Positions 1-64,000 of a stretch of 64,000 nucleotides of DNA are shown here, piece after piece. The notes beneath the pieces were generated by a model. The model was not told where the DNA came from. It saw only the letters and a program-made list of their open reading frames with translations, and did no database searches. Each line of letters opens with the position of its first letter. Within the stretch, counting starts at the first letter, position 1. This DNA comes from a virus, in the UHGV virus genome UHGV-1364187. One strand, given 5' to 3'. The position numbers and the translations under genes were made by a program.

Positions 1-1551
1 ATTAATCTCATCAAATGGTATTGTAACAATACCATCAACATCAGTATATTTATCTATCATAGCAGATAGTTCTGGTGTAAAGTAAATATCATCATCATCT
101 TCTGTTGACAATGAGAATAAGTTTCCTTCTTCATCTCTAACTTTAATCTCACATACAGATTGATTATACTCATAGTTTTCATATTCATTTTCAATATGAA
201 TTTCACTATCAATAATCAATAAAGTGTCTTTTATCTCTATATCATCTCTAATAGATATAAGATTTCCATCTAATATAAAGAAGTCACCAAATTGTTTAAC
301 CCATTTAAGTTCTTTAATTTTCGCTTCTAATAGATGCTTTGCTGATAAAAGTTTTTGAGTCAATTCTGATGATAATAATTCAGCTGCAATCTTACCAATA
401 TTGATATCCCTATTAGTGTATGCAACATCCCCATAACATTTATAACAAATACCATTACCTTCTGAAAATGATTTACATTTAGCAGGAGATCTAAAGTAAA
501 CAGTTTTACCAATAAGATCCATTTCCATTCCTGTTATCATAAACTCTTGTCCATCTGGATAGAATCTATAATATCTAGAGATATATTTCTTCAGCATTTC
601 ATAACTAGTAATAGTTATCTTAACGAAATTTCTTGTACCACAATCATAATTTGGATCTTCATTAAGCTCTGTATCTTGATTATTTAAACCTAATAAACGT
701 GCTAAATGCCCACTATCAGATACATTAGTCTTAGATAATAATTGTGCAGTACGACCACTATATTCCTCAATAGTGTGTTCTGTAGCATTACTTAATCCAC
801 CAACAATATAGTTTGAATTAATAATCTTACTAAAGATCCCACCAACTCCATTTGGTTTAGCACCACCAGCTACAGCAAACTCTCTATGCTGTTTCTTATT
901 AATAGCTTCTCTAGCTTTAAATGAATCTTTATAACAATGATCTTCTGAATTTTTAATAATATCAACAAGTTCATCATTAAGTTGATTTGCTATATTATTA
1001 ACTTCATTTATAGGATATCCAGATAAATCACAATGCATAATATCGTATGCTCTCGGGTTTTCATTCATAAGATCTCTATAATCTTTAAGATTAGCAGTAT
1101 TAGCCAAGAACATACTAAATTCATCTATAGATTTGAATTGATATTCGATATCATCTATGATATTATTTAACCTAATATTATCCATATCTTTTCTATATGG
1201 AATAATAAGATAATTATTGATAAAGTCTGCTATCATGTCAGCTACAAAATCATCTTCAAATACTAGATGTTTTGGTTCGATATGATTTCCTGTCATAACT
1301 ACAAGTTTCCATAATGCTATATTAGTATAACTATCTGGTATTGACAAATCAACATCTGTACCATCGTCAAACACATAAGTGATAAAGTTGGACATTACTT
1401 GATCACTATTAATTCCATCTCTTAATACATTTAAGAGAGAGTTAAAGTAATAATCTACATTATCAGATGTAATATCTTTTGTGTAGATTATTGTTTTCTC
1501 GCCTCTTGTAAAACTTACAAAAGGACCATAGTTTTCTGGATAATCAAACAT
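1..1551 (-). CDS. Phage multisubunit RNA polymerase beta-prime subunit, C-terminal fragment. Partial: the ATG is at 1551..1549 and the ORF runs past the window start.
   Basis: My own reverse-strand translation of 1..1551 (not in the supplied track) contains RSPAKCKSF..GICYKCYGD..INIGKIAAELLSSELTQ, which matches beta-prime region G ([38 protein letters not shown]). It also contains VSDSGHLARLLGL, which matches region H (SGYLTRRLVDV). An RBS, aaaaataggaggg, lies upstream at 1556-1568. Confidence 0.6.
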   Translation of the reverse strand, partial: MFDYPENYGPFVSFTRGEKTIIYTKDITSDNVDYYFNSLLNVLRDGINSDQVMSNFITYVFDDGTDVDLSIPDSYTNIALWKLVVMTGNHIEPKHLVFEDDFVADMIADFINNYLIIPYRKDMDNIRLNNIIDDIEYQFKSIDEFSMFLANTANLKDYRDLMNENPRAYDIMHCDLSGYPINEVNNIANQLNDELVDIIKNSEDHCYKDSFKAREAINKKQHREFAVAGGAKPNGVGGIFSKIINSNYIVGGLSNATEHTIEEYSGRTAQLLSKTNVSDSGHLARLLGLNNQDTELNEDPNYDCGTRNFVKITITSYEMLKKYISRYYRFYPDGQEFMITGMEMDLIGKTVYFRSPAKCKSFSEGNGICYKCYGDVAYTNRDINIGKIAAELLSSELTQKLLSAKHLLEAKIKELKWVKQFGDFFILDGNLISIRDDIEIKDTLLIIDSEIHIENEYENYEYNQSVCEIKVRDEEGNLFSLSTEDDDDIYFTPELSAMIDKYTDVDGIVTIPFDEIN

Positions 1552-1660
1552 TAATATCCCTCCTATTTTTCTTAATATATTAAAGTTAATTCTTGTGTAA
1601 CTTTCAAATATATAATATATGATTTCATTTCATATTACTAAGAAAAAATAAAAGAACGGA

Positions 1661-1876
1661 TTACTCTGTTCTTTTATATTCTAAATCAAATACATCCATA
1701 ATAGTATCTAGATTTATACCTATAGATGATAATTTTTCTAATATATATTTCCGATATTCCATTTTAGTCTTTTCATGTATACACTTAACTCTAGAATACT
1801 TTGTGTATAATTTATCATTGTTTCTAGCAGCCATTCTAATACATATAGATTTTAATATATCATCACTTAAATTCAT
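1661..1876 (-). CDS. Hypothetical 71-aa protein
   Basis: ORF with an upstream RBS (aaagggggatgatt). Nothing recognisable. Confidence 0.4.
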   Translation of the reverse strand: MNLSDDILKSICIRMAARNNDKLYTKYSRVKCIHEKTKMEYRKYILEKLSSIGINLDTIMDVFDLEYKRTE

Positions 1877-2063
1877 AATTAATCATCCCCCTTTTAATAA
1901 TTATTAAAATCTACACCATATACTTTTTCTATTACTGTAAGTAGTTCAATATACTCATTTTCAGTAATAGGTTTACCATTGTGTGCAAATTGTTCAGTTT
2001 TTCCTCTATTTTTATAATACACAATACCATAATGATCTGTAATGATTTCCTCAATATCATCTA

Positions 2064-2366
2064 TTATAGTAATTGTAATATATATTTTTTTTGATCACCA
2101 ACTCTTGTAGATGAAAATACTATTAATGTATAATCTTTAGGTACGCCTTTATTGTCATCTATTTCGCAACCACAACTAGAAATACTATCATGTAAATCTA
2201 GATCTTCATCATATATAAAGTTTCTAATGAGTGACACATCACCACCATTCCAATTTTCTGGATTCCACGATCTGTCTTCATTAAACGCTCTAACTGGTTT
2301 AGATGCAAATCTTGGATTTGCACAATTTTCCTTATATAATTTTACAAATAATTCATGATTTACCAT
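2064..2366 (-). CDS. Hypothetical protein. The 3' end continues in another frame after an A8 run (see findings).
   Basis: 100-aa ORF with an upstream promoter/leader cassette variant. An open 65-codon continuation (1878..2070) lacks any start codon. Confidence 0.45.
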   Translation of the reverse strand: MVNHELFVKLYKENCANPRFASKPVRAFNEDRSWNPENWNGGDVSLIRNFIYDEDLDLHDSISSCGCEIDDNKGVPKDYTLIVFSSTRVGDQKKYILQLL

Positions 2367-2463
2367 AACTTAAACATCTCCTTTATTATTCTTTTATTCA
2401 ATAGTATAATATAATAATTGAAAATAATATTGGATAGAGTATAAAAACTCTATCCAATATTAA

Positions 2464-2916
2464 TTATGCTTTTTTAAGAGGTGCAATTGTTACTCTTCTT
2501 CTGAATGCATTTGGTACTTCTTTAATGTATTCTTTTTGAGCTTTTACCGCAGCTCTTGATGCTAAAGTACCATACTTAGCTTCCATTTTTTCTTCAAGAG
2601 ATTTTTCTTTCTCTTTATGTTTCTTCCATTGTTTCCATAATGGGTCATTCTTTTGTTGTGCTAAATAGATAGCAGCAGATTTTGTACGTCTTGATAAATC
2701 ATCAAGTTTTGAAAGAACTACTACAGAGTTAGCTTCTGTAATAATACCTTTATCGAACATTGCTTTAGCTACATCTGATTCTAAGAATTGCTCAAATTCT
2801 TCTTTAATAGGCATAGCCATAGCTAGTTCTTCCCATACCATAGCCTCTTTAATTGCTTTTTCATTATCTTCCTCTGTTTGAATTCTTGTATGTTCAAATA
2901 ATGCATCACCAAACAT
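2464..2916 (-). CDS. Hypothetical basic protein, 150 aa
   Basis: ORF with RBS aaggaggaatta, followed by terminator 2996..3040. Confidence 0.5.
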   Translation of the reverse strand: MFGDALFEHTRIQTEEDNEKAIKEAMVWEELAMAMPIKEEFEQFLESDVAKAMFDKGIITEANSVVVLSKLDDLSRRTKSAAIYLAQQKNDPLWKQWKKHKEKEKSLEEKMEAKYGTLASRAAVKAQKEYIKEVPNAFRRRVTIAPLKKA

Positions 2917-3108
2917 ATTAATTCCTCCTTAATTAGACTATATTGATTTATTTAAATGTTTTCATATATAAACTAATAAAGAGACAATTATGACAAAAAA
3001 TAAAAGGTAGTAGACTATATATCTACTACCTTTTATTATTTAAAGTTCTATCTTTAATACTATCTATAACTTATTATTTTTCATATAAAATACACTCATT
3101 TTTTTTAA

Positions 3109-3735
3109 TTATAATTCTTCTACTGATTCTCTTCCATCATTATTTATAATATTGTATGGTTCTTTAACATTTACAATTATTAAATCTGAACAACTTGTGT
3201 CTGCTTTACTACCTAATTCTTCTACTACTCTTATTAAATTTTCATCATCTCTTTTTATATCTTCAAAATTAAAGTCTATTTTTTCGCATAATTTAACATC
3301 TTCGATTTCTTCATCATAATAAGTATTAGTAAAGAATATACTATCTGAATTAATACGATATGATATGCTCAAAAATAATTCTGTAACTAATTTAGCTTTA
3401 TTGTCATCTATAGTCTTAAAATATGCGTATACATCTGAATTTGTTCTAAGTTTTAGATATTCAATACATGCTAACACACTTAAATCAAACCTACCAAAAC
3501 AATCATTAATTACTATTTGTTTCGTATTTTCTTTATCACTATCATGTTTATAATAAGAATATAATTCATCTGAATATATCATCTCATTACCACGATAATA
3601 TTGTTTTTCAATACTAACTTCAGCTTCTTGTTCAAAGTATTCTTCCAATTCTTCATTTTTATGTCCTAAGAATAAAACTACTTTTTCTAATAAACCACTT
3701 TTTTCATTGAATCTTTCATCTAATACTTTAATCAT
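3109..3735 (-). CDS. Hypothetical protein, 208 aa
   Basis: ORF preceded by the conserved promoter/leader cassette (3740-3795). Confidence 0.5.
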   Translation of the reverse strand: MIKVLDERFNEKSGLLEKVVLFLGHKNEELEEYFEQEAEVSIEKQYYRGNEMIYSDELYSYYKHDSDKENTKQIVINDCFGRFDLSVLACIEYLKLRTNSDVYAYFKTIDDNKAKLVTELFLSISYRINSDSIFFTNTYYDEEIEDVKLCEKIDFNFEDIKRDDENLIRVVEELGSKADTSCSDLIIVNVKEPYNIINNDGRESVEEL

Positions 3736-3760
3736 AATTAAACATCTCCTTTAGATATAA

Positions 3761-3795
3761 TATTATTATTCATTTATATAATATATAATTGAAAT
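3761..3795 (-). promoter_or_regulatory. Conserved phage promoter/leader motif. On the minus strand it reads AATTATATATTATATAAATGAATAATAATATTA, followed by AAAGGAGATGTTT and the ATG.
   Basis: The same roughly 35-nt motif, with small variants, occurs at 2381-2440, 4215-4246, 7489-7523, 9071-9102, 12591-12628, 15423-15475, 18773-18808, 40811-40845, 50607-50647, 56270-56306, 58956-58984 and 60349-60380. Each copy sits 20-50 nt upstream of a minus-strand start codon. Confidence 0.55.
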
Positions 3796-3805
3796 AATGC
3801 TTTTT

Positions 3806-4204
3806 TTACAAATCTTGTTTAAAATATACATATTCTATACCATCATCATCTGTTCTGACTATATAATCACTACCATCAGGAATTTCAACTACTCTAAATT
3901 TATCACTTTCATATTCTTCCACAATAGATATAAATAATTCATCTGTTCTGTTATAATCTGTAATAGCATTTATACTTATATAATTTGTTTCTAATATATC
4001 GTTACATACATAGAATGTATACTCTATACATATCATATTTTTTACATCATTAAGTTTACATTTTTCGTTTCTATTAAAGAGTACATTTTTAGAGTATATT
4101 TCTATACTCTCTGTATTATACTTACGTCTTAAGTACTCATATACAGTCTTCACTCTAAGAATGTTGTTTAATTGATTTGATAAAATTACTTTCATTATAA
4201 ACAT
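3806..4204 (-). CDS. Hypothetical protein, 132 aa
   Basis: ORF preceded by the conserved cassette (4205-4246). Confidence 0.5.
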   Translation of the reverse strand: MFIMKVILSNQLNNILRVKTVYEYLRRKYNTESIEIYSKNVLFNRNEKCKLNDVKNMICIEYTFYVCNDILETNYISINAITDYNRTDELFISIVEEYESDKFRVVEIPDGSDYIVRTDDDGIEYVYFKQDL

Positions 4205-4326
4205 CTCCTTTTAATATTATATTCATTTATATAATATATAATTATAATATTTATCAATTTCAATAATATTTGAAAGTATAAATTGTCTCTAACTTATCTA
4301 TAATGATTAAATAAGGAGGAATTAGG

Positions 4327-5367
4327 ATGGTCTTAGAAGAAAATTTAAATGATATGGAAGTTATCAAAAGATACAAGCAATTTTTTAAGGAGATGATTTG
4401 GTTTAATAAACCAAACATATCTGAGCAAGAATTAGAAGATGTAATGAATTGGTCAATACAGAAGAGAATCAAAAATTCATCATTAGAATTATATGATTCT
4501 TATAAGGAAAAACGAGCAGATTCATCAGTATTAGAATGGCTAGAATACTTCTATGCTAATGAACCAATTATAACTCCCAATGGGGTTATGTTTAAAAAAC
4601 ATAATGAAGAGCTTAATCCTGTGAATAAAATGATACAGGGATTCTTAAAAACACGTGCTAAATACAAAAAAGAAATGTTTAAATATCCTAAAGGATCTCG
4701 TGAATTTGAAAAATATAACCTACTTCAACTTCTCTCCAAGATTGATGCTAATAGTATATATGGTTGTTTAGGTAATTGGAGTGCTGTATATTATAACGTA
4801 AATGTTGCTAGTTCAGTTACAGCATGTGGTAAATCTTCTATTTCAGCAGCAGGTTTAGCATTTGAACAGTTCTTAGCAAATAACGTTAAATTTAGAAAGT
4901 TAGACGAAGTTATAGTATTTATTAATCATATCATTAAAGAAAAACCAAATAGAAAATTCAATGATAAAGATATTCTAGATAGAGATATTACAGTAGAAGA
5001 ATGTTTTATAAAAGTAATGTCTACATGTGGTCATGGTTATACTCCTTCTATGGAAGATTGTGAAATCATATGGGATATTATTAGTAAACTTAACAGTGAA
5101 GATCTTAATAGAATATACTATAAGAATAATCTATTAGAATTCTTTGACAATAAAGTAATGACTAATATGGTTATAGAAGTATTAAAGAGACTCAATAAAC
5201 CTTGGATGGATCCGAATAAAGTTCCAAAAGAAATTGAACTTGAAATGGATACAATGTGGGATTTAGTAAGTGAATATGTATTTTATAAATATCAAATCAT
5301 TGATAGACAAGATAGATTAGAGTTTCTTCCAAGAAAAATTACATGTATTATAGACACCGACTCTTTT
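4327..5367 (+). CDS. Family B DNA polymerase, C-terminal (palm/thumb) polypeptide, exon 1
   Basis: Carries motif B (LLQLLSKIDANSIYGCLG, the K..NS.YG pattern) and motif C (IIDTDS). The ORF stops immediately after DTDSFA at the intron boundary. Strong RBS taaggaggaattagg. Confidence 0.8.
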
Positions 5368-5772
5368 GCATAATAAACTGTTTTATTATGTAAATAGGAG
5401 CATTATATAGTAATATATAATGAAAACCCTTTTAATTGCTGGGAAGCCTTAAAGCTCACCTGCCTATATTTTAATGAATATAGGAACGAAAGTAGAAACA
5501 AGTGGTGAGATAGTATATGGTGTAAACCTAAGTACTGCAAACAATGGGTAATCAGCAGCGAAGTTTCTTATAAAGTTATAAGAAGAACGTTCAACGACTA
5601 TCGAAAAGACATGTTTATATAAACATGGAACTGAGTAGAGTACACTCAAGTGAGTGGAAATGGAGGGGGTCTTATTTTATATAAGATCATGATATAGTCT
5701 GCTCACTATGGAAACATAGTGAAGTTCATAAGAGAACTGCATAGAATTAACGACTCTATGTGAACATAAAGG
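5368..5772 (+). ncRNA. Group I self-splicing intron, with no homing-endonuclease ORF, inside the DNA polymerase gene between motif C and KKRY
   Basis: A roughly 400-nt ORF-free segment, GC-richer than its surroundings. A P7-like pairing is visible (ACGACTAT ... ATAGTCT). The core AATCAGCAGCGAAG..AAGAAGAACGTTCAACGACTATC is shared with two other introns in the window. The flanking exons are in the same frame. The exact splice junction is uncertain by about 3 nt. Confidence 0.6.
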
Positions 5773-6849
5773 AATATTTTGAACTTAGATTTTTGGTATA
5801 GATTTATCAAAGATAAAGTAATCGGTATTGATATGAAAATTAAACATGAAATGTATGACATTGCAGAAATCATTAAAGCTGATGAATTTGGTGATAGAGA
5901 AATGATGAAGCCTGCAGAGATAGTAGATATCGAAGATGATTATGATTTCTATGAAGATGAAACAGTAGAAATGGAAAGATTAATCAATCCTGCAAAATTA
6001 GTACCAAATGACTCATTAAGATATTCTATAATAAATATTATAGCATACTTATGTGGTAATATGATTAATGAAGAGATGGTATTATACACAAAACAGAACA
6101 ATTCTTATAGTCCTGATAGACCATGTAGTCTTATTATGAAGAATGAATTCTTATTTAAAAGAGTTTTATTGACAAATGTAAAGAAAAGCTACGCTAGCAT
6201 CATAGAGGTTCAGGAAGGAAATATAGTACCATCTTCCAGTTCATTGGACGTGAAAGGATTACAAATTAGAAAATCAACACTACCAAAAAGAACAAGAGAT
6301 CAATTACAAAGTATATTATATGAAGATATACTAAACTCTGGAGATAATCTCGATCAAAGATGCATACTCAAAGATATTATATTATTAGAAAAACAAATTT
6401 ATAAATCACTTACATCTGGTAGTAAAGAATACTTTAGACCAGCACAAGTTAAAGCTATGGGATCATATGAAAATCCACTAAGAATTTCTGGATTTAAGGG
6501 ATGTGTTGTATGGAATGAGTTAACAGATCTTAATACAGAAAAACATGATCTTAATATTAGAAATGCTGTTGATATTATCAAAGTAGTTTTAAATGCAAAA
6601 ACTGTCGATAAATTAAAAGATTTTCCTGATGTATATGAGAGAGCTGTGAAGCTATTAAACGATCCATCATTTGCAGGGGGAATTAATGGTATATCTGTAC
6701 CATTAGGAGTAGAAACACCAGAGTGGTTATATCAAATTATCGATTATAATACAATTATTAATGATAATTTATCAGTAATGCCATTAGAAAGTGTAGATAT
6801 AATTATTGGAAATTCCAATATAAACTATTCAAATATGGTGCAAATGTAA
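5773..6849 (+). CDS. Family B DNA polymerase C-terminal polypeptide, exon 2
   Basis: Contains the KKRY-type motif (NVKKSYASII) and thumb-like sequence. It is in frame with exon 1 after intron removal. There is an in-frame TAA at 5767, so exon 2 cannot begin before 5770. Confidence 0.7.
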   Translation, partial: NILNLDFWYRFIKDKVIGIDMKIKHEMYDIAEIIKADEFGDREMMKPAEIVDIEDDYDFYEDETVEMERLINPAKLVPNDSLRYSIINIIAYLCGNMINEEMVLYTKQNNSYSPDRPCSLIMKNEFLFKRVLLTNVKKSYASIIEVQEGNIVPSSSSLDVKGLQIRKSTLPKRTRDQLQSILYEDILNSGDNLDQRCILKDIILLEKQIYKSLTSGSKEYFRPAQVKAMGSYENPLRISGFKGCVVWNELTDLNTEKHDLNIRNAVDIIKVVLNAKTVDKLKDFPDVYERAVKLLNDPSFAGGINGISVPLGVETPEWLYQIIDYNTIINDNLSVMPLESVDIIIGNSNINYSNMVQM

Positions 6850-6892
6850 AAAAATAAAAGAAGAGTCAATTAAGACTCTTCTTTTATTATTG
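6849..6892. terminator. Bidirectional intrinsic terminator (AAAAAATAAAAG-stem-loop-stem-TTTTATT format)
   Basis: A perfect hairpin (aaaagaagagtc aattaa gactcttctttt) flanked by A-runs and T-runs, between convergent genes. Confidence 0.7.
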
Positions 6893-7481
6893 TTGCTGGA
6901 ATAATTAATTTATTGTATCTCATCTCTGCATGTGTGCCATACTCATCATATGGAAGATTATTATCAACTCCAGCAAAGTTTAAAAACTCGTTAGAATCTA
7001 CTAAATTATTATTGCTTATAATATTTCCTATAGATTCTAATGATCCATCTAATTGATTTTTATCAATTTCTAATGTATTAGTAATTCCTTTATCACTATC
7101 ACCCCATTGAACATGATATTCATATGGAGCATCCGATATTGGATTACCATATAAATCACATTGTCTAACTTGACATAATCTCATATCAACTCCAACTGTA
7201 GGTCTCATAATTCCATCATAATTATAAAAACAATTAGTTTGAGTATAAAAATGTACAACACAATCATTTGATATATCTGTGTTTATGTAGTTAGATTTAA
7301 TATAGTCTATAATCCATTGTGTAGTGTTACTATCGTTTCTATATACAAAATCGTTTCTAAACATAATTTCATCATAGAATTCGCTTGTATCTGGATTTAG
7401 GTTACAGTCATCAGATACAATAAGACAATTAGTCTCATAGTTTAATAATACATATAAATTTTTTAACATAACACATTCCAC
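6870..7481 (-). CDS. Hypothetical protein, 203 aa
   Basis: ORF with the conserved cassette upstream (7489-7523). Convergent terminator at 6849-6892. Confidence 0.45.
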   Translation of the reverse strand: MECVMLKNLYVLLNYETNCLIVSDDCNLNPDTSEFYDEIMFRNDFVYRNDSNTTQWIIDYIKSNYINTDISNDCVVHFYTQTNCFYNYDGIMRPTVGVDMRLCQVRQCDLYGNPISDAPYEYHVQWGDSDKGITNTLEIDKNQLDGSLESIGNIISNNNLVDSNEFLNFAGVDNNLPYDEYGTHAEMRYNKLIIPATIIKEES

Positions 7482-7685
7482 CTTTTCATAATATTATTTT
7501 ACACATATATAATATATAATCTAAAATGATTTTACTTAAAAAATAAGTATAGAATTTATAGTTCTATACTTACGAATTGTATACATATCTTGTCAATCTA
7601 TTATAGATAGACAAGATATGCTTTTTCTCCATTTTGTTGTTTACTCTCATATTTTTATCTCCTTTATTTTAGCTTAAAATTATGT

Positions 7686-8015
7686 TTATCTTATTGTACG
7701 TCTCATGTCAAATTCAATGTCAAATAATTTTGAATCTACTTTATTCAATTCATTAATAGCATTATGCAATAGTTGTTGTTCTGATTCTGTTAAAGATTCT
7801 GTTGATCTAACTTTAGATTGCAATAAAGATATTGCATTATCTAAGTATTCTTTTTTATTGCATAATTTTTTGTATTTGACTTCTAATGAATCTTCTTCCA
7901 TTATATCACATCCTTCTTTATCACGATAATATAAGAAACAAATCTCAGTAAGAGATTTGTTTGCTTTCTTTAATAATTCTTTTTGTTCTTTATTTAATTT
8001 CATCATATCTATCAT
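7686..8015 (-). CDS. Small coiled-coil protein, 109 aa
   Basis: Heptad-rich sequence. Member of a run of five small helical proteins. Confidence 0.45.
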   Translation of the reverse strand: MIDMMKLNKEQKELLKKANKSLTEICFLYYRDKEGCDIMEEDSLEVKYKKLCNKKEYLDNAISLLQSKVRSTESLTESEQQLLHNAINELNKVDSKLFDIEFDMRRTIR

Positions 8016-8035
8016 TCTCCTTTTAATTTATAATA

Positions 8036-8242
8036 TTATTTTATTTCTTCTGTAAGTTTTTTAATCTCATCAAGGCATTCTTCCATTTGACATAATAATT
8101 TGTCTAACTCGTCATGTAATATGTGTTTATTCTTATTTGTATTTTCCATCATACTATATATCTTATAATGTTTAGAATATATTTCATCCATCTTGTTATA
8201 ATATAACATTAGCCCTTCAATACGTTTCATCTTTTGTTCCAT
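8036..8242 (-). CDS. Small coiled-coil protein, 68 aa
   Basis: Heptad-rich. RBS aggggg. Confidence 0.4.
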   Translation of the reverse strand: MEQKMKRIEGLMLYYNKMDEIYSKHYKIYSMMENTNKNKHILHDELDKLLCQMEECLDEIKKLTEEIK

Positions 8243-8288
8243 AATAAACCCCCTAAAATATATAATTGATGTTTTATAAATTGATGTA

Positions 8289-8528
8289 TTATCTATCTGA
8301 TCTAACTCTAATTACTTCACATAAACTGAGAAAATAATTCTCAGTCATAGAATATAAATATCTTGTAAAAGCTATCCTATTAGAGATAGCTTTTATTAAT
8401 ACCTTGTCTATGATAGATAATCCATCATGACTTTTTAATGTATACAGTACTAATGATAATCTTTCTATTGATCTTGCTAAACTTCTTAATACCATTCCTA
8501 TAACGTTTCTATATACTTTTAATACCAT
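8289..8528 (-). CDS. Small hypothetical protein, 79 aa
   Basis: Shares the leader/RBS element ATAA(A/C)TAAACAACTCCTTTAAATTT with the gene at 9020 and with the decayed locus at 16903. The body contains hairpins, so it could instead be non-coding. Confidence 0.3.
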   Translation of the reverse strand: MVLKVYRNVIGMVLRSLARSIERLSLVLYTLKSHDGLSIIDKVLIKAISNRIAFTRYLYSMTENYFLSLCEVIRVRSDR

Positions 8529-8557
8529 AATAAAACAACTCCTTTAAATTTAATATT

Positions 8558-8809
8558 TTAAGCAACTTGATTTACAAGTTGCTCTAATCTTCTGTTAAGT
8601 TTTTGTACTTCTTCCATAGTTCTATCTATATTAGACATAACTCTATCAAGAGCTTCTATTAATACTAACTTTGTTTTTGCATCTTTGTATTTATCTAACT
8701 CACAAGTATACTTATGATAATTGATTTCATAAGTATCTAATAGTTTATCATACTCCATAAGTTGAGTATTAATTTTTAGCACTTCTTCTTTTAATTCGTA
8801 ATTTTTCAT
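8558..8809 (-). CDS. Small coiled-coil protein, 83 aa
   Basis: Heptad-rich. RBS ggagg. Confidence 0.45.
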   Translation of the reverse strand: MKNYELKEEVLKINTQLMEYDKLLDTYEINYHKYTCELDKYKDAKTKLVLIEALDRVMSNIDRTMEEVQKLNRRLEQLVNQVA

Positions 8810-8828
8810 ACCAATTCCTCCATACCTT

Positions 8829-9020
8829 TTAATTTAAATTATTCTTAATCATATCACATTCGTCAATCATATCTTGAACTAATGATTTTACAATCTCTAA
8901 TACTGATTTTTTATCGTCAATATTATCTACTACAATTAGTGTATGTAATGATTCTTGTAATACTTCAATCTGATCGTTAAATAAAACTTCTACTTCTTCT
9001 CTTAATTCTTTCTTTTCCAT
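8829..9020 (-). CDS. Small acidic coiled-coil protein, 63 aa
   Basis: Upstream cassette at 9071-9102. The leader is duplicated at 16903-16990. Confidence 0.45.
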   Translation of the reverse strand: MEKKELREEVEVLFNDQIEVLQESLHTLIVVDNIDDKKSVLEIVKSLVQDMIDECDMIKNNLN

Positions 9021-9115
9021 AACTAAACAACTCCTTTAAATTTTTAGTAACATAGACTATTTACAATCATCTATATTCACCTTAATAATATATAAGTGAA
9101 ATATGAGACTTTTAC

Positions 9116-9156
9116 AAAAAAAATAAAAGAAGAGTCCAAATGGACTCTTCTTTATT
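9116..9156. terminator. Bidirectional intrinsic terminator
   Basis: aaataaaagaagagtccaaatggactcttctttattt. Confidence 0.7.
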
Positions 9157-9598
9157 TACTTTCTATTCTATAAGTTGTATCGTATGGTGTACTATACGAG
9201 TTAACTTTAAATCCCAATTTCTCTAATCTTTTTATTTCAGCATTAGAAAAATTATATTGATATGAAGACACTTCTATTGAGATACAATCTTTTGAAATGC
9301 TAGCAAGAAGTTTTTCAACGTTATTAGGTTCTCTTGCAGATTTATAATCATCTGCTTTACATTCTCTTTCAATATCTATATTATACTTAGAATAGAAATT
9401 TTCATGATCTAATATTGGTTCGAGATTATCAAGTACAATCCAGTGTTCTTTACTCCAATTATCAGTCTGGGTTAAACAAAATGCACGAGCTTCTATTCTA
9501 TCAGATTTGATTTCTGCATCTAATATTATATACAAGTTATCATCGTATCTGTATATATTAAATGGTTCATTTTTGAAGTCTTCTAATTTCATTTCCAA
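9152..9598 (-). CDS. Hypothetical protein, 148 aa
   Basis: ORF between terminator 9116-9156 and the ThyA gene. Confidence 0.45.
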   Translation of the reverse strand: MEMKLEDFKNEPFNIYRYDDNLYIILDAEIKSDRIEARAFCLTQTDNWSKEHWIVLDNLEPILDHENFYSKYNIDIERECKADDYKSAREPNNVEKLLASISKDCISIEVSSYQYNFSNAEIKRLEKLGFKVNSYSTPYDTTYRIESK

Positions 9599-9689
9599 TA
9601 TTTCTCTTTGTCTTTCTTGTATTTCTTTTTATAATTGATTATATCTTTCTTTATCCATCTTAAATTCTCTCCTTTTATTATATAATTAT

Positions 9690-10697
9690 TTAAATTGCTA
9701 CTGAAGCTTTAATAGCATCACCACATTTATATCCATTAATCTTAATATCTTCTAGTTTAATATTTCTAATATCTTCGCCTAATAGATCTTTAGTAAATTC
9801 AATCTTAGGTAAGTCGTATAATTCTCTAGATAGATATTCTTTTGCCTGATCAATATGATTTTGGTAAATATGTGTATCGCCAAAATTATATGTCATTGTT
9901 CCAACTTGTAATCCACTAATAGCACCCATCATATGTAAAAAGATTCCATATTCTGCTAAATCAAATGGAACCCCTAGAATACTGTCAGCACTACGTTGAT
10001 TTACAATCATATGTAATTTATCATTGATTACTAAAAACTGGATAGAAAATACACAAGGTGGTAAATCTACATAAGGAACACTAGCAGTATTCCATGAATT
10101 AAGAATAATTCTTCTTGAATCTGATTTACTCTTAATAAGTTTTTGTGTAATATCTAATTGGTCTACAATGTTCACAACGACTTCTTGTTCTTGAGTATTC
10201 ATATTATTCATTTCTACATGTTTATTATACTTCCAAGCATTACCATAGATATCTTCATATACTGTAAGTTCTCTAGATGTAATTTCATCATTAAGAATCT
10301 TTTGTTCAAAGATATCGAGTTGTTCTCTATATAGTTTAGCAAATTCTTCATCCTTATCTTTTAATACAGTCCAATTGTCTGGGAATACTGGTCCTGTATA
10401 TTTTTCATTTTCTGGGCATTTTCCCTCAATATATCTTTTAAATTTCCATTCTGTCCAGATATGTACATTTTGCTCTAATAATGTCTTTAAGTTTTGTTCT
10501 CCATTAATGAACCATAAAAGTTCTTTAATAGCTGTTCTATAAGCAGTTCTTTTTCCAGTAACAATAGGAACACTACCATCTGATAAATCAAATTTCATAC
10601 TATAACCAGGAATACGGATAGTTCCTACTCCAGTTCGGTCTGTGCTAACTTCACCTGTTTCTAAAATAGTTTTAATCATTTCTTTATATTGTTTCAT
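9690..10697 (-). CDS. thyA: Thymidylate synthase (ThyA family)
   Basis: The N-terminus DRTGVGTIRIPGYSMKFDLS matches the ThyA pattern DRTGTGT..FG.QMRFDL. The ELLWF motif is present. The active-site cysteine sits in a DLPPC context (LPPCVFSIQF). Confidence 0.9.
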   Translation of the reverse strand: MKQYKEMIKTILETGEVSTDRTGVGTIRIPGYSMKFDLSDGSVPIVTGKRTAYRTAIKELLWFINGEQNLKTLLEQNVHIWTEWKFKRYIEGKCPENEKYTGPVFPDNWTVLKDKDEEFAKLYREQLDIFEQKILNDEITSRELTVYEDIYGNAWKYNKHVEMNNMNTQEQEVVVNIVDQLDITQKLIKSKSDSRRIILNSWNTASVPYVDLPPCVFSIQFLVINDKLHMIVNQRSADSILGVPFDLAEYGIFLHMMGAISGLQVGTMTYNFGDTHIYQNHIDQAKEYLSRELYDLPKIEFTKDLLGEDIRNIKLEDIKINGYKCGDAIKASVAI

Positions 10698-10750
10698 AAC
10701 TATTAACCTCTCTTTTCTAATGTAATTATATATAAGTTTATGGGTGGTTA

Positions 10751-10790
10751 AAAAAATAAAAAAAAGAAGAGGATTAATCCTCTTCTATAA
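10751..10790. terminator. Intrinsic terminator downstream of ThyA
   Basis: aaaaaaataaaaaaaagaagaggattaatcctcttct. Confidence 0.65.
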
Positions 10791-10794
10791 ATTG

Positions 10795-11382
10795 TTATAT
10801 GATATGTTCAGCTGCTTCGATGACTTCACGTCTATTGCATGTGGTAGCATTAATACGTTGTTCTATGTGAATAATATTATCATCAGTACAAGCAGAAATA
10901 TTTAAAGTATTAAACTCAGTATTTAATCTAATAAGTAAATCTTTTATTGTGAAATTCTGTTTCAATGGTTTATTGATATCAATATCAATAAGCATATATC
11001 TATCTTCATCACCATAATATCTAGTTGTTACATGATATCTAGATTTTATGTCAATATTCTTAGACTCTTTATTGTTTATACAATTTGATAATTTTTCATA
11101 TAGGTCAGAAACATCTAAACAATACTGACTACGTGCTCTAATATAATCTATAGTATTTGTTAAAAATTTAGCTTCTTTTTTAGTTATCTTGATATAATAT
11201 TCAGTATTTTCATCTTCAAATTCTTTAAGTTCTTTTTTGATGAATTCTTCATTTAGAATGATATAATTAATAGAACCTTTATATTCTATATATAGAACAT
11301 TTAGTTTTATACAATCAACAAGTTCATGTGTTATATGTGTATCTGTATCAAATTGTATAGTCTCTTCATAAGACATTTTCAA
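10795..11382 (-). CDS. Hypothetical protein, 195 aa
   Basis: ORF preceded by a 28-codon uORF with RBS (about 11383-11470). Confidence 0.4.
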   Translation of the reverse strand: MKMSYEETIQFDTDTHITHELVDCIKLNVLYIEYKGSINYIILNEEFIKKELKEFEDENTEYYIKITKKEAKFLTNTIDYIRARSQYCLDVSDLYEKLSNCINNKESKNIDIKSRYHVTTRYYGDEDRYMLIDIDINKPLKQNFTIKDLLIRLNTEFNTLNISACTDDNIIHIEQRINATTCNRREVIEAAEHII

Positions 11383-11494
11383 TTCATTAACTATATAATC
11401 ATATAGTACAGATTTCCCATTTTAGTTAATTTCTCTTTTAATACTTCCATTTTCTCTTTATCTACAAATTTTCTCATTATAATCTCTCCTTTTT

Positions 11495-12532
11495 TTACAT
11501 ATGTTTTAATTGATTTAATACTTCTGCTTGAATATCTGATGGGGTTGCTGGTAATGATAATTTTGGTAAAATATCTTCTGGTTTAGCTTCAAGTTTCTCA
11601 ATTAGCTCAATAGCATATTCTCTTTCTAGTAAAGGAACTTCAACTTTAAGATCAAATCTACCACTTCTAGTAACAGCATCGTCTACTCTATCTATATAAT
11701 TTGTTGTTGCTATAAATATTACATCGTTAATAGATGCAATACCATCTAGTACATTAAGTATATCACCAATAACATTCATTGTTTCTTTATTATCATCTGT
11801 AATTGATTCGTCACGTCTACCAACGTAACAATCAATATCTTCTAATACAATTACACATTTTTCTATAGAACCCATATTTCTCAAGTTACTAATTGTTATT
11901 GGTGTTGTTATAACTACTGAGTATTCTAAATAATTAGCAATTGCTTGGATTAATGATGTCTTTCCACCTCCTTTAGGACCATATAAAACTATACCACCTT
12001 TATATGAAATATTGTGTCTACGATAATAATCTTTATTAGAGATCCACATATCTAAATAATCTTTATTTTTTTCTTTACTTGGAGTTACAATATCGTCAAA
12101 TGTCTTAGTTGGTAAATCTAATAAACCATTAAACTCAGTGCTTTTAATTTTACCTTTTCTACACCCAACAGTTATATTATCCTGGATCTCTTTCATATAT
12201 TTTCTAGAATTAATACCAGTTAGTTTACACTTTAAAGCTGACATTGTATCTTTATTATTATTACACATTATTTCACACACTTCAAATTCCATTCTGGTAA
12301 ATTTATATACATTGAAAGAATATTTACCATCTGGTAAGAAGTAAGTTTTTCCATTATCACATGTACATTTAAGAGTATCAAATTTATGAGTATTTTTAAA
12401 TATCCAATCGTATGTAAAATTAAATCCATATCTACTTGCAAGTTTACAGAACTCAATAGTGTATCTATCATTTACTTTCTTGTAAACAATCTTTCCTAAA
12501 CTTACTGTAGCTGCTGTAGCTAAAGATACCAT
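11495..12532 (-). CDS. AAA+ family ATPase
   Basis: Walker A motif GPKGGGKTSL and Walker B motif VIVLEDID, with SRH-like sequence. An N-terminal domain of about 200 aa has no assignable function. Confidence 0.75.
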   Translation of the reverse strand: MVSLATAATVSLGKIVYKKVNDRYTIEFCKLASRYGFNFTYDWIFKNTHKFDTLKCTCDNGKTYFLPDGKYSFNVYKFTRMEFEVCEIMCNNNKDTMSALKCKLTGINSRKYMKEIQDNITVGCRKGKIKSTEFNGLLDLPTKTFDDIVTPSKEKNKDYLDMWISNKDYYRRHNISYKGGIVLYGPKGGGKTSLIQAIANYLEYSVVITTPITISNLRNMGSIEKCVIVLEDIDCYVGRRDESITDDNKETMNVIGDILNVLDGIASINDVIFIATTNYIDRVDDAVTRSGRFDLKVEVPLLEREYAIELIEKLEAKPEDILPKLSLPATPSDIQAEVLNQLKHM

Positions 12533-12639
12533 AATTTCTTTTTTTCATTGATTTTAACATATTATATTTCATAATAAAAAACATCTCCTTTAATATTATT
12601 ATTCAATTATATAATATATAATTAAAACTATTTTACTAC

Positions 12640-12682
12640 AAAAAAATAAAGACTAAGAGATAATACTCTTAGTCTTTATATA
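12640..12682. terminator. Intrinsic terminator
   Basis: aaaaaaataaagactaagagataatactcttagtctttata. Confidence 0.65.
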
Positions 12683-13579
12683 TTAAGCTATGTTTAAAGA
12701 ATCGGTACAAACCTTTCTAAAATCATCACTATATATCAATCTATCCCAAGGTCTTACAAAGAACATTACGTTATGATAGTGTTTACATAGATAAGATAAT
12801 TTTTCTAATCTTTGATTATCATTGAGTTCATTAGTATTACTCCAAGAATGATAATATGTATCATGTGACTCAAAGAACCTTACTGATCCTCTATCCATAT
12901 TAGCGTACTCATCAACTAATACTTTACACTGTTTTGTATATTTATTAAGTAAATATGTAGGGCAATTTAGACATTCTCCATATATAAACTTATCTTTATA
13001 TCTAGAGAATACATTATACCATATATTACATCCCTCTTCTGGTAATGCATAATGTTTACACATATCTAGTCTAAATCCATCACATCCTAGACTAAATAAT
13101 TCATCTAAGAATGGAACATAGACTTTTTCTTGTAGTTCTGTACTTTTATAATCTAATCTTGGCATTCCCCAACACCCGTTTATTATATCAAATCTATTAT
13201 CTGGATTGGTATAATCTTGTGTTATTATATACTTTAACAATTCTTTATCTACATCTTGATGTGGTTCTAGTTTTCCATTATCATTTCCAGCAACATGTCT
13301 CATTACTACATCTGGAAATACAAATATATCATATTTATGTGATTCTTTACATAAATCTCTTAAATCATCTTTAGTTCCTAGTCTATTTCCTATATTAAAA
13401 TTTAGTATTTGATATAGCTTCCACCATTCTTTATCGGCATTGTATTCATTTATACTTTTACATTCTGTAACTGGTGAAGTTTGTATAGCGTCAACTCCTT
13501 GATATTTAAAGAATTCTATATTTTCAGTAACATTGGTAAGTCTCCAGTTGAAAGTGTTTAAAATAATCATAATAAGCAC
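12683..13579 (-). CDS. Glycoside hydrolase family 13 (alpha-amylase family) enzyme, compact form
   Basis: All four GH13 conserved regions are present: region I DVVMRH, region II GFRLDMCKH (nucleophile Asp), region III YGECL (acid/base Glu), region IV FFESHD. An N-terminal GVDAIQTSPV matches the beta2 strand. Confidence 0.6.
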   Translation of the reverse strand: MLIMIILNTFNWRLTNVTENIEFFKYQGVDAIQTSPVTECKSINEYNADKEWWKLYQILNFNIGNRLGTKDDLRDLCKESHKYDIFVFPDVVMRHVAGNDNGKLEPHQDVDKELLKYIITQDYTNPDNRFDIINGCWGMPRLDYKSTELQEKVYVPFLDELFSLGCDGFRLDMCKHYALPEEGCNIWYNVFSRYKDKFIYGECLNCPTYLLNKYTKQCKVLVDEYANMDRGSVRFFESHDTYYHSWSNTNELNDNQRLEKLSYLCKHYHNVMFFVRPWDRLIYSDDFRKVCTDSLNIA

Positions 13580-13669
13580 CTCCTATAATTACCAATTTTT
13601 TACATTTATGTTAACTTACATTCTATACTTGAAAAATAAAAGAGTACACATGTACTCTTTTATTATAAC

Positions 13670-14632
13670 TTACTTTTTACACATCATAATAATATGTTGT
13701 ATTAAATATTTATTAGTAATATCTACATTATACATTTTTATAGATATAATACAACAATCACCAACATTAATGGTTTCAGAAGAAAGCTTATATCCCAATA
13801 AACTAAGTACCTGTAAAAGTTTTTGTACATTAACTTTGCTATTATCTACAGTAAATTGGTATACATCTTCTACTATATTTGAACTCTTTTCATAATTCTC
13901 TACAAGTTTAACTATATATTCTTCATTAATCTCATAAGTATATGTAGATTTATTATATAAAACATCATATAGAATATTATTTTTATCAAATGTAATATTA
14001 TATAATATAATATTATTAGTATTACCATATAAATATACACTATTCATTACAATAACAACATTTATATCATCACTCTTATCATATCGTTCTAATAGATCTT
14101 TTGTAACAAGTTTATTTATAATGAAATTTTGACCATATTTTTCAATATACTGAATATATTTCTTATGAATGTCTTGCATATGATACATATAGTCAATAAT
14201 ATCATCAATCTTTCCTATGTACATTAAACCTTTGTCTGTTATAATATGTAAATTATTATCAATATGTGTAAGACATTCACTTTCCATATCAATATTGGTT
14301 GCACTTTGCATATTATTTCTGATAAGATAATTATATATAACAGATTTAATATCACTAAATTTCATAATCCAATTAAACTTAAGATCATTCATTACATACT
14401 CATCATTAAGTTTGAATTTATCGCAACCTACTCTAGTAATTAGCTTAGTATCAATAATACCATAAGTTAAACATTCTGAGATAAATCCATTATGCTCATC
14501 ATTTTTATATTCTTCTCCAAATTGAAATTGTTTAATAAAGTTAATAAATATATCATTATATTTTTCTTCTTTCATTTTCTTTACTAAAACTTGCATCTTT
14601 TCTTGATTTGTGAATTCTTTCATTATAAACAT
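13670..14632 (-). CDS. Hypothetical protein, 320 aa
   Basis: ORF with RBS aaaggagatgttt. Confidence 0.45.
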   Translation of the reverse strand: MFIMKEFTNQEKMQVLVKKMKEEKYNDIFINFIKQFQFGEEYKNDEHNGFISECLTYGIIDTKLITRVGCDKFKLNDEYVMNDLKFNWIMKFSDIKSVIYNYLIRNNMQSATNIDMESECLTHIDNNLHIITDKGLMYIGKIDDIIDYMYHMQDIHKKYIQYIEKYGQNFIINKLVTKDLLERYDKSDDINVVIVMNSVYLYGNTNNIILYNITFDKNNILYDVLYNKSTYTYEINEEYIVKLVENYEKSSNIVEDVYQFTVDNSKVNVQKLLQVLSLLGYKLSSETINVGDCCIISIKMYNVDITNKYLIQHIIMMCKK

Positions 14633-14735
14633 CTCCTTTAAAATTTACATTATTATTTATTATTAACAGATTTTCTGTTAATGATATTTATATCTTTCTT
14701 CTTTCGGAACAAGTATTGCTGGAACAACCATATGT

Positions 14736-15344
14736 TTACCATCTACATATTTTTGAACTATTAAGAAGTTGTTGTTGCATTTGCTGTATTTGATTGTTTA
14801 CATTTTGTTCCAAATTAGTTATTCTATTGTCGATATGATCACAAACATTTCCTAACATACTAGACACTACTCTAGTTATATCATATGTAAGCTGTTGTGA
14901 ATTAAAATGGAATTTAGTTTCACCTAAATCATCTTTGATATACGTTTCATTCATATTACCATATATCGCTTCCATTATATTTTCAGCATCAACTACAGGA
15001 TTAGATACATGATAATTTGGATTATGTTGATTTGATGTATATTGTCCAGTGTGATAAATATCTATAAGAACTTCATGTGTAACCCAATTAAAGAACTCTG
15101 TAGCTTTTGGCATTCTAGAACTTTTCACTAAATCCAATAGACCTGATAAAGAAACAAATGTCATATTATTTCGTCTTCCTAAAGAATCGACGCTACTCCA
15201 AATCGACGTATCGTCCTTTTTACAATGTTTACGTATTGCATCATTTGTCCTTGAATATCCTAAAATCTCACATACATCTCTACCACAATATAATACATCT
15301 TGTTCGTTTCCTCCTTCTGGTATAATAAATTCTAACATTTCCAA
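14736..15344 (-). CDS. Bro-N / KilA-N family protein (anti-repressor-like)
   Basis: DVLYCGRDVCEILGYSRTNDAIRKHCK and ATEFFNWVTHEVL fit the Bro-N pattern. A 14-codon uORF and a 15-bp perfect palindrome lie upstream. Confidence 0.55.
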   Translation of the reverse strand: MEMLEFIIPEGGNEQDVLYCGRDVCEILGYSRTNDAIRKHCKKDDTSIWSSVDSLGRRNNMTFVSLSGLLDLVKSSRMPKATEFFNWVTHEVLIDIYHTGQYTSNQHNPNYHVSNPVVDAENIMEAIYGNMNETYIKDDLGETKFHFNSQQLTYDITRVVSSMLGNVCDHIDNRITNLEQNVNNQIQQMQQQLLNSSKICRW

Positions 15345-15422
15345 ATGTTCATTGTAATAATTCTTGAACTACATTGTTTTTATCTTGTTCCATAATATTA
15401 TCCTCCATAATGTTTAAAATTT

Positions 15423-15456
15423 ATAGTGAATATAGATCATTCTATATTCACTATAA
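15423..15456. promoter_or_regulatory. Perfect 15-bp inverted repeat TATAGTGAATATAGA-tcat-TCTATATTCACTATA within the promoter region of the Bro-N gene
   Basis: Read directly from the sequence. It overlaps the conserved promoter motif, so it is a candidate operator. Confidence 0.45.
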
Positions 15457-15488
15457 TAATATATAATTGTAAATCGTTTTACTATATT

Positions 15489-15740
15489 CTATTTATAATT
15501 GAAACTAAAGACATAAGCATTATAATATCTTAATTTATACACCTCATCAATTTCAATCTCCTCATCTCCTAGAAGATATGTTCCTCTTTTTGGTGCATGT
15601 GTTCGGTTATCTTCAAACCAATCACACATAACCATAATCATTAACTTTCCATCATATTCAACAAACATACCTTTTGTCATGCTTGTTGATTTTTCTTTCT
15701 CTTTGTTCTTATTTGTTTTAAAATAAGATATCCATTCCAT
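15489..15740 (-). CDS. Hypothetical protein, 83 aa
   Basis: ORF only. Confidence 0.35.
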   Translation of the reverse strand: MEWISYFKTNKNKEKEKSTSMTKGMFVEYDGKLMIMVMCDWFEDNRTHAPKRGTYLLGDEEIEIDEVYKLRYYNAYVFSFNYK

Positions 15741-15856
15741 TTATAATTTAATCTGTATGAAACGTATCCTCTAAAATATCCCATACAATAATCTATATCA
15801 TTGTCAGATATAGATGGTACCATACCCCCTTAATTGTTCATTAATTTCCATAATTA

Positions 15857-16222
15857 TTATCTCCTTTCATAATCTATAATTAATATAACAAATTTACCTT
15901 CATATGATGATAGTTCTTTTAGTATATCATGTCCACCTATATTGAACTTTCTATCTGTATATAAATAATCAGATGTTTCTGACCAATTTATATTATATTG
16001 TGTATCTAATGTACCATTTATACTATTACATATAAGATTTTGTGCTTCTTCTAGTGTACACTCTTTATCTGATATAAAGTATTTAACAGAAGATTCACAA
16101 TGAACTATACCGTAGTCATTTGTTATTTCTTCTAAAAGATTTAGATCATCAATATATAAATCATATTCTAAATCTTCTGCTTCTATTAATTTGATAAATC
16201 CACTAATTACTAAAGTTCTCAT
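15857..16222 (-). CDS. Hypothetical acidic protein, 121 aa
   Basis: ORF only. Confidence 0.4.
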   Translation of the reverse strand: MRTLVISGFIKLIEAEDLEYDLYIDDLNLLEEITNDYGIVHCESSVKYFISDKECTLEEAQNLICNSINGTLDTQYNINWSETSDYLYTDRKFNIGGHDILKELSSYEGKFVILIIDYERR

Positions 16223-16639
16223 TTTTTATTTACCCACTTTCATATTTCTTTATGTTTTCTTAGACACTCTATATTTATCAAATATTATATAGTAATAATT
16301 GATATCTTTAACTTAGTATAAATACCATGTTAAAAAAATAAATACTAGAGATTTTACTCTCTAGTATTTATATTATCATTTATGCATTTTAGATTAATGA
16401 TTTATCTTTAATCTTCATCATTTGAATAAGTATCTATATAATATTCATCTTCTATAGAACTTGTATGAACAGTTTCCGTATTTAGTACTTTATCTACTAA
16501 TCTTATACTAATTTTACTAATAGCTTCACTTATTTTCTTAGATACATAATATGTAACTGCTACATATCAAACTAATTTTACTACAAATTTATATCCAGTC
16601 ATAACTTTTTCCATATTAAACTTTTTCATATCTTATCTC

Positions 16640-16903
16640 TCCTTTTTTATTATTTACTACTCTTCGATTTGTTCTTCTGATTCTCTTTTTAATACACTTT
16701 TAATTTTAGATGATATTTTTGTAAAAACTTTCTTAATAAAATCTACACCACTTGTCATCATAACGAATATACTAAGTACGAATGCTGCACCTATCACTGC
16801 ACCAACAATAATCTCTCCAACTACTGTGAAGATGTCCTTATCAATTTTCTTTGTCTAAAGCTTTCTTGTAATCATTTGCAAATTGTACTAACTCTTTTTT
16901 CAT
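16640..16903 (-). pseudogene. Frameshifted small membrane-protein gene. The leader and start are duplicated from the 9020 locus.
   Basis: ATG at 16903 with the same leader as 9020. After 20 codons a frame change is needed to continue into a 62-codon TM-containing frame (DKDIFTVVGEIIVGAVIGAAFVLSIFVMM..). A second small ORF at 16383-16605 carries an in-frame TGA. Confidence 0.35.
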
Positions 16904-16995
16904 AACTAAACAACTCATTTTAATTTTTAATAACATAGACTAATTGTAATCTATATTCATATTGATAATATATAACTAAAATTTTGAATATTTAC

Positions 16996-17035
16996 AAAAA
17001 ATAAAGAAGAGTCTAATGACTCTTCTTTTATTATT
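16996..17035. terminator. Intrinsic terminator
   Basis: aaaaaataaagaagagtctaatgactcttcttttatt. Confidence 0.65.
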
Positions 17036-17050
17036 TATTTTATATCTTTA

Positions 17051-17782
17051 CTATTTTTCTCCATATGGATATTCTTCATTAGATATTTCTTTTATAACTT
17101 TATAAAGCATATCTTGAAAATATCTCCATTCCATACACACATCTCTCTTACTATATGCGGAAGAACATTTTCCCTCATGTGGAACTAAATATTTTCCTCC
17201 AGAAGGTCTTTCTTCAAATGTAAATCTACATTTATCATCTACTAAGTTAGCACATTTACCTCCCCATGATGCTGTAATATAATTATCATCATTATCGTTT
17301 CTACTTCTTAGATAATAAACTTTGTCTAATTCATCTTTCTCACAATCAACATCCCCTTCCCAATAATCTAATGTAACTAGACCTTTCTTTAATAATTCCA
17401 ATATTCCATTAACACTAAAATCTTGTACATCATATGGGGATAACTCACATCCCATACAATTACAACAATTTCCTTTACATTCAGAGCATAGAGAGCAATC
17501 TTCATTGTTCTCTATGTATAAAAAGTTTATTACTTTATTAATACGTGTATATAAACCATATATACCTTTTCTTAATTTACCGAAGAATGCTTTTACGTTA
17601 TCCTCTGTTTTGACATGGTCTAATTCTTTAAGTTTTGTGTTATAATTGATAAGTCTTTCTTGTAGTTTGTAGATATGATTTCTTAATAAACCAGATCTAA
17701 TATCTGAAACAAAAGACATATCAATTGTTTCTGGGTGCTCTAATAGTTCTGATATTTTTGATTTTAATTCATTCTTATTCAT
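17051..17782 (-). CDS. Cysteine-rich hypothetical protein, 243 aa
   Basis: Cysteine cluster CSLCSECKGNCCNCMGCE, plus further cysteines towards the C-terminus. Start overlaps the stop of the upstream gene. Confidence 0.45.
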   Translation of the reverse strand: MNKNELKSKISELLEHPETIDMSFVSDIRSGLLRNHIYKLQERLINYNTKLKELDHVKTEDNVKAFFGKLRKGIYGLYTRINKVINFLYIENNEDCSLCSECKGNCCNCMGCELSPYDVQDFSVNGILELLKKGLVTLDYWEGDVDCEKDELDKVYYLRSRNDNDDNYITASWGGKCANLVDDKCRFTFEERPSGGKYLVPHEGKCSSAYSKRDVCMEWRYFQDMLYKVIKEISNEEYPYGEK

Positions 17783-18405
17783 TAATTAATCCCCTTTTCT
17801 TTAACAGTTTTTCTTTCTCTATCTAGAATCTTTTGTAAAGATTCTATTGCCGTATCATGTTGAATTTTGAATGATAGAGTATAATCTTTCTCTATATAAT
17901 TATCTAGATAATATATAGTCTTTTCAAGTATATCAAGTATATCATTACATTTGATATTATCATTCATATATCTCATACTAATCATAGCTTGTAATATGTC
18001 TAATACCATAAAATACAATGCAAATCTAGTATATCCATATTTTTTGTAATTATTTATATATAATTTAATAATGATAGTATTGTTTGTTGATTTTTGATCT
18101 ATTGAATGCACATAATATGTAATACTATCATCATTATACAAATCTTCTAATTTACCTATACAATACTCATATGTATTATTTATATCATTTTGTAATATAT
18201 TGCTTATACATATGATAGGTTCCATTGGACATTTAGAATATTTTACCATAGAATCTCTATATTTACTTAGAAATTCTGTAGTAGTGTTAAAGAATTCTAC
18301 AGAATCTTTAATTTTAAATTGATCAGTGTTTATTGGAAATTCTAGATCGATCTTATAAAAATACTTATATTTTAGAGTATCTATTAACTTGTTTAAGAAT
18401 TTCAT
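17782..18405 (-). CDS. Hypothetical protein, 207 aa
   Basis: ORF coupled to the downstream gene. Confidence 0.45.
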   Translation of the reverse strand: MKFLNKLIDTLKYKYFYKIDLEFPINTDQFKIKDSVEFFNTTTEFLSKYRDSMVKYSKCPMEPIICISNILQNDINNTYEYCIGKLEDLYNDDSITYYVHSIDQKSTNNTIIIKLYINNYKKYGYTRFALYFMVLDILQAMISMRYMNDNIKCNDILDILEKTIYYLDNYIEKDYTLSFKIQHDTAIESLQKILDRERKTVKEKGIN

Positions 18406-18479
18406 ACTACATACCTCCTAAGAATGGTACATTACTATCTTTTAGCTTTAATGTAAATTCTGTAATGAGATAATGATCT

Positions 18480-18788
18480 TTATCTTTTGCAACATGTTTT
18501 TTTTGGAATATATTTGTATAATATATTATCGTCATCAAGATAATCTAACGTGTTTGACATTAAATTATATCTATCATTTCCTACTGGTTCTTTTGTGATA
18601 GCTATAATAGGTCTATAATATTTATTCTTTGTGTATGCATAAACATTTTCAATTTCTGTTTCTACAAATTCGATACACTTATTAATAAATCCTTCCTTAT
18701 CTTTAATACTTTTTAAATCTTTAATAATTTGCATTGTTAATTCTTTGTTTTCCATAATAAAACATCTCCTTCTAATAATATTATTCAC
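18480..18788 (-). CDS. Hypothetical protein, 102 aa
   Basis: Conserved cassette upstream at 18773-18808. Confidence 0.45.
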   Translation of the reverse strand: MNNIIRRRCFIMENKELTMQIIKDLKSIKDKEGFINKCIEFVETEIENVYAYTKNKYYRPIIAITKEPVGNDRYNLMSNTLDYLDDDNILYKYIPKKTCCKR

Positions 18789-18840
18789 TTATATAATATA
18801 TAATTAAATTTTTTTTTAATCATATATTATTGTAGTGACT

Positions 18841-18925
18841 ATATTAAAGTTTTATTAAACTTCTAACAAGAAAGTAAGGGGCTTTTAAAGGCGTTGACCA
18901 AGAACCCTTAAAAGGTAGATAAGGG
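18841..18925 (+). repeat. 85-bp element containing TTGACC and a TAAGGG/CCCTTA dyad (copy A). An inverted copy lies at 60725..60808.
   Basis: The sequence tttattaaacttctaacaagaaagtaaggggcttttaaaggcgttgaccaagaacccttaaaaggtagataag is about 90% identical to the reverse complement of 60725-60808. Confidence 0.7.
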
Positions 18926-18980
18926 AAGAACAAAGATAAGACTTTAATACAAATACAGATATATAAAAGGAGATAATAAC

Positions 18981-19586
18981 ATGATTAAAAAATTCAAACA
19001 GCAATTACAATTTATGAAGTTAACAAAATTTCTACGTTCCAAAGACATATCAATCTCTAAAAATTCAAATAATGAATATACACTTAAAGATGATACAATT
19101 GTCTTTGGGACATTTACTAAACAACAATTAATGAACGAATTTTACAAAACAATGACAGATTTAAATATGAATAAATCTTTAACCAAAAATATTTCAATAA
19201 CAAATGTATACTTTTATAAACATCTTGAAGTTTTCTTAAAGATATTTAAGTTTGAAATATTATATTCATTATCAGAATCTTCATCAATTCACAAAGCTTA
19301 TTATAATGATGAAGAAATAACTTTTACACAACTTAATGATTGTGTTGGGATATGTAGTAAAGATAGTAAAATAATTGTATTATATAAATACAATGATGAT
19401 AATGGATTTGAACCATATATGTCTGAAGATAATATAATTCCACAACAGGTTAGTAATCTTACGAAATATTATATAAATCAGATTATTATTAGAACATTGA
19501 TAAATACTCTTAAAGAAAATGGTATTGCTATTTATAGCAATACTACATTATTCAAATACAATAATAAAATTATAGAGTTACAATAA
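18981..19586 (+). CDS. Hypothetical protein, 201 aa
   Basis: First gene of a plus-strand operon downstream of the 85-bp repeat element. RBS aaaaggaga. Confidence 0.5.
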   Translation: MIKKFKQQLQFMKLTKFLRSKDISISKNSNNEYTLKDDTIVFGTFTKQQLMNEFYKTMTDLNMNKSLTKNISITNVYFYKHLEVFLKIFKFEILYSLSESSSIHKAYYNDEEITFTQLNDCVGICSKDSKIIVLYKYNDDNGFEPYMSEDNIIPQQVSNLTKYYINQIIIRTLINTLKENGIAIYSNTTLFKYNNKIIELQ

Positions 19587-19626
19587 ACGTAACTCTATAA
19601 TAAATTTTAAAAGGAGGAAAAAGTTT

Positions 19627-20262
19627 ATGAATAAACCAGGTTTAAAAGATATTATCGATTATATTAAAAGTAGTGGTATTACTGAATGTGAAAGTACAGA
19701 TTGTGGTGATTGCCCATTCAATGTGCATTCACCAGAATCGAAAGAATTTATTGGAAATCCAAACATTTGTGTACTTCTTAATGAAGTAGCAAAGACTACA
19801 GAATCAAAAGAAACTATTATTGAATATACTGATAAATCATTACTTACTCATATCAATGGGGAAGAATGTTTATTAGTTCCAGTTGGAACTGATGGTCTCA
19901 TAGATTCACATTTATGGAGAATTATTGGAATACTATTTGAAGAAGAATATTCAATTGTAAGAAAAGGAATAGATGAAGGTACTTTTGTTTTAGGAAGTTT
20001 TGCTAAATATGATAAGACATATAGATGTGAAAATTTCACATTATGTTTTATAGTAGTAAAAGATAAATCTATGTATAACGATAGTGGTACAACTAATCGT
20101 AGTGATGTATTAGAAAATGCATTATATAATGTAAGAAAATCTATACATTCTACTAAATTTTTAATCCCATATGACATCGGATGTAGATTAGATTTTGAAA
20201 CAGTGTTAACGATAATAAACGAACAACTACATGGTTGTACTGTTATCATTGATAATAAATAA
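19627..20262 (+). CDS. Macro-domain-like protein with an N-terminal cysteine-rich extension
   Basis: LLVPVGTDGLIDSHLWRIIG resembles the macro N-terminal diphosphate-binding stretch. FLIPYDIGCRLDFETV resembles the macro C-terminal motif (.FPAISTGvYG.P). Confidence 0.35.
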   Translation: MNKPGLKDIIDYIKSSGITECESTDCGDCPFNVHSPESKEFIGNPNICVLLNEVAKTTESKETIIEYTDKSLLTHINGEECLLVPVGTDGLIDSHLWRIIGILFEEEYSIVRKGIDEGTFVLGSFAKYDKTYRCENFTLCFIVVKDKSMYNDSGTTNRSDVLENALYNVRKSIHSTKFLIPYDIGCRLDFETVLTIINEQLHGCTVIIDNK

Positions 20263-20283
20263 AATGAAAGGTAGGTAATTAGT

Positions 20284-20763
20284 ATGATCACAGAAGTTAA
20301 AGGAAATATTTTCAATTTTATCAAAGAAGGAGATTATTTAATTCAGCAAGTAAATACAGAAGGAGTAATGAGAAGAGGAATAGCTAAACAAATTAAAGAA
20401 TTATTTCCAGATGTAAATGAAAGATATGAAACATTTGTTAGATTTTCTAACAAGTTTAATCTGTTAGGAGCATGTCAAACATTAGACACAAAATATAAAG
20501 GTGTAAATCTTAATATATGCAATTGTTTTGCACAAGATTTACATACTTATTATGATGGACATTTAACAAATTATGAAGCTTTAGAACAATCATTGAAAAT
20601 TGCATTATGGAGTTCTAGAAGCACAACAAGATTTTTACTTCCAAAGAATATTGGATGTGGAATTGGTGGAGGAGATTGGAAAGTAGTATATAATATTATT
20701 GAAAGAGTATTTGTTAATAGAGAAGTTCTTATTGTAGATTATGACGGTTCAGAACTTATATAA
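20284..20763 (+). CDS. Macro-domain-like protein (ADP-ribose binding/hydrolase fold)
   Basis: VKGNIFNF..YLIQQVNTEGVMRRGIAKQI matches V.GDIT...DVIVNAAN..L.GGGGVdgAI. FLLPKNIGCGIGGGDW matches vAFPaIstGvyGyP. The length, 159 aa, fits a single macro domain. Confidence 0.45.
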   Translation: MITEVKGNIFNFIKEGDYLIQQVNTEGVMRRGIAKQIKELFPDVNERYETFVRFSNKFNLLGACQTLDTKYKGVNLNICNCFAQDLHTYYDGHLTNYEALEQSLKIALWSSRSTTRFLLPKNIGCGIGGGDWKVVYNIIERVFVNREVLIVDYDGSELI

Positions 20764-21000
20764 TTAAAACTTATTAGGAGATGATTAACCAATAAGGAGG
20801 AATTTATTATGAGAAGTAAAGAAGAGATTCAAAAGAATATACATGATGCACATGTTGCATATAAGAAAGTAAGAAAAGATTTATTAAATAGTGTGTCTAT
20901 CACGTATAATAGTACAACTGGAGACACATCTTGTTATGTTTCAAGTATAGAATAGTAACCTTATTTCATACAGTAAATACAGTTGATGAAGCTGTGGAAA

Positions 21001-21356
21001 TGTATAATAGAATTTATGAGATTTGTAAAGACGAAACATACTATATTGATTATTTACAATTTGCAGCATTTAAAATAGTTACAACTGGTGAAATTGATGT
21101 ATCTGTATTATTGCATCATATGTATAATGATGCTAGATATACATTACGTTCAGAAATATATGGCTCTGAGGAATATGAATCATATGTGATTATTAATACA
21201 GGGGAATATGTATATTATAGCGATAAATATGGATATGGGCTTAGAAATAAATATGGAAATCCATATAGTAATGTGTATACTAACTTAAATTCTATCAATG
21301 CAATGCACATATTCAATATATTTAATATGCAGACATATGAAGGTGAGAATTTATGA
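21001..21356 (+). CDS. Hypothetical protein. The start is ambiguous: the track uses TTG at 20931, and a 48-codon ORF at 20810-20955 with a strong RBS precedes it.
   Basis: The ORF is clear but start choice is uncertain. Confidence 0.35.
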
Positions 21357-21709
21357 TAAAACGACTCATAGAATGGATAGTAAAACGATTCAAATATGCC
21401 AACAAAGTAGACCTTATTAAAGGTCTACTTGATGGTATAGATGATGAAGATATAAACAATATTTATAAAGTCTTAGACGGAAGACTCAATCCTGTATTAG
21501 TATCAGATAAGAATTGTAGTTATAAAACTATATCCTTATCTGATACTATAAATAATACGATTCTTATTATCATTCAAGATAATAAGATTATTGCATTTAG
21601 TGAATTCCATATTACTTTTAGTAATGGTTGGAGAACATATGCTATTATTAATGGTCAAGAACAAGAAATTGTTGAAGATGACCATACTAAAATATATCTA
21701 TTAATGTAA
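21353..21709 (+). CDS. Hypothetical protein, 118 aa
   Basis: ATGA overlap with the upstream gene. Confidence 0.45.
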   Translation: MIKRLIEWIVKRFKYANKVDLIKGLLDGIDDEDINNIYKVLDGRLNPVLVSDKNCSYKTISLSDTINNTILIIIQDNKIIAFSEFHITFSNGWRTYAIINGQEQEIVEDDHTKIYLLM

Positions 21710-21721
21710 AGGAGTTGTTAT

Positions 21722-22099
21722 ATGGATAGAGAAGATATAAGTAAAGTATTAGAATATTGCTCTAATAATTACAATAAAATCAAAAAAGTTCCATTATATA
21801 TAAGAAGTGGCAGCTTTTTAGAATTAGATGATAAAAAAATCTATATATGTAATGTGTGTAAAAATGATTTAGAGAACATGTCATCTGCATTATCAAAATA
21901 TCATCTCTCAATATATGGAGAATTTAAAGGTGATTTAAGATATAACTATATCGTAATTTCTAACAGATTTAATATACTTAAGATGAAAATTAGTAATCTT
22001 ATAATTAATCTAATATTCATACTTATAATTCTAATAATACTCGGTGTATTTCTAGCACCAGATATTATAAGATATATATTTATTATAAAACACTTATAA
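21722..22099 (+). CDS. Small tail-anchored membrane protein
   Basis: C-terminal hydrophobic helix LIINLIFILIILIILGVFL. Confidence 0.45.
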   Translation: MDREDISKVLEYCSNNYNKIKKVPLYIRSGSFLELDDKKIYICNVCKNDLENMSSALSKYHLSIYGEFKGDLRYNYIVISNRFNILKMKISNLIINLIFILIILIILGVFLAPDIIRYIFIIKHL

Positions 22100-22110
22100 A
22101 AAAGGAGAGA

Positions 22111-22545
22111 TTGATTATGAAAACAAACAAAGAATATATGGAAATGGCTATTAAAGCTTCACAAAATAGTAACGATGAACACACTAAAGTCGGATGTATT
22201 ATTGTATCAAAAGAAGGATATATTGTATCTAGAGGTCATAATCGTATCATTAAAGATACACTACCAAAAGGTAGAGATGGAGAATGGTTAAATACAAAAT
22301 ATCCATATGTACTTCATAGTGAAATCGATGCTTTAAATAAAGTTTATCATAGAAATTTATTAGAATGTGCAAGTATTTACGTGACACTATTCCCATGTAA
22401 TAATTGTATGCTTGCTTTAGCAAATGCTGGGATTAAGAAAGTGTATTATATGTGTGATAAATATGCAGATAAAGACTTTACAATTGCAGCTAAGATTATT
22501 GCTAAAGAATGCGGTATAGAATTAGAACAAGTGGAGGTGGAATGA
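22111..22545 (+). CDS. dCMP/cytidine deaminase, zinc-dependent
   Basis: The HSEIDAL and PCNNC motifs (H.E ... PC..C) define the cytidine/deoxycytidylate deaminase zinc site. Confidence 0.85.
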   Translation: MIMKTNKEYMEMAIKASQNSNDEHTKVGCIIVSKEGYIVSRGHNRIIKDTLPKGRDGEWLNTKYPYVLHSEIDALNKVYHRNLLECASIYVTLFPCNNCMLALANAGIKKVYYMCDKYADKDFTIAAKIIAKECGIELEQVEVE

Positions 22546-22887
22546 ATGAATTCACCACATCAATCAAATTTGAAAAGATTTATTAGTTTAACAAAACAAT
22601 TGTACATCAATGATGGTTCTATTGATATCCTTATTAATCCAGATCTTTATTCAGAAAGATATGGTATGGCATGCAGATTTCTTAAGAATGATTATCATTA
22701 TATAAAAGATACACTTGAACAAGAAAAGATTAAGATCATTGAATGTAAAGATGGATTGTTTAGAGTAGTTGATAATAGGACTTATAAGATTAAGAAAGCA
22801 TTTAAATGTGTGAGTATATCTTTATTGTCTATACTTATAATTATATTGATTGTATTACAGTTTCATATTTTAGATATATTCATTTAA
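22546..22887 (+). CDS. Small tail-anchored membrane protein
   Basis: C-terminal TM helix ISLLSILIIILIVLQF. The start overlaps the deaminase stop (ATGAATGA). Confidence 0.45.
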   Translation: MNSPHQSNLKRFISLTKQLYINDGSIDILINPDLYSERYGMACRFLKNDYHYIKDTLEQEKIKIIECKDGLFRVVDNRTYKIKKAFKCVSISLLSILIIILIVLQFHILDIFI

Positions 22888-22899
22888 GGAGGTATATTA

Positions 22900-23160
22900 A
22901 TGGATAAATACAAAACTATTATTGACGATATTATTATGGGAATGGATGGTAATAATCATATTTATTATGATTGTACAGTAGAAATGGAAGATGATGAATT
23001 CTTTAAAGAATTACAATTAAGACTACATAATGAGGGATTTGTAATTTCAAGAAACAAAAAGATAGGTGTATGTTTTGTAACACGTAGAACTACATTATTT
23101 GATTGGTTTTTAATATTGATAATAATAATTCTAATAGCGTATATAGCATTACATATGTAA
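22900..23160 (+). CDS. Small tail-anchored membrane protein
   Basis: C-terminal TM helix LFDWFLILIIIILIAYIAL. Followed by terminator 23161-23192. Confidence 0.45.
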   Translation: MDKYKTIIDDIIMGMDGNNHIYYDCTVEMEDDEFFKELQLRLHNEGFVISRNKKIGVCFVTRRTTLFDWFLILIIIILIAYIALHM

Positions 23161-23192
23161 AGAGAGACTATAAGTCTCTCTTTATTTTTTGC
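23161..23192 (+). terminator. Intrinsic terminator after the membrane-protein/deaminase operon
   Basis: agagagactataagtctctctttatttttt. Confidence 0.7.
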
Positions 23193-23265
23193 GATTATAC
23201 GTAAATGGAAGAATTATTAATGTTAACTTCTATGTAATAATTTACATAGAAAGGAGACGTAGAAA

Positions 23266-25422
23266 ATGGTTCAACAACAATTTACGTATCAACAGAAAGT
23301 ATACTATGATACTTCTACAACTAATGCATCATTTATACGGATGCATTATTATTTAAAACAATCTGGTAGAACAAATAATATGTTTATGCTGTCTATATTT
23401 GATCCAGATCTTATAGGTATTAATCCTAGAGATCCAAGATTAAATAAGATTATGAAACTTAAAATTTTTAAAGAAGTTAAAGTAAATTTCTGGTATTTCA
23501 TAAGAGAAGTTATTAGGATACCTGACCAAGGTGGTGCTATAGGTAGCGGTAAACAATATGAACTTCATCGTGGAAATATGGCTATGAACTTTGGATTTAT
23601 ACTTAACTGGTGTATGTTTGTAGAGTTTCCTCGACAGAATGGTAAAACGATTAGTGCTGTATGTTGGTATTTGTGGTTATTTAATTTCGGAACAACTAAC
23701 TCTGAAATTATGTTTATTAATAAATCATTCTCTGACTCTAAACTTAACCTTGAACGTCTTAAAGATATTAGAGAAGCACTTCCTGATTATCTAAGAATGG
23801 ATCAACCTATTAGAGATAGAGACGGTAAGCTTATTAAACCAGTATCTAGGGTAGAAACATTAGAGCATATTACTAATGGTAATAAAATTAAAACTCTTGC
23901 ATCAGCAACAAGTGAATCTGTTGCTAATACTAGAGGACGTGGATGTACTCAACCTTGTCAATGGTATGATGAACATGCATTCATACCTCATGTTGATTTA
24001 GTATATAAATCAGCTACGCCTGCATACAAAACAGCATCTCAAAATGCTCGTACTAATGGTAAAAACTATGGTATTCTTATTACAACAACACCTGGTGATT
24101 TGACAACTAAATCTGGTAAAGCATCTAATGCTGTTAGATTAGCAGCTACTCCATTTAATGAGAAATTCTACGATTTACCATTAAATGAATTACAAGAGAT
24201 TATTTCAAGAAATACAGATTCTCCATTTGTATATATTAGATACACATATCAACAACTTGGTAGAGGAGAAGATTGGTTTAGAGAAATTTGTATTCTTATG
24301 CAAAAAGACTGGAGTGCTATTAGACGTGAAGTATTACTTGAATGGTCTACTGCATCTGATAATTCTCCATTTACAAAAGAAGATTTAAATAAAGTAAAAC
24401 AATGGATAGTTCAAGAACCTATTCATACTATGATGATTAGAGGATTCTTTGTAAATATTTATTCTCAAATGGATCCAAGTGTATCCATGTTCCAATATCC
24501 ACCATTAATAGGTGTCGATGTATCTGGTGGATATCAACGAGATTCATCTGCTATTACTATAGTAGATTCAAAAGATACAAAAGTAGTAGGAGATTTAAAT
24601 TATAACTATATTAAACAAGACGATTTAGCTGCAGTTATATATGATCTAGTTACGCTTTATATGCCAACTGCAATTGTAAACATTGAACGAAATGGTGGAT
24701 TTGGTGCTTCTGTATTATCTAAACTTGTAAAAACTAAGATTAAACGAAATTTATATTATGAGATTAAAGATAGAGTAATAGAAGAACGTGTAGTTAATGG
24801 ATCTGTAAATAAAATTAAAAAGAAAGTGAAATGTTATGGATTCGATAATACTAAGAATAGTCGTAATAGATTGATGGATATTCTTAGAAACAGAATGGAT
24901 AATCATAAAGATAAGTTTATATCTCCTATTATATATAGAGAACTGGAAGGACTTATTGTAACAAAAGATGGAAGAATAGATCACTCTACAGAAACTCATG
25001 ATGACCAAGTATTTTCTTATCTATTAGCACTATATATGTGGTATGATGGTAAGAGTATGAAAGAAACTTGGGGATTAGACAAGAGAGAATTATTAACAGA
25101 TGAAGAAAGTGATGAAGTTATTAATGATATTAGTGAAAAAGAATATAATATCATGAAAGAACTAGGTCTAGTTGATAATGAAGTTGTTAAATCTCAATTG
25201 GATAAACTCGATAAGTCTATAACATATGAACAATATAGACAGAAAGAATATGAAGAAGATCAAAAAGCTTTACAACAACTCATTAGAACAAATCCAAGAG
25301 CATTACAAGAATATGCAAGATTAAATGCATTAGATCCAGAAGAATTAAAGATACAAACTAATACTGGAGTATTTGTTGTGCCAGCATCTGTATATGATAT
25401 GAGTCATATAGATGATGAATAA
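23266..25422 (+). CDS. Terminase large subunit
   Basis: N-terminal ATPase P-loop in VEFPRQNGKTISAVCW. C-terminal nuclease motif VDVSGGYQRDSSAITIV. 718 aa, with RBS aaaggagacg. Confidence 0.8.
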   Translation: MVQQQFTYQQKVYYDTSTTNASFIRMHYYLKQSGRTNNMFMLSIFDPDLIGINPRDPRLNKIMKLKIFKEVKVNFWYFIREVIRIPDQGGAIGSGKQYELHRGNMAMNFGFILNWCMFVEFPRQNGKTISAVCWYLWLFNFGTTNSEIMFINKSFSDSKLNLERLKDIREALPDYLRMDQPIRDRDGKLIKPVSRVETLEHITNGNKIKTLASATSESVANTRGRGCTQPCQWYDEHAFIPHVDLVYKSATPAYKTASQNARTNGKNYGILITTTPGDLTTKSGKASNAVRLAATPFNEKFYDLPLNELQEIISRNTDSPFVYIRYTYQQLGRGEDWFREICILMQKDWSAIRREVLLEWSTASDNSPFTKEDLNKVKQWIVQEPIHTMMIRGFFVNIYSQMDPSVSMFQYPPLIGVDVSGGYQRDSSAITIVDSKDTKVVGDLNYNYIKQDDLAAVIYDLVTLYMPTAIVNIERNGGFGASVLSKLVKTKIKRNLYYEIKDRVIEERVVNGSVNKIKKKVKCYGFDNTKNSRNRLMDILRNRMDNHKDKFISPIIYRELEGLIVTKDGRIDHSTETHDDQVFSYLLALYMWYDGKSMKETWGLDKRELLTDEESDEVINDISEKEYNIMKELGLVDNEVVKSQLDKLDKSITYEQYRQKEYEEDQKALQQLIRTNPRALQEYARLNALDPEELKIQTNTGVFVVPASVYDMSHIDDE

Positions 25423-25511
25423 AAGACTAGCTAAGCTAGTCTTTTATTTTTACGTTTTTAATACATATAGAACTTATACATAATCAAATTATAAAATATG
25501 GAGGGATTTTT

Positions 25512-26144
25512 ATGAAAGAATATATATATGGTAATACATGGAAAGAATTAGAGATGATGTTACCAAAAAATGAAAGTTATTATATCATGTTGTATTATAT
25601 GAAGCATCATAAGAATTATAGTATATACATTATGAATGATAATATAGAAGCTCATATATCATATAATAAAGAAGATACAATATATGATAATGCTAAGATT
25701 TTGATGTGGATATGTGATTTATTTAATATAAAATCTATAGGTATATTTGATGAAGATAAGAGTAATCTTGAAAAATTTATAAATGATCTTAATGACAACA
25801 CAAGAAAACTTATATATAAGACTGAAGAAAGTTTTAATATAAATTTCAAGAAAGAAACATTTGTTCATTATTCTATTAGTAAAGATAGTAGTTTTTCTAA
25901 CTATGAGAATACTGTTGATTATATATACAGTAAATTGAAATCGGAATGTAAAGATACAGAACCAAAACATAATCTTGATTTGAAAACGATTCTTAACAAT
26001 CCAACATTAGTTGACACATTATGTGATGAAGATAAAGAAAATATTGTTGATGAAATCTTATGTAATGCTAAATATTTAGCTTACTGGATAGAAGAATCAC
26101 ATCCTATATTAGAAGAAGTTATAGAAAAACTTAAGGAGGATTAG
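25512..26144 (+). CDS. Hypothetical protein, 210 aa
   Basis: ORF with RBS tggaggg. Confidence 0.45.
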   Translation: MKEYIYGNTWKELEMMLPKNESYYIMLYYMKHHKNYSIYIMNDNIEAHISYNKEDTIYDNAKILMWICDLFNIKSIGIFDEDKSNLEKFINDLNDNTRKLIYKTEESFNINFKKETFVHYSISKDSSFSNYENTVDYIYSKLKSECKDTEPKHNLDLKTILNNPTLVDTLCDEDKENIVDEILCNAKYLAYWIEESHPILEEVIEKLKED

Positions 26145-26146
26145 TT

Positions 26147-27229
26147 ATGAAATATGATATGGATTATATGAAGATTAGAAAACTATTAGAAGAAGGAAAG
26201 AAATATATATTTTCTATCACATACAATAAAACAGACTATAGTTGTACTATATTAGGAATGGATAAAAGTGTAGTTGTATCTTTCATTAATGAATCATTTA
26301 AATATGGTGTAACCAAGATGCTTACCGAATGTAAACAGTATATAAGACTTATAGTACTTAATCCAAGTGAATATTCATTAGCTTTATATAAAGCTATTAA
26401 TGAGATGAGTACATTAAAAGATCTTCTTGTATCTGATTCTATTATGGAATCAGTATACGGTAGTTTAGTTATAGATAGAATATCATTAACTAAAAAAGAT
26501 TTAGAATACACTAAAGAAAAATCTATAAACAAAGATTATATATCTTATAAAGAGTTATCAGAAAAGAGTAAAAAAGGGTATAAATACTATGACACTAATA
26601 CTGATGATAAATTGTCAAATAATTTTAAATCTAAAGGTGTTTTAAATTATGAATTACATCAAGTCATTTATGATAAAACACTATTAGAAACATATGACTT
26701 AGAAAGATCTATAGAAGAGTGTAAAAAGAATGTATTTTATTTCTTTAAACGTGTTCTTAAACATGACCTAACGGAATATGAAGTATTACTATTATTTTTA
26801 TATTCATTAGACTTTTCAATTACTGTACATGAATATGATAACATGATATCACGAGATATAAATAATCTAATATCAAATCTTATGATATATGATCATTTAT
26901 TTGGAAATAATAATTTATATGGAATATCATATTCAAATCTAACCGACAATTGTGTAAGTATTATACCTACTATATCAAAATATGTAAAAGATATTAGCAA
27001 ACTCAAAGAGTATATTTCAAAGTATACTTTGAAATATGAATGGCATAATTATACGGCTAAATTAAAATTTGATCAATCTATGAAAATAGAGAAATATATT
27101 ATGAATCATCACCTTGTTAAGAATAAATGTATGAAGTATAAGATTGAACAATTATATGGACTATTTGATGTTCCATATGATGAAATATTAAAACTATTTC
27201 CTAATAAGGAAATCTATATAACAATATAG
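26147..27229 (+). CDS. Hypothetical protein, 360 aa
   Basis: ORF with RBS aaggagga. Confidence 0.5.
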   Translation: MKYDMDYMKIRKLLEEGKKYIFSITYNKTDYSCTILGMDKSVVVSFINESFKYGVTKMLTECKQYIRLIVLNPSEYSLALYKAINEMSTLKDLLVSDSIMESVYGSLVIDRISLTKKDLEYTKEKSINKDYISYKELSEKSKKGYKYYDTNTDDKLSNNFKSKGVLNYELHQVIYDKTLLETYDLERSIEECKKNVFYFFKRVLKHDLTEYEVLLLFLYSLDFSITVHEYDNMISRDINNLISNLMIYDHLFGNNNLYGISYSNLTDNCVSIIPTISKYVKDISKLKEYISKYTLKYEWHNYTAKLKFDQSMKIEKYIMNHHLVKNKCMKYKIEQLYGLFDVPYDEILKLFPNKEIYITI

Positions 27230-27313
27230 AAGAGGTATATTACCTCTTCTATTTATTTTTTATCTTATCCTTAACTTAATTATAATTGAAAACTTATAAA
27301 GGAGGAATATATA

Positions 27314-28063
27314 ATGTCATTTGCAACTCAAAATATGAGTAATTATACTATTCATCAAGAAAATGAAGCATTAAAAGTTGTATCTCATTTGAATGAGATG
27401 TCAATTATTGATATTGTAAAACAAGATTTTATGCAAAGATATGATTTTAGTTTAGTATTACCTATTAATAATTTGCCTTCTATTATTGAACAAACTTTCA
27501 AACAAACAGAAGATACTTATCCAGAAAGTGTTCAAGATTTAGAAAATAGAAAAAATGAATTGTATAGAGTGATATTAGATAATGTTGCTCAATTATGTAA
27601 TGTAGTATTTGATGAAGTTGATGATTCATCATTATATTCATTTACATATTACGCTTATGATTTTCTTATTAGTAACTTCAAACCATATCTTATTTCTTTC
27701 TTTACTAATTTTATCATAAAAGAAAAGAATAATATCTATATTAATATGAACTTATCTATGTATAAGAAAGAAAAGAACTCTTCTACTAAATATGGAAAAT
27801 CTATGTATACTAATACTAAATTAGCTATCATTTCGGCTTATTTAGATTTGGTAATAAACAATATGAGTACATTTGATATTGATTTGGAAACTATACTGTC
27901 TAATGTATATCCAAACAATTCGATCATTACATTATTAGGAAATATACATCCTATTAATAATTTTTACACAGATAATTATATTTCATTAGTGAATACTCCA
28001 TTATTAAGACAATCTATTGTATCTAATATTAGATTTGCCTTACATAATGCTGCTATTAACTAA
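27314..28063 (+). CDS. Hypothetical protein, 249 aa
   Basis: ORF with RBS aaaggagga. Confidence 0.5.
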   Translation: MSFATQNMSNYTIHQENEALKVVSHLNEMSIIDIVKQDFMQRYDFSLVLPINNLPSIIEQTFKQTEDTYPESVQDLENRKNELYRVILDNVAQLCNVVFDEVDDSSLYSFTYYAYDFLISNFKPYLISFFTNFIIKEKNNIYINMNLSMYKKEKNSSTKYGKSMYTNTKLAIISAYLDLVINNMSTFDIDLETILSNVYPNNSIITLLGNIHPINNFYTDNYISLVNTPLLRQSIVSNIRFALHNAAIN

Positions 28064-28083
28064 CTTTTTAGGAGGACATTAAT

Positions 28084-29331
28084 ATGAATGAAGAATTATT
28101 AAAAATGAGAGAAGAAATAGATAAATTACCAGAAGAAGAAAAAATCAAAAAAATAGCAGATAGTATTGGAATGAAAATGGATGATCAAGATATTCAACAT
28201 GCTAAAATGACAGATGAGCAACTAGATGCTATATGTAATGTATTAGCAGATAATAAACCAGAAGTATTAAATGATAGAATGGATTTTGAATCAGAAGAGT
28301 ATAAAGAATATGTAAAACAATTACAATCTTCAGAGCAAAAAGAACATTTAGCTACAGTAGCTGTTAATCCTATTAATGGCGGTGCATTAGTATTAGCTAC
28401 TCATGATGAAGATGAAATAGGATACATAGATAAACCAACAGAAGAAATTGATTTGGTAAAAATATTCGATAAAGAAAAAGAAGAAATTACATTTGATCTA
28501 TGTAAAGAAACATTCGTTAATATCTACGGCATTACAGATAAAGAAGAACAAAAAGTCTTATTTGATGCTATTATGGATGTAGATAATGTAAAATTCGATG
28601 ATCTCCCATCCAAAATCAAAGGTATGGTTATGGGAGCTATTCAAGGTCAAGAAATTGATAATAAAATTATTGACGAATTTACAAAATATCTATTAAACAA
28701 TATGAAAACCGATATTGTCGCTAACAAAGCTGCAACTGTTGATCTTGATAAAGAGATTTCTAAATATAAATCTGAATCTAACAAAATTATGTCAGAAGCA
28801 TTAGAACATAATAGAACTGTATTAGAAAAAGAGCTTTCAAAAATTGCAGATAAAGCTGAACAAGAGGGATTAAAGAAAAAAGCTGCACAATTAAGAAGAT
28901 GCATTAAAGGTTTTGTTGACTCTTATACTTTTGAACCATTATTTAGAGATTGGAAAACATTAAAGATTAAAGGTAAAAGAGTTTCTATTAAAAAGTATCT
29001 AGAAGCGGAATTACCTAACTATAGACAACATATTATGAAATTTGATAATAGATATAGACAAAGTAATAAAAACATTCATAGTTCTGGACTTATTTTACAT
29101 ACATTAAAGAGATGCCTACCAAATGAGTCAGAGCAGGATCTTAAGAAATTTGTAATTTTATTTTGTATGTATTCTTCATTACTAGACGTAAATAAATATG
29201 AAGATCATATTTTCATGTATTATACAATTCATGATATTATTTCTCTTGATGCTATTCCAGATAAATCTATTGGATTGTCAAGAGAGATCTTAGAGAATAT
29301 TAAGAAAGTTATAGATGAAGTTATTAAATAG
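28084..29331 (+). CDS. Hypothetical acidic protein, 415 aa (possibly scaffold-like)
   Basis: Acidic N-terminal half with predicted helices. RBS taggagga. Confidence 0.45.
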   Translation: MNEELLKMREEIDKLPEEEKIKKIADSIGMKMDDQDIQHAKMTDEQLDAICNVLADNKPEVLNDRMDFESEEYKEYVKQLQSSEQKEHLATVAVNPINGGALVLATHDEDEIGYIDKPTEEIDLVKIFDKEKEEITFDLCKETFVNIYGITDKEEQKVLFDAIMDVDNVKFDDLPSKIKGMVMGAIQGQEIDNKIIDEFTKYLLNNMKTDIVANKAATVDLDKEISKYKSESNKIMSEALEHNRTVLEKELSKIADKAEQEGLKKKAAQLRRCIKGFVDSYTFEPLFRDWKTLKIKGKRVSIKKYLEAELPNYRQHIMKFDNRYRQSNKNIHSSGLILHTLKRCLPNESEQDLKKFVILFCMYSSLLDVNKYEDHIFMYYTIHDIISLDAIPDKSIGLSREILENIKKVIDEVIK

Positions 29332-29415
29332 AAAAAGAAGAGAATCTTAAATGATTCTCTTCTTTTTAATTTCTTTAACTACAATGTAATAGATTAAAAC
29401 GAAAGGACTGATAAA

Positions 29416-30138
29416 ATGGGAATGCCTAGTTTTTTAAAGAAAGAAGGACATAGTATAATTTATAATGGTAAAGGAACATTAGTTTTCTTTATACCAACAT
29501 TCTTTTTTTCTAAAGGATATGCTGAATCTATAGGAGAAAATATTAGTTTATTTGGTGTATTTGATTATGCAATATATGATGAAAAAGGTAATATATCTAA
29601 ATCACTTACTAATTTTAAACTACCTACTGTTTTCTTAACAAGACCAAGTAATATGGAAACAAAAAAAGATGTAAAACTTACAAAAAACACTAAACCTCAA
29701 GATTATAGACTTCTTAAATATAAACAAGGAGATTTAGTATTTGTATCTTGTAAACTTCCACAATCTATTGACAATGCTGAAATGTTATTTAAAATGATGA
29801 TTACTGCTGATATGCCTAATACTATTCCATATGATAAGATACATGACTATTGGGAATTGTCTATGGCATTAAATGGAACTAAGTATGGTATATCACAACA
29901 AATATTTGGAATATTTTCATCAGAAGTATTTAGAAAGATTGATGATAAAACTATTCCATTTAGATTATCTGGAGAAAAAGATATGACTAGATATCAAATG
30001 ATTTCTATTAAGATGATACCTAATTTAGTAACACCATTTACAGCATTTATAAGTGAAAACTGGGATGAATCTATGGTATATGCTAGTATGAATAATAATA
30101 AGAAAGAAATCCCTCTAGAGAAAATCATGATGATGTAG
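29416..30138 (+). CDS. Hypothetical protein, 240 aa (tail-module neighbour)
   Basis: ORF immediately upstream of the sheath gene. Confidence 0.45.
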   Translation: MGMPSFLKKEGHSIIYNGKGTLVFFIPTFFFSKGYAESIGENISLFGVFDYAIYDEKGNISKSLTNFKLPTVFLTRPSNMETKKDVKLTKNTKPQDYRLLKYKQGDLVFVSCKLPQSIDNAEMLFKMMITADMPNTIPYDKIHDYWELSMALNGTKYGISQQIFGIFSSEVFRKIDDKTIPFRLSGEKDMTRYQMISIKMIPNLVTPFTAFISENWDESMVYASMNNNKKEIPLEKIMMM

Positions 30139-30201
30139 TTCTTGTTTTCCTAACATGTAAATAATTAGAGCAAGACTCTATCAATAAAGGAGGAATCAAT
30201 T

Positions 30202-32034
30202 ATGGCTAAAATAGCTCCAAAGACTACATTTAGCTGGACCAATAATTCTCAGATTTCTACTATGACATCTGTATCAGAAGACGCACCAATTATTCTTGTT
30301 GCATCTACATCTGATAAAGGTACTGAAGATCTGAAACTTGTTAGCGGTTCAGCGTTCTTCAAAGAATATGTATCAGATAAGAAATCTATGTATACACGAC
30401 ACGGTCAACCATTACTTCAAGCAGCTGCTGTTGCTGAAGCTGGTGGAAAAATTTTATTCAAACGTATTGTTGCAGAAGATTCTAAATTGGCTAATGCCAT
30501 TGTAAGTGTTAAAGCTACAAAAGTTCCAGATACTCCTGGTCAGAATCCTGGAGATCCTTCAATTCCACCAGCACCTGGAACACCTCATGTAACTTTAAAA
30601 ATTCAAGTTGATACATTAACAGATGCTACTACAATGAATGAAGTAAAAGCTCATGCTGCTACTTTAGAATCAACAGCATCTGATAATGAGAAAACTTATC
30701 CTTTATTTGTATTCTGTGATACAGGTAGAGGTGCATCAGACAAGAGATTTAGAATTACACCAGATTATTCATCTGCTAGAGAATTAACTTTCATGAGATA
30801 TTCTTTCACAGTATTAGAAGGTACAACAAAACTTGAAGAAATGCAATTCTCTTTAGATCCAAATATTGAATATAATGGTGAAAATTTCGGATTAAATTCA
30901 GTTGTTAGAACAAATAGTACCCAACTTAAAGCTTATGTATATGAAGACAACATTGAAGCTTTAGCTGAATATGTAGCTCAAATTTTAGATACAGATAAAG
31001 ACACAATGCTGTTAACAGATATCTTAGGAGGTACTTCTCGTAATGGTATCGCTAATCCAGAGATTGAAATTGATGTTGATTCTATTAACCTTAATAATAC
31101 TCTAGGTGTAAGCTTACTTAGTGGAGATAATGGATCTTTCACAGATAAACCTATTCTTAATGGTGGTGATCCATACACAGAAGCATTAGTTGATGTATTT
31201 GCAAAAGAAGAAGATAATGAATTATTTGATGTTGATAAATATCAAATTGATGCTGTATTCGATGCTAATTATCCAGATGAAGTTAAGAAAGCTATCGAGG
31301 AATTAGCAGTTTACCGTACAGACTTTATGTTCTTTAGAGATCTTGGATTCGTATATACATATGACCAAATTAAAGCAAAAGCAGATCAAGTAACACCAAC
31401 TTACTTTGTTGCTATGTATCATAACTCATATGATATTATCGATCCGTATACAAAGAAACAAATTCCTGTTACTGTAACTTATTCATTAGCTAAACTATTT
31501 ATAAATCACTTTACAAGTGGTAAAGCTAATCCATTTGAAGGTATCAGATATAATATTATTTTATCTGATGCTATTGAAGGAACAGTAAATTATTTACCAA
31601 GAAAACTTAAATCTTCTGATCAAAAACAAGCTTTGGTTGATATTAATGTAAACTATGCTTCATATTACGGAGATACATTCGTAATTGAAACTCAATTCAC
31701 AGCAGATTTACAATATACTCAACTGTCTTGGTTAAACAATGTTATCTTAGTACAAGAAATTGTAAAAATGCTTAGAGAATACTGTCCAAGAACCAGATAT
31801 ACATTTATTGATGGTGATGGTAATGGTGATACACAAGCATTTGATAACTATAAGAAGAGTGTTGAAGAAAGACTCAATGAGTACAAAGGAAACTTCACAT
31901 CACTCGAATTCGAATGGCAATATGACGAAACACAAGTACAAAATAAAATCTTCTATGCAACTATTAAGTTTGCATTCAGAAACTTCATTGAGAGCGAACA
32001 CTTCAACTTATTCGCAATCAATACATCAAACTAA
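30202..32034 (+). CDS. Tail sheath protein
   Basis: LSGDNGSFTDKPILNGGDPYTEALVDVFAKEEDNELFDVDKYQIDAVFDANYP..AVYRTDFMFFRDLG aligns with the T4 gp18 core LSGGLSSNAEVTAGDLMEAWDFFADRESVDVQLFIAG..DARQDCLVLCSPP. Codon usage suggests high expression, and the RBS is strong. The size, 610 aa, fits a sheath paired with a roughly 30-kDa tube. Confidence 0.55.
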   Translation: MAKIAPKTTFSWTNNSQISTMTSVSEDAPIILVASTSDKGTEDLKLVSGSAFFKEYVSDKKSMYTRHGQPLLQAAAVAEAGGKILFKRIVAEDSKLANAIVSVKATKVPDTPGQNPGDPSIPPAPGTPHVTLKIQVDTLTDATTMNEVKAHAATLESTASDNEKTYPLFVFCDTGRGASDKRFRITPDYSSARELTFMRYSFTVLEGTTKLEEMQFSLDPNIEYNGENFGLNSVVRTNSTQLKAYVYEDNIEALAEYVAQILDTDKDTMLLTDILGGTSRNGIANPEIEIDVDSINLNNTLGVSLLSGDNGSFTDKPILNGGDPYTEALVDVFAKEEDNELFDVDKYQIDAVFDANYPDEVKKAIEELAVYRTDFMFFRDLGFVYTYDQIKAKADQVTPTYFVAMYHNSYDIIDPYTKKQIPVTVTYSLAKLFINHFTSGKANPFEGIRYNIILSDAIEGTVNYLPRKLKSSDQKQALVDINVNYASYYGDTFVIETQFTADLQYTQLSWLNNVILVQEIVKMLREYCPRTRYTFIDGDGNGDTQAFDNYKKSVEERLNEYKGNFTSLEFEWQYDETQVQNKIFYATIKFAFRNFIESEHFNLFAINTSN

Positions 32035-32051
32035 TAGAGGAGGTATACTAA

Positions 32052-32873
32052 ATGTATAAAGGACTCGTCAAAACAACCGATATTACAAATTATAATATAT
32101 TTAGAGGTGTAACTGACTTTGGTAACGTAAACCAGTTCATGGCATTTGAAGGTGGTCGTTCATTCATTAAAGTTATTTCATCTCCTAGATTCTTAACAGA
32201 GTATGCTTTAACATCAAAAGACACGGAAGTTGCTGCTGTAGTTAATAACTATGTACATCTTCTTGAATATGAATTCTTAGGTCTTGAAGGATTAGAAGAT
32301 ATTACTTCTGAAACTCAAGATATCAATGATGGTCTTCGTACTCTACAATTAATCAATAAAACTACTGAACAAGCATCTGCTACTATCGCACTTAATGGAT
32401 ATCATGAACGTTCTGGTGGTTTAATGTGGAGATATCATGATATGTTCTTAAGAGGTATTGTTGATCCTGGTTCTGGATTTAAACATTATCACGGATTAAT
32501 TCAAAAAGGTATCCTTAAGAAAGGTTATGCTAATGAAATCTTCCAAATCATGTACTTTGTAACAGATTCAACTGGTCTTGACCTTGAAGCTGCTTACTTA
32601 TTATCATGCTGCCAATTAACAAACGCTAATCAATTTGCAAACACACAAAAAGGTGAATACAACTTCAAAGAAATCTCTGTAGAGATGAACTGTTTCCCTG
32701 TTCGTAATGATTACGTTAACAAAGCTGCAGCTGATCACTTAAAGAACATGACTATTATTCGTAATTCAGCTAACTATGTTTGGACTGGTACAGAAGGTAT
32801 GGCTGGTACTAATGCTTCTAGTAATGGTGCTGTCGGATATAATGGACCAATCGAAACATATGATAATATTTAA
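32052..32873 (+). CDS. Probable tail tube protein
   Basis: Lies immediately downstream of the sheath gene with a strong RBS and similar codon usage. Followed by strong terminator 32881-32916. Confidence 0.4.
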   Translation: MYKGLVKTTDITNYNIFRGVTDFGNVNQFMAFEGGRSFIKVISSPRFLTEYALTSKDTEVAAVVNNYVHLLEYEFLGLEGLEDITSETQDINDGLRTLQLINKTTEQASATIALNGYHERSGGLMWRYHDMFLRGIVDPGSGFKHYHGLIQKGILKKGYANEIFQIMYFVTDSTGLDLEAAYLLSCCQLTNANQFANTQKGEYNFKEISVEMNCFPVRNDYVNKAAADHLKNMTIIRNSANYVWTGTEGMAGTNASSNGAVGYNGPIETYDNI

Positions 32874-32880
32874 TATAAAT

Positions 32881-32916
32881 ATACAGACTAGAAATTAATC
32901 TAGTCTGTATATTTAT
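32881..32916. terminator. Strong bidirectional terminator between the tail tube gene and the convergent 737-aa gene
   Basis: atacagactagaaattaatctagtctgtat, with T-rich flanks on both sides. Confidence 0.7.
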
Positions 32917-35129
32917 TACATTTCTTCATTTTGTTTATCTTTTAATGCTGCATATTGAATATGTGCTCTAGCTTTAGCTTTATCAATTTTATCCCAAGGT
33001 AATATTCCAGCATATTCAATTCTCATCATAGTATTACCAAAGATATCTATTTCTTCTGGACTTATTCCTTCTCTATTTTCTCCGTATGCTAATTCGACAT
33101 ATTTACTTTTTGTATTTAATGCATTTTCTATAGTCATATCTACTTGTTGATTATTTTGATATTTTGGTGCTGGTAATACCATTTCAATAACATCATTACC
33201 ACCAAACTCGTTATTATACAACTTGGTTAAAAATGGATTAAACATATTTTCAGTTTTCGTCTGTCTCTTATAAGCCTTTTTTAACATTTTGCTATTATTC
33301 ATTGTTAATTGTGTGGCAAAATCCACTTGTTGTAATCTGGTTTGAACAGCTTCTAATGGAACTCCTGTAGGACTTATAGCCATATTCTCTAGCATTTCCA
33401 TTAATTCTGTTTTTACTGGAATATCTTGTCCCTGCATAATTTCAAATCTTACAGGCGGTCCATCATTTCCTTCTGGTATAATCATATCATTAAATCTTCC
33501 TGTTACATTAAGGAAGTTATTTAAGTTATTGATATCTCTCATACCAAAGTTTCCTTTTTTAATTTGGTTGATAGTGTTCATCATAACAGCAGCTATATTC
33601 GTATCGATTGTTGATCTTACATAGTAAGCTCTTTTATCTTGTCCTCTTGTAATAATACCTAATACTGTACTGATATATAAACTTGTATATAGTTTAGCTG
33701 GTATTATTGATTTTTTAAGATCTGATATACCTCTATGTGTTTTTGGATCTTTTCTAAAATAAAAATGTACTACATCTTCTGGTGGAATATATGTAACTTT
33801 TACATTAGATAAATTATCACCATGATCTACACCATATTTTAGAATATTGTATAATTCTTCTTTAAAATCTTGATGTGAATTAATGAAGTTTACATCTATA
33901 GCATCTGATAATTGTTTTGATAATACTCTAATAGCATTATCTCGTGTTGTAGATGATTGATTTAACTCTTCCATTGTAGTAGTTCTTCTAATATGTGAAG
34001 TTAAATCTGTTGCACTCTTTGATAATGATTCTAGTTTTGAATCATCACAATCGATATAATAATATCCAGCACATAAATCTCCAATGTATAATGGGACTAT
34101 TTTTTCTCTTGCAAGTTCTTTTACAATAGAACCTCTTACATTGAAACTATTAGCTGTAACTTTACTATTTTTACTAGTATCTGATAAACCATCTGTAGTT
34201 TCAAACTTATTATCTGGTTTAAGATCATCGTACATATCTTTTATGTCTTTTGAATTATAATCCATTATTGTTTTTAATTTCTTTCTTTCTACAGCAGCTT
34301 CTCTAATAAACATGTCTCTATCCATACTAATATTAATGTCTAATTCACTAATACTTTCTAATTCTTCTTTTGTCAAATCCAATTCTACATTTTGACTAGT
34401 AGAATTCTCATATACTAATGTGTTTTCTGTAATAGTAAGTTTCTTAGTTCCTTCTATTTTTTGATTTCTTCCATTAAAGATATCACTAAATGCCTGTTTA
34501 TATGGTTTCACATAGTAATATACTTCTCCATATTTAGCAGTTTTGTAATAAATATCATCTACTTTTTCTTCTAGATTATACTCATTTTTTAGTTTTTCTA
34601 TATTGGATCTAAACTGAACACTATCCACTGCAGATACATTATTCATATACATAAACTCTTTATTGAATTGCTCTGATGATAATACATTCTCTTTAAGTAT
34701 ATCTAGAGCTTCTTCTAACTGAGGCATATATGTACATATAGTATCAATTTCATCATCCATATCTTTAATATATTTATTCTCTGAATATACATTAATAAGA
34801 TTTTCTATATTAGCATCATTTTCAAATATCTTCTTTAATCCACCTTCTATATCTTTTTCATCTTTACGAATATTATTATAGAGAATAGTTAATGAGGACA
34901 ATCCACTATCATCTGTATTTCTTTGAACGATACTATTGATAGCATTTGTAAGACCTGTATGCAAATCATTTAACTCATCTCTATTTATTGTACTATTAAA
35001 ATAATTTGACATATAAGACCTATTTAATAAATTTTGAATATTACTTGCTAATTTGTTTATTACATTATTTGATACATGTTTTTCTTGATTATCATCCTTT
35101 TTCTTAGCCATTGTAATATCTCCTTTCAT
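32916..35129 (-). CDS. Large hypothetical protein, 737 aa (possibly a virion or portal-like structural protein)
   Basis: Long ORF with a coiled N-terminal third. No motif I can assign. Confidence 0.35.
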   Translation of the reverse strand: MKGDITMAKKKDDNQEKHVSNNVINKLASNIQNLLNRSYMSNYFNSTINRDELNDLHTGLTNAINSIVQRNTDDSGLSSLTILYNNIRKDEKDIEGGLKKIFENDANIENLINVYSENKYIKDMDDEIDTICTYMPQLEEALDILKENVLSSEQFNKEFMYMNNVSAVDSVQFRSNIEKLKNEYNLEEKVDDIYYKTAKYGEVYYYVKPYKQAFSDIFNGRNQKIEGTKKLTITENTLVYENSTSQNVELDLTKEELESISELDINISMDRDMFIREAAVERKKLKTIMDYNSKDIKDMYDDLKPDNKFETTDGLSDTSKNSKVTANSFNVRGSIVKELAREKIVPLYIGDLCAGYYYIDCDDSKLESLSKSATDLTSHIRRTTTMEELNQSSTTRDNAIRVLSKQLSDAIDVNFINSHQDFKEELYNILKYGVDHGDNLSNVKVTYIPPEDVVHFYFRKDPKTHRGISDLKKSIIPAKLYTSLYISTVLGIITRGQDKRAYYVRSTIDTNIAAVMMNTINQIKKGNFGMRDINNLNNFLNVTGRFNDMIIPEGNDGPPVRFEIMQGQDIPVKTELMEMLENMAISPTGVPLEAVQTRLQQVDFATQLTMNNSKMLKKAYKRQTKTENMFNPFLTKLYNNEFGGNDVIEMVLPAPKYQNNQQVDMTIENALNTKSKYVELAYGENREGISPEEIDIFGNTMMRIEYAGILPWDKIDKAKARAHIQYAALKDKQNEEM

Positions 35130-35202
35130 TGTATTATAATTAACTAGATGTTGCCAAAATAGAATAGTATTAGACTTTTATTAGTCTAATACTATTCCGT
35201 AT

Positions 35203-35841
35203 CTATAGAAATCTATATGTTATATATACATCTATTACAATTTTCTTCTTTTTATATACAGTAAACTTACTAGTGAAATATTTCAATTTATCTGTAGATT
35301 TATCATTATATATACTTAATGATAGTTTATCTCCTTTATTTATTGGTAATAATCCTTTATATAATGACATGATGTATCCATTCTTTCTATACATAACTAC
35401 TCCATCTTTAGCAAGCATTGATGATAATCTAACAATATCAGGATCATCTGTTATGTCATCATAAAAATGATCATATTTTACAAAATTAGATAATTTATAT
35501 ATTAGATTTATTCCATCTGGAGGAACAACTATATTCATTATAATAATAGGTTGACTCTCTCCATTTAACCATATATACAAATTACCATACATATCCATAT
35601 CTACACTAAATAAGTTCTTATCACATATTGCATATATATCAGGTATGAAATAACAATATATCAATCCATTATTAAATTCATCTAAGATAAATTCAGTTGT
35701 TTTTGCATATGAAAATAACTTATTTGATGATACTAAAGATGATCCGTGGATCATCAATATATCATCTGATTTAAGAATTTTTAGAATATCTATAATTGAA
35801 TTAACGGTTTGATTTTGCAAAGTTTTCATCGTAGTATTCAT
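35203..35841 (-). CDS. Hypothetical protein, 212 aa
   Basis: ORF overlapping the stop of the polymerase N-fragment. Confidence 0.45.
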   Translation of the reverse strand: MNTTMKTLQNQTVNSIIDILKILKSDDILMIHGSSLVSSNKLFSYAKTTEFILDEFNNGLIYCYFIPDIYAICDKNLFSVDMDMYGNLYIWLNGESQPIIIMNIVVPPDGINLIYKLSNFVKYDHFYDDITDDPDIVRLSSMLAKDGVVMYRKNGYIMSLYKGLLPINKGDKLSLSIYNDKSTDKLKYFTSKFTVYKKKKIVIDVYITYRFL

Positions 35842-37744
35842 ATTGAACTCCTTCCATAGCTTTATTCATATTATTATACGTTGATATGAATATAGCAGGT
35901 TTATATAATTCTTTAGAAAATTCTGCAGGTCTCATTAATAAATTATTATTTACAATTCTAGCAGGAATAAACATACCTGTATGTTTATCTACATATTCAT
36001 AGTTACTACAGATCATTTGTGTTGTAAAGAATTCTTCAATATCATGAAGCATTTCTTTGTAATCTGCAAGATGAAGATATCTATGACAAAATTCGACAAT
36101 ACTTTCAGATTGAAGACATTCAAACATATCTCCAGCTCTATCATATTTCTCATTATCAAATGGATTTTCTTTATCATAAATCGCGTTATGTGCAATAACT
36201 CTAGCGATAATAGTATTAGGTGCAATATTATGTTGATCTATTTCACTTGGGTACAGGGCTTTAAAGTCAAAATCATCGCCATTATCAAATAACCATGTAG
36301 GTTTTCCATTAATTTTAACAAATCCATCTCTAACAACATGAGTTGGATCTCCTACTAATGCACCTGCATATTTATTTTCGGGTTTTTCACCGAACTTGTT
36401 AGCATTACATCCCATTATTAATCCATCTTCATAAAACTCTTTTGTTCCTCTATTAGAAAGATATACAGTTTGCCTATGTGATTTTGGAATACGAGTATTA
36501 TTAAGTAAAGCTTTATTGAAAATATATCCTACATCATCACATCTTTGTTCAACTACTTTTTGTACTATTGTATCCATGATGTTATATAAAGTAAAATCTC
36601 TAAAATTATAATATTCTCTATCTGCAAATCTAAGATTAGGTGGAAATGCTTCATATTTACCAATCTTAGCTATCATTTTACCTATGGTATCCAATTTATA
36701 GTTAGGAAACTTTGATTGACCTTTACGTCTACTTGCAAAATGTTGCAATTGGTCCATGTAAATAGTATATCCACTTATAGCAGAATAATCACCTTTAAGT
36801 TCAAATTCATTTTTGTGTTGTTCGTCTATATAATATTTACATTGTTTGTATTTAAAATCTGGATGACACATGATATCCATTGGATCATATCCTAATTTTT
36901 TAATTCTTTCCATGATATATGGAATATCAAATGCCATGTTCCATGCCAATACAAAATCTGGTTGTGTTGAATTTATATACATAAATAAATCTTGAAGTAA
37001 AGTTATTTCGTCATCATAAAATACTTGATCATAAACATAATCTATTACTCCTAATCGAGTAGCTTGTTTCCAACCACCTACAGATTTAACAACAAAGTCA
37101 TAAGCAGCTTTTTGAAATTCTCCTCTCATAACTTCTTGTTCTAATTGAGCAACTTGTGGATTAGTTGGATCTCTAAGTATCAAAGTAGTAACAATTTTCA
37201 TTTTATCATTTACTAATGTGATTAAGTTTATTGGATAATCTCCATAGTGATCTGATAAATCTTCATCTCCAGGCATATCTTTAACTCTAACCTCAATATC
37301 TAGATATGCTTTTGATAAATCAAATAATTGATTTTGATAATTCTGACTGAATACAAATCTATAGTAATCATTTATATCCATATCAGCTAAGAATACTTCG
37401 TTAAGTGTAAATAATCTCTTATTTGCACTAAAATTTTTATTCTTCATATTTTCATAAAAGTATTCTAAATTTCCAGTTTCTTTAGCTATACTTTTTAATA
37501 AATCTTTATATTTACAAGTAACTGGACGTACTCTTTCTTTTTCTATGAATAGATGATGATAATCTAATATTTCATTATCATTAGCCATAAAATAAGTATA
37601 AGTTGGATTTACAATATCTTGATGATGTTTCAATCCAGTATCATTATCTCGATATATAACAGTCATTACATCTTTATCATCGTACTGACCGTAGATTGTA
37701 TCAAGAATTGTTAAGTTTGATCCTTTATCATATCCTTTAATCAT
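35801..37744 (-). CDS. Family B DNA polymerase, N-terminal polypeptide (3'-5' exonuclease domain plus motif A)
   Basis: Exo I YLDIEV, Exo II FDIPYI, Exo III YNIMDT, and pol motif A DFDFKALYPSEI. The ORF ends about 135 aa after motif A, with no motif B or C. Confidence 0.8.
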   Translation of the reverse strand: MIKGYDKGSNLTILDTIYGQYDDKDVMTVIYRDNDTGLKHHQDIVNPTYTYFMANDNEILDYHHLFIEKERVRPVTCKYKDLLKSIAKETGNLEYFYENMKNKNFSANKRLFTLNEVFLADMDINDYYRFVFSQNYQNQLFDLSKAYLDIEVRVKDMPGDEDLSDHYGDYPINLITLVNDKMKIVTTLILRDPTNPQVAQLEQEVMRGEFQKAAYDFVVKSVGGWKQATRLGVIDYVYDQVFYDDEITLLQDLFMYINSTQPDFVLAWNMAFDIPYIMERIKKLGYDPMDIMCHPDFKYKQCKYYIDEQHKNEFELKGDYSAISGYTIYMDQLQHFASRRKGQSKFPNYKLDTIGKMIAKIGKYEAFPPNLRFADREYYNFRDFTLYNIMDTIVQKVVEQRCDDVGYIFNKALLNNTRIPKSHRQTVYLSNRGTKEFYEDGLIMGCNANKFGEKPENKYAGALVGDPTHVVRDGFVKINGKPTWLFDNGDDFDFKALYPSEIDQHNIAPNTIIARVIAHNAIYDKENPFDNEKYDRAGDMFECLQSESIVEFCHRYLHLADYKEMLHDIEEFFTTQMICSNYEYVDKHTGMFIPARIVNNNLLMRPAEFSKELYKPAIFISTYNNMNKAMEGVQYEYYDENFAKSNR

Positions 37745-37852
37745 TCCTAATTCCTCCTATTTTAATATGTTTACGTCATTATTATAATGTTTCATGATAT
37801 ATAAAAATATATAAAACCTTAAATCTGTAACATTTTTGTAAAATGATTAAAA

Positions 37853-38878
37853 TTGGATAAAGGAGGAGTTATTATGAATAACTTAGTAATCCCAGCTACT
37901 ATAGAAGATAAAAATGACAGTAGTTTTATGAATGGTATTTCTCTTAATTTAGATTTCTTTAATGGTGAAAATGAAATAGCTACATGTGATATAGAACCAA
38001 TGGTTACATCAGAAAAGAAAAAAAGAGGAAGACCAGCAGGAAGTACTAATAAGAAAAAGAAAGAAGATAGTGTAGAAACAAAAGAGACTGCTGACGGTAC
38101 AGTTATTGTTGTTGCAGATGATAACAAATCTGAACATTTACCAACAGTATACTCTAATGAAGATTATATGAATGGATTTGAATTAGGTAATAGTGTAATC
38201 AGACAATCTATTGCACAATTAGATGAACTTGGATATCAAGTTATGGAAGAGTTCAACAAAGTAAAGAATTCTCAAATGAAATCTAAATATGTTGTTCTTC
38301 CACAATTAGCATCGGCTATTAGTTCTATTATCAATAGTAAGATTAGTGCTGGTAATAGTATTAATAAAACAACAAAAGATGCATTTGATCTTGAACTTAA
38401 ACGTATGAAAGAAACAAATGCAACACAAAGTGAAATGTCTGATGAAGAATTTATTATGAATGCTTATAATGCATATATTTCTGCACCAGTAGGTGCACAA
38501 CCAATGGCATTACCTCCATCAATGGTCAACATGACAACTGCAGGTGATCAGATTGTTAGAGCTGCTATTGGAAATTCTAATGATGGATATAGTCAGTATA
38601 TGGGTAATATTACACCAGAACAAAACTTAATGAATTATGAACATAATCCAAATGTTCAAACTGTTGTTGTATACGATGTTGCAAATCCAAGAAATATGTA
38701 TTTTGATGTAATTGACATAACAACAGGTCAAAGTATTCCTAATGTACCAAAACCTGATGCTATGTTTTTGGAAAATCTTACATTAGATCAACGTAATATG
38801 GTTGCAAGAGATACTAATCTTGATAGAACATATAAGTTGATTTTATTAAATGCTAATAGTTCTATTGGGAATTATTAA
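37853..38878 (+). CDS. Hypothetical protein with an AT-hook
   Basis: KKKRGRPAGSTNKKKK contains the RGRP AT-hook core. Strong RBS, and terminator at 38881-38925. Confidence 0.45.
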   Translation: MDKGGVIMNNLVIPATIEDKNDSSFMNGISLNLDFFNGENEIATCDIEPMVTSEKKKRGRPAGSTNKKKKEDSVETKETADGTVIVVADDNKSEHLPTVYSNEDYMNGFELGNSVIRQSIAQLDELGYQVMEEFNKVKNSQMKSKYVVLPQLASAISSIINSKISAGNSINKTTKDAFDLELKRMKETNATQSEMSDEEFIMNAYNAYISAPVGAQPMALPPSMVNMTTAGDQIVRAAIGNSNDGYSQYMGNITPEQNLMNYEHNPNVQTVVVYDVANPRNMYFDVIDITTGQSIPNVPKPDAMFLENLTLDQRNMVARDTNLDRTYKLILLNANSSIGNY

Positions 38879-38880
38879 TA

Positions 38881-38925
38881 AAAAAGACTGATATCTTGTA
38901 AATGATATCAGTCTTAACTTTTTAG
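38881..38925 (+). terminator. Intrinsic terminator
   Basis: aagactgatatcttgtaaatgatatcagtctt followed by tttttag. Confidence 0.65.
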
Positions 38926-38942
38926 TAAAAAAGAGAAGTGAG

Positions 38943-39227
38943 TTGATGTTTATGCGTAATGTTGTATTTAGAGCCAGAGAATTTATTATAGTAAAACAAT
39001 ATGAAGATAAGTATATGGTAGTAAATACTAAAAAAGATTTTAAACATGGTCATACTCATATAAATAATTTAGAATATGGAAAGTTAATGATATTTATATT
39101 AATAGAAAAACGTATAAAAAATAAAAAACATAAACGATTATTAAAAAATAAACATTTTATAGAAAGTCTATATAGAATATCTAATAGTGATGAACAAGTA
39201 GAAAAAATAATAAGAAGATCTAATTAA
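38943..39227 (+). CDS. Small basic protein, 94 aa
   Basis: Lys/Arg-rich C-terminus. Followed by a bidirectional terminator. Confidence 0.35.
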   Translation: MMFMRNVVFRAREFIIVKQYEDKYMVVNTKKDFKHGHTHINNLEYGKLMIFILIEKRIKNKKHKRLLKNKHFIESLYRISNSDEQVEKIIRRSN

Positions 39228-39314
39228 AGATCTTCTTATTATTTCTTAACTCACATCTATATTATCAGAGATATATCTCTGGAACATAGGTAATCTGTAC
39301 ATATATGTTAATTG

Positions 39315-39566
39315 TTATTCAAGCGTATATATAGTTTTAATCTTATATTTAGATTTTTCTACTACATAATAATCATAATATATATCTTCGCTAGCATATA
39401 TCCGTTTTGTTAAATCTTTATTTTGTGTTCGGATAAATTCTTTAAGTTTAGTTTCTTTTACTATTAATATAGAATCATAATACCCATTTTCACACAAATC
39501 AGATCTTAATACTACATAATTTGTATAATCATCTGATATTACATCACCAATATTAAATCTCTCCAT
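39315..39566 (-). CDS. Small hypothetical protein (paralog of the next gene)
   Basis: Shares N-terminal F.IGD.V....Y.VVL with ORF 39569..39832. Confidence 0.4.
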   Translation of the reverse strand: MERFNIGDVISDDYTNYVVLRSDLCENGYYDSILIVKETKLKEFIRTQNKDLTKRIYASEDIYYDYYVVEKSKYKIKTIYTLE

Positions 39567-39568
39567 AA

Positions 39569-39832
39569 TTATTTATCCTCCTTAAAAAACATGTATTTTT
39601 GTCTTTCTATTATTCTAAAGAATTTAGGTTCAGAATTAAACCTATACATAAAAGCAATAGATGCTAAATTATCTAAAGTCAAATTACACAAATCATTTTC
39701 TCTAATACAATATATAGCAAAATATCCTTCTTCGTCTTTATCTTCTATAACATTCAAAACTACATATAATTCTCCATAACAATCTTTAACAAGATCTCCT
39801 ATTGAAAATGGATTAATGTTCATTATTATCAC
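39569..39832 (-). CDS. Small hypothetical protein (paralog)
   Basis: See the previous feature. Confidence 0.4.
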   Translation of the reverse strand: MIIMNINPFSIGDLVKDCYGELYVVLNVIEDKDEEGYFAIYCIRENDLCNLTLDNLASIAFMYRFNSEPKFFRIIERQKYMFFKEDK

Positions 39833-40148
39833 TCTTTTCTTCTTTCATAAGATATTCTAATAAGGTATTAATTTGTTCCACATACTGATCATTATTTTCC
39901 ATACATTCTAATTTAATAGTATTGAAGTAGTTTAAGAATTGTGTTATTTTAGTTTTGTATGTTGGTATATATAATAATGGAGTATTATCTGACATACATA
40001 GCATAATTCCATTTATATATTCTATACCAATATCTTTTAATTTCTTCATACATTTATCAGAAGAAATAGCTAATAACATATCATCATTCTCGATTTTATA
40101 TGATATATAGATATCCTTTCTAGGTATCTGTATACATTTTGTCATCAA
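39813..40148 (-). CDS. Hypothetical protein, 111 aa
   Basis: ORF only. Confidence 0.4.
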   Translation of the reverse strand: MMTKCIQIPRKDIYISYKIENDDMLLAISSDKCMKKLKDIGIEYINGIMLCMSDNTPLLYIPTYKTKITQFLNYFNTIKLECMENNDQYVEQINTLLEYLMKEEKSDNNEH

Positions 40149-40794
40149 TACATAATTTAATCATCACATCATTATAATCTTTCTCTATCAAATAGCAATA
40201 TGATGTATTATTAATATCTGGGTTAACAAAACACATATTAGTAGGTCTTTTGTGACAAGTTGATAATTTTAAGAATTTCGCCAAAGTGCCTGTTCCAGTA
40301 ATTCGTATAACTTCATAATCATGATTCAATAATTTATCTTGTTTTGATACTATATTATCAATATCATTTATATTAAATGCGAAATCATTAAAAGAGTTTA
40401 CAGTGACTACTCCTTCATAATCGTCAATGTCTTCTTCAGCGTTACAATAGAATAATATTTTATAACTATTCTCTTGTTTTGTCTTGTATGCTACTATATA
40501 ATTATGTAAATTAGCATAGATTGTGTCTACTTTTTGTTTAACATAGAAACTTAATGTATAATTTTCATCATGATTATTAACAATATAACAATATACGTTA
40601 ATAAAAGTATATATACTATTAAGATAATCATCATATACAATTATTTTAAAATCATATAATGATAATAATGTTTCTCTGTTTCGTATCATGTTTAAGATAT
40701 CTTGTTTTGCTTCTGGGTAGATAAGTGTACGATATACAGTATCATATTTTTTACTCATTTCTTTCATTTGTTTGTAAAAATTATTATTCATCAT
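40120..40794 (-). CDS. Hypothetical protein, 224 aa
   Basis: Cassette variant upstream at 40811-40845. Confidence 0.45.
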   Translation of the reverse strand: MMNNNFYKQMKEMSKKYDTVYRTLIYPEAKQDILNMIRNRETLLSLYDFKIIVYDDYLNSIYTFINVYCYIVNNHDENYTLSFYVKQKVDTIYANLHNYIVAYKTKQENSYKILFYCNAEEDIDDYEGVVTVNSFNDFAFNINDIDNIVSKQDKLLNHDYEVIRITGTGTLAKFLKLSTCHKRPTNMCFVNPDINNTSYCYLIEKDYNDVMIKLCIDDKMYTDT

Positions 40795-40886
40795 AAAGCA
40801 TCTCCTTTTATATTATTTTATTCATATATATAATATAACTGAAATAAAGATTAGTATACTAAAATGTATACTAATCTTTATTTTTT

Positions 40887-41660
40887 TTAAATCTGTTCAA
40901 ATTGATATATAGATTTTTGACTAATCTTAAATCTAGATTTACTTACAATTTCTACAGTAGGATCTATAAAATATTCTATATACATACTATCATTAGAAGA
41001 TATATATCTAAATATATTAAGTTTATTAATAGCAAATACTCCAGTAATATTAGAATCGTTTATAATATCCACAATAATATATTGAGTCTTGTTTCCATTG
41101 ATATATACAATATCTCCGATTTCATAATCTACTTTATTGTCAATATTAATAGTCTTTGAGTATATAGAATTCAATAACTTATTCTGATTGCTTATAATGT
41201 CTTCTATATTCCCCATATCAAATATAACAGATTTTGTTATAATAGATAATTCATTTACAGTATTGATATTAAAACTGTTAGTAAATAATAATGGTAATAG
41301 ACCATTAGAACTTCCCTCATTTATCCATATCACCATTCCATTAATATCATCTTTATTGTCAATCTTTGGCATGGATATATAAATATCTATTATAGTCTTA
41401 TTGTCAACGTTAAATGGTTTAATATAGATATCATGTTGTTGTGATACAATAGTCCCCTTAGATGATAATGTTACATTAGCTTTAAAATTATTAACAAAAA
41501 GCATCTTTTCTAATATTTCTCTTAACTTACTCACATCTGGATAGAATAATTCTGTTGTATTACACATGTCATCTTTTTCCATTTTAGATATAGAAACTAT
41601 ATCTTTTATAAATTTCCCCTTCATAAAAATATCCCCCTCATAAAATAAATTAGAGTACAT
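40887..41660 (-). CDS. Hypothetical protein, 257 aa
   Basis: ORF downstream of the SbcC-like gene. Confidence 0.45.
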   Translation of the reverse strand: MYSNLFYEGDIFMKGKFIKDIVSISKMEKDDMCNTTELFYPDVSKLREILEKMLFVNNFKANVTLSSKGTIVSQQHDIYIKPFNVDNKTIIDIYISMPKIDNKDDINGMVIWINEGSSNGLLPLLFTNSFNINTVNELSIITKSVIFDMGNIEDIISNQNKLLNSIYSKTINIDNKVDYEIGDIVYINGNKTQYIIVDIINDSNITGVFAINKLNIFRYISSNDSMYIEYFIDPTVEIVSKSRFKISQKSIYQFEQI

Positions 41661-41706
41661 AATTACTCTTTATTTTCTAGTTAGAAGTAATTATGTACTC
41701 ATGTTT

Positions 41707-44361
41707 TTAGTATTTATATATAATGTTACTTTCAGGATATTCATCATCAGATTTAAGTAAAATAAGATCAATATTATTGTATGGAATTTCTTGATTATGA
41801 GAAATCATAATAACTTGTTCTAATCCTAATTCATCGATCATTTTATACATTACATCTATAAATCTTCGCCTATTATGACTATCTAATTGTCCATCAGCTT
41901 CATCCAATTCAAATATATTATACTTAGTTGATGATTGATATAATATGCTGAATGACAATATCATAGATACAATAGCTTCTTGTCCAGATGACATAGAACT
42001 TACATCATCATGTGGCAATGTACCACCAATACATGGTATTTTGAATTCATTTTCATCTATATTAAATGGTAATAATGAATATTCTCCATCAAATACTATA
42101 TCCATTAGACTATTAGCTATATTTAATGTAGAATTTGAATATAAAGCCATAAACACTAACCCTATTCCTTTAGTTGGAGAACAATGTTTCTTTATGAGTT
42201 CTATCTTAGCATATTTAGTATTATATTCTTCTAATTCTACTAAATATCCTTCTAATAATTTAAGACTATGTCTTAATGTATCTCTATCATCTATAAGAGG
42301 TTTTATGACATTATTAATCTGATCTAGTTTTATCTTAGTTTGTTCTATAAGATTTAAATTTTGTTGAATAATTTGCATAGATGATTGTAAAGTATACACT
42401 TTTGAATTTAAATCTGATATTTGATTTTCTATATTATCGTATTCTTGTTTATATGATAACACTTTTTGAATTTGTTCTAATAACGTAGTCTTTGTATTGT
42501 AATTTGATCTTAATTCGTTAAGTTTATCATTATTATCACTTATCTTTATATCAATTCCATTAATATCTTCAAATAATATAGATATAGATTTCTCTATATA
42601 TAATATCATATCTTTCTTTGAAGATAATTGTTGATATTGAACATTAAGATTATCTAATCTAGATTTAGTATTTGTATACAATAGAAGAATACTACTATCT
42701 TCCATATATTTATGAATAAGATCTACTTCTTTATTCAGATAATAATAATTCTGTATACATGATATTACATCTATAGATATATTAACTTGATCTAGAATGG
42801 TTTTATAATTATTAACCATTCTATTACATATATCTATATCATTCTTACATTTGATAATCTCTATATTCTTAACTTTATCTGAGTATAGAGATTGTAGTTT
42901 GATATCAAGTTCTTTTTTCTCTAATTCTAATCTATCTATATTTTCTTGTGGATTTTGATTTAGAGCATCTATAGCACTCTTAATAAATGGGCAAGAATCT
43001 ATATTACAATTAGATGGTCTATTATCTAATACTTTTATGATATCCAATAATGTATTGTATCTTGTAATTTCATTTGATATGAATACTAGTCTACTTTCAA
43101 TATTAGATATATCTTTATCATAATCTATATTGGATATATTATCTATAGATTGTATAACATCAACTGTATATTTATCTCTTACCATAGATATATTATTAAC
43201 AATATCTGATAATATACTAAGAACAGATTGTAAGAATTCTATTGTAAATCCTCTATCAACAATAGACTTCTCTTTTATAATATCATCATATTGTTTAACT
43301 TCTTCTGTTAATGTTTTAATCTCATTTTCTAATTGATTATAATCATATTCAGATTGTAAAGATGCAATTTCTGTTTGATGTTTCTGTAATTCATTACTTT
43401 TAGATTCTCTATTAGATAATAAAGACATATTATTATTCTCTAATATTTTAATTTCTGTATTAAGATTTGTTATTTCATTTGATGTGTTTGAATATAAATT
43501 ACTTATACCTTTAAGATCGAAGTTGTATGATTTACATATAGAAACAATCTGATTAGCAACAGATTTCTTATTATTAGTAATTTCCATCAATGATGTACAT
43601 AAAGAATTATATGTTTCTTGTATGGACCCATCTGGATCATTCAATTGAATAATACTTTTATATTTTGCTAATTCTTCTACAATAAGATCTTTCTCGTACA
43701 TAGCTTTATTTAATCTTTCTTCAACTCCAGTTAAAGAGTTAGTAAGATATTCTCTATCTCCAATAGAAGAGATTTTAGCTGTTGTAGAATTTATAAACGA
43801 TTTAAATATAGAAGATCTCTTTACTAGAACTTTATACATATCATTATAATCTGTAAGCTCTGTAATAATAGAGTTCATGAATTTCTTTCTTTCACTTGGA
43901 GTCATACTAACTATACTTCTACATCTTTGTCCTAATTTACTTAATATAAGAAAGTTAGCATCTAAACCAAGTTCATTATATAAAGCTTCTTTATATGAAT
44001 TGACATTAAGGTTTGGATTAAGATCTATTAGTTCACCATCATCATTTAGTTTATGAAAATGAATCTTTGTTGTATCCCTTAATCCATTGCTCTTTACATT
44101 GTATAATATCTTTATGAAATATTGATTATCTATATCGATCTCTTTACATGCTGGAATTTCTGGAATTAAACTACTACTATCATCTGGCAAAGGATTAATA
44201 GCATTTAGTAATGATGATTTACCAGTTCCATTCATACCAGCTATAACAATTATTTTGTTTATAGATTTCGATAAATCTATTTCAATTTCATCTAAATTAA
44301 GTCCGTTCTTTATACCTATAAAACCAGTTAATTTAACTCGTGTATATCTCATTATAAGCAC
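41707..44361 (-). CDS. SbcC/Rad50-like SMC-family ATPase
   Basis: N-terminal Walker A VIAGMNGTGKSSLLNAI. A long central coiled coil with a Cys pair (CNIDSC) that could be a hook. C-terminal signature SSGQEA and Walker B IFELDEADGQLD, followed by ISHNQ. Confidence 0.75.
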   Translation of the reverse strand: MLIMRYTRVKLTGFIGIKNGLNLDEIEIDLSKSINKIIVIAGMNGTGKSSLLNAINPLPDDSSSLIPEIPACKEIDIDNQYFIKILYNVKSNGLRDTTKIHFHKLNDDGELIDLNPNLNVNSYKEALYNELGLDANFLILSKLGQRCRSIVSMTPSERKKFMNSIITELTDYNDMYKVLVKRSSIFKSFINSTTAKISSIGDREYLTNSLTGVEERLNKAMYEKDLIVEELAKYKSIIQLNDPDGSIQETYNSLCTSLMEITNNKKSVANQIVSICKSYNFDLKGISNLYSNTSNEITNLNTEIKILENNNMSLLSNRESKSNELQKHQTEIASLQSEYDYNQLENEIKTLTEEVKQYDDIIKEKSIVDRGFTIEFLQSVLSILSDIVNNISMVRDKYTVDVIQSIDNISNIDYDKDISNIESRLVFISNEITRYNTLLDIIKVLDNRPSNCNIDSCPFIKSAIDALNQNPQENIDRLELEKKELDIKLQSLYSDKVKNIEIIKCKNDIDICNRMVNNYKTILDQVNISIDVISCIQNYYYLNKEVDLIHKYMEDSSILLLYTNTKSRLDNLNVQYQQLSSKKDMILYIEKSISILFEDINGIDIKISDNNDKLNELRSNYNTKTTLLEQIQKVLSYKQEYDNIENQISDLNSKVYTLQSSMQIIQQNLNLIEQTKIKLDQINNVIKPLIDDRDTLRHSLKLLEGYLVELEEYNTKYAKIELIKKHCSPTKGIGLVFMALYSNSTLNIANSLMDIVFDGEYSLLPFNIDENEFKIPCIGGTLPHDDVSSMSSGQEAIVSMILSFSILYQSSTKYNIFELDEADGQLDSHNRRRFIDVMYKMIDELGLEQVIMISHNQEIPYNNIDLILLKSDDEYPESNIIYKY

Positions 44362-44414
44362 CTCTTTTCGTTATTATAGATAAGTTAACGATACAATAAA
44401 AATATAAAGAGAGA

Positions 44415-45650
44415 TTAACTCTCTTTATATTTTTTCATTAATAAGTCTAAATTTTTCTTTGAAATTTTACCTTTATCAATGGACAAAGTTACAATAATAT
44501 GAGAATCTGTTACATTTTGAACATTAGTAACATTAATTTCTTGCAGATTTAAAAATGTTTTAGAACTATCATCTGATGCAACATCAACTCCAATTAATTC
44601 TACTTCATTTTTAATTTCTGGAACGTTTAATAGGTTATAGTCTTGTTGTTTTGTAAATCTTTCTGTATATACTCTTCTGCGATAATCATCTAAGATTCTG
44701 TCTGTTTCTTTAAGATTATATTCTGATTCATATATGTTTGTTGATGTTTTATGCCTTAATTTATCAGCTTCAATATGTAAGTTTTCAACAGTTTCATCTA
44801 CCAATTTTTTGTAAGTATTATTATAACGATCATCTAATGTATTTTTCATCAATTTTGCAGTTCTTGATAATTCATCTAAATCTTTACAAATATACGAATC
44901 TCCGCATTCTATATTTGATTTAGACTTGTCATATTCTTCTAGAGCTTTTTTAATCTCATCTTTTACAAGTTGTCGTATTGTATCAATATAATTTACAGGA
45001 ATACCTTTACTTGGTTTAATATCATAATCTAATATAATATTACCTCTGGTATTAGAAGTATATTCAATCATAAAAATGTAGCATTTAATAATACCTACAG
45101 TATTATTGATATCATACTTATGATCTACTGTATATAAATTATTAGCAATAATATTAAGATTTTTAAACTGTTTTTCGTCTTCATATTCTCGTCTAAATAA
45201 TTCAACCCAATCAGGATTTTGTTTCTCATTCTCTCTATTTATCAGATGATTAATTCTATCATATTCATCAACTTTTATGTATATTGGTAGTAATCTAATA
45301 TTGTTTTCTAGACAATATTTTCTATAGTTTTCATACATATCTACTGGTCCTTGAACAATAAATAGACTACCATCATCAAGTTCTGACTTGTGTGTAGCAT
45401 AATTCCATTCACCATTAGTAGTATTATATGTTCTCTTTTCAAAATATTCATATTCATAACATTTCATATTTTCTAAGAATCTATATTCACTGTCATCTTC
45501 TCCATCTCTTCTAGGGCGATCAGTATCAAGTTTAATTCTTTTTATATCAAGTTCTTCTACCAATTTATTTGTAATAGTTGTCTTTCCGCTTCCTGTTTTT
45601 CCTAAGATAAAAATTATAGTTTTCATATTATTCTTCCTCCTTATTTTCAA
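44415..45650 (-). CDS. Guanylate-kinase-like P-loop kinase domain protein with an unknown C-terminal domain
   Basis: P-loop GKTGSGKTT. DTDRPRRDGEDDSEYRF matches the GMP-kinase motif TTRpPRpGEvdGvdYhF. Confidence 0.55.
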   Translation of the reverse strand: MKIRRKNNMKTIIFILGKTGSGKTTITNKLVEELDIKRIKLDTDRPRRDGEDDSEYRFLENMKCYEYEYFEKRTYNTTNGEWNYATHKSELDDGSLFIVQGPVDMYENYRKYCLENNIRLLPIYIKVDEYDRINHLINRENEKQNPDWVELFRREYEDEKQFKNLNIIANNLYTVDHKYDINNTVGIIKCYIFMIEYTSNTRGNIILDYDIKPSKGIPVNYIDTIRQLVKDEIKKALEEYDKSKSNIECGDSYICKDLDELSRTAKLMKNTLDDRYNNTYKKLVDETVENLHIEADKLRHKTSTNIYESEYNLKETDRILDDYRRRVYTERFTKQQDYNLLNVPEIKNEVELIGVDVASDDSSKTFLNLQEINVTNVQNVTDSHIIVTLSIDKGKISKKNLDLLMKKYKES

Positions 45651-45938
45651 GTAATTCTATTAATTCTGGATATTTTTCTATATCTAGTTTGATTTTAAAA
45701 TCCAATATATGCTCATCATTATTGTATGCTATTTCAGTAATATAACATCCAGGATAACACTACTCTATATCTTTTTTATATTTATCTATATGTGCTTCAT
45801 TCGTATTTACAAAGTTATATGTCTTTTTGCATTTTTCTATTTTATCTATTATATTTTCTATAATTCTTTTATTTTTTATATTCATACACATAATTATATA
45901 ACCTCCTTAAATTATTATATTTATGTACTGTATGATAT

Positions 45939-45980
45939 AAAAAAATAAAAAAGAAGAGGATTAGTCCTCTTCTTTTGTAA
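45939..45980. terminator. Intrinsic terminator
   Basis: aaaaaaataaaaaagaagaggattagtcctcttcttttg. Confidence 0.65.
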
Positions 45981-46257
45981 ATTTTATAATAAAGTTATTT
46001 ATACGTGTATTTGTTTGTAAAGGAATTGGTATACCATTTTCCCATAATATAAGATATTTCATTCTACACTTATTACACTTAAAATAACTTATATAATTAG
46101 CAGCTTTATCTATAGATGAAAAATTATTCATCCTAAGCATTAATTGATAATTCATAGGTCTTCCATTAATATCATACAATTCAATAGAATGTTCAGATAA
46201 ACAATTTCTACATACAGAGTATGGTACTATTATTGCTGGTATCTCTAATGAACCCAT
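45961..46257 (-). CDS. Small zinc-ribbon protein
   Basis: Cys pairs CRNC ... CNKC. Paralogous in pattern to ORF 46911..47225. Confidence 0.4.
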   Translation of the reverse strand: MGSLEIPAIIVPYSVCRNCLSEHSIELYDINGRPMNYQLMLRMNNFSSIDKAANYISYFKCNKCRMKYLILWENGIPIPLQTNTRINNFIIKFTKEED

Positions 46258-46269
46258 AAATGATCCTCC

Positions 46270-46911
46270 TTATAGAATAGCATATATTCCATTATTAACA
46301 ATTAGTTCATTAATAGGATCATCTAGTTGTTTAGATAATTCATATATGTCTAATCCTTTCTCTTCTGATAAAGATTTAAATATATCTTTAATTTTAGCAT
46401 CTTCTAATAATTTATCAATATCTGCTACGCTACTACATGTATCTTTAACCAGTTGTATTACCATTATATATGGAATATAATTTTCATATACATATCCTTC
46501 ATATAATCCAATATCTGATATAATCAATTTAAAAATTGCTCCTGTTGTTCTGATATATGAATAATAAGATAGTTCTTGTAAACCATATTTATAATTTAAA
46601 GTCATACATTTAACTTTATTATCCATTGGGTTGTTCATATGTGATAGTATAATATTACCATCATCAACATCACCCATGATTGCATAATATTCTGTATTGT
46701 TTAATTCATAAAATTTTGTACATATACAATTATTTACATCATGTTTTTTATCAAAGTATGCCACAGGAATACTCATCCATTTAGGAAGAGGTTTCCAACA
46801 TGATTGTGGTGTATTTATAATACCTTTTACTGCTCTATAAATAGATATTATTTTTGGTTCATATGCAAGTTCATTTACTTCTTTTTGTGATAAAAATAAT
46901 TCATTATACAT
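46270..46911 (-). CDS. Hypothetical protein, 213 aa
   Basis: ORF only. Confidence 0.45.
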   Translation of the reverse strand: MYNELFLSQKEVNELAYEPKIISIYRAVKGIINTPQSCWKPLPKWMSIPVAYFDKKHDVNNCICTKFYELNNTEYYAIMGDVDDGNIILSHMNNPMDNKVKCMTLNYKYGLQELSYYSYIRTTGAIFKLIISDIGLYEGYVYENYIPYIMVIQLVKDTCSSVADIDKLLEDAKIKDIFKSLSEEKGLDIYELSKQLDDPINELIVNNGIYAIL

Positions 46912-47225
46912 TATATAATTCCCCTTTCATAATCACTATATCTATAAAATGGATTGAATTGAACTTTTTGTTGTTCAAATTCTGGTTCGTGTTCTCCAGA
47001 ACCATCATCAATGAAATATCCATCTATACTATTTCCTGTATATGGATATTTACTATGGCATTTCAAACATTCAATATAACTTTCTCCATATTCACATGTC
47101 TGGAATGGTTTACCATTAACGTCGATATATGTCTCCTCAGTCATTGTTTCTATTATTCTAAAATGAATACTTCCACAATGTGGACATCTTGTTACATCTG
47201 TCAAAAATGCTGGGATAATTAACAT
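46911..47225 (-). CDS. Small zinc-ribbon protein
   Basis: Cys pairs CPHC ... CLKC, ending KY as in ORF 45961. Confidence 0.4.
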   Translation of the reverse strand: MLIIPAFLTDVTRCPHCGSIHFRIIETMTEETYIDVNGKPFQTCEYGESYIECLKCHSKYPYTGNSIDGYFIDDGSGEHEPEFEQQKVQFNPFYRYSDYERGII

Positions 47226-47230
47226 ATCAA

Positions 47231-47464
47231 TTACCCCCTTAGATTTGTTACTTTTGGTTTTGTAAACTTAACTTCTGATTCTTCACCTTGATAAACAATG
47301 ATAGTATCTTTAAATCTATCATTGTATTTGTTTGATATCTCTGTAAATAATCTAGCTTCTCCACCAACCATTACAGTTCCAGGAATATATTTTCTTCCTA
47401 TTTTCTTTTCTAATTCTAGTCTTTTCTTATGTTGCTCTTTTGAATATAGAAAATACTTAATCAT
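47231..47464 (-). CDS. Hypothetical protein, 77 aa
   Basis: ORF with RBS aaaggagga. Confidence 0.4.
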   Translation of the reverse strand: MIKYFLYSKEQHKKRLELEKKIGRKYIPGTVMVGGEARLFTEISNKYNDRFKDTIIVYQGEESEVKFTKPKVTNLRG

Positions 47465-47543
47465 ATAAATTCCTCCTTTAAGATTAGAAATTATATAATT
47501 GTTATAGATTGGATAAGTATCTATATAGATACTTATCCTTTTA

Positions 47544-49265
47544 CTATTTTTCTATATATGCTGGTACGAATGTTCCTGGGATAATTAAAGAATTTTCTTC
47601 TACCTTCCTCACATAATCTACAGTATTCTGTAGACAACATGCAGCTTCTTTCAGAATTTCAATTTCTTCATCATCACCTTGCCCAAGAACTTTCTTCTTA
47701 AATGTTGCACCTTCAACAAGCCCTACAGATTCTTTATATAGATTCATTAATTCACTAAATTTTTCTTCCCAAGAATTTGGTTCTTCAAAATCTTTAAAGA
47801 ATCCATCTTCTCTTAGATTAGAATATGGAGTAATATTTCCAGTTAATCCTGGATTAGAATCACTACTTGAACATGTATCAATATTACATAAGTTAGATAC
47901 ATCCATACGCCTTTGAATTTCAGATACATTAGAGCCAGTCTTTTCTCCAATACCAGATATACCTTTATAACTAAATTTAGTACAGAATATAGCATCATCT
48001 TCGTTAACACTATTTCGATAATTTACTAAACTACATTTTGTAATCTGTGATAATAGATAGTTTGGAGAAATATTGATAGCTTTTCTTATAGTAGAAATAG
48101 TTGCACGTTTACCACTTACTGAAATACGCTTAATACCATTAGATAATTTTATAGCATATAAAGATGCTAGATATTCATCTAATCTTACTCTCTTTAATGA
48201 TGAATCTTGGTTATCTTTCATCATAAGATCAGAGAAGTTTCTAATCATCCATAGTAATACTTTATAAATATCATCTTTATACTCTAAAGGTAATTTAATA
48301 GCAGCTTTTGTAGATGGATCGTAAATACCTTCTAGAGATTCTAACAGTTTAACACCTTTTTCATGACTGTATTTAGTGAGAGTTACATCATTATCCAAAC
48401 GATCTATCCAGTAATCTATAGTAAACAGATCTTCATATACTACATCTTTGTTAATCACTTTTAAGATTGTATATATAAGAGATTGTGTTACATAATCACT
48501 ATCGAATATCATTTTTGGAACTTGAATATAAATCTCATGTTTTTCAAATATATACATATTAGAATTATCATCTGGTTTGTCTTTTAATACCTTTATGCAA
48601 CCAATACCAGATTGCATAAAAGTACCCATCAAACCAAACTTAGCTAATAGATATTTGAATACTATAATATTCCTATTGAATATATTAGATGAATATAATA
48701 CAATAGGAAGTTCTTCACCATCAATAGTAGTCAATTTATTATGGAATCTAAATATCTTAATAGGCATAAATATAGTCTTTTGTGTTGTTGAAGCACATTT
48801 GGCATTAGTATTAGCATTATTATATGTGCTACCATCTACTATCTGAAACATTGGTAAATAGTAATTTCCTTGTAATTCAAAGTAATATTTATCTGTATAT
48901 CTTGGTAAATTAATAAGTACATCCAAATCTTCATACTTATCTCTAATACCAATTGTATAGTGCACAATCATAAGTCTAGTCTTAGAATTTCTAATTGGAA
49001 TATAATCATAGATATTTTCAATAGGTTTAGATATCCTATCAATCCTATCTTGTTCATATTTTCTCATAGTATTATAGATTTCTATTGGACTATCGATGAC
49101 TTCAAATGAATTTACTTTAATAGTGAAATATTTATCACGTTGACAAGTGAGAATTACATTCTGTAATTCTCTTACTATATTATCATCATTTCTTTGAAAT
49201 AGTTGCGGATTGAATCTTTCCCTTTCATCAAATGAGTAATTGTATAAAAGTTCAGGAATGTTCAT
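47544..49265 (-). CDS. Phage multisubunit RNA polymerase beta subunit, N-terminal fragment
   Basis: The C-terminal part LLSQITK..KFSYKGISGIGEKTGSNVSEIQRRMDVSNLCNIDTCSSSDSNPGLTGN parallels beta [51 protein letters not shown]. The ORF stops where the rest of beta would begin. Confidence 0.5.
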   Translation of the reverse strand: MNIPELLYNYSFDERERFNPQLFQRNDDNIVRELQNVILTCQRDKYFTIKVNSFEVIDSPIEIYNTMRKYEQDRIDRISKPIENIYDYIPIRNSKTRLMIVHYTIGIRDKYEDLDVLINLPRYTDKYYFELQGNYYLPMFQIVDGSTYNNANTNAKCASTTQKTIFMPIKIFRFHNKLTTIDGEELPIVLYSSNIFNRNIIVFKYLLAKFGLMGTFMQSGIGCIKVLKDKPDDNSNMYIFEKHEIYIQVPKMIFDSDYVTQSLIYTILKVINKDVVYEDLFTIDYWIDRLDNDVTLTKYSHEKGVKLLESLEGIYDPSTKAAIKLPLEYKDDIYKVLLWMIRNFSDLMMKDNQDSSLKRVRLDEYLASLYAIKLSNGIKRISVSGKRATISTIRKAINISPNYLLSQITKCSLVNYRNSVNEDDAIFCTKFSYKGISGIGEKTGSNVSEIQRRMDVSNLCNIDTCSSSDSNPGLTGNITPYSNLREDGFFKDFEEPNSWEEKFSELMNLYKESVGLVEGATFKKKVLGQGDDEEIEILKEAACCLQNTVDYVRKVEENSLIIPGTFVPAYIEK

Positions 49266-49883
49266 CTATTCTTCATCCTCTCCAATATAATTCAATGGAA
49301 TTTTTATCTCTCTTCCAATTGGATTTGGTGCACCAGGTTTATCTTCTATAATAAGTGTTACATTCATATCTAAATTATCAGATATACTCTTTAATTTAGG
49401 AAATGTAATACTATTAGAGTTTGATATAATACGTTTATCATTATTAAAAGAAGCACCAAATCTATCTTGATATTTGTCTATATCAATATGCTTCTCAATA
49501 ATAGCCTGTCTTAAACCTGCCATCTCTGGTGTATCGTCTTGATTAATCTTAGGAACATAGGCTTCTGTAGAAGAACTTATAACTTCACTCTCTAGTTCTT
49601 TTAACATATGATTCATTTGAATAAGTTCTTTCATATTTTCACAATCATCAAAATTTAATATATTTGATGACATATATGGTTCTTGATTTTGTTCTTGTGG
49701 TTTAATATAATAAGAACCAACTGGATTAGAATAGAATCCAGGTAATACTCCACCTGCACCTAAATATGGTAATATATAATCTCCACATTGTACAGCCACA
49801 TCACCACGTTGATATTGATTATGGATATTGTTATTGTTAGTAACTACATCATAAATCCTATTGTTCAATTTTATCTTTTTCAT
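49266..49883 (-). CDS. Hypothetical protein, 205 aa
   Basis: Start/stop coupled to the RNAP beta N-fragment gene. Confidence 0.45.
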   Translation of the reverse strand: MKKIKLNNRIYDVVTNNNNIHNQYQRGDVAVQCGDYILPYLGAGGVLPGFYSNPVGSYYIKPQEQNQEPYMSSNILNFDDCENMKELIQMNHMLKELESEVISSSTEAYVPKINQDDTPEMAGLRQAIIEKHIDIDKYQDRFGASFNNDKRIISNSNSITFPKLKSISDNLDMNVTLIIEDKPGAPNPIGREIKIPLNYIGEDEE

Positions 49884-49900
49884 TATAAAATCCTCCTTGA

Positions 49901-49950
49901 AAAAATAAATCTCGCATATAATAACTAAGATTATATGCGAGATAATATGT
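49901..49950 (-). terminator. Intrinsic terminator after the 199-aa gene
   Basis: atctcgcatataa..ttatatgcgagat hairpin; on the minus strand it is followed by TTATTTTT. Confidence 0.6.
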
Positions 49951-49963
49951 TTATAAAACCTGA

Positions 49964-50563
49964 TTAAGCAACTTTTTCTGATGCATCAGATTTTACTTTT
50001 TGACGAATTTCTTCATCTGGAATTACACTGAATACTTTATGTCCTTCTTCAAATGCAACTTGTGCTGTGAAATATCCATCACATTCAAGTTCAACAACTT
50101 CTGAATCTTTTGCATTTACATCAAGCCATTTATATAGTTCATCTGCAAATACACTAAACATATCTACTAAGAAGCATGTTTGATTGAATTTTAATCCTGT
50201 TTCTTTGAATGAAGAAGATAATGCTACATTTTGGAAGAATGAGTCATGGATTGTATACACTTGACAATCTTCAATATCTTTAGGATCAAATGTAAATGTT
50301 AAAGACCATTCTCCAGGAGCATCTTCTGTTTCTGCTGGAGTATAACTTACAATACCTGCAAATTTTGTTACATTTTCATAGTTTTGAATAGCTAATGCTA
50401 CTTTATTATCTTTTGATTTTACCATAGCTAAAAAGTCTGCAATAGATACAATGAATGATTGTGCTACAGGTGGACATGCCTGAGCTTCCCAAGATAAATT
50501 CTTTGTTTCTAAAGCCTTTACGTAATTCATTCCTAATGTACTTTCTGCTAATGTTTGTTTCAT
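49964..50563 (-). CDS. Hypothetical protein, 199 aa, probably highly expressed
   Basis: GC-richer codon usage than its neighbours. Cassette promoter upstream and hairpin terminator at 49909-49943. Confidence 0.5.
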   Translation of the reverse strand: MKQTLAESTLGMNYVKALETKNLSWEAQACPPVAQSFIVSIADFLAMVKSKDNKVALAIQNYENVTKFAGIVSYTPAETEDAPGEWSLTFTFDPKDIEDCQVYTIHDSFFQNVALSSSFKETGLKFNQTCFLVDMFSVFADELYKWLDVNAKDSEVVELECDGYFTAQVAFEEGHKVFSVIPDEEIRQKVKSDASEKVA

Positions 50564-50723
50564 AATAAATTCCTCCTATTTATAAAAGATTATATTTTTT
50601 TAAGTAATATTCATTACTTATACACCTTAATAATATATAATTGAAATTTATATTACTCTGGTATTTTTTCTAATTACAATATAGTTTACTTGCAGTTAAA
50701 GTTTTAATATAAAGAATAGTATA

Positions 50724-53042
50724 CTAAGAAAGTATACTATTCATATTTGCAAGAAATTCTTCTAGAGTTATAATAGGAATGCCATATTTCTGTGCTGATA
50801 TTATTTTTGTAGATGGATTGTTAAATGCATCAATATTAACTACGATAAGTAAATCAGTATCTCTAGTTACAGATTTATCACTTATATCGTGTCCTAATGA
50901 TGTTACTAGATCAACTAATTCTTTATCTCTAAAGCCAGTAAATCTAATCTTCTTTCCACCACATGCATATCCAAAAGAAGATCTCATATTAACAAACGTT
51001 TTCTCTATATACATTAAATCTTCTATAAAGAATATACGTCTATCAATTACAGTTTTTGCTTTTACTTTTCCAATACCTTTGATATTGACTAATCTATTAT
51101 ATAAGATATCATCTGGAAGATTTATTATATCGTGTAATGTTATCTTATTAAGTATAAGCTTCCATGTTTCTTCAGCCATACTATCAAATCCTATAGCTCC
51201 TACAATCTGATAGTCCCATATATTAGATTCTTTTAATGCTTCTCTTTGAGCTATGAATTTATCCGCCATTATAGAACTATTAAGAGCATTTACTATAATA
51301 TCTCTATCGAGTTCCATTAATTTATTGAAAGAGAATACATTAGTTTTCAATACACTTGCTTCTGCAAATTGATCTATTCCTAACTTATCTAGCATATTAA
51401 CAGTTCTTGCAACTATTCTTCCTTTACATGCTAAATTTTTACAATATGCAGATGCACCAGATTTTGATATCTCTAATGGAGAACCACATACTGGACAGTG
51501 TGTTGGAAATGGAATAGGTGGAGTTACACTATCTATTTCATCATTATAACTATTATTAGGCTTAGTTACATATGGCATAACATCATTTACATACTCTACA
51601 TCTATAATATTACCCTCTCTTAATCCCAATTCCATAAATCTTTCATAAGAATGACCAGATGATTTAGGATGAATAGTTCCCATAAATTCAACTGGTTCGT
51701 AATGTATCATAGGTGTAATATATCCATCTTGTCCAACTGTATAAGTATATCCTTTAAATATAGTAGATTTCTTTAATGGATTAAACTTAACAGCTTGAGC
51801 ATATTTATTAACAGCATTTTCTCTACCCAATGCATGTTTGATATCTTCATCCATATATTCTATAACTACACCATCATATTGGAAATCGATATAATCTCTC
51901 ATCATTTCAGCTTCTTCAACAAACTTCTTAATTTGATATAAGATAGAAGTAAGATTTCCACTAATGATAGTATAGGTATTATATACACCTCTAGTATAAT
52001 ACTTATTAAGAAATTCTAACTGTTCATTTTTAGGTATATCTAATGAACACGCTAATGGTACTAATGTTACATATTCCATATATTTCCATGCATCTGAAGA
52101 TGAAAATAGACCACTAATAGCAGATCTGCAGTTCTTATAATTATATCCTTTAGCTTGATTGAATCTATATAGATTACTATATGTCATAATAGCCTCAAAC
52201 TGTACACCAAAATCTTCTTCTAATGGAATATTTTGTGGTGCATTAGGAAATATATAATTTCTCATAATAGGAGTTAAATCTGCAGCTTCGCCACCTATGG
52301 CATCCCCTCTTGATGTGAATAATCTACTTACCATAGAACCTTCGACAGATACTCCATCAAATTTAAGCATAAGTAATACATTAATAATTCTATTAGGATC
52401 TAGTATACCACGTTTAACATGTTCTCCAAAGAAATCCCTTTCTAATACTCTTACATTAGAATCATCAAATACTCCTAGTTCTTTTGCTTGATAATTCATT
52501 ACATGTTTACATTTTTCAAGAGTACCAACAAGATTTGGATATTGATGAGCTGTATTTCTCTTTCTTTTATCTATATTATTAGCAAATATAGCTGGAACTC
52601 TCATACATTCTCGTCTTGTTATTGGTGGTTGAAATAATAGCATATCAGTATATAATAAATCTTCATCATTAAGAATATCATTTACAAATACAGCTGGAGT
52701 AATCATATCAACTATATCATTTTTAACAAAGTTCTCATCTTTTGTTTGTATAGGTTTTCCTCCAACAGGTGCAATATATCCATGATTGACATATGATTCT
52801 CTTAATAAATCATACATTCCATCTTCTAATACTAATCCTTCACCATAGTTTTCCCATACAGTATTACAATACTCTAATATAGTTTGTGATATAGATGCAT
52901 CATCATTTTCCCATGCATTATTTAATAAATACATTACTGCATCATTTAATATTCTTTTTGCTAATGGATTTATACTTCCATTAAGATATAGGTCAGAACA
53001 AATCTGACCTATATTATTATAATATTCATTATTAGTATACAT
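50724..53042 (-). CDS. ligA: NAD-dependent DNA ligase (LigA family)
   Basis: Adenylation motif KFDG (MLKFDGVSVEG). Zinc finger CPVCGSPL..CKNLACKG. HhH motif GIGKVKAKTV. C-terminal BRCT-like region. Confidence 0.85.
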   Translation of the reverse strand: MYTNNEYYNNIGQICSDLYLNGSINPLAKRILNDAVMYLLNNAWENDDASISQTILEYCNTVWENYGEGLVLEDGMYDLLRESYVNHGYIAPVGGKPIQTKDENFVKNDIVDMITPAVFVNDILNDEDLLYTDMLLFQPPITRRECMRVPAIFANNIDKRKRNTAHQYPNLVGTLEKCKHVMNYQAKELGVFDDSNVRVLERDFFGEHVKRGILDPNRIINVLLMLKFDGVSVEGSMVSRLFTSRGDAIGGEAADLTPIMRNYIFPNAPQNIPLEEDFGVQFEAIMTYSNLYRFNQAKGYNYKNCRSAISGLFSSSDAWKYMEYVTLVPLACSLDIPKNEQLEFLNKYYTRGVYNTYTIISGNLTSILYQIKKFVEEAEMMRDYIDFQYDGVVIEYMDEDIKHALGRENAVNKYAQAVKFNPLKKSTIFKGYTYTVGQDGYITPMIHYEPVEFMGTIHPKSSGHSYERFMELGLREGNIIDVEYVNDVMPYVTKPNNSYNDEIDSVTPPIPFPTHCPVCGSPLEISKSGASAYCKNLACKGRIVARTVNMLDKLGIDQFAEASVLKTNVFSFNKLMELDRDIIVNALNSSIMADKFIAQREALKESNIWDYQIVGAIGFDSMAEETWKLILNKITLHDIINLPDDILYNRLVNIKGIGKVKAKTVIDRRIFFIEDLMYIEKTFVNMRSSFGYACGGKKIRFTGFRDKELVDLVTSLGHDISDKSVTRDTDLLIVVNIDAFNNPSTKIISAQKYGIPIITLEEFLANMNSILS

Positions 53043-53563
53043 TAGATATCAATCCTTTCTAGTGTAGAAAAATACATACTATAATGTTTATCCTGTGTTA
53101 CATGATAAGTTTCGTCTGTTATAACCCACTTATCTCTAGTTAATCTATCTGCTGGAAAGTAAGTATCGCCATCAAAGAATTCATCAAATTTTGTTACGAA
53201 AATTCTCTTAGTATAATCTAAGAATTCTCTATATACCCATCCTCCTCCAATAATAAAAATATCATCATCAGGATTTTCACAATCTAATAACAATATATCA
53301 TTTACAGAATGAACAACTTCTACACCAGGAATCTTTATATCTTTATGACTTAATACTATATTTCTTCTATCTGGCAATGGTCTACCAATACTTTCATAAG
53401 TCTTTCTTCCCATCACTACAGTATGACCTGTAGTGATGTCTTTAAAATGTTTTCTATCTTCTCTAACTATTCCCCAAGGTAATTCATTATCTCTACCTAT
53501 TATCATATTTCTAGATATAGCAACAATCATATTAATCATTATAATCTCTCCAATCTTTAACAA
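53042..53563 (-). CDS. folA: Dihydrofolate reductase
   Basis: MINMIVAISRNMIIGRDNELPW...VVMGRKTYESIG is the canonical DHFR N-terminus. Confidence 0.9.
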   Translation of the reverse strand: MLKIGEIIMINMIVAISRNMIIGRDNELPWGIVREDRKHFKDITTGHTVVMGRKTYESIGRPLPDRRNIVLSHKDIKIPGVEVVHSVNDILLLDCENPDDDIFIIGGGWVYREFLDYTKRIFVTKFDEFFDGDTYFPADRLTRDKWVITDETYHVTQDKHYSMYFSTLERIDI

Positions 53564-53985
53564 TATATCCAGGAATAAATGTAGCTGGAATATTATTTGG
53601 TTTTATTTCTGCTGGTACAAGACAATTATTATATAATGCTCTTTCTTGCTCCAACATTATTTGAGCTGGAGTGTACATTCCTTCCTTATTAGGAGCTATA
53701 TTATTTGTATCTATAGCTGGAACAAAATATGCTGGTCTTATTCTCTGAACTAATGTCTTCTTAAATACCATTCTTAAGCCTATAGCTTTAAGATAAGTAT
53801 GCATAATTTGTGCAGTTATATTATTAGTTTCATTATCTATTTGTACATCCACGTTATATGGATCATCAGTAAGAATATTCTTAGCTAATCTTCTACCATG
53901 TGTACTAGCACTATTGATAAGTAGCATTACTAATAATAACTCAGCATCTACGTGCATTAAATTTGAAGCTTCCATAGACCCACCA
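53532..53985 (-). CDS. RNA polymerase beta subunit C-fragment, exon 2
   Basis: GGSMEASNLM..INSASTHGRRLAKNILTDD..LKAIGLRMVF parallels the beta C-terminus GGQRFGEMEV..SDDVNGRTKMYKNIVDG..LKEIRSLGINI. Confidence 0.55.
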
Positions 53986-54448
53986 CTACACAAATTGTGT
54001 AGCAGACTATATCACCACCATATACTTTAAAAAAGTACTTAGGTGCCTCCCATTTCGGATATACTATATCCTACTCTACTCACTTCGTCTATATCTAATT
54101 TATTAGATATACCTTATTTTTAACTAGATTACTAGTATATTAGCTTTCGATAGTCGTTGAACTTTAATCTTTGAATATAGTTTTATATTTATATATTATA
54201 TTTGATATTATTCAAAGATTCTTAGCTGCTGATTGTAGATCTGTTACGTTAACTTAGCACCTATTATTGAATAGGCTTTTATCTCAGCATATCAACACAG
54301 AATCAATTTTTTCTGTCTTTCGACGACATTCACACCCATCCTTACGGATCATGTTGTAGTTTGATTCTGAATAACTACTTCCCAGACAAATTAAAGAGGT
54401 TTTTACTTCTATCTTTTTCAAGATAAAAGGCACATGTATGTCTATGCA
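53986..54448 (-). ncRNA. Group I intron in the RNAP beta gene
   Basis: Read on the minus strand it shares AATCAGCAGCtAAG..GTTCAACGACTATCGAAAG..GATATAGTCTGCT with the polymerase intron. Splicing CCAGT|..intron..G|TGGTGGG restores the frame as ..YSRTPVGGSMEAS.., which parallels the conserved beta segment ..YSLVTQQPLGG... Confidence 0.6.
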
Positions 54449-56219
54449 ACTGGTGTACGACTGTATGGTGACTCGTATAATTTACTTGCACGAGATCTTG
54501 TATTTTGCCCTCTTACATTAGTTGCTGATAAAGATGTTGTTGAGAATTTCTCTTCTGCAACTTGTTTTAATCTGTAATAATATATATGACCAGCAATAAG
54601 TTTTCTTCTAGTAGGTATGGCTCTATAATTACCCATAGAATCTTTTTGTTGAATCATAACTGTATAAGGTTCGATCCAATCAAAATGTTTATACATTTGA
54701 TCTAATAAATCTATACCATATGATTCTGTTATAGGTTCTATTTGGAAATGAATACAATCATAAGACTTGATACTGTCTAAGAATAATTTCTTATCTTGTT
54801 CTGACATATTGTCTACTATATTTTTTGTATATCTGTACATATTAGGACTTACAAAAGATAAGAAATCAAAGTACATTTGAAACGCTTCTTCATCTGTGCA
54901 TAATGGAGATCTCATTCTTTCTATAATTCTAGAACTTATAAAATTAGATTCCATTTCAATATGTTGTCCAGGATTAAGACGTCCTACTATACCTGCAGAA
55001 TTCCATATTGCGTCTGCATGTTTTCCATTGTCAAATAAAGGCATTAATTCTTCTGGTAAGAATCCAGCAATAACACCTTTACCTCCATATCTATTAGTAA
55101 TCTTATCACCAATTTGTATACGACTAACTTCATATACCATGAAATCAATTACTAAGAAAGAGAATTCATTATCTTTTTCATTCAAGAAATGTTGTCCGTC
55201 TAATATTCTCTTATGAAATAGATATAACTCTTCTAAGTCATATGATTTTTTAATACTTTTATCATTTACAATTGGTTCTAATACATTAACTATTTCTCTA
55301 GAGAATCTTTGTTGATTCATATAAATCATAGCTAATTGAGAGTATTTAGAATCTGTAAATAGTAATTCTGGATCGTTACAATATATATCACAATCTATTA
55401 GTACACCTGACCCTATTGTAACTTTAACATCAGAAGTCATTATTTTTCTTAATCTATCTTGGCTTGCAGAATAAAATTGTTCTTCATTTTTCTTTAGACG
55501 AGTACCCATAAGAATACCATCTTTTACCTCTTCTCCTACAAAAGGACATACTTTATAACTACCATCTTTACCATAAAGATTCAATGGAACGTTATTAGTA
55601 TTTATACTTATACGTTTTGGTTTGAATACTGGAGTATCAAATTTTGGACGAACAGCTTCGCTTAGAATAATACCATCTTCGCAAGTCTTAGCTATATTCA
55701 TAAATACTCCATTAAGATTTATACCATCCATCTTATTACCATAATCATCATAAGATGAGCTTTTTCTTATTACATCACCTTGTTTAATTACATCACCAAC
55801 TTTTTTACTATCCATATATTTATTATTATACTTATATCCATTTGTTTCTGTAAGATAATTATAATCTACTCTATGATATATAGTATAAGAATTATTAGTT
55901 GGATTGCGTAATATAAGAATATAATCATGTTCTGGTAAATGTTCAAATTTTGATATCTTAGCAACTATCTCATATTCCATATCAGCTAACAATACAGCAC
56001 TATTATATCTACCATATTCATTAGCATATCCAGTATCACAGAATGCGATTTCTGAATTAATAAGATCTGTTCTATGATCATTATGAACATTATACATCTT
56101 CTTTCTTGATGCTGCATTATGATTATTGAACGGTTCTTTCAATCCTTTAGACAATACGTAATCTAATTTCTTTGGAACGTATTGATCTATTCTTGTTAGT
56201 GGATCTGTTATTATTGCCA
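54449..56219 (-). CDS. RNA polymerase beta subunit C-fragment, exon 1
   Basis: GDKITNRYGGKGVIAG matches the beta motif (..NRHGNKGV..). The probable start is the ATG at 56219 after RBS caaggaggag; the track start at 56286 is upstream in frame. Confidence 0.6.
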
Positions 56220-56301
56220 TGTTTCTTCTCCTCCTTGAATGTTTAATATATGATAGATATAAGAAAAAGTTCATTATATCTATCATATATATAATATATA
56301 A

Positions 56302-56763
56302 TTATGCGACGTTTTGGATCATAGATAATATGTCATCTGTAGATGATGTTAACCCTACTTCATCTTCTTCTGGTTCTTCATAAGTATCAGATAGCATAGA
56401 TTTCATCTCTTCTAAGACAATTGTATTAAATACTGATCTAAACTCTGAGTCTGTATTAAGTTTATTCTTAAATTGTTTTTGAGAGAATTTCATATCACTT
56501 CTATCACCTAGGTACAAATATGCACCTGCACCATTAAGAACTCCACGTTGTTTTAAGAACATAAACATTGATAAATCTGCATCAAATCCATCACTTTGAC
56601 TAAATACTAATGGAACAGATTGACCAGCTTTATTTGTTCTTGATTTAACAAGTGTTACCTCTGTAATGTTTCCGTCTAAGTCGAATACTTCTCCTTCTTT
56701 TAACTTAGATCCATCATCAAATCTAATAATATTATTTGCTAAGTATATAGGTGTATTGCCGCC
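56302..56763 (-). CDS. UvsX/RecA-family recombinase, exon 2
   Basis: GGNTPIYLANNIIRFDDGSKLKEGEVF..VTLVKSRTNKAGQSVPLVF parallels UvsX GGGTGPMYSADTVFIIGKRQIKDG..VEKSRTVKEKSKF and RecA TTGGNALKFYASVRLD. Confidence 0.6.
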   Translation of the reverse strand, partial: GGNTPIYLANNIIRFDDGSKLKEGEVFDLDGNITEVTLVKSRTNKAGQSVPLVFSQSDGFDADLSMFMFLKQRGVLNGAGAYLYLGDRSDMKFSQKQFKNKLNTDSEFRSVFNTIVLEEMKSMLSDTYEEPEEDEVGLTSSTDDILSMIQNVA

Positions 56764-57138
56764 CATAATTTTATATTACATACGATCGCTACTCGTATTC
56801 TATAATTTTCATTATAGATTAGACTATATCTTCATCCTTATTATTAAGGAGCACTCCATTTCGAATACGCTTGTATTCTACTCTATTTCTAGATAGTCGT
56901 TGAACGTTCTTCTCATATAAGAAGCTTCGCTGCTGATTGTCCATTACAAATAAGACTTAGGATTTTGTCCATATCTCATACTAACCGCTTTTTTCTACTT
57001 TCGTAACCATCACGCTTATCTTTACAGATTACGTTGTGGTGGGTTAGTCTTTAGGAGTTCCCAGCAATTAAGAGTGTTTCCTAAATGCTCATTACTGAAC
57101 ATTCTCCCCAGTTATGCAATACGTTTAGGGAGTGATTC
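56764..57138 (-). ncRNA. Group I intron in the recombinase gene
   Basis: Read on the minus strand it has the same core as the other two introns: AATTGCTGGGAA..CGAAAGTAGAAA..AATCAGCAGCGAAGCTTCTTAT..AAGAAGAACGTTCAACGACTATC..GATATAGTCT. The boundaries are approximate. Confidence 0.55.
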
Positions 57139-57909
57139 GTCAACCTTCAAATATGATACTTGTGCTTTCTTACGTTGAGCAGGTGTAATAGCAACTGCTT
57201 GTGTAATATGATTGATTACAAATAAGATAATATTAGCAGCTTTTAATAATGGAATAATAGTTCTAAAGATCTTAGCATTAGCTTTAGCTGTTGCTGTTGT
57301 ACTCATCTGTCCTGACATTTCTTCTTCGTCAGAAAATTTCTCAGGCATTAATAATGCTAATGAATCTAAAATAACTACTGTAGGCTGTAATTTGTATAGC
57401 CTATTACCAAATTCATCATATAAACCAGTATCATATTCAAACTCACTTCTATTAGCAAGTTTGATATCACTAATCATCTTGATTCTTTGGAAGAAGTTTT
57501 CACATGTGATACCAGTATTTCTATGAATATATTTATCTTTAGCCTCTTCAGGTGTCATTTTAGCAAGTTTAAATAGTCTACTATTACTAATACCACCCTC
57601 AATATCTTCATGATATATAGCAGCATTAGGAAATGGTTTAACAATATTTCCAGCTGCTTGAATAGTCCATGTAGTTTTACCACATCCAGATCTACCAATA
57701 ATCATTACCATTGATCCATCTGCAATTCCAATAGAATAATATTGATATTGCTGACCGTCTGGAGTTTTTCCAATAGCTACAGTACCATTTCTAAAATCAA
57801 ATGTAAGAAATCCAGTTGAATATCCAACAGGTGTTTCTGTTTCAACTTTCATTCTATAATCTTTAGATTTTTCTACAGATTTTCTAAACATATCTACCAA
57901 TAAGCTCAT
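57139..57909 (-). CDS. UvsX/RecA-family recombinase, exon 1
   Basis: Walker A GRSGCGKTTWTIQAA and Walker B VVILDSLALL. NAKIFRTIIPLLKAANIILFVINHI parallels UvsX TMKSLFRIVTPYFSTKNIPCIAINHT. Confidence 0.65.
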
Positions 57910-57961
57910 AAAAAATAAACCCCTTTCTTTATTTAAGTTATTTATAAGTTATATATAATGT

Positions 57962-58012
57962 AAAAAATAAAACGTAGGCTACCATTTAGGCAACTCTACG
58001 TTTTATTTTTTA
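57962..58012. terminator. Bidirectional terminator between the recombinase gene and the 308-aa gene
   Basis: aaaataaaacgtaggctaccatttaggcaactctacgttttatttttt. Confidence 0.65.
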
Positions 58013-58936
58013 AGGCATAATAATATTCTCGAATGTTTGTAAGTTGTGAACAACTTCTAATATTCTAGGATAATCTGGACATGCAGAAATATCAAATCTT
58101 ACTCTATCGAAATTACTATTAAGCTTATAATCTTGTGAATATACTATTAATACTTTTCTAATATTATCTGATGTCATACTATCTAATAGATCTAATATAG
58201 CAAGATTGATTGTTGAATTAATGAAACTTGCATCAGGACCAAATGCAGCAAGTTCATTCTCTGTATAAATATCATACATAACTCCAATAAACAAAGGAGT
58301 CATATGAGAATATAACTCTTGATAGATATTTACTATCATTTGTTCTGTCATTAATTCTCTAGACTGTTGTATAAGTTTATTAGTAAGTCTTTTTGTACAT
58401 ATTACATCATCACTATTTGAATATCTACAAATAGCAATATCTGTTGCAATATGATCTGGTAAACCAATACCTATAAGTTTACTAATAATTGTTCTGTTAA
58501 TTGTTCTAGCAATAGTCATAAGTGCATTCATTGTATATTGATCTTTGTCTTCTAATACTGCATAATCATAAACTAATTTGTTCAAATAACAGATATTTGA
58601 ATGATCAATATACTGTTCTTGAGATAATACTTGATTGAGCACCATTAAGAATTTACTATTCATAAATAAACTAATATATCTACAATCATTGTAACTCATT
58701 ATAGAATATAAGATATCTGAATAGTACATCTTAATTTGTTTAAATAACTCTTCATCAGATATTGTATCAAAATCAATAGTCAACATATCTTCTGGTGTTG
58801 TTAAATTCACGTTTACATACACAGTTTTCTTCGCCTCCTCTTCAGCTTTTTTAACAGAAGCCTCAAAGAATTTATTAAAATTTGGTTTTTGTGGCTTCTT
58901 TAATTCTAAGTTCTCATAAACTTGAAAATCTTCCAT
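58010..58936 (-). CDS. Hypothetical protein, 308 aa, downstream neighbour of the tubulin-like gene
   Basis: ORF with the cassette upstream at 58956-58984. Confidence 0.45.
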   Translation of the reverse strand: MEDFQVYENLELKKPQKPNFNKFFEASVKKAEEEAKKTVYVNVNLTTPEDMLTIDFDTISDEELFKQIKMYYSDILYSIMSYNDCRYISLFMNSKFLMVLNQVLSQEQYIDHSNICYLNKLVYDYAVLEDKDQYTMNALMTIARTINRTIISKLIGIGLPDHIATDIAICRYSNSDDVICTKRLTNKLIQQSRELMTEQMIVNIYQELYSHMTPLFIGVMYDIYTENELAAFGPDASFINSTINLAILDLLDSMTSDNIRKVLIVYSQDYKLNSNFDRVRFDISACPDYPRILEVVHNLQTFENIIMP

Positions 58937-59004
58937 ATATAAAATCTCCTTTCTAAATATTTATATTCAATAATATAATATATGATTAAAATTTAGTTTA
59001 ATAT

Positions 59005-59047
59005 AAAAAAATAAAAGAGCATACTTACATGTATGCTCTTTATTAAA
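59005..59047 (-). terminator. Intrinsic terminator downstream of the tubulin-like gene
   Basis: aaaaaaataaaagagcatacttacatgtatgctctttatt. Confidence 0.65.
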
Positions 59048-59050
59048 ATT

Positions 59051-60238
59051 CTATAGTTCTTTTCCAGTTGAAGTATTAACTAGGATTGATTTTGGACTTG
59101 ATTGTTCATTGTTAATTGTTTGAGTTTTATTTGGTTCACTTGATTTCTTTTTATTCTTAAAGAAACCAGGTTTAGTTGTTCTTACATTAAACTCATCTTC
59201 TTCAATTTCCATTTTGTTAATATCACTATAGAATGAATCTTGAGTTTTATTAACTCTACTTGCAACTTCTTGATATTTTGTATAAATATCTTGAAGTTCT
59301 TTTACTGGTAATTTTAATCCAGCGATAATAATAATAGCATATTGATCTTCGCCATCTAATACTGGTTGAATATGATCGTATGCTTCATATGGTTCTCCAA
59401 CAACATCTTTAATTGCTCTATAAGAGTAATCAATGATATTCTTTGTTTCTTCATTGATATTCCATACAACACCAATACGTTTGCATGATGGTTGTTCAAT
59501 ATCAATTGATTTTGTATTTTGGATAGCTTTAACTAATAAGTCATCTAACTGTTCTTGAGTTTTAATATCTCTTCCGATAGATACTTTTTCAATTAAACTA
59601 TATCCAGGATTGTTGATAAGTTTAAAGTGGTCTGTATCATCAATATTTTGACTTCCTTCTCTTAATACTGAACCAGTAATAACTTTAAGCTCTTCTACGA
59701 ATAATTCATTAGCCATCTTTTCAGCTGCAACTTTATTACCTTTAGCATCTGATAAGAATTTTGCATTACTAATAGTATGAACTACGTATTGTGGTAAGAA
59801 TTGTTTAAATAGATTAACTGTATTTCCTAATCCTCTTGCATCTGCATGGAATCCCATTAATGGGAATTGATGTACTGTGATGCCTGTATTTTCTGTAATG
59901 TAGTTTCCTAATACAGGAGCACCACCACATCCAGTTCCACCTTCAGCACCAAATACAATTACAACTGCATCGTCATCTTCTTCTAAGAATTCTGGTAATA
60001 ATTCTTCTAATTCTCCACCATTAAGAGATTGCTCCATCATATCAGCACCAAGTTTTGTTTCTTTACCTGCACCATTAATGTCTCCAATGATGATTGAAAT
60101 ATCTCTATACTCTACTGGGATGTCTTTGTCAGTGCTATTGATAAGTTTAACATATTCTCTAGATATTGCACCTTTTTCAATTGCATCAATACTTGCTTTG
60201 TTTCCTGCTGCACCAACACCGAATAATTTTGTTTTCAT
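59051..60238 (-). CDS. Tubulin/FtsZ-family GTPase (PhuZ/TubZ-like)
   Basis: N-terminal GVGAAGNKA matches the FtsZ GVGGGGNNA stretch. The T4-loop-like AEGGTGCGGAP matches GGGTGSG. The size, 395 aa, is appropriate. Confidence 0.6.
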   Translation of the reverse strand: MKTKLFGVGAAGNKASIDAIEKGAISREYVKLINSTDKDIPVEYRDISIIIGDINGAGKETKLGADMMEQSLNGGELEELLPEFLEEDDDAVVIVFGAEGGTGCGGAPVLGNYITENTGITVHQFPLMGFHADARGLGNTVNLFKQFLPQYVVHTISNAKFLSDAKGNKVAAEKMANELFVEELKVITGSVLREGSQNIDDTDHFKLINNPGYSLIEKVSIGRDIKTQEQLDDLLVKAIQNTKSIDIEQPSCKRIGVVWNINEETKNIIDYSYRAIKDVVGEPYEAYDHIQPVLDGEDQYAIIIIAGLKLPVKELQDIYTKYQEVASRVNKTQDSFYSDINKMEIEEDEFNVRTTKPGFFKNKKKSSEPNKTQTINNEQSSPKSILVNTSTGKEL

Positions 60239-60381
60239 AATAAAAATCCCTCCTAAAATATTATATATTATATAATCATGTGTTATAATATATTTTGAAA
60301 TTTAACACATGATAAGATTAGATAATAGATTAAGCTCTATTATCTAATCTTCATTCACTATTATAATATATAATTATAATT

Positions 60382-60594
60382 TTATTTGTTTACAATTTTT
60401 GACATATAATCTAGGTTTTCTTTATACTGAATTATTTCTTCGTTAAGATAATCATTTTGAATTTGTAAATCTATAATTGTTTGATTTTGTTCTTTTATCT
60501 TTTTATTAAGTTGAGTTATGTATCCTATTTCTAAAATTATTGTGAATACTATTAACCCAATTAATATGTAAGATTTTATAGATAATTTATACAT
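60382..60594 (-). CDS. Small bitopic protein with an N-terminal TM helix and a coiled coil (FtsB/DivIC-like architecture)
   Basis: SYILIGLIVFTIILEIGYI TM helix followed by a heptad-rich tail. Confidence 0.4.
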   Translation of the reverse strand: MYKLSIKSYILIGLIVFTIILEIGYITQLNKKIKEQNQTIIDLQIQNDYLNEEIIQYKENLDYMSKIVNK

Positions 60595-60595
60595 A

Positions 60596-60718
60596 TCTAT
60601 TTATTCTGTTTTTGATTATCTTTAACTTTTTTAGCATCTTCTTCACTAACTTCAGTAATACCTAAACCTAAATCACCTTGTTCTTGTATCATTACTAATT
60701 GTTCATCATTATTTCCCA
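60596..60718 (-). CDS. Small acidic 40-aa peptide
   Basis: RBS aggagagattaatat then ATG. The start abuts the second copy of the 85-bp repeat element. Confidence 0.3.
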
Positions 60719-60724
60719 TATATT

Positions 60725-60808
60725 AATCTCTCCTCTCTTATCTATCTTTTAAGGGTTCCTAGTCAACGCCTTTAAAAGCCCCTTAGTTTTTTGTTAGAAG
60801 TTTAATAA
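60725..60808 (-). repeat. 85-bp element, copy B (inverted orientation)
   Basis: See copy A. It runs directly into the RBS and ATG of the 40-codon ORF at 60718. Confidence 0.7.
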
Positions 60809-60812
60809 AAAC

Positions 60813-61544
60813 TTACATAGTTTTTATTTGCTTTACTTTAGAATTTTTCATTGTAAATGGCAACATGTAATCTTCATTAATAAGATTTGAATATAAATGT
60901 GAAGCTATCATATATGCATTTACAGTATTTTTTGCAATACTATCTTCTTCATCTATATCTAAATCTTCCAATCTTACCATACCTGTAGTTCTAATATCAT
61001 TATACATTTGTCCTTTAGCTACCATAGCATCAGCTTTAGGTTTATAAAATTCTGTAGCTACTTTATCAAGACCCATAACCACTAATGCATTTAATTCATT
61101 ATCAGAAGTTAAACTTCCTTTATCTTCATGTGTTAATCTACCAGTTTTACCATCACGTTTATCTATATTAGTTGGGTTACTGTTCTTCTTAGATAGAATT
61201 TGTTTCATTCTTTTTAGATGAAAATATACAACTGGAGCTGGTCTTGTTTCTAATGGATATCCATCTTTAGTATACACTGATGGATTGTATATAGTTTCAC
61301 ATATAGGAACTCCCATTACATCTAATGCATTTTTTATATCTCCATATGTAGGCTCAACTACAAATGGTTTATGATGAAATCTAAAACATAATGGTCTATT
61401 GATAAAAATTTCAAATTCTTTATCTGACATTTTTGAGAATAATTTCTTATAGTATTCTAAATTTGTATTACTTCTATCTAGTTTAGACATTACATCATAT
61501 ACTAGTCTTTCTATTTTATTTCTTACTTCTTTACTAATTGCCAT
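60813..61544 (-). CDS. Hypothetical protein, 243 aa
   Basis: ORF only. Confidence 0.45.
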   Translation of the reverse strand: MAISKEVRNKIERLVYDVMSKLDRSNTNLEYYKKLFSKMSDKEFEIFINRPLCFRFHHKPFVVEPTYGDIKNALDVMGVPICETIYNPSVYTKDGYPLETRPAPVVYFHLKRMKQILSKKNSNPTNIDKRDGKTGRLTHEDKGSLTSDNELNALVVMGLDKVATEFYKPKADAMVAKGQMYNDIRTTGMVRLEDLDIDEEDSIAKNTVNAYMIASHLYSNLINEDYMLPFTMKNSKVKQIKTM

Positions 61545-61554
61545 AATATCTCTC

Positions 61555-62715
61555 CTATCTACTACAATTATGAGTATACAGTATAAAATATGACAGTATA
61601 GCTCTATTGTATGAATTTTTTGTTGCTATTCTCGATTTTCTCTTATTATATGCTGGACTGTTCTCTGATAAGAATATTTCTAATATCTCTTTTTGTCTAG
61701 CGATATTAGGATTCTTCGAGTTTGGTTTAGCAGTATTAGAGAATGATACGAATCTAATATCAGAAGCTCTACCATTTGGATATGTATCTAAGTATTCTGT
61801 CAAAAGAATACCAATTAACTCTTCTATCATTGGTAGATTTTGTTTATTATCTAATATAGATTCCATAATACTCTTTATTTCATCTGTTTTTACATCACTA
61901 TTGGATACATATTTACATAATCTATAATCTACGTTTTTAGTAGTCATATTTGATATAACTTTTTGTGATGTTTGATTAATTTGTAAAGTTTTACTATCTG
62001 CTCTATGAAAATTATCTTCATCATCAGAGTCTGTATCATATGTGATATATTCTCTCTTTTCAAAAGCATCATAATACATAGAGGCAACATTTTTAAGCAT
62101 AGCTTTTATTCTATCACGTAATTGCAGTATAATATATGCAACATCTTCATCTGAAAATTCTTTAATTTCATCTTTATAAGTAGATAACCATGTTTCTGTT
62201 AAACTATTAACAGCTTTGATTACACTGCCTTCTTTCTTTATATCGAATTTAGATGATAGTTTATTATTTACTACATATTCCATAATATACCTATATTGTG
62301 TTGGAGCAATTGGGAAACAAACATAATGCATGGATGGATAAAATTTACCACTAAATGATAAATATACACATGCTAAATCTAAGTCTTTTCCATGCTTAGT
62401 ATCATAGAGAAGTTTCACTAAACATATTACACATACTGTGAATTCATCTTTAGCAGCCATAGCTCTAAATTTAGCATCTTCCCAATAATATGTGTGTGAT
62501 AACATTTCTCTTACTTTATTGATATCGATATCGAATGTATTAAAGAAATCATCACGATCTTCTGCCATAAATGATATTCTATCACATGGACATGTATCAT
62601 ATAACATAGTAGATCGTTTATTCATAAATCTAGACATAATCTGTTTAAATTTTGTTGGATCATATTTAGATTTTATATATGGATATATTTCATTTTTGAT
62701 AGCGTAAGTATCCAT
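61555..62715 (-). CDS. Hypothetical protein, 386 aa
   Basis: ORF only. Confidence 0.45.
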   Translation of the reverse strand: MDTYAIKNEIYPYIKSKYDPTKFKQIMSRFMNKRSTMLYDTCPCDRISFMAEDRDDFFNTFDIDINKVREMLSHTYYWEDAKFRAMAAKDEFTVCVICLVKLLYDTKHGKDLDLACVYLSFSGKFYPSMHYVCFPIAPTQYRYIMEYVVNNKLSSKFDIKKEGSVIKAVNSLTETWLSTYKDEIKEFSDEDVAYIILQLRDRIKAMLKNVASMYYDAFEKREYITYDTDSDDEDNFHRADSKTLQINQTSQKVISNMTTKNVDYRLCKYVSNSDVKTDEIKSIMESILDNKQNLPMIEELIGILLTEYLDTYPNGRASDIRFVSFSNTAKPNSKNPNIARQKEILEIFLSENSPAYNKRKSRIATKNSYNRAILSYFILYTHNCSR

Positions 62716-62776
62716 AAAGTTTACACCTCCTTATAGAATTACTTAGATGTTCTGACACATAAAATATACGAAGGAA

Positions 62777-63085
62777 TTAACCTTCGTATATTGCCACAAC
62801 AGCTAATCCTCCATTTTTTAATACATTGATAACAAACTGTTTCCCTTCAGGAACCATATTATCTTTTTCAAAATGGAAATTCATTGCTAAATATCTAGGT
62901 ATACATAAGTTTTGTATACCACGTTTACCTCCACAATCCATTGCAACTGATTTTGAATTAAACCTATCGAATGGTTCTACTGTAGTTGCAACAAACGGTT
63001 TATCTTCAGAATCATAATCACAATCATGACACTTGCAATCTGGTGGACATGTTTGTGGTTGTCCATTTTGATCTTCATCAGCCAT
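62777..63085 (-). CDS. Small Cys-rich protein, 102 aa
   Basis: N-terminal cysteines in QTCPPDCKCHDCD. Confidence 0.4.
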   Translation of the reverse strand: MADEDQNGQPQTCPPDCKCHDCDYDSEDKPFVATTVEPFDRFNSKSVAMDCGGKRGIQNLCIPRYLAMNFHFEKDNMVPEGKQFVINVLKNGGLAVVAIYEG

Positions 63086-63098
63086 ATTAATTCACCTC

Positions 63099-63485
63099 CT
63101 AAAAATTTCTACCTATTACACGTATATTAGCCAATTCACCATCCATACATGTTATTATAAATTCTTGACCTTTACTAATAGTATCACCTTCATCACGAGG
63201 ACACATAAACGCAAATTCTTGAGCTACATTTAATAATACATAATTACTTGTCTCATATTCTTCTGGTTCTACTTTATTTTTATTTACTATATGAGAAGTT
63301 GATACTTTTTGTTTAGACTCCATCGGTTCCATTTCTGGAATTTCTGGCATTAATAATGGAATTTTAAACTTAATTCCTTGTGTTGATTGACAGTTCATAT
63401 CTTCCATCATTACTGCAGTCATATTATTCGATAATTCATTTCTAAAATTATAAGGTTTAATTTCTTTAAATAACATATATCTCAC
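63099..63485 (-). CDS. Hypothetical protein, 128 aa
   Basis: RBS aaggaggtgag. Confidence 0.45.
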   Translation of the reverse strand: MRYMLFKEIKPYNFRNELSNNMTAVMMEDMNCQSTQGIKFKIPLLMPEIPEMEPMESKQKVSTSHIVNKNKVEPEEYETSNYVLLNVAQEFAFMCPRDEGDTISKGQEFIITCMDGELANIRVIGRNF

Positions 63486-63574
63486 CTCCTTATTTATTAT
63501 TAGGTTATATTCTAAAAAATTAAACAGATTTTAACACATATATAATTTTAAGACATCAAAAGGAGACTTATATT

Positions 63575-63982
63575 ATGATGACAGTACAACAATTACAACT
63601 TATGATTTTATATTTATTAGGATATCATACAGATCAATACATGAACGTATTATATCAAAATGACGATCATGTAGTAATTGATGGTATGAATGTTTATGTT
63701 GAAGATGGTGTTTCTAATATAACACCTAATAATAGAAGACTATTGAATATATTATATGATTTGCATAGTATATTACCTATATTTGAATATTCAATATTTA
63801 ATTCTAATATAAAAGTTTATGCTTACTATACAGAGATTATAAATAAGAAATGTATAGTATATATACGAACAGATTCTATGACAATAGAGTCAAAACCTTT
63901 TAGTAATCATTGTTTAGCTTATATAGATATTCTATTACAGTTACACAATGTTCATATAGATTTAACTCAATTTGAAAAATAG
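63575..63982 (+). CDS. Hypothetical protein, 135 aa
   Basis: RBS aaaggagac. Confidence 0.45.
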   Translation: MMTVQQLQLMILYLLGYHTDQYMNVLYQNDDHVVIDGMNVYVEDGVSNITPNNRRLLNILYDLHSILPIFEYSIFNSNIKVYAYYTEIINKKCIVYIRTDSMTIESKPFSNHCLAYIDILLQLHNVHIDLTQFEK

Positions 63983-64000
63983 AAAGGGTGATTTAATATG

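Follow-up and report, generated by a model that had tools for sequence, protein, structure and literature searches.

A recurrent intergenic motif in an uncultured gut jumbo phage is probably an early promoter of the AR9 type

Introduction

What is the AT-rich sequence that lies just upstream of the minus-strand gene starting at position 3735 in the virus genome UHGV-1364187, and why does it recur in front of so many other genes? The original prediction was made from the letters of a 64,000-nt stretch of this genome, here called the window. It described a 45-nt block of promoter, leader, and ribosome-binding site (RBS) reused before at least a dozen minus-strand genes, and took it for a phage-class promoter, perhaps read by a phage RNA polymerase (RNAP). 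The window belongs to a 256.5-kb (256,505 bp) uncultured jumbo phage from a gut metagenome, and genes identical to those of the window are also found on short contigs of other gut samples. The phage encodes terminase, tail sheath, portal, a split family-B DNA polymerase, NAD ligase, and a tubulin-like protein. Its closest cultured relatives, at about 30% identity, are jumbo phages of Staphylococcus, Listeria, and Bacillus (AR9/PBS1). A megablast of 20 kb found no close relatives among GenBank phages, and a peptide-pattern scan of IMG/VR with its RNAP beta-C protein found none either.

The cultured relatives provide a useful reference. In AR9, 41 early start sites were mapped by differential RNA-seq and primer extension, giving the early consensus AAATATATATTAT-(6N)-G(+1) (PMC5312081). 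Early transcription in AR9 is independent of new protein synthesis (PMC5312081), and its authors therefore assigned it to an RNAP that is injected with the virion (PMC5312081; review, PMC7598289). In the Staphylococcus jumbo phage MarsHill, a motif search led to the prediction of a TATATTAT motif before 29 genes (bioRxiv 10.1101/2020.12.14.422802).

Results

A motif of about 28 nt follows gene orientation

The minus-strand sequence over 3740-3795 is caATTATATATTATATAAATGAATAATAATATTAtatctAAAGGAGATGTTTaattATG, in agreement with the earlier description. When candidate sites are aligned on TATATTAT, the recurrent core is about 28 nt long, tttcAATTATATATTAT-(5N)-T-G(+1)-AATA. The motif is real, though smaller than the 45-nt block first described and present at more places. 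All 15 minus-strand sites agree at positions -15 to -7, -1, and +1, and the information content of the alignment is about 22.7 bits relative to an AT-rich background. Since the window has a G+C content of only 26%, AT-rich look-alikes are common and statistics are required. The pattern we tested, ATATATTAT-N6-G, came from the literature and was not derived from the window. It matches 14 times in the window, against 2.7 times (maximum, 7) in dinucleotide shuffles; TATATATTAT-N6-G matches 11 times, against 0.98 (maximum, 3). All 14 ATATATTAT-N6-G matches fall in intergenic sequence, which makes up 12% of the window, and are oriented as the next gene (P about 1e-13). Unbiased k-mer counts in upstream regions also rank words of the motif at the top, beside terminator T-runs and the RBS. 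Together with two one-base variants (2399 and 40823), the pattern matches make up 16 sites, 15 on the minus strand and one on the plus strand, and every copy is intergenic and points in the same direction as the next gene (Table 1).

Twelve of the 13 genes originally listed own a true site; for the gene at 60238, the site is the one at 60356 and not the look-alike adjacent to the gene. The list was also incomplete, having overlooked 1605, 16958, and the plus-strand site 18837. The full 33-nt consensus first proposed fits, with three mismatches or fewer, only 3758-3790, 7489-7521, 12591-12623, and 18773-18805; it has no such fit in shuffles. From the motif to the start codon the span is 29-150 nt across the 16 sites. 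Measured from the putative +1 to a start codon preceded by a Shine-Dalgarno sequence, the distance is 29-64 nt at 13 sites and 118-150 nt at the other three. One candidate start was rejected: the ATG at 12572, upstream of the AAA ATPase gene, is preceded by a Shine-Dalgarno sequence, yet it is out of frame with the 345-aa open reading frame (ORF) starting at 12532. An A7 run lies between 12572 and 12532 on the minus strand, and AAA ATPase orthologues are 13-16 residues longer, which suggests a homopolymer frameshift or an assembly error at the start of this gene (12532-12572).

We then added flanks taken from the source contig (ENA ERZ27229639 k119_250412), about 8 kb to the left of the window and about 10 kb to its right. 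These 18 kb hold five further sites, three on the minus strand at the left and two on the plus strand at the right, all following gene orientation. The two right-flank sites, 65506 and 66908, precede plus-strand genes that adjoin the PIF1-helicase and gyrase genes. Since plus-strand sites stand before plus-strand genes, the motif tracks gene orientation and not strand. The idea that it occurs only before minus-strand genes is therefore a good description of 15 of the 16 sites in the window, but it fails at 18837 inside it and at 65506 and 66908 just beyond.

Table 1. Predicted early-promoter sites and associated elements. Positions are those of the window, except for hairpins in relatives, which are given by locus.
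Feature	Position	Strand	Putative +1 G	Remarks
Early promoter upstream of 3735	3767..3794	-	3771	Spans -23 to +5; PWM score 33.8 bits, best in window; ATG at 3735 lies 36 nt downstream
Short AT-rich leader	3736..3770	-		Extended Shine-Dalgarno-like AAAGGAGATGTTT at 3740-3752; ends at ATG of 208-aa gene
Early promoter	1601..1628	-	1605	Upstream of non-virion RNAP beta'-C gene (AR9 g154 homologue); late-type AACT-N6-TA downstream
Early promoter variant	2395..2422	-	2399	TATATTAT core intact, upstream half displaced by one base
Terminator hairpin	2425-2462			Precedes early promoter variant 2395..2422
Early promoter	4220..4247	-	4224	ATG at 4195 lies 29 nt downstream
Early promoter	7498..7525	-	7502	Likely start codon is ATG at 7469
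Complete cassette	9021..9153	-	9078	Terminator hairpin 9126-9153, promoter, 5' hairpin leader; RBS AAAGGAGTTGTTT, then 63-aa ORF
Early promoter	12600..12627	-	12604	Upstream of AAA+ ATPase gene; preceded by terminator 12646-12679
Early promoter	15445..15472	-	15449	Predicted transcript opens with hairpin at +1
Second copy of the 9078 cassette	16895..17028	-	16958	Terminator 17003-17028; degraded Shine-Dalgarno, AAAATGAG; only a short ORF downstream
Early promoter	18782..18809	-	18786	ATG at 18755 lies 31 nt downstream
Early promoter	18814..18841	+	18837	Sole plus-strand site in window; gene at 18981 lies 144 nt downstream
Early promoter variant	40819..40846	-	40823	One base shorter 5' of TATATTAT core; ATG at 40794 lies 29 nt downstream
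Early promoter	50619..50646	-	50623	Heads operon whose last gene is non-virion RNAP beta-N (47544-49265)
Early promoter	56280..56307	-	56284	Serves non-virion RNAP beta-C gene (54442-56220); leader hairpin GATAG...CTATC from +1
Early promoter	58964..58991	-	58968	ATCATATATTAT variant; upstream of 308-aa gene
Early promoter	60352..60379	-	60356	Tubulin-like gene 118 nt downstream; strong 5' hairpin follows
Leader hairpins at +1	56250-56284, 60310-60356, 15428-15449	-		Stable; in long-leader early transcripts
beta-C leader hairpins in relatives	L012:9932, L013:9940, L014:9939, L016:9924			
AR9 gp125 homologue (virion RNAP subunit)	29416..30138	+		Late-type promoter motif upstream
Late-type motif, examples	23200-30200	+		
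Late-type motif, examples	35130-35170, 44360-44400, 10720-10760	-		

The motif closely matches the AR9 early promoter

We compared the window sites with the annotated promoters of AR9. The two sets align base for base, and the ATATATTAT block, the spacer, and the G are identical. As in AR9/PBS1, ATATATTAT occupies -15 to -7 and is followed by a 6-nt spacer and G at +1, AA stands at -19/-18, and there is no -35 element. The sites differ in that position -17 is T in the window phage and A in the AR9 consensus, and in that only the window phage conserves T(-1) and the AATA of +2 to +5. A position weight matrix (PWM) built from the window sites alone retrieves six of nine annotated AR9 early promoters in a 50-kb stretch.

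The genes behind the motif are similar, too. Three homologues of non-virion RNAP subunits are encoded, corresponding to AR9 g089 (beta-C), g105 (beta-N), and g154 (beta'-C, at window positions 1-1551 and beyond), and the early motif precedes all three, beta-N as a member of an operon. AR9 carries annotated early promoters at matching positions for g154 and g087-g089. For g154 the early promoter is about 55 nt upstream, and in the window homologue the motif is 54 nt upstream; AR9 g089 lies two genes 3' of an annotated early promoter, and the motif is 64 nt upstream of its homologue here. Also as in AR9/PBS1, the motif is found before AAA ATPase and replication genes and is missing from virion genes. 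The proposal of a phage-class promoter gains from a match to a promoter mapped by differential RNA-seq and from a genome encoding AR9-type multisubunit RNAPs.

The putative virion enzyme itself is represented by one gene. A gp125-like protein is 25% identical to its AR9 counterpart over the full length (E = 5e-23), and its gene has the same gene order and directly precedes the sheath gene. In the AR9 transcriptome paper, gp125 is counted among the virion RNAP subunits (PMC5312081). In the 82 kb examined, this is the one subunit found of five expected, with the intron-split AR9 g078 left out as a query; Pfam and PHROG scans of the unannotated window proteins did not find the remaining ones.

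Next, we turned to related genomes. Through the protein database and contig look-ups we reached the syntenic loci of five relatives, with beta-C identities of 40-65%. Each of them has the motif in orthologous intergenic positions, namely upstream of the tubulin-like gene and of beta-C, after the ligase, and beside the PIF1 helicase. Orthologous sites retain it in L012, L013, L014, L015, L016, and L018. Downstream of the conserved motif, the leaders vary among relatives in sequence and in length, including indels.

Could host RNAP read these sites as sigma-A promoters that have a -10 element only? It would then recognize TATTAT at -12 to -7, and transcription would begin at the G. The hexamer is a 5/6 match to TATAAT that includes the A of position 2 and the T of position 6, and its distance from the G is canonical. 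However, the best TTGACA match averages 2.6/6 at the sites and 2.64 at random positions, bearing out the earlier remark that a -35 element is absent. A TG extension is absent as well, positions -15/-14 always being AT, and sigma-70-like sites are not enriched, with 190 in the window and 188 in shuffles. Conservation covers positions -19 to -7 as well as T(-1) and G(+1), well beyond a -10 hexamer, and Bacillus and Staphylococcus phages share it; this is in line with the earlier view that the motif is too long and too conserved for a generic sigma-A -10 element. Finally, the AR9 promoter class is read without host RNAP (PMC5312081, PMC7598289). We consider recognition by host sigma-A improbable. 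The motif is most probably an early promoter of a jumbo phage that transcribes with its own multisubunit RNAPs.

Structural genes carry a different motif

The original prediction noted that the plus-strand morphogenesis genes lack the motif and suggested a temporal class. Indeed, the structural genes bear an AR9-like late motif instead. AACW-N6-TA occurs upstream in the sense orientation at 28 of 78 genes and in the antisense orientation at 2 of 78; its full form is tAAC(T/A)-(6N)-TAat. It agrees with the AR9 late consensus, AACA-(6N)-TA/G (PMC5312081). The bearers include terminase, sheath, the minus-strand portal gene, and the gp125-like gene, and the early motif is missing from all four. 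In some genes, among them beta'-C and the tubulin-like gene, early and late motifs stand in tandem, as they do in the "continuously expressed" genes of AR9 (PMC5312081).

Leaders, hairpins, and duplicated blocks

The promoters were said to be followed in five cases by an identical leader. AAAGGAGATGTTT does have five exact copies (2384, 3752, 4211, 12591, and 14639), and it resembles an extended Shine-Dalgarno sequence. Four of them lie behind the motif; the fifth, 14639, has no promoter motif upstream. Other transcripts would begin differently. In five phages a hairpin in the beta-C leader has the predicted +1 as its exact starting point; its base, GATAG...CTATC, is common to all five, and the upper stems differ. 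Hairpins that begin at the G give indirect support to this nucleotide as the putative start site. A stem-loop at the 5' terminus is a known stabilizer of mRNA in Firmicutes.

Upstream, terminator-like hairpins lie directly 5' of the promoters 2399, 9078, 12604, and 16958, and a T-run of at least 5 is found within 90 nt at 8 of 16 sites. In addition, we observed an element of about 80 nt, TTATTAAACTTCTAACAA...GGGGCTTTTAAAGGCGTTGAC...CCCTTAAAAG..., that occurs twice in 5' leaders, at 18850-18930 on the plus strand and 60700-60790 on the minus strand, with about 93% identity. No Rfam family matches it, and exact copies of its 21-nt core are absent from the loci of the relatives. The leader 18837-18985, which holds the plus-strand copy, folds with z = -2.9.

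Reuse of whole blocks had been taken to imply recombination between gene starts. The most extensive case is the pair 9078/16958, which shares about 150 nt consisting of a terminator hairpin, the promoter, a leader hairpin, and the RBS. The similarity ends at the start codon, the downstream ORFs are unrelated, and the Shine-Dalgarno sequence of 16958 is degraded. In relative L012, a 270-aa accessory gene that is absent from all other genomes compared lies between two promoter copies, and the window phage has a single promoter at this place. Seven short-leader promoters resemble one another solely between about -24 and the ATG, and outside this span the resemblance is lost. These duplicated whole blocks lend limited support to the recombination idea. 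As the cause of reuse, however, recombination does not suffice: an AAA ATPase orthologue (56% identical) in a relative retains the promoter together with the AAAGGAGATGTTT leader and RBS, and part of the repetition is therefore due to selection.

One could go further and regard the blocks mainly as repeated recombination modules in which the promoter-like sequence is incidental. Cassettes duplicated in full before unrelated ORFs, similarity bounded at -24 and at the ATG, and the accessory gene of L012 between two promoter copies would all fit. But the core is kept at orthologous sites before conserved essential genes in phages that are 40-65% identical, and it matches the experimentally mapped AR9 promoter. 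A role in recombination is also compatible with promoter function and secondary to it, and we find this reading very unlikely. Equally implausible is that a dimeric DNA-binding regulator uses the near-palindrome TTATATA-T-TATATAA as its operator and that the sequence is not itself a promoter. Self-complementarity of the 15-nt core and the scores that strong sites also reach on the other strand would fit, but conservation is asymmetric (-19 to -7 nearly invariant, the mirror positions -6 to -2 variable), the sites are strictly gene-oriented with a fixed G at +1, and the downstream half of the palindrome is missing in AR9 promoters.

Other features of the genome

Some genes of the window are, or appear to be, interrupted. 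A group I intron at 5377-5721 on the plus strand (Rfam RF00028, 81.6 bits), the sole Rfam match at the gathering threshold, divides the family-B DNA polymerase gene into 4327-5373 and 5779-6849. Two G+C-richer inserts are located on the minus strand. One, 53994-54441, apparently splits RNAP beta-C into 592 aa and a 153-aa ORF, compared to about 740 aa in relatives. The other, 56767-57111, apparently splits a UvsX-like recombinase (57112-57909 and 56302-56766). Rfam E-value searches of 53900-57200 and 18750-19000 gave no match, and the two inserts may be introns of an unmodelled type.

The tubulin/FtsZ-like protein (59051-60238, minus strand) has a weak Pfam match and an early promoter upstream, and it is syntenic and conserved in relatives. 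The phage also encodes a thymidylate-synthase-family (ThyA-family) protein (9690-10697) and a dihydrofolate reductase (DHFR; 53042-53539), both on the minus strand. A 295-aa minus-strand protein at 12683-13570 matches the alpha-amylase catalytic domain (Pfam PF00128, E = 3e-12), not a usual find in a replication-gene region of a phage. After the degraded copy of the 9078 cassette, 16223-17050 consists of 828 nt without a long ORF, only short interrupted frames, and may represent decayed genes. No tRNAs were found.

Discussion

The probable early promoter described here belongs to a well-described class and is an expected feature of this phage group, and the original reading of it holds in its main points. 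By homology to AR9, at about 25-30% protein identity, we infer that the G would be the transcription start, that a virion RNAP (vRNAP) would be the reader, and that expression would be early. The sequence of events would then be as follows. The virion-packaged vRNAP would enter the cell along with the DNA and recognize an AT-rich element of about 13 nt centred near -12 (AATTATATATTAT, -19 to -7). Initiation would take place at the invariant G, six bases further downstream, with neither a -35 element nor a host sigma factor involved. The gp125-like protein would belong to this enzyme. Early transcripts would carry the genes for the non-virion RNAP subunits and for proteins of replication and nucleotide metabolism, along with many small ORFs. 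Most would open either with a short AT-rich leader and an extended Shine-Dalgarno sequence or with a hairpin at the 5' end. The separate motif AACW-(6N)-TA would serve the late (virion) genes.

The likeness to other phages is graded. Apart from the few promoter positions that differ from AR9, identity between the RNAP proteins is only about 25-30%, and the window phage, whose promoters are predicted, would have a gut bacterium as its host. With the MarsHill group, the window phage shares an AT-rich motif, the TATATTAT core, and membership in the AR9-related clade, and promoters are predicted in both; the host and lineage differ, and the likeness refers to the TATATTAT core. Virion RNAP promoters of the phiKZ type (PMC7598289) likewise have about 10 conserved AT-rich nucleotides near -10 and are read by an injected multisubunit RNAP. 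Their consensus is a different one, however, and phiKZ-like phages form a phage nucleus, making this likeness conceptual and not one of sequence.

Another difference from AR9 may lie in the DNA itself. Cultured members of the AR9 clade carry uracil DNA. Since the window phage encodes a ThyA-family protein and DHFR, its DNA may hold T or a modified base rather than the U of AR9, and in this case the chemistry of promoter recognition may differ from that in AR9.

The duplicated blocks resemble the PeSL cassettes of T4-like phages (PMC2839356, PMC4122927), in which a terminator stem-loop and an early promoter lie between small early ORFs. Like PeSLs, the units are duplicated before unrelated genes, and in a relative they flank an accessory gene. 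Unlike them, they do not appear to use host sigma-70 early promoters. PeSLs are also known from an indel series and circular intermediates, whereas the window phage offers one cassette pair and one flanked gene. It is conceivable, if doubtful, that terminator-promoter-leader-RBS blocks are PeSL-like modules that shuttle small accessory early genes among AR9-related jumbo phages. If true, the shuffling of mobile regulatory cassettes would extend from sigma-70-dependent T4-like phages to phages with a virion RNAP.

Sequence alone assigns early and late regulatory classes to the genes of an uncultured 256-kb gut jumbo phage. The ATATATTAT-N6-G core is nearly unchanged across a large metagenomic clade whose RNAPs share only about 30% identity with the AR9 enzymes. 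Invariant and variable positions from several lineages indicate which bases are probably important for a virion RNAP that works without sigma, and if the DNA of the phage does contain T, promoter recognition apparently has no need for uracil.

Follow-up and report, generated by a model that had tools for sequence, protein, structure and literature searches.

An uncultured AR9-like jumbo phage has predicted group I introns without open reading frames in three genes, those for DNA polymerase, RNA polymerase beta and UvsX

Introduction

The closest described counterparts of the introns studied here are found in Twort-like staphylococcal phages and in jumbo phages related to AR9. The orf142 introns of Staphylococcus phage Twort, said to have been described by Landthaler and Shub in 1999, are reportedly small and without ORFs, and a crystal structure of the Twort ribozyme exists. 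In the jumbo phage AR9, the virion RNA polymerase genes g078 and g145 are annotated as joined coding sequences with an intron homing endonuclease (PMC12350094), and PhiPA3 has an intron endonuclease in an RNA polymerase subunit gene (PMC12908238). Phage introns without an ORF are common, 13 of 45 introns in Bastillevirinae being without a nuclease loop (PMC11878797), and such copies, together with phage intron biology in general, have been reviewed (PMC3984707).

Here, we have analysed a 64,000-nucleotide stretch of the virus genome UHGV-1364187 (the window). A first-pass annotation, made from the letters alone, had proposed that group I introns devoid of endonuclease ORFs interrupt its DNA polymerase, RNA polymerase beta and UvsX genes, and Rfam, a dedicated family model, covariation and Pfam all support this proposal. 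According to our analysis, these are very probably three ORF-less IA group I introns in essential genes, predicted to be spliced, which entered by homing or recombination and are not recent duplicates of one another.

Results

The interrupted genes and their phage

The window is AT-rich (26.8% G+C) and, as placed from its proteins, belongs to an uncultured jumbo phage of gut metagenome origin related to AR9 and PBS1. Identity to the AR9 counterparts is 40% for UvsX exon 1 (g086) and 32% for the polymerase (g152), the gene order UvsX, nvRNAP beta C-terminal half, NAD ligase is common to the window and AR9, and a protein identical to that of beta exon 2 is present on a 256,505-bp gut-metagenome contig. 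UvsX has more than 2,000 homologues, 55-80% identical among the matches listed, and judging by this number the clade is large and uncultured. Megablast searches with the pol and the beta/UvsX intron regions against cultured phages returned no close DNA relative, and short tblastn queries spanning the pol and beta junctions gave no match.

Each segment had been proposed to split a conserved protein. Every pair of flanking ORFs aligns with one protein, and PHROG and Pfam matches together with homologue alignments identify the two members as its N and C parts and not as independent genes. The boundaries, however, needed correction, as all three 5' ends and one 3' end had been set wrong by 2-12 nt. 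By these matches the interrupted genes are those of a divergent family B DNA polymerase, the C-terminal half of nvRNAP beta and UvsX. The corrected coordinates are collected in Table 1.

Table 1. Predicted exons, introns and intron elements in the window
Feature	Position	Strand	Description
pol exon 1	4327..5364	+	Family B (divDNApol) catalytic subunit; ends ...IIDTDS (motif C)
Intron 1 (pol)	5365..5772	+	408 nt, phase 0, group I IA-type, no ORF
Intron 1 internal guide	5395..5400	+	UAGGAG, directly upstream of P2 (5401-5422)
Intron 1 P3	5427-5432 with 5662-5667	+
Intron 1 P4	5437-5442 with 5552-5557	+
Intron 1 P7 5' strand	5596..5601	+	GACUAU; partner AUAGUC 5694-5699, G-binding helix
Intron 1 P9	5704-5721	+
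pol exon 2	5773..6849	+	NILNLDFWYRF...; PF20286 positions 426-697, PHROG 2927 positions 429-702
nvRNAP beta exon 2	53532..53983	-	GU GGG UCU AUG GAA...; ..CGSMEASNLMH..
Intron 2 (beta)	53984..54443	-	460 nt, phase 1, divergent member of the same family as introns 1 and 3
Intron 2 P6a stem	54166..54221	-	GAAUCUUUGAAUA / UAUUCAAAGAUU, with a ~30-nt AT-rich loop
nvRNAP beta exon 1	54444..56286	-	AR9 g089 homologue; ends ...YSRTPVA and base 1 of a codon split by the intron
UvsX exon 2	56302..56763	-	GGNTPIYLANN...; PHROG 97 positions 363-472
Intron 3 (UvsX)	56764..57126	-	363 nt, phase 0, group I IA-type, no ORF
UvsX exon 1	57127..57909	-	PHROG 97; ends ...YLKVDESLP

Among the other genes of the window, the ORF at 53045-53563 (-) and others encode DHFR, thymidylate synthase, dCMP deaminase and guanylate kinase, and the ORF at 3809-4204 has a faint match to 5-hmdU DNA kinase (E = 0.008). 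Since the DNA of AR9 and PBS1 contains uracil, these nucleotide genes suggest that the window phage may use thymine or a modified base. A 395-aa ORF (59054-60238, -) matches the tubulin/FtsZ GTPase family weakly (PF00091, E = 9e-5, under the curated cut-off) and may be a PhuZ-like phage tubulin. The ORF-poor stretches at 1-1663, 16223-17053 and 46912-47233 have no Rfam match and no tRNA; the first two are also without any ORF of at least 70 aa.

The three segments are group I introns of IA type

The description of the segments as ORF-free and relatively GC-rich proved correct. The longest internal ORF has 76 aa and is antisense, Pfam (E <= 1) gives no match for any of the seven intron ORFs, an intron-encoded endonuclease ORF of the GIY-YIG, HNH, LAGLIDADG, His-Cys box or EDxHD/Vsr kind is absent, and intron G+C is 30-34%, above that of the window. 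The long identical cores said to be shared by all three were confirmed only in part. Each of the three segments has one copy of GTTCAACGACTATC, which is present nowhere else in the window, and AATCAGCAGCGAAG is found at the same three sites with one mismatch in the beta copy, but AATTGCTGGGAA and CGAAAGTAGAAA are confined to the pol and UvsX copies, the beta copy having AATTTGTCTGGGAA and CGAAAGACAGAAA in their place. To judge from their distribution, most of these shared strings belong to the catalytic core, which is conserved throughout a very large family of phage introns. The GACTAT/ATAGTC pairing, noticed earlier as P7-like, could be placed as P7 in the pol copy, and the large AT-rich insertion reported for the beta copy is real and is sited in the P6a loop (54221-54166). 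The beta intron has in addition a P4 with a bulged U and insertions in P5 and P7.1/P7.2 as well as in P6a.

A scan with the Rfam group I model (Intron_gpI, RF00028), as the first-pass annotation had suggested, recovered two of the three introns above the gathering score of 50 bits. The pol copy scored 81.6 bits (5377-5721) and the UvsX copy 80.4 bits when its region was searched alone, with the beta copy at 10.9 bits only. At the gathering threshold the pol intron was the sole match of the whole-window scan, and neither the UvsX nor the beta copy came up in a 3.7-kb E-value scan, the former being lost to speed filters. Because of the poor Rfam score of the beta copy we built a family model, R1, with a seed of the pol and UvsX copies and 10 IMG/VR introns of like architecture, from which the beta copy was left out. 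Run over the 64 kb with default filters, R1 matched exactly three sites, scoring 247.8 bits for UvsX, 209.2 bits for pol and 58.8 bits for beta, and the match to the beta copy (E about 1e-14) was full length (54406-53987).

A group I secondary structure was recovered in all three copies and covariation accompanies it. In the 12-member seed, 97.2% of cells are paired, vs 33-44% when the partners are slid, and 37 of the 63 pairs have changes on both sides; the observed values were reached by none of 500 shuffles. The covarying helices are P3, P5, P5a-c, P6/P6a, P7.2 and P9, whereas P4 and P7 are invariant and for this reason give no covariation signal. P7.1 hairpins are seen in all copies and, as P7.1/P7.2 are placed between the P7 5' strand and the P3 3' strand, the introns are of IA type. 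With an extended P5 in addition, they have the architecture of subgroup IA, the classical type in phages, and may be IA2-like.

Splice sites and spliced products

The first-pass annotation had proposed to define P1, P10 and the exact splice sites; a P1 with a U.G pair was found in each of the three copies and a P10 of 3 bp in the beta copy. The P1-P2 hairpin with U.G folds in all three, the guide lying directly 5' of P2 each time, and the last intron base is a G in each copy (5772, 56764 and 53984). The spliced frames are colinear with intronless homologues, with identical residue spacing in all three genes. Splicing and the exact junctions (5364/5773, 54444/53983 and 57127/56763) are predictions made from these features.

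In the polymerase, the break after motif C was correctly located at DTDS, but the intron starts at 5365 and not at 5368. P1 pairs CUCU (5361-5364) with GGAG (5397-5400), with U5364.G5397 at the splice site, and an in-frame UAA lies 3 codons past it. Exon 1 matches PF00136, PF20286 and PHROG 2927 (profile positions 16-331), and full-length intronless homologues align to exon 2 from their residue ~346 on. The spacing of DTDS/NILNLDFWY equals that of AR9 (DTDSNFLMLD) and of seven intronless homologues (DTDSxIxSxDxWY), and the alternative junction DTDSF/NIL was discarded as having one residue too many compared to these.

In the beta gene, exon 1 (PF00562, PHROG 3295) is given with a predicted start, an alternative gene call having 592 aa. 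P1 pairs GCAU (54447-54444) with GUGC (54433-54430), with U54444.G54433 at the splice site, which is straddled by a UAG stop, and the terminal G at 53984 is two bases past P9. The junction first proposed, TPV/GGSME (54448..53986), allows no P1 helix to form and leaves the product short of one residue; with the intron of Table 1 the predicted product reads TPVA-C-GSME. Two further candidates were rejected, TPV/CSGGSME as one residue too long and YSR/CSGG because the conserved TPV is lost. The spliced YSRTPVACGSMEASNL has the spacing of the intronless gene of the metagenomic relative L147 (FSRTPVSFGNMEISNL) and of AR9, BpSp and SA1 (TPVR[IL]G[NE]ME), and the C-terminal 291 aa of spliced beta align in a single piece to the beta subunits of AR9, PBS1, phiR1-37 and OBP. 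Nor does the site align with the canonical PLGG, as had been claimed, but with R[IF]G[NE]ME, which by our reading corresponds to the bacterial RFGEME segment. As a separate observation, the C-terminal ~250 aa of the nvRNAP beta homologue of Bacillus phage BpSp (gp158, L143) are annotated as a separate 'hypothetical protein', and this gene may be interrupted upstream too.

For UvsX, the break before GGNTP was confirmed with its 3' end at 56764; its 5' end is at 57126 instead of 57138, 12 nt upstream, and the junction VD/GGNTP that follows from the latter would delete the conserved ESLP. P1 pairs CUCCCU (57132-57127) with GGGGAG (57109-57104), with U57127.G57109 at the splice site and an in-frame UAA 5 codons past it. 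ESLP/GGNTPIY is identical to the sequence of an intronless homologue (P0004, 80% identity), AR9 having DESIPGGTSCIY.

Gene callers list the exon-2 ORFs as separate genes, that of beta having an ATG three codons in, the RNAP subunits of AR9-like phages are naturally split into N- and C-terminal halves, and the beta copy is weak in Rfam. All of this could be read as six ORFs expressed as separate polypeptides that assemble, like the split RNAP subunits, around decayed relics that no longer splice. We regard this as highly improbable, as each of the three copies retains all the core pairings, the U.G pair, the terminal G and the sequences of J6/7, J8/7 and P7, and the breaks fall inside the pol motif C and other tightly conserved segments which are continuous in every intronless homologue. 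Moreover, pol exon 2 has no ATG near the junction and its ORF opens with TTG at 5779.

Relationship of the three copies and size of the family

The three introns had been called closely related, which their sequences do not support. The pol and UvsX copies differ by 31% (274 aligned columns) and the beta copy differs from both by ~38%. Furthermore, the UvsX copy is nearer to introns of two unrelated contigs, L024 (distance 0.25, in a capsid/tail-like gene) and L096 (0.26, in an SSB gene). A neighbour-joining tree puts the three copies together, weakly, with a bootstrap of 76/200 (38%) for the three-copy clade, or 39/200 (20%) when purine/pyrimidine coding is used.

The family to which they belong is very extended. 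The core motif is present in at least 120 IMG/VR contigs, R1 has at least 152 matches in 93 sources, with up to about 10 per contig, and blastn matched 425 records of cultured phages at 70-75% nucleotide similarity, among them tail-tube introns of Twort-like phages and sequences of Bastillevirinae, crAss-like and T4-like phages. Three IMG/VR contigs (L026, L095 and L018) have 7-10 family matches within single 9-14 kb stretches, so that some phages are far more densely invaded than the window phage. The P7.1/P7.2 module of the beta copy also occurs in other metagenomic introns, and a 28-mer specific to the beta intron is absent from IMG/VR. Six JGI metagenome contigs with this 28-mer were considered as orthologues and discarded, being other family members in other genes.

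The three copies have nevertheless one peculiarity in common. The octamer TTGCATA[AG] (TTGCATAR) lies at or just after each 5' splice site (5366-5373, +; 57119-57112, -; 54449-54442, -), always in frame as GCA-stop, and it supplies the stop codon in all three introns. It has only 14 sites on both strands of the window, it is missing at the same place in 147 other family members, and it is kept in the orthologous UvsX intron of the relative L148 described below. Together with the similar pol and UvsX guides, this hints at some common history inside the genome.

Such a history could mean, in line with the first-pass annotation, that the copies are paralogues which multiplied inside the phage without an endonuclease, for example by reverse splicing followed by reverse transcription and recombination. 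That route would use target RNAs with 4-6 bases complementary to the guide, and both the guides (UAGGAG, GGGGAG) and the 5' exon ends (CUCU/, CUCCCU/) of pol and UvsX are similar; the shared octamer, the weak grouping in the tree and the absence of an endonuclease domain among the 65 window ORFs are also in its favour. We nevertheless consider it unlikely, given the 31-38% divergence between copies, the low bootstrap values and the closer relatives of the UvsX copy on other contigs. The beta copy, in addition, has a different guide (GUGC) and a P7.1/P7.2 module that it shares with introns from elsewhere, and its orthologue in the relative L126 carries an ORF. Finally, no reverse transcriptase family is found among the window ORFs, and mobility by reverse splicing has no direct experimental support (PMC3984707).

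Patchy presence, mosaics and an ORF-bearing orthologue

The closest relative found, L147 (UvsX 80% identical), has neither the UvsX nor the beta intron, and more than 100 UvsX homologues are full length. The UvsX intron is present in L148 (89% identical), where its orthologue occupies L148:1140-1520 (ena:ERZ27303229:k141_1537092). The 5' two thirds of this intron are ~93% identical to the window UvsX copy, with compensatory changes in P2, but its P7.1/P7.2 matches instead that of the window pol intron (5602-5650), so that it looks like a mosaic made by recombination between family members. Another contig, L134 (L134:1-1960, ena:ERZ963690 k127_27274), has an intron downstream of a beta' N-terminal RNAP gene (...ILINRP), and the 3' half of this intron, with the 3' exon, is 100% identical to the window beta intron and exon 2. 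This join may be a true recombinant, or the assembly may have produced a chimera by way of the shared core, and on either reading there would be a fourth family member, in the beta' gene and outside the window; a tblastn search of the window for this beta' gene was negative. We have also observed that the beta gene of a 50%-identical relative has two family introns, after ...ILNMCGV and after TPIRFG (L124:1771-2150, 2706-2776; L125:650-801), and that L124 and L125 have the exon and the first ~20 intron bases in common and then different intron bodies.

The L148 module, the L134 join and TTGCATAR hint at recombination among copies, with endonuclease-free spread not established by them. One could go further and take the UUGCAUAR common to the three 5' ends, the match of target (CUCYYU) and guide (GGAG) in pol and UvsX and the module exchange of L148 and L134 as signs of a genome-resident family that moves and reshuffles inside the phage lineage without an endonuclease. 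We give this only a small chance; if true, it would be natural evidence, in a virus, for reverse-splicing transposition or for recombination between paralogous introns.

Several findings suggest a history linked to endonucleases. The relative L126, whose beta exon 2 is 62% identical and which has the same DHFR gene downstream, contains an orthologous beta intron whose P6a loop, AT-rich in the window copy, holds an ORF. This ORF ends 24 nt upstream of the same AAAGTTCAACG and is a C-terminal fragment with an HTH domain as its only match; it may belong to a nuclease gene. A search for a full-length homologue of it found none. Besides, a related intron in Enterocloster phage CB457P2 adjoins a gene annotated as an I-TevI-like endonuclease. 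In the window itself, Pfam detected no endonuclease family and no reverse transcriptase family in the 65 ORFs of at least 70 aa over 64 kb, nor any endonuclease domain in the neighbours of the three intron-bearing genes; novel nuclease families exist beyond those screened (PMC12350094). In view of the ORF-bearing orthologue, the I-TevI-like neighbour, the patchy distribution and the frequency of ORF-less introns in phages, the earlier conclusion that the family spreads without its own endonuclease is not supported.

Discussion

From the anatomy of the three introns, the pre-mRNAs would be spliced in the usual two steps, with guanosine as the initiator; if any of the introns depends on a protein cofactor, the beta copy would be the likeliest. 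The guide just upstream of P2 would pair with the final 4-6 bases of the exon, leaving the U.G pair at the cleavage site, the guanosine pocket of P7 would be built by the P3-P8 and P4-P6 domains, and the terminal G would afterwards occupy this pocket while the exons are ligated. Ligation would make three conserved segments whole again, motif C in the polymerase, R-x-G-x-M-E in beta and ESLP-GGNTP in UvsX. On unspliced RNA, the in-frame stop located 0-5 codons into each intron could keep ribosomes off the ribozyme.

Regarding their origin, the introns belong to a very large family whose members have invaded many genes and swap segments. Entry to these conserved sites was most likely driven by endonucleases (homing) or took place by recombination in mixed infections, and their present lack of ORFs would reflect either the loss of an endonuclease gene or its absence from these copies from the start; the P6a loop of the beta intron would be the site where a relative has such an ORF. 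Homing endonucleases are usually gained and lost in cycles, and this picture agrees with the patchy presence of the introns, with the orthologue that bears an ORF and with how large the family is. The window introns are ordinary members of a widespread phage intron family, and they leave the current view of intron mobility unchanged.

Their interest lies elsewhere. Three essential genes of a large clade of uncultured gut jumbo phages are now called as six ORFs, for which the predicted spliced products are given here. Three sites are added to those of phage group I introns, one after motif C in a divergent family B polymerase, one in the R-x-G-x-M-E segment of beta and one in UvsX. In addition, only one of the three introns was returned by the whole-window Rfam scan, a second being lost to the speed filters and the third having a score below the gathering score.

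When compared to known systems, an ORF-less intron at a conserved site is also the situation of collaborative (trans) homing (PMC3984707). This requires a free-standing endonuclease, and Pfam found none in the 64 kb of the window or beside the intron-bearing genes, so that collaborative homing is not demonstrated for these introns. Like them, the self-splicing introns of T4 td, nrdB and sunY and of the SPO1 and Bastille DNA polymerases are of IA type, interrupt highly conserved codons of DNA-metabolism genes and have an early in-frame stop. Those introns mostly contain GIY-YIG or HNH endonuclease genes, unlike the window introns, and the SPO1 and Bastille polymerases are of family A, whereas the window intron is in a divergent family B enzyme, right after DTDS.

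In AR9/PBS1 and PhiPA3, which like the window phage are jumbo phages with multisubunit RNAPs, self-splicing introns have entered RNAP genes too, but their introns carry endonucleases and those of the window do not. In addition, the AR9 genes for UvsX (g086), nvRNAP beta-C (g089) and the polymerase (g152) are uninterrupted coding sequences by annotation, in contrast to their window counterparts, and R1 had no match in the AR9 and S6 loci examined.

The Twort-like introns (orf142 and the tail-tube gene, IA2) differ in their hosts, which are Herelleviridae and not an AR9-like jumbo myovirus, and in the genes and insertion sites. Both kinds of phage have several introns each, three in one gene in Twort and one in each of three genes in the window. 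The IA architecture with P7.1/P7.2 is common to both, and in Kayvirus phiIPLA-RODI the sequence directly after the tail-tube gene is ~74% identical to a 5' portion of the UvsX intron that makes up 58% of it and runs from P1/P2 as far as the P6a 5' strand.

What the first reader, a model, noticed from the sequence alone, without database searches (positions are those of the whole stretch)
12683..13579. Compact GH13 (alpha-amylase family) enzyme encoded by the phage
ORF 12683..13579 carries all four GH13 signature regions with the catalytic residues in place: DVVMRH, GFRLDMCKH, YGECL and FFESHD. An N-terminal GVDAIQTSPV beta-strand motif is also present. At 298 aa it is a minimal catalytic barrel without a C domain. 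An alpha-glucan-active hydrolase or transglycosidase is an unexpected auxiliary gene in a virulent phage. It could mobilise host glycogen, remodel a surface alpha-glucan, or transfer glucosyl units to an unusual acceptor. It sits next to an AAA+ ATPase in a minus-strand early-type block.
Basis: partly seen in the sequence, partly recalled or inferred. Interest (0 to 1): 0.55.

Follow-up and report, generated by a model that had tools for sequence, protein, structure and literature searches.

The report
Minimal cytoplasmic alpha-amylase-family enzyme in phage
A large AT-rich phage carries a stripped-down, probably active, starch/glycogen-cutting enzyme that lacks a secretion signal, and this compact enzyme type recurs in many gut phages, most likely to raid the host cell's stored glycogen during infection.

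Summary
A minus-strand gene (12683..13570; the true start is the ATG at 13570, giving 295 aa, not the GTG at 13579) encodes a GH13 protein. All four quoted motifs and the Asp/Glu/Asp catalytic triad are present. It passes Pfam PF00128. Its best solved relatives are the GH13_28 alpha-amylases of Bacillus subtilis and Ruminococcus bromii Amy16. The AlphaFold2 model (pLDDT 94) superposes on them at TM 0.86.

It is a real minimal form. There is no domain C, helix alpha6 is missing, and the otherwise universal Ca-ligand Asn of region I is Arg.

It is not a one-off. About 90 clusters (50% identity) of 270-350 aa relatives exist in metagenomes. They keep the triad in 89 of 93 cases, lack signal peptides, are Cys-rich, and form a near-separate branch from long secreted amylases. 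The sampled relatives sit in early, replication or nucleotide-metabolism regions of several unrelated phage backbones.

My best reading is an intracellular, probably Ca-independent alpha-1,4-glucan hydrolase that mobilises host glycogen or maltodextrin during infection. Only the enzyme family and fold were tested. The location rests on indirect sequence evidence, and the substrate and benefit are inferred.

The family and the phage-AMG idea are known. The compact architecture appears undescribed.

The parts
12683..13570 (-). Gene for the compact GH13 enzyme (295 aa, stop codon included). It comprises domain A, a (beta/alpha)8 barrel without alpha6, plus domain B. There is no domain C and no signal peptide.
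13579..13584 (-). Ribosome-binding site AGGAGG, 8 nt upstream of the ATG at 13570.
   Evidence: Sequence read directly.
13639..13660 (-). Hairpin AAAGAGTACA/TGTACTCTTT followed by a T-run, just after the upstream gene (13670..14632). It looks like a terminator and would isolate the GH13 gene.
   Evidence: Seen by eye. The scan did not list it because the loop is too short and there are too few G-C pairs for its rule.
12646..12679 (-). Intrinsic-terminator-like hairpin (14-bp stem, T-run) immediately after the GH13 stop codon.
   Evidence: 10 such sites in 9000..18600 against 1.1 expected
13295..13312 (-). GH13 conserved region I, DVVMRH (Asp87, Arg91, His92). Arg91 replaces the canonical Ca-ligand Asn.
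13052..13078 (-). Region II, GFRLDMCKH: Arg167, the catalytic nucleophile Asp169, and Lys172/His173 of the +1/+2 subsites.
12968..12982 (-). Region III, YGECL, with the acid/base Glu199.
12860..12877 (-). Region IV, FFESHD, with His236 and the transition-state stabiliser Asp237.
13469..13498 (-). Beta2 region GVDAIQTSPV, which aligns with GYTAIQTSPI of the B. subtilis enzyme. The downstream WWKLYQ aligns with the WYWLYQ segment of that enzyme.

Best explanation
The gene encodes a catalytically competent, minimal GH13 alpha-glucan-active enzyme derived from the GH13_28-type alpha-amylases of Firmicutes. It has been pared down to barrel plus domain B. It works inside the infected cell, not outside it, and it probably needs no calcium. 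Its most likely job is to cut the host's stored alpha-1,4-glucan (glycogen/granulose) or maltodextrins into pieces that host enzymes feed into central and pentose-phosphate metabolism, supplying energy and nucleotide precursors for phage replication.

Tested here: GH13 family, fold, retained catalytic residues, lack of domain C, alpha6 and a signal peptide, phage context, and recurrence across phages.

Inferred: activity, calcium independence, cytoplasmic location, glycogen as substrate, early expression, and benefit to the phage.
For: Family and fold:
- PF00128 scores above its cutoff.
- The best solved relatives are the GH13_28 amylases 9qf9, 1ua7 and 1bag at E 2e-22 to 6e-21. That is ten orders of magnitude better than any other amylase group.
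- The AF2 model has pLDDT 94 and pTM 0.92, with eight strands, and reaches TM 0.86 to 3dc0/1ua7/1bag.

Likely activity:
- Asp169/Glu199/Asp237, Arg167, His92, His236, Lys172-His173 and the Tyr-Gln of WWKLYQ are invariant in a 20-member alignment at 40-56% identity.
- The triad is kept in 89 of 93 compact cluster representatives.

Intracellular location:
- The N-terminus starts directly at beta1.
- A signal-peptide-like N-terminus occurs in 2 of 93 compact forms against 47 of 59 long homologues.
- Median Cys content is 2.42% against 1.0% (p 7e-19), and this protein has 11 Cys.
- The Ca-ligand Asn is kept in 58 of 58 long forms but only 26 of 93 compact forms, and is Arg in 44.

Phage host-takeover or auxiliary metabolic role:
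- The window is a jumbo-phage-like genome.
- Relatives lie in a prevalent ~60 kb pig/human gut phage, five genes downstream of a class II ribonucleotide reductase in a block that also encodes a dUTPase.
- Others lie directly after a guanylate kinase, in a ThyX/ERF/DnaB module, or three small genes downstream of the cI/cro-like switch of an integrase-bearing phage.
- Here a ThyA homologue lies two genes away.
- The gene's GC content equals that of the phage.
- Cyanophage auxiliary genes that redirect carbon to dNTP synthesis are an accepted precedent (PMC4103541).
Against: - No activity, substrate or expression data exist for any member of the compact clade.
- Loss of domain C and alpha6 could impair stability or change specificity. 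GH13 alpha-amylases are normally described as three-domain modules (PMC13599479).
- The host is unknown, so whether it stores glycogen is unknown.
- Hydrolysis and transglycosylation cannot be told apart from sequence.
- At least one relative (L009, a Bacilli MAG) sits next to ABC transporters and may be cellular, so the clade is not strictly viral.
- The link to nucleotide-metabolism genes may only reflect a general placement in early or middle regions.
- No neighbour is conserved.
Confidence: 0.55

Rival explanations
1. The enzyme is an alpha-glucanotransferase rather than a hydrolase. It would disproportionate maltodextrins or glycogen chains (amylomaltase-like chemistry on a GH13 scaffold), or build or alter an alpha-glucan in the infected cell.
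For: GH13 is a retaining family, and hydrolysis and transglycosylation share the same triad (established knowledge of GH13). The same conserved residues fit either outcome. The reduced loops and missing alpha6 could alter water access.
Against: The nearest characterised relatives, B. subtilis amylase and R. bromii Amy16, are hydrolases (PMC12663171). No feature specific to transferases was identified.
Confidence: 0.15
2. The enzyme acts extracellularly after lysis. It would degrade starch granules or an alpha-glucan matrix around host cells so that progeny phage can diffuse or reach receptors.
For: Its closest relatives are secreted starch-degrading enzymes of gut Firmicutes (PMC12663171). The relatives come from gut metagenomes.
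Against: There is no signal peptide, no carbohydrate-binding module and no virion or tail domain. The protein has high Cys content and has lost the Ca-ligand Asn that secreted relatives always keep. In relatives the gene lies in early or replication regions, not in lysis or structural modules.
Confidence: 0.1
3. The enzyme is a transglucosylase for a non-glucan acceptor. It would use maltodextrin or glycogen as a nucleotide-free glucosyl donor to modify phage DNA bases, a host wall polymer or a small signalling molecule (an anti-defence role).
For: In several phages the gene sits where anti-defence and host-takeover genes usually lie, for example three small genes downstream of the cI/cro-like switch. 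In the window a ThyA homologue with the dCMP-specifying Asn177Asp change lies two genes away, so the DNA is probably modified.
Against: The +1/+2 subsite Lys-His typical of amylases is conserved (K in 81 of 93, H in 68 of 93). The ThyA homologue keeps Leu143 and the TS C-terminus, which by the published rule predicts methylation, so there would be no hydroxyl to glycosylate (PMC13326640). The DNA glycosyltransferases reported in PMC13326640 resemble nucleotide-sugar glycosyltransferases, and that paper mentions no glycoside hydrolase. Relatives occur in phages with ordinary ThyX or dUTPase.
Confidence: 0.05
4. The protein is a catalytically dead or decaying remnant of a captured amylase gene, or a glucan-binding protein without turnover.
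For: It has lost domain C, alpha6 and the Ca site. Pfam aligns only residues 15-182.
Against: The triad and all substrate-contacting residues are invariant across about 90 diverged clusters. The model is well packed (pLDDT 94). The gene has its own strong RBS and terminator. The family persists in unrelated phage backbones.
Confidence: 0.05

Closest known systems
Bacillus subtilis alpha-amylase AmyE/BSUA (PDB 1BAG, 1UA7; Bacillus sp. KR-8104 3DC0), GH13 subfamily 28
   Same: Best fold match (TM 0.85-0.86 over the whole query) and near-best sequence match (E about 2e-21). The triad is the same, and the beta2 (AIQTSP), WxxLYQ, GFRxDxxKH, YGE and ESHD segments align. Small or aliphatic residues follow the catalytic Glu.
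   Different: BSUA is secreted, has 422-425 residues in the solved form, and has domain C and a full alpha6. In the alignment, query 230-233 spans BSUA 233-259, and BSUA continues about 120 residues past the query's beta8. BSUA has DAVINH with the Ca-ligand Asn. Identity is only about 22%.
Ruminococcus bromii Amy16 catalytic domain (PDB 9QF9), GH13_28, an amylosome enzyme
   Same: Top sequence hit (E 2.1e-22), with TM 0.82. It is a gut Firmicute enzyme active on alpha-1,4 bonds of maltoheptaose and starch (PMC12663171).
   Different: It is an 851-aa secreted, dockerin-bearing, cell-surface enzyme with extra modules and region I DVVANH. The phage protein is a bare cytoplasmic core.
Long multi-domain amylases of gut metagenomes (P0164, P0171, P0188 and others)
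   Same: They score E 1e-73 to 1e-52 against the profile of the compact family. They are therefore the likely source lineage.
   Different: They are 440-2640 aa, with an N-terminal offset of about 55 residues and signal-peptide-like starts in 47 of 59. Asn is always kept in region I. The region III to IV spacing is about 60 residues against 35 in the compact forms. They lie mostly on the other side of the NJ split.
Metal-free GH13 alpha-amylase AmyY (Alkalimonas; PMC13599479)
   Same: It is a precedent that a typical GH13 alpha-amylase can work without Ca2+ once its metal ligands are substituted.
   Different: AmyY keeps domains A, B and C plus CBM20, is secreted, and loses metal binding through acidic-to-neutral changes. 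Here the Asn ligand is replaced by a basic Arg, and metal independence is only inferred.
Alpha-amylase genes reported as viral auxiliary metabolic genes in viromics surveys (PMC12607003; listed among common families of bS21-encoding phages in PMC9723584)
   Same: They are GH13 genes on phage contigs, interpreted as polysaccharide metabolism.
   Different: Those reports are annotations only, and the reports read here do not describe a domain-C-less form. The landfill example was near-identical to a Prolixibacteriaceae protein. No PHROG, NCBIfam or BFVD entry matches this clade.
Cyanophage carbon-redirecting auxiliary genes (pentose-phosphate genes; PMC4103541)
   Same: They are a functional analogy: phage genes that channel host carbon towards dNTP synthesis.
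   Different: The proteins and hosts are unrelated. The analogy is an inference, not homology.

Membership tests
CAZy GH13 (alpha-amylase family) | (beta/alpha)8 catalytic barrel with domain B inserted after beta3 | tested here: met
   The AF2 model (pLDDT 94) has eight strands and an insert of about 55 residues between beta3 and alpha3. Foldseek gives TM 0.82-0.86 to GH13 structures. One helix, alpha6, is replaced by a loop.
CAZy GH13 (alpha-amylase family) | Catalytic Asp (beta4), Glu (beta5) and Asp (beta7), plus Arg and two His in conserved regions I-IV | tested here: met
   Asp169, Glu199, Asp237, Arg167, His92 and His236 align to the catalytic residues of 1UA7/1BAG. They are invariant in the family.
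CAZy GH13 (alpha-amylase family) | Profile match above the curated threshold | tested here: met
   PF00128 scores 46.7 bits against a gathering score of 22, but only over residues 15-182. No NCBIfam equivalog reaches its cutoff.
CAZy GH13 (alpha-amylase family) | Domain C (Greek-key beta domain) following the barrel, part of the three-domain module as described in PMC13599479 | tested here: not met
   Only 21 residues follow beta8. Compact forms have a median of 56 residues after region IV, against at least 133 in long relatives.
CAZy GH13 (alpha-amylase family) | Retaining hydrolysis or transglycosylation of alpha-glucosidic bonds | not testable with these tools
   This needs an enzyme assay.
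GH13 subfamily 28 | Closest similarity to characterised GH13_28 enzymes | tested here: met
   The hits 9qf9, 1ua7, 1bag and 3dc0 are about 10 orders of magnitude better than any other amylase group. The GH13_28 assignment of Amy16 and the B. subtilis enzyme comes from PMC12663171.
GH13 subfamily 28 | Placement inside the subfamily by CAZy/dbCAN-sub models or a robust phylogeny | tested here: inconclusive
   An NJ tree puts 90 compact and 4 long sequences on one side and 53 long sequences on the other. That suggests a sister or derived clade. There is no bootstrap and no CAZy reference set, and dbCAN was not available.
GH13 subfamily 28 | Region I Asn that ligates the structural Ca2+ | tested here: not met
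   The motif is DVVMRH. Asn is present in 58 of 58 long relatives but only 26 of 93 compact forms, where 44 have Arg.
Phage auxiliary metabolic / host-takeover gene | Encoded inside a phage genome with phage genes on both sides and native composition | tested here: met
   Terminase, sheath, RNA polymerase beta, DNA polymerases, ligase and a RecA-like protein are in the window. The terminase is 35-38% identical to those of AR9, PBS1 and S6. Local GC is 0.25, like the rest of the window.
Phage auxiliary metabolic / host-takeover gene | Expression during infection and a measurable effect on host metabolism | not testable with these tools
   This needs transcriptomics and glycogen measurements.
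Phage DNA-base glycosylation systems | Glycosyltransferase resembling nucleotide-sugar-dependent enzymes, plus a hydroxymethyl- or hydroxy-pyrimidine synthase | tested here: not met
   The fold is a GH13 TIM barrel, not a GT fold. The neighbouring ThyA homologue has Asn177Asp but keeps Leu143 and the TS C-terminus, which by the rule in PMC13326640 predicts methylation.

The most novel reading that the evidence does not exclude
The compact enzyme is not a glycogen-degrading amylase. It is instead a nucleotide-sugar-independent transglucosylase. It would take glucosyl units from host maltodextrin or glycogen and put them on a non-glucan acceptor, such as phage DNA, a wall polymer or an immune signalling molecule, as an early counter-defence. 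A milder version is more likely. In it, the clade is a new GH13 subfamily and the smallest self-sufficient GH13 catalytic module, made metal-free by an Arg that takes the place of Ca2+.
Probability: 0.05. Interest if true: 0.85.

Novelty: new variant of a known kind. Interest (0 to 1): 0.45.

Why it matters
If the enzyme is active, this clade would be an unusually small natural GH13 catalytic module. At 285-300 aa it has no domain C, no alpha6, and usually no Ca-ligand Asn. That bears on what the domain C and calcium site of amylases are really needed for, and it offers a compact, possibly chelator-proof scaffold.

For phage biology, it would show that many gut phages, from temperate phages to a prevalent ~60 kb phage to a jumbo phage, carry a dedicated enzyme to tap the host's glycogen store. 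That would be a heterotroph counterpart of the carbon-redirecting genes of cyanophages. It is directly testable by measuring glycogen and burst size with and without the gene.

Tried and rejected
- PHROGs gave no family for the protein. No NCBIfam family reached its cutoff. BFVD viral structures hold no close analogue; the best is a giant-virus GH13 at TM 0.44.
- INPHARED phages gave no near-DNA match for 9000..17000. The only protein hits were weak (22-33% identity) and fell on unannotated faecal 'Bacteriophage sp.' fragments and two Enterococcus phage records.
- The ~60 kb gut phage that carries relatives is also absent from INPHARED.
- The AFDB50 fold library was not available.
- The cluster look-up gave no source names or taxonomy, so the host stays unknown.
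- The GTDB scan returned 24 loci. The two sampled among the weaker hits (L012, L027) are ordinary long amylases of 530 and 472 aa. Only the top few are compact, and one of these is possibly cellular.
- I looked for a conserved partner, meaning the AAA ATPase or any other neighbour. None recurs across loci, so I reject an AAA-GH13 two-gene system.
- I looked for a shared promoter motif upstream of the minus-strand genes. I found only loose AT-rich TATATAAT-like elements, and the sigma-70 scan was not enriched over shuffles. 'Early' therefore remains untested.
- I considered DNA glucosylation because of the ThyA Asn177Asp neighbour. I rejected it as the main reading because that enzyme looks like a methylase, not a hydroxymethylase.
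- The Ca-site Asp of domain B could not be mapped reliably.

Full report
1. THE OBSERVATION

Its translation contains every quoted motif. The plus-strand frame is full of stops.

The start needs correcting. The GTG at 13579 is the last base of AGGAGG (13579..13584) plus two more bases. An ATG follows at 13570 after an 8-nt spacer. Homologues begin MIILNTFNW.../MKILH..., and a metagenome protein that is 100% identical has 295 aa (P0001). The gene is therefore 12683..13570 and encodes 295 aa.

A hairpin plus T-run lies just upstream, after the preceding gene, at about 13639..13660. A 14-bp terminator-like hairpin follows the stop codon at 12679..12646. Such sites are enriched in this block, with 10 found against 1.1 expected. 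The gene therefore looks like its own small transcription unit.

2. FAMILY AND FOLD

Pfam PF00128 is matched above threshold (46.7 bits against 22), although only over residues 15-182.

Against all PDB sequences the best hits are R. bromii Amy16 (E 2.1e-22) and the B. subtilis-type amylases 1UA7, 1BAG and 3DC0 (about 1e-21). Other amylase groups follow, including the animal amylases, from E 6e-12 upwards. Amy16 and the B. subtilis enzyme are GH13_28 members (PMC12663171, read).

An AlphaFold2 model built from a 20-sequence family alignment has mean pLDDT 94 and pTM 0.92. Foldseek superposes it on 3DC0, 1UA7 and 1BAG at TM 0.85-0.86 and on Amy16 at 0.82.

The alignments place several residues on the corresponding positions of the solved enzymes:
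- Asp169 in GFRLD.
- Glu199 in YGE.
- Asp237 in ESHD.
- Arg167, His92, His236 and Lys172-His173.

The WWKLYQ segment aligns with the WYWLYQ segment of the solved enzymes. I take the catalytic and subsite roles of these positions from established knowledge of GH13. They were not tested here.

3. HOW IT DIFFERS FROM ORDINARY AMYLASES

The model has eight strands. Between beta6 (218-222) and beta7 (231-234) there is only a loop, so alpha6 is missing. Only a 7-residue helix follows beta8.

In the phmmer alignment, query residues 230-233 span residues 233-259 of the B. subtilis enzyme. That enzyme continues about 120 residues beyond the query's beta8, which covers the rest of the barrel surface and all of domain C.

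The difference holds across the family. The spacing from region III to region IV has a median of 35 residues in compact forms against 60.5 in long homologues. Compact forms have a median of 56 residues after region IV, against at least 133 in long forms.

Region I reads DVVMRH. The Asn that ligates the structural Ca2+ in canonical amylases is Arg here. I take the Ca-ligand role of this Asn from prior knowledge of canonical amylases. It is not from a paper read here.

GH13 alpha-amylases are normally described as a three-domain A/B/C module that typically contains Ca2+ (PMC13599479). This protein fails both the 'domain C' and the 'Ca-ligand' features while meeting the catalytic ones.

4. IT BELONGS TO A LARGE, UNDESCRIBED COMPACT CLADE

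The word-indexed search found 159 relatives. Most are 285-298 aa and 40-56% identical to the query.

An exhaustive profile search of 1.84 billion cluster representatives found 6584 hits at E <= 1e-3. Of the best 150, about 90 are 270-350 aa. The rest are long multi-domain amylases of 440-2640 aa.

I aligned all of these to the family HMM, with the following results.

| Feature | Compact forms | Long homologues |
|---|---|---|
| Catalytic triad D-E-D kept | 89 of 93 (three exceptions have a gap at region IV and appear truncated at the C-terminus) | at least 56 of 59 (shortfalls are alignment gaps) |
| Region I Ca-ligand position is Asn | 26 of 93 (Arg 44, Thr 8, His 5) | 58 of 58 |
| N-terminal offset before beta1 (median) | 0 | 55 |
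| Signal-peptide-like N-terminus | 2 of 93 | 47 of 59 |
| Cys content (median) | 2.42% | 1.0% |

The Cys difference has a Mann-Whitney p of 7e-19, and the window protein has 11 Cys.

An NJ tree separates 90 compact plus 4 long sequences from 53 long ones (no bootstrap).

PHROGs, NCBIfam and BFVD contain no matching family.

Together these features describe a distinct cytoplasmic, probably Ca-independent lineage derived from secreted GH13_28-like amylases.

5. GENOMIC CONTEXT

The window is a phage genome fragment with about 26% GC. It encodes the following:
- Large terminase.
- Tail sheath.
- A multisubunit RNA polymerase beta-like protein.
- Two DNA polymerase loci.
- An SbcC-like protein.
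- NAD-dependent ligase.
- A UvsX/RecA-like protein.

The terminase is 35-38% identical to those of the Bacillus and Staphylococcus jumbo phages Goe21, BpSp, AR9, PBS1 and S6. No near-DNA match exists in INPHARED.

The GH13 gene lies in a minus-strand run containing:
- A ThyA homologue (9690..10697).
- An unknown gene.
- The AAA ATPase (11495..12532).
- The GH13 gene.
- An unknown 320-aa gene.
- A Bro-N protein.

Relatives occur on several different backbones:
- A ~60 kb phage common in pig and human gut assemblies. One protein variant was indexed in 109 blocks of the collection. There the gene sits five genes downstream of a class II ribonucleotide reductase, in a block that also encodes a dUTPase, an ssDNA-binding protein and a DUF5906 primase-like protein.
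- A related phage in which a guanylate kinase lies immediately upstream.
- A 34 kb element with ThyX, ERF, DnaB, ParM-like and FtsK-like genes.
- An integrase-bearing phage, where the gene lies three small genes downstream of the cI/cro-like pair and upstream of the DnaB module.
- A Hadza-gut contig full of small ORFs.
- A contig where it sits next to a Cpn60-like gene.
- A Clostridium MAG contig whose neighbours hit PHROGs.
- A Bacilli MAG contig where it lies close to ABC-transporter genes, which may be cellular.

No neighbour is conserved, so the enzyme works alone. The recurring position is the early, replication or nucleotide-metabolism part of phage genomes.

6. MECHANISM

Tested here: a GH13 barrel with an intact, strongly conserved active site and amylase-type subsites. 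It has no export signal, no binding module and no virion domain, and it is encoded by phages.

Inferred: the enzyme acts in the cytoplasm on the only abundant alpha-1,4-glucans there, glycogen (granulose in clostridia; my own knowledge) and maltodextrins. The products would be taken by host phosphorylases and glucosidases into glycolysis and the pentose-phosphate pathway. This would support ATP and nucleotide supply during replication. It would be the heterotroph analogue of cyanophage genes said to redirect carbon to dNTP synthesis (PMC4103541).

The Asn-to-Arg change is plausibly an adaptation to the low free Ca2+ of the cytoplasm. A metal-free typical GH13 amylase has recently been demonstrated, reached by other substitutions (PMC13599479). 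I could not inspect model coordinates, so the idea that Arg replaces Ca2+ is untested.

7. RIVALS

- A glucanotransferase reaction cannot be excluded from sequence.
- An extracellular post-lysis role is disfavoured by the features in section 4.
- A pseudoenzyme is disfavoured by the conservation pattern.
- Glucosyl transfer to DNA was considered because the nearby ThyA homologue carries Asn177Asp (GVPFDLAEY) and His147Val. The L. casei N229D mutant structure 1NJC even outscores the wild type. However, the homologue keeps Leu143 (DLPPC) and the TS C-terminus (KASVAI). By the rules summarised in PMC13326640 and PMC8670742, this predicts a dCMP methylase, which gives 5-methyl-dC, not a hydroxymethylase. 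There would be no acceptor hydroxyl. The DNA glycosyltransferases reported in PMC13326640 resemble nucleotide-sugar glycosyltransferases.

8. NOVELTY AND SCORE

GH13 membership and the idea of phage-borne amylase auxiliary genes are known. Viromics papers list alpha-amylase on phage contigs (PMC12607003 and PMC9723584).

What appears new is the architecture: a conserved 285-300 aa GH13 without domain C, without alpha6 and usually without the Ca-ligand Asn. Its spread across unrelated gut and jumbo phages also appears new. A 2024 review of prokaryotic alpha-glucan enzymes does not mention phages in the part of its text that is held.

I rate it a new variant of a known kind, with interest 0.45. 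The case is solid and testable. It is moderately surprising to CAZyme specialists and useful to phage-metabolism researchers, but it is not a new kind of system.

Noticed in passing
window 9690..10697 (-): The ThyA homologue would be named thymidylate synthase by TIGR03284 (261 bits). In E. coli numbering it has Asn177Asp (GVPFDLAEY) and His147Val (PPCV), while Leu143 and the TS C-terminus KASVAI are retained. The published rules (PMC13326640, PMC8670742) predict a dCMP methylase. The phage DNA may therefore carry 5-methylcytosine in place of cytosine, which is unlike its uracil-DNA relatives AR9, PBS1 and S6 (the uracil-DNA point is my own knowledge). A guanylate-kinase-like N-terminal domain in the 411-aa protein at 44415..45650 could be the matching dNMP kinase.
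   Followed up: partly
window 5377..5721 (+), between ORFs 4327..5373 and 5779..6849: A group I intron (Rfam RF00028, 81.6 bits, E 3e-19) interrupts a DNA polymerase gene right after the DTDSFA motif. The two exon ORFs match positions 16-331 and 429-702 of the same PHROG polymerase profile (phrog_2927).
   Followed up: yes
window 9000..18600: Intrinsic-terminator-like hairpins are strongly enriched (10 against 1.1 expected) and bracket single genes. Two of them (9126..9153 and 17003..17028) share the stem AAAGAAGAGTC...GACTCTTCTTT and are bidirectional.
   Followed up: no
window 35801..37744 (-) and 47544..49265 (-): Besides the intron-split polymerase, the window has a second DNA polymerase gene (phrog_3011, E 6e-51). 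It also has a weaker 'polymerase' hit (phrog_2943) at 47544..49265, together with an RNA polymerase beta-like gene at 54442..56286. This is typical of jumbo phages with their own transcription machinery.
   Followed up: no
window 11495..12532 (-): The AAA ATPase next to the GH13 gene has a classic-clade AAA domain (residues 181-301) behind an uncharacterised N-terminal region of about 170 residues. It matches phrog_7485 (unknown function, E 4e-35). It does not accompany the GH13 gene in any other locus examined.
   Followed up: partly
L001/L002/L003/L005 (about 57-73 kb contigs), L032 (IMG/VR): A highly prevalent, apparently uncultured ~60 kb pig/human gut phage carries the compact GH13. It also carries a 1314-aa DUF5906 protein, a class II RNR and a 939-aa protein with weak and faint HTH-family hits. 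It has no counterpart in INPHARED by DNA search.
   Followed up: partly
L044 1649..3697 (-): One compact GH13 relative lies next to a 682-aa Cpn60/TCP1-family chaperonin gene on a short metagenome contig.
   Followed up: no

Follow-up and report, generated by a model that had tools for sequence, protein, structure and literature searches.

A predicted AR9-type late promoter and a probable shared 5′ leader occur as two inverted copies in an uncultured gut jumbo phage

Two inverted, closely similar sequences stand at the heads of two operons in the DNA of an uncultured AR9-like gut jumbo phage, and we put at roughly 0.6 the probability that a single phage unit, a late promoter with its 5′ leader, is present here twice. 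According to this reading, the first ∼32 nt of each copy would be an AR9-type late promoter, presumably read by the non-virion RNA polymerase (RNAP) of the phage. Transcription is predicted to start at A18876 in one copy (copy A) and at A60784 in the other (copy B), and the remaining ∼48 nt would form the shared 5′ end of two mRNAs, folded into one hairpin that leaves the ribosome-binding site (RBS) free. Copy B would occupy the ancestral position. Copy A would most likely be a duplicate of the whole B intergenic region, set before a lineage-specific operon that consists of a 201-aa ORFan and two macro-like genes. Both operons would then switch on with the late program and carry the same 5′ leader.

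All coordinates refer to the window, that is, the whole stretch of 64,000 nt that was analyzed. It is part of a 256,505-bp jumbo-phage contig assembled from a gut metagenome (ENA ERZ27229639 k119_250412), and its position 1 corresponds to record position 38,605. The first-pass annotation of this DNA had described two inverted, ∼90% identical copies 42 kb apart, and a repeat search and blastn both recovered the pair. The repeat search of the window returned 85-nt arms, 89% complementary, at 18845–18929 (plus strand, copy A) and 60731–60815 (minus strand, copy B). Copy B had been assigned to 60725–60808. With blastn, 18847–18923 aligned to 60814–60737 over 78 columns at 92.3% identity (E ∼1e-25), and alignment of the copies gives an overall unit of ∼78 to 85 nt, 89 to 92% identical, with sharp edges on both sides. 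The 24-mer TAAGGGGCTTTTAAAGGCGTTGAC is an exact stretch common to both copies; it occurs twice in the window and had 0 matches in 100 shuffles. Copy B occupies the whole 93-nt gap between the stop codon of an RNAP-fragment gene and the RBS of a gene for a 40-aa peptide.

The search for further copies that had been proposed with the original observation covered 79 kb of the 256.5-kb contig (record positions 31,068–110,148). The copy number there is exactly two, with no third copy in the window or in 15 kb of added flank. Each copy is also carried by short contigs from other samples and assemblers (copy B in loci L003–L005, copy A in L011), at 99.8 to 100% identity and in the same context. Because each copy is present in independent assemblies, the repeat is not an assembly artefact, a doubt that the first-pass annotation had raised and that is now ruled out. 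Three independent assemblies start contigs at 18937–18943, just 3′ of copy A, for which low coverage may be sufficient cause. The divergence between the copies is ∼10%, as against ≤0.2% between strains from different samples, which indicates that the duplication is old relative to strain diversity and that the copies are not being homogenized.

The genomic context is that of an uncultured AR9-like gut jumbo phage. The window has a GC content of 26.8% and encodes split multisubunit RNAP beta fragments (PHROG 3233 at 60813–61544 and PHROG 3295 at 54442–56286), together with tubulin-like, terminase, tail sheath, DNA polymerase, SbcC, and UvsX-like proteins. Its closest cultured relatives, at 27 to 38% protein identity, are AR9/PBS1-like Bacillus phages, Staphylococcus jumbo phages, phiR1-37, and the Fusobacterium JD-Fnp phages. 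The RNAP fragment at 60813–61544 finds its best cultured matches in AR9/PBS1-like phages (37–38%). The great majority of its 157 homologs at E ≤ 1e-10 come from ENA and Logan metagenome assemblies, with contigs of up to ∼250 kb. The phage also encodes thymidylate synthase and dCMP deaminase, the presence of which argues, at the level of gene content, for thymine DNA. No replication origin is indicated in the window, where GC skew follows gene orientation.

Listing all intergenic regions of the window yielded two recurrent classes of gene-head motif. The first, early-type class, AATTATATATTAT-N6-G, is found in about a dozen intergenic copies at ∼12 gene heads, where it precedes small ORFans, a Bro-N/Ant-like gene, and an AAA ATPase gene. 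The second, late-type class, AAC(A/T)-N6-TA, has 26 upstream-sense intergenic sites, compared with six at N5 and four at N7 spacing. When a third base is required (AAC(A/T)-N6-TAA), 24 of 53 sites fall in upstream-sense intergenic DNA. The bipartite motif comprises six bases and also occurs 124 times within coding sequence. Late-type sites typically lie 22 to 38 nt before the ATG, often right after a terminator hairpin, and they head the genes for terminase, a virion structural protein, tail sheath, RNAP subunits, and replication and repair proteins.

Both classes have counterparts in AR9. The early consensus of that phage, AAATATATATTAT-(6N)-G(+1), is used by its virion RNAP (PMC5312081), and the late consensus, A(−11)ACA-(6N)-TA/G(+1), by its non-virion RNAP (PMC5312081, PMC7598289). 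As judged by sequence, the early and late motifs of the window match these published consensus sequences. The early motif is near-identical to that of AR9, and the late motif heads structural and other late genes, as in AR9. Unlike the AR9 consensus, the late motif of the window accepts T at the fourth position, where AACT is about as common as AACA, and the A after TA is nearly invariant. Recognition of the AR9 late promoter also depends on deoxyuridine at positions −11 and −10 of the template strand (PMC7598289); the present phage encodes thymidylate synthase, and its late-promoter recognition may therefore differ. At orthologous junctions of relatives with 77 to 86% protein identity, the spacing between AAC(A/T) and TA is fixed in most lineages, and the spacer and flanks drift, which is the behavior expected of a constrained bipartite element.

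The left third (∼32 nt) of each copy can be inferred to be such a late promoter, with the starts predicted and the timing judged from the genes that the motif class heads. The motif of copy A, AACA-AGAAAG-TA (AACAAGAAAGTA; 18865–18876, plus strand), matches the AR9 late consensus and puts the predicted start at A18876; that of copy B, AACA-AAAAAC-TA (AACAAAAAACTA; 60784–60795, minus strand), puts it at A60784. The two mismatches between the motifs are confined to the N6 spacer. The bipartite motif and its spacing are identical to those of AR9 late promoters in both copies (PMC5312081, PMC5449584, PMC7598289, PMC9209446). Directly upstream, both copies carry the block TTTTATTAAACTTCT (18850–18864, plus strand, in copy A), with a weak AT-only hairpin (AAGTTT/AAACTT). 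Two early-type motifs adjoin copy A. One, AATCATATATTAT-tgtagt-G (18818–18837, plus strand), points into copy A and its operon with one mismatch to the early motif of the window, and the same variant AATCATATATTAT also heads the gene at 58010–58936. The other, AATTATATATTAT-ataagt-G (18786–18805, minus strand), belongs to a divergent 91-aa gene (18480–18755).

This arrangement changes how the TTGAC(C/T) hexamer is to be understood. The hexamer had been reported in the first-pass annotation and is indeed found in both copies, as TTGACC and TTGACT. It had been taken for a −35-like element beneath a repressor or activator site, in a shared and unusual control region of two transcription units. 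The shared region is there; the −35 assignment finds no −10 element to go with it and has the late motif upstream. That motif lies 17 nt upstream of TTGAC, which places TTGAC and the surrounding dyad at about +6 to +41, within the predicted transcript. If the hexamer instead belonged to a host sigma-70-type promoter, TTGAC(C/T)-N16-TAGATA, used by the host RNAP, the −35 element would match at five of six positions and be kept in both copies. However, the −10 candidate TAGATA matches at only three of six positions, without the final T and without a TG extension, and a promoter scan lists no site at TTGAC in either copy. AR9-type phages, moreover, are independent of the host RNAP (PMC5312081, PMC7598289). 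We regard a host promoter at this place as extremely improbable.

Relatives support the reading of the left third as a late promoter and separate it from the remainder of the repeat. At the orthologous B site, right after the stop codon of the RNAP-fragment gene, AACA-N6-TAA is present in L012–L015 (86% protein identity) and in L019 and L016 (77% each), with four different spacers. The upstream block TTTTATTAAACTTCT recurs at this site in L012 and L019, which keep it as TTTTAWTAAACTTYT, and is diverged in L016. At four neighboring junctions the late motif is likewise kept, though not by every lineage at each junction. The 48-nt segment, in contrast to the promoter, is absent from the B site of all three relatives (L012–L015, L016, and L019). 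In L016 and L019, the promoter is followed by a leader of ∼25 nt; in L012, a terminator precedes the promoter, and ∼170 nt of unrelated sequence with a second late-type motif follows it. The leaders at the B junction measure about 25, about 25, 64, and about 190 nt in the four lineages. These relatives, which lack the 48-nt half, share the gene order found to either side of copy B; at ∼50% identity, relatives have the B junction arranged differently.

Because the relatives share the promoter and not the 48 nt, the promoter half would be ancestral at the B site and the 48-nt half specific to this lineage. Copy B is accordingly proposed as the ancestral copy, since the relatives have the same promoter at that position. 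No orthologous A site was recovered among the relatives: the 201-aa protein is an ORFan, and the two contigs retrieved for relatives of the macro gene proved short, with the gene in another context. The probable direction of duplication, from B to A, is thus drawn from the relatives of the B site.

Different genes follow the two copies. Directly after copy A, the 201-aa ORFan (18981–19586, plus strand) matches only itself among 5.8 billion proteins. Two macro-like genes follow (19627–20763, plus strand), encoding proteins of 211 and 159 aa that are distant paralogs (25% identity, E = 2e-8). Relatives of the 159-aa protein carry Pfam Macro, and the macro-like gene 1.3 kb downstream of copy A has only relatives at 52 to 56%. 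The earlier assignment of the 201-aa protein and two macro-like proteins to the operon headed by copy A is borne out by these matches. Copy B is bordered at its left edge by the end of the phage multisubunit RNAP beta-fragment gene (60813–61544, minus strand; PHROG 3233, E = 1.2e-37). It leads, as had been noted, into the RBS of a 40-aa acidic peptide (60597–60719, minus strand), which is conserved in relatives and bears an EQGDLGLG motif. The second gene encodes a 70-aa DivIC-like coiled-coil/membrane protein (60382–60594, minus strand; PF04977, E = 7.7e-5, below the gathering score). The tubulin-like gene had been counted in the same operon; that simple membership does not stand, for the gene has early-type and late-type motifs of its own in the 143-nt gap upstream of it.

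The other part of the repeat is the 48-nt segment AAGGGGCTTTTAAAGGCGTTGACYARGAACCCTTAAAAGRTAGATAAG, predicted to be +1 to +48 of both transcripts (18876–18923, plus strand, in copy A; 60737–60784, minus strand, in copy B). Its absence from relatives that keep the promoter suggests that it would be a transcribed leader. The segment is GC-richer than its surroundings (41.7% versus 26.8% for the window) and identical at 45 of 48 positions (∼94%, n = 2 copies). The predicted leaders are long: the ATG lies 104 nt (copy A) and 64 nt (copy B) past the motif, against the usual 22 to 38 nt, and no other late-type site in the window has a long leader that cannot be put down to an intervening early motif. 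The 48-mer has no copy in IMG/VR, JGI metagenomes, or GTDB genomes; three JGI matches were dismissed as chance, being inside the coding sequence of a 42%-GC bacterium. Among GenBank phages, there was no DNA match to the repeat region.

A hairpin is predicted within this segment. Its arms in copy A are CUUUUAAAGG and CCUUAAAAG (18881–18916, plus strand; −10.1 kcal/mol), with TTGACC (18893–18898) in the loop; in copy B, it spans 60746–60778 (minus strand; −8.0 kcal/mol), with TTGACT (60761–60766) in the loop. It would begin 5 to 6 nt from the predicted 5′ end (+6/+7) and leave the RBS unpaired. The first-pass annotation had drawn attention to a different symmetry, three half-sites in the order TAAGGG-N23-CCCTTA-N10-TAAGGG; the series is complete in copy A, whereas the third site of copy B reads TAAGAG. 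Pairing of TAAGGG with CCCTTA, at −4.9 to −6.2 kcal/mol, is weaker than the CUUUUAAAGG/CCUUAAAAG hairpin, at −8 to −10 kcal/mol. The hairpin loop contains two of the three substitutions in the 48 nt, and the base of the stem the third.

The stability of the leader hairpin is no better than that of shuffled sequences (z between −0.33 and +0.17; −0.18 for copy A). Folding is slightly better for the antisense strand (z = −1.2 to −1.5), a result that fits a dyad in DNA as well as a stem in RNA. Rfam gave no match at gathering scores, and at E ≤ 10 only noise (E 0.45–8.9, far below gathering scores). No tRNA or tmRNA was found at the repeat, and no terminator-like site was called in the region of either copy, the hairpin being without a U-tract. 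A mini-ORF in the leader, TTG ACC/ACT AAG/AGG AAC CCT TAA, was given no weight, with two copies and poor Shine–Dalgarno spacing. Read as this mini-ORF, both loop substitutions are synonymous or conservative.

We favor a role of the 48 nt as a 5′ leader common to both mRNAs, with an effect on mRNA stability or translation that might be alike for the two operons; this last step is put forward weakly. A DNA operator and a neutral passenger are realistic alternatives. The more far-reaching proposal, that the 48 nt are a new, lineage-specific cis-regulatory leader, acting as an RNA hairpin or a protein-binding site and tying the two operons together on top of an AR9-type late promoter, strikes us as tentative and on the whole unlikely.

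An operator would be seen in the dyad CTTTTAAAGG-N13-CCTTAAAAG, or in TAAGGG/CCCTTA, as a binding site at about +6 to +41, where a dimeric regulator of the phage or its host would block or activate transcription of both operons. Such a site would account for a dyad that is at least as good on the antisense strand, which is expected when symmetry acts at the level of DNA, and it agrees with the raised GC content of the segment and with the position of copy A in a divergent promoter region beside a small early gene. Each copy has a 9-of-10 dyad. Only 5 of 2000 shuffles with the segment's own composition attained it, but 123 of 2000 random 48-mers from the AT-rich window (6%) reached the same score. 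Copy B has an imperfect third half-site, the promoter scan gave no sigma-70 site at TTGAC, and neither the divergent 91-aa neighbor nor the other flanking proteins carry a DNA-binding signature. The relatives, furthermore, run the same B-site promoter without the 48-nt segment. We consider an operator distinctly unlikely.

If the segment were instead a neutral scar, the left half of the repeat would still be a promoter, and the 48 nt would be functionless, a stretch of foreign or filler DNA, bounded by TAAG(GG) direct repeats, that inserted into the B leader and was later duplicated together with the promoter during assembly of the A operon. The absence of the segment from all relatives fits this account, as do the variable leaders that mark the B junction as an indel hot spot across four lineages, the nonsignificant folding, and the lack of an Rfam match. 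Removal of the 44 nt between the two TAAG repeats of copy B would, as read from the sequence, restore a canonical short (∼20-nt) late leader. Against it, conservation within the repeat is highest in the 48 nt (45/48 identical between copies, versus 29/34 in the left part) despite the old ∼10% divergence, and the substitutions avoid the stem; neither observation is statistically strong. A functionless segment is in our judgment an unlikely explanation, though a realistic one. A related candidate, a MITE-like insertion, was rejected: TAAG(GG) repeats do flank 44 nt, yet the similarity of the copies extends through the 32-nt promoter flank upstream. The loci and collections scanned contained no solitary copy of the 48-nt segment.

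The inverted orientation of the copies had further suggested a substrate for segment inversion, by which the 42-kb segment between them could flip or would do so regularly. The copies share the 24-nt exact stretch, a UvsX-like recombinase is encoded in the window, and the repeat or its immediate neighborhood is where several low-coverage contigs from other samples break off. Yet the junction expected of the inverted isomer, joining the 243-aa RNAP gene through the repeat to the 201-aa gene, was present in 0 of 13 contigs, a limited low-coverage sample, and six contigs span a copy in the native arrangement. The copies have diverged by ∼10% without homogenization, and synteny on both sides of copy B matches that of relatives without the 48-nt half. 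An invertible segment, whether of the Hin/Gin type or flipping by homologous recombination, was rejected on the junction count, and a role of the pair in recombination appears very improbable.

With these alternatives weighed, the duplicated promoter–leader unit can be set beside known systems. Its promoter half has its closest parallel in AR9, behind whose type of late motif the copies here carry a conserved 48-nt leader. As a short, repeated intergenic unit of promoter and stem-loop, it also resembles the PeSL cassettes of T4-type phages (PMC2839356, PMC4122927). Like PeSLs, it is associated with lineage-specific ORFans and indel-prone junctions, and it could plausibly serve to bring new genes under the control of the phage. 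PeSLs combine sigma-70-like early promoters with terminator stem-loops, are numerous in hyperplastic regions, and are known to yield recombination products (PMC2839356, PMC4122927). The present repeat, by contrast, has a phage-RNAP late-type promoter, a stem-loop that lies downstream of the predicted start and lacks a U-tract, and two inverted copies in the 79 kb read, with no recombination product seen. A PeSL-type mobile cassette was accordingly rejected, for want of a terminator stem-loop, of more than two copies in 79 kb, and of recombinant junctions.

Stabilizing stem-loops near the 5′ end are another known feature of bacterial and phage mRNAs, for example the 5′ hairpin of E. coli ompA and the 5′ stabilizers of Bacillus. 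The leader described here shares with them a predicted hairpin a few nucleotides from the predicted 5′ end, an unpaired RBS downstream, and purine-rich runs that resemble Shine–Dalgarno sequences. It differs in that the hairpin is a prediction, starts 5 to 6 nt from the 5′ end, and has ordinary stability. The element is best regarded as a probable AR9-type late promoter with a duplicated leader.

If the tentative proposal of a new cis-regulatory leader is true, the 48 nt would couple expression of a newly acquired ORFan/macro operon, possibly one with a function in counter-defense, to that of the conserved acidic-peptide/DivIC-like module next to the phage tubulin gene. On the main reading, the repeat would be a clear example of a phage that puts a lineage-specific block of genes under an existing promoter–leader unit. 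Such reuse of regulatory cassettes has been described for T4-type phages, and here it would involve a late promoter of a phage RNAP; the importance of the repeat itself is modest. The motifs that frame it reach further. They prompt one to ask how a phage with what appears to be thymine DNA reads a late promoter of the AACA type. They also show that a ∼250-kb jumbo-phage family of the human gut, known only from metagenomes, has early and late motifs almost identical to those of AR9, and with these motifs early and late genes may be predicted across the family from sequence alone.

Three metagenome contigs (L008, L009, and L010), which come from separate samples and assemblers, start at 18937-18943, no more than 6 nt apart and 8-14 nt beyond the end of copy A of the inverted promoter-leader repeat, and the ends of two others (L002 and L006) fall within copy B. 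These contig ends may reflect coverage dropout, graph breaks at the repeat, or strain variation. In a relative of 86% identity (L012), the junction orthologous to that at copy B, where a gap separates the stop codon of the RNAP fragment from the gene of a 40-aa acidic peptide, spans 10733-10990 and contains, in order, a strong terminator, a conserved late-type motif, an unrelated, AT-rich stretch of ~170 nt, and a second late-type motif. The B junction is a clade-wide indel hot spot. The peptide itself (60597-60719, minus strand) is the product of a genuine gene that is conserved in relatives. At 77-86% identity, these have in common the motif (I/T)(Q/E)EQGDLGLG and, after it, an acidic tail, and the gene always has the RNAP fragment on one side and the tubulin-like gene on the other. 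A 70-aa DivIC-like gene comes next after it in three of four lineages; none was called in L019, a 77% relative.

Several genes in the window are interrupted. A divergent family-B DNA polymerase gene lies in two parts, at 4327-5373 and about 5833-6849, split by a group I intron at 5377-5721 (+) that matches Rfam RF00028 (81.6 bits, E=3e-19). The UvsX-like recombinase gene is interrupted by a 345-nt insert (56767-57111, minus strand), with the break exactly at residue 261/262 when set against relative L016, in which the 415-aa gene is intact. This insert, probably another group I intron, received no Rfam call; the blocks that it has in common with the polymerase intron are 76-84% identical (E=1e-18). 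The RNAP beta gene, a single 743-aa gene in L016, is here divided into 614 aa and 147 aa by a 466-nt insert (53976-54441, minus strand), which shows only short similarity to the polymerase intron. NUMOD4/HTH homing-endonuclease-like ORFs occupy the corresponding gap in L012. A third intron is possible at this position.

Approximately a dozen genes across the window are headed by an early-type promoter motif, AATTATATATTAT-N6-G, that is near-identical to the early consensus of the virion RNAP of Bacillus phage AR9. Nearly all of these genes are on the minus strand, and most are small ORFans located between 1 and 19 kb. Minus-strand examples lie at 3775-3790, 4228-4243, 7506-7521, 12608-12623, 18786-18805, 50627-50642, 56288-56303, and 60360-60375. 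An early-type motif at 16965-16974 (minus strand) falls inside an 828-nt stretch (16223-17050) that is free of ORFs in our ATG-only gene set and in the gene calls of the source contig. Similar TATATTAT(A) strings occur in the intergenic DNA of the sampled ~50%-identity relatives (L028 and L034). A recurrent element at the ends of genes is a terminator-like hairpin, AAAAGAAGAG-loop-CTCTTCTTTT with a T-run, whose near-identical copies form a family (6843-6895, 9113-9167, 16988-17038, 45935-45985, and 10753-10786).

The late-type motif, AAC(A/T)-N6-TAA, is spacing-specific, is catalogued at 26 sites across the window, and is kept at orthologous junctions in relatives. By its sequence, it is a variant of the AR9 consensus AACA-N6-TA/G, from which it differs in tolerating T at position 4 and in the nearly invariant A after TA. 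The phage DNA probably contains thymine, because thymidylate synthase (9690-10697, minus strand), dCMP deaminase (22117-22545, plus strand), and DHFR (L001 18006-18503, beyond the window) are all phage-encoded. The non-virion RNAP of AR9 requires deoxyuridine in the template strand of the AACA promoter (PMC7598289). If an AR9-type late motif works in a thymine phage, its recognition would not be tied to deoxyuridine here.
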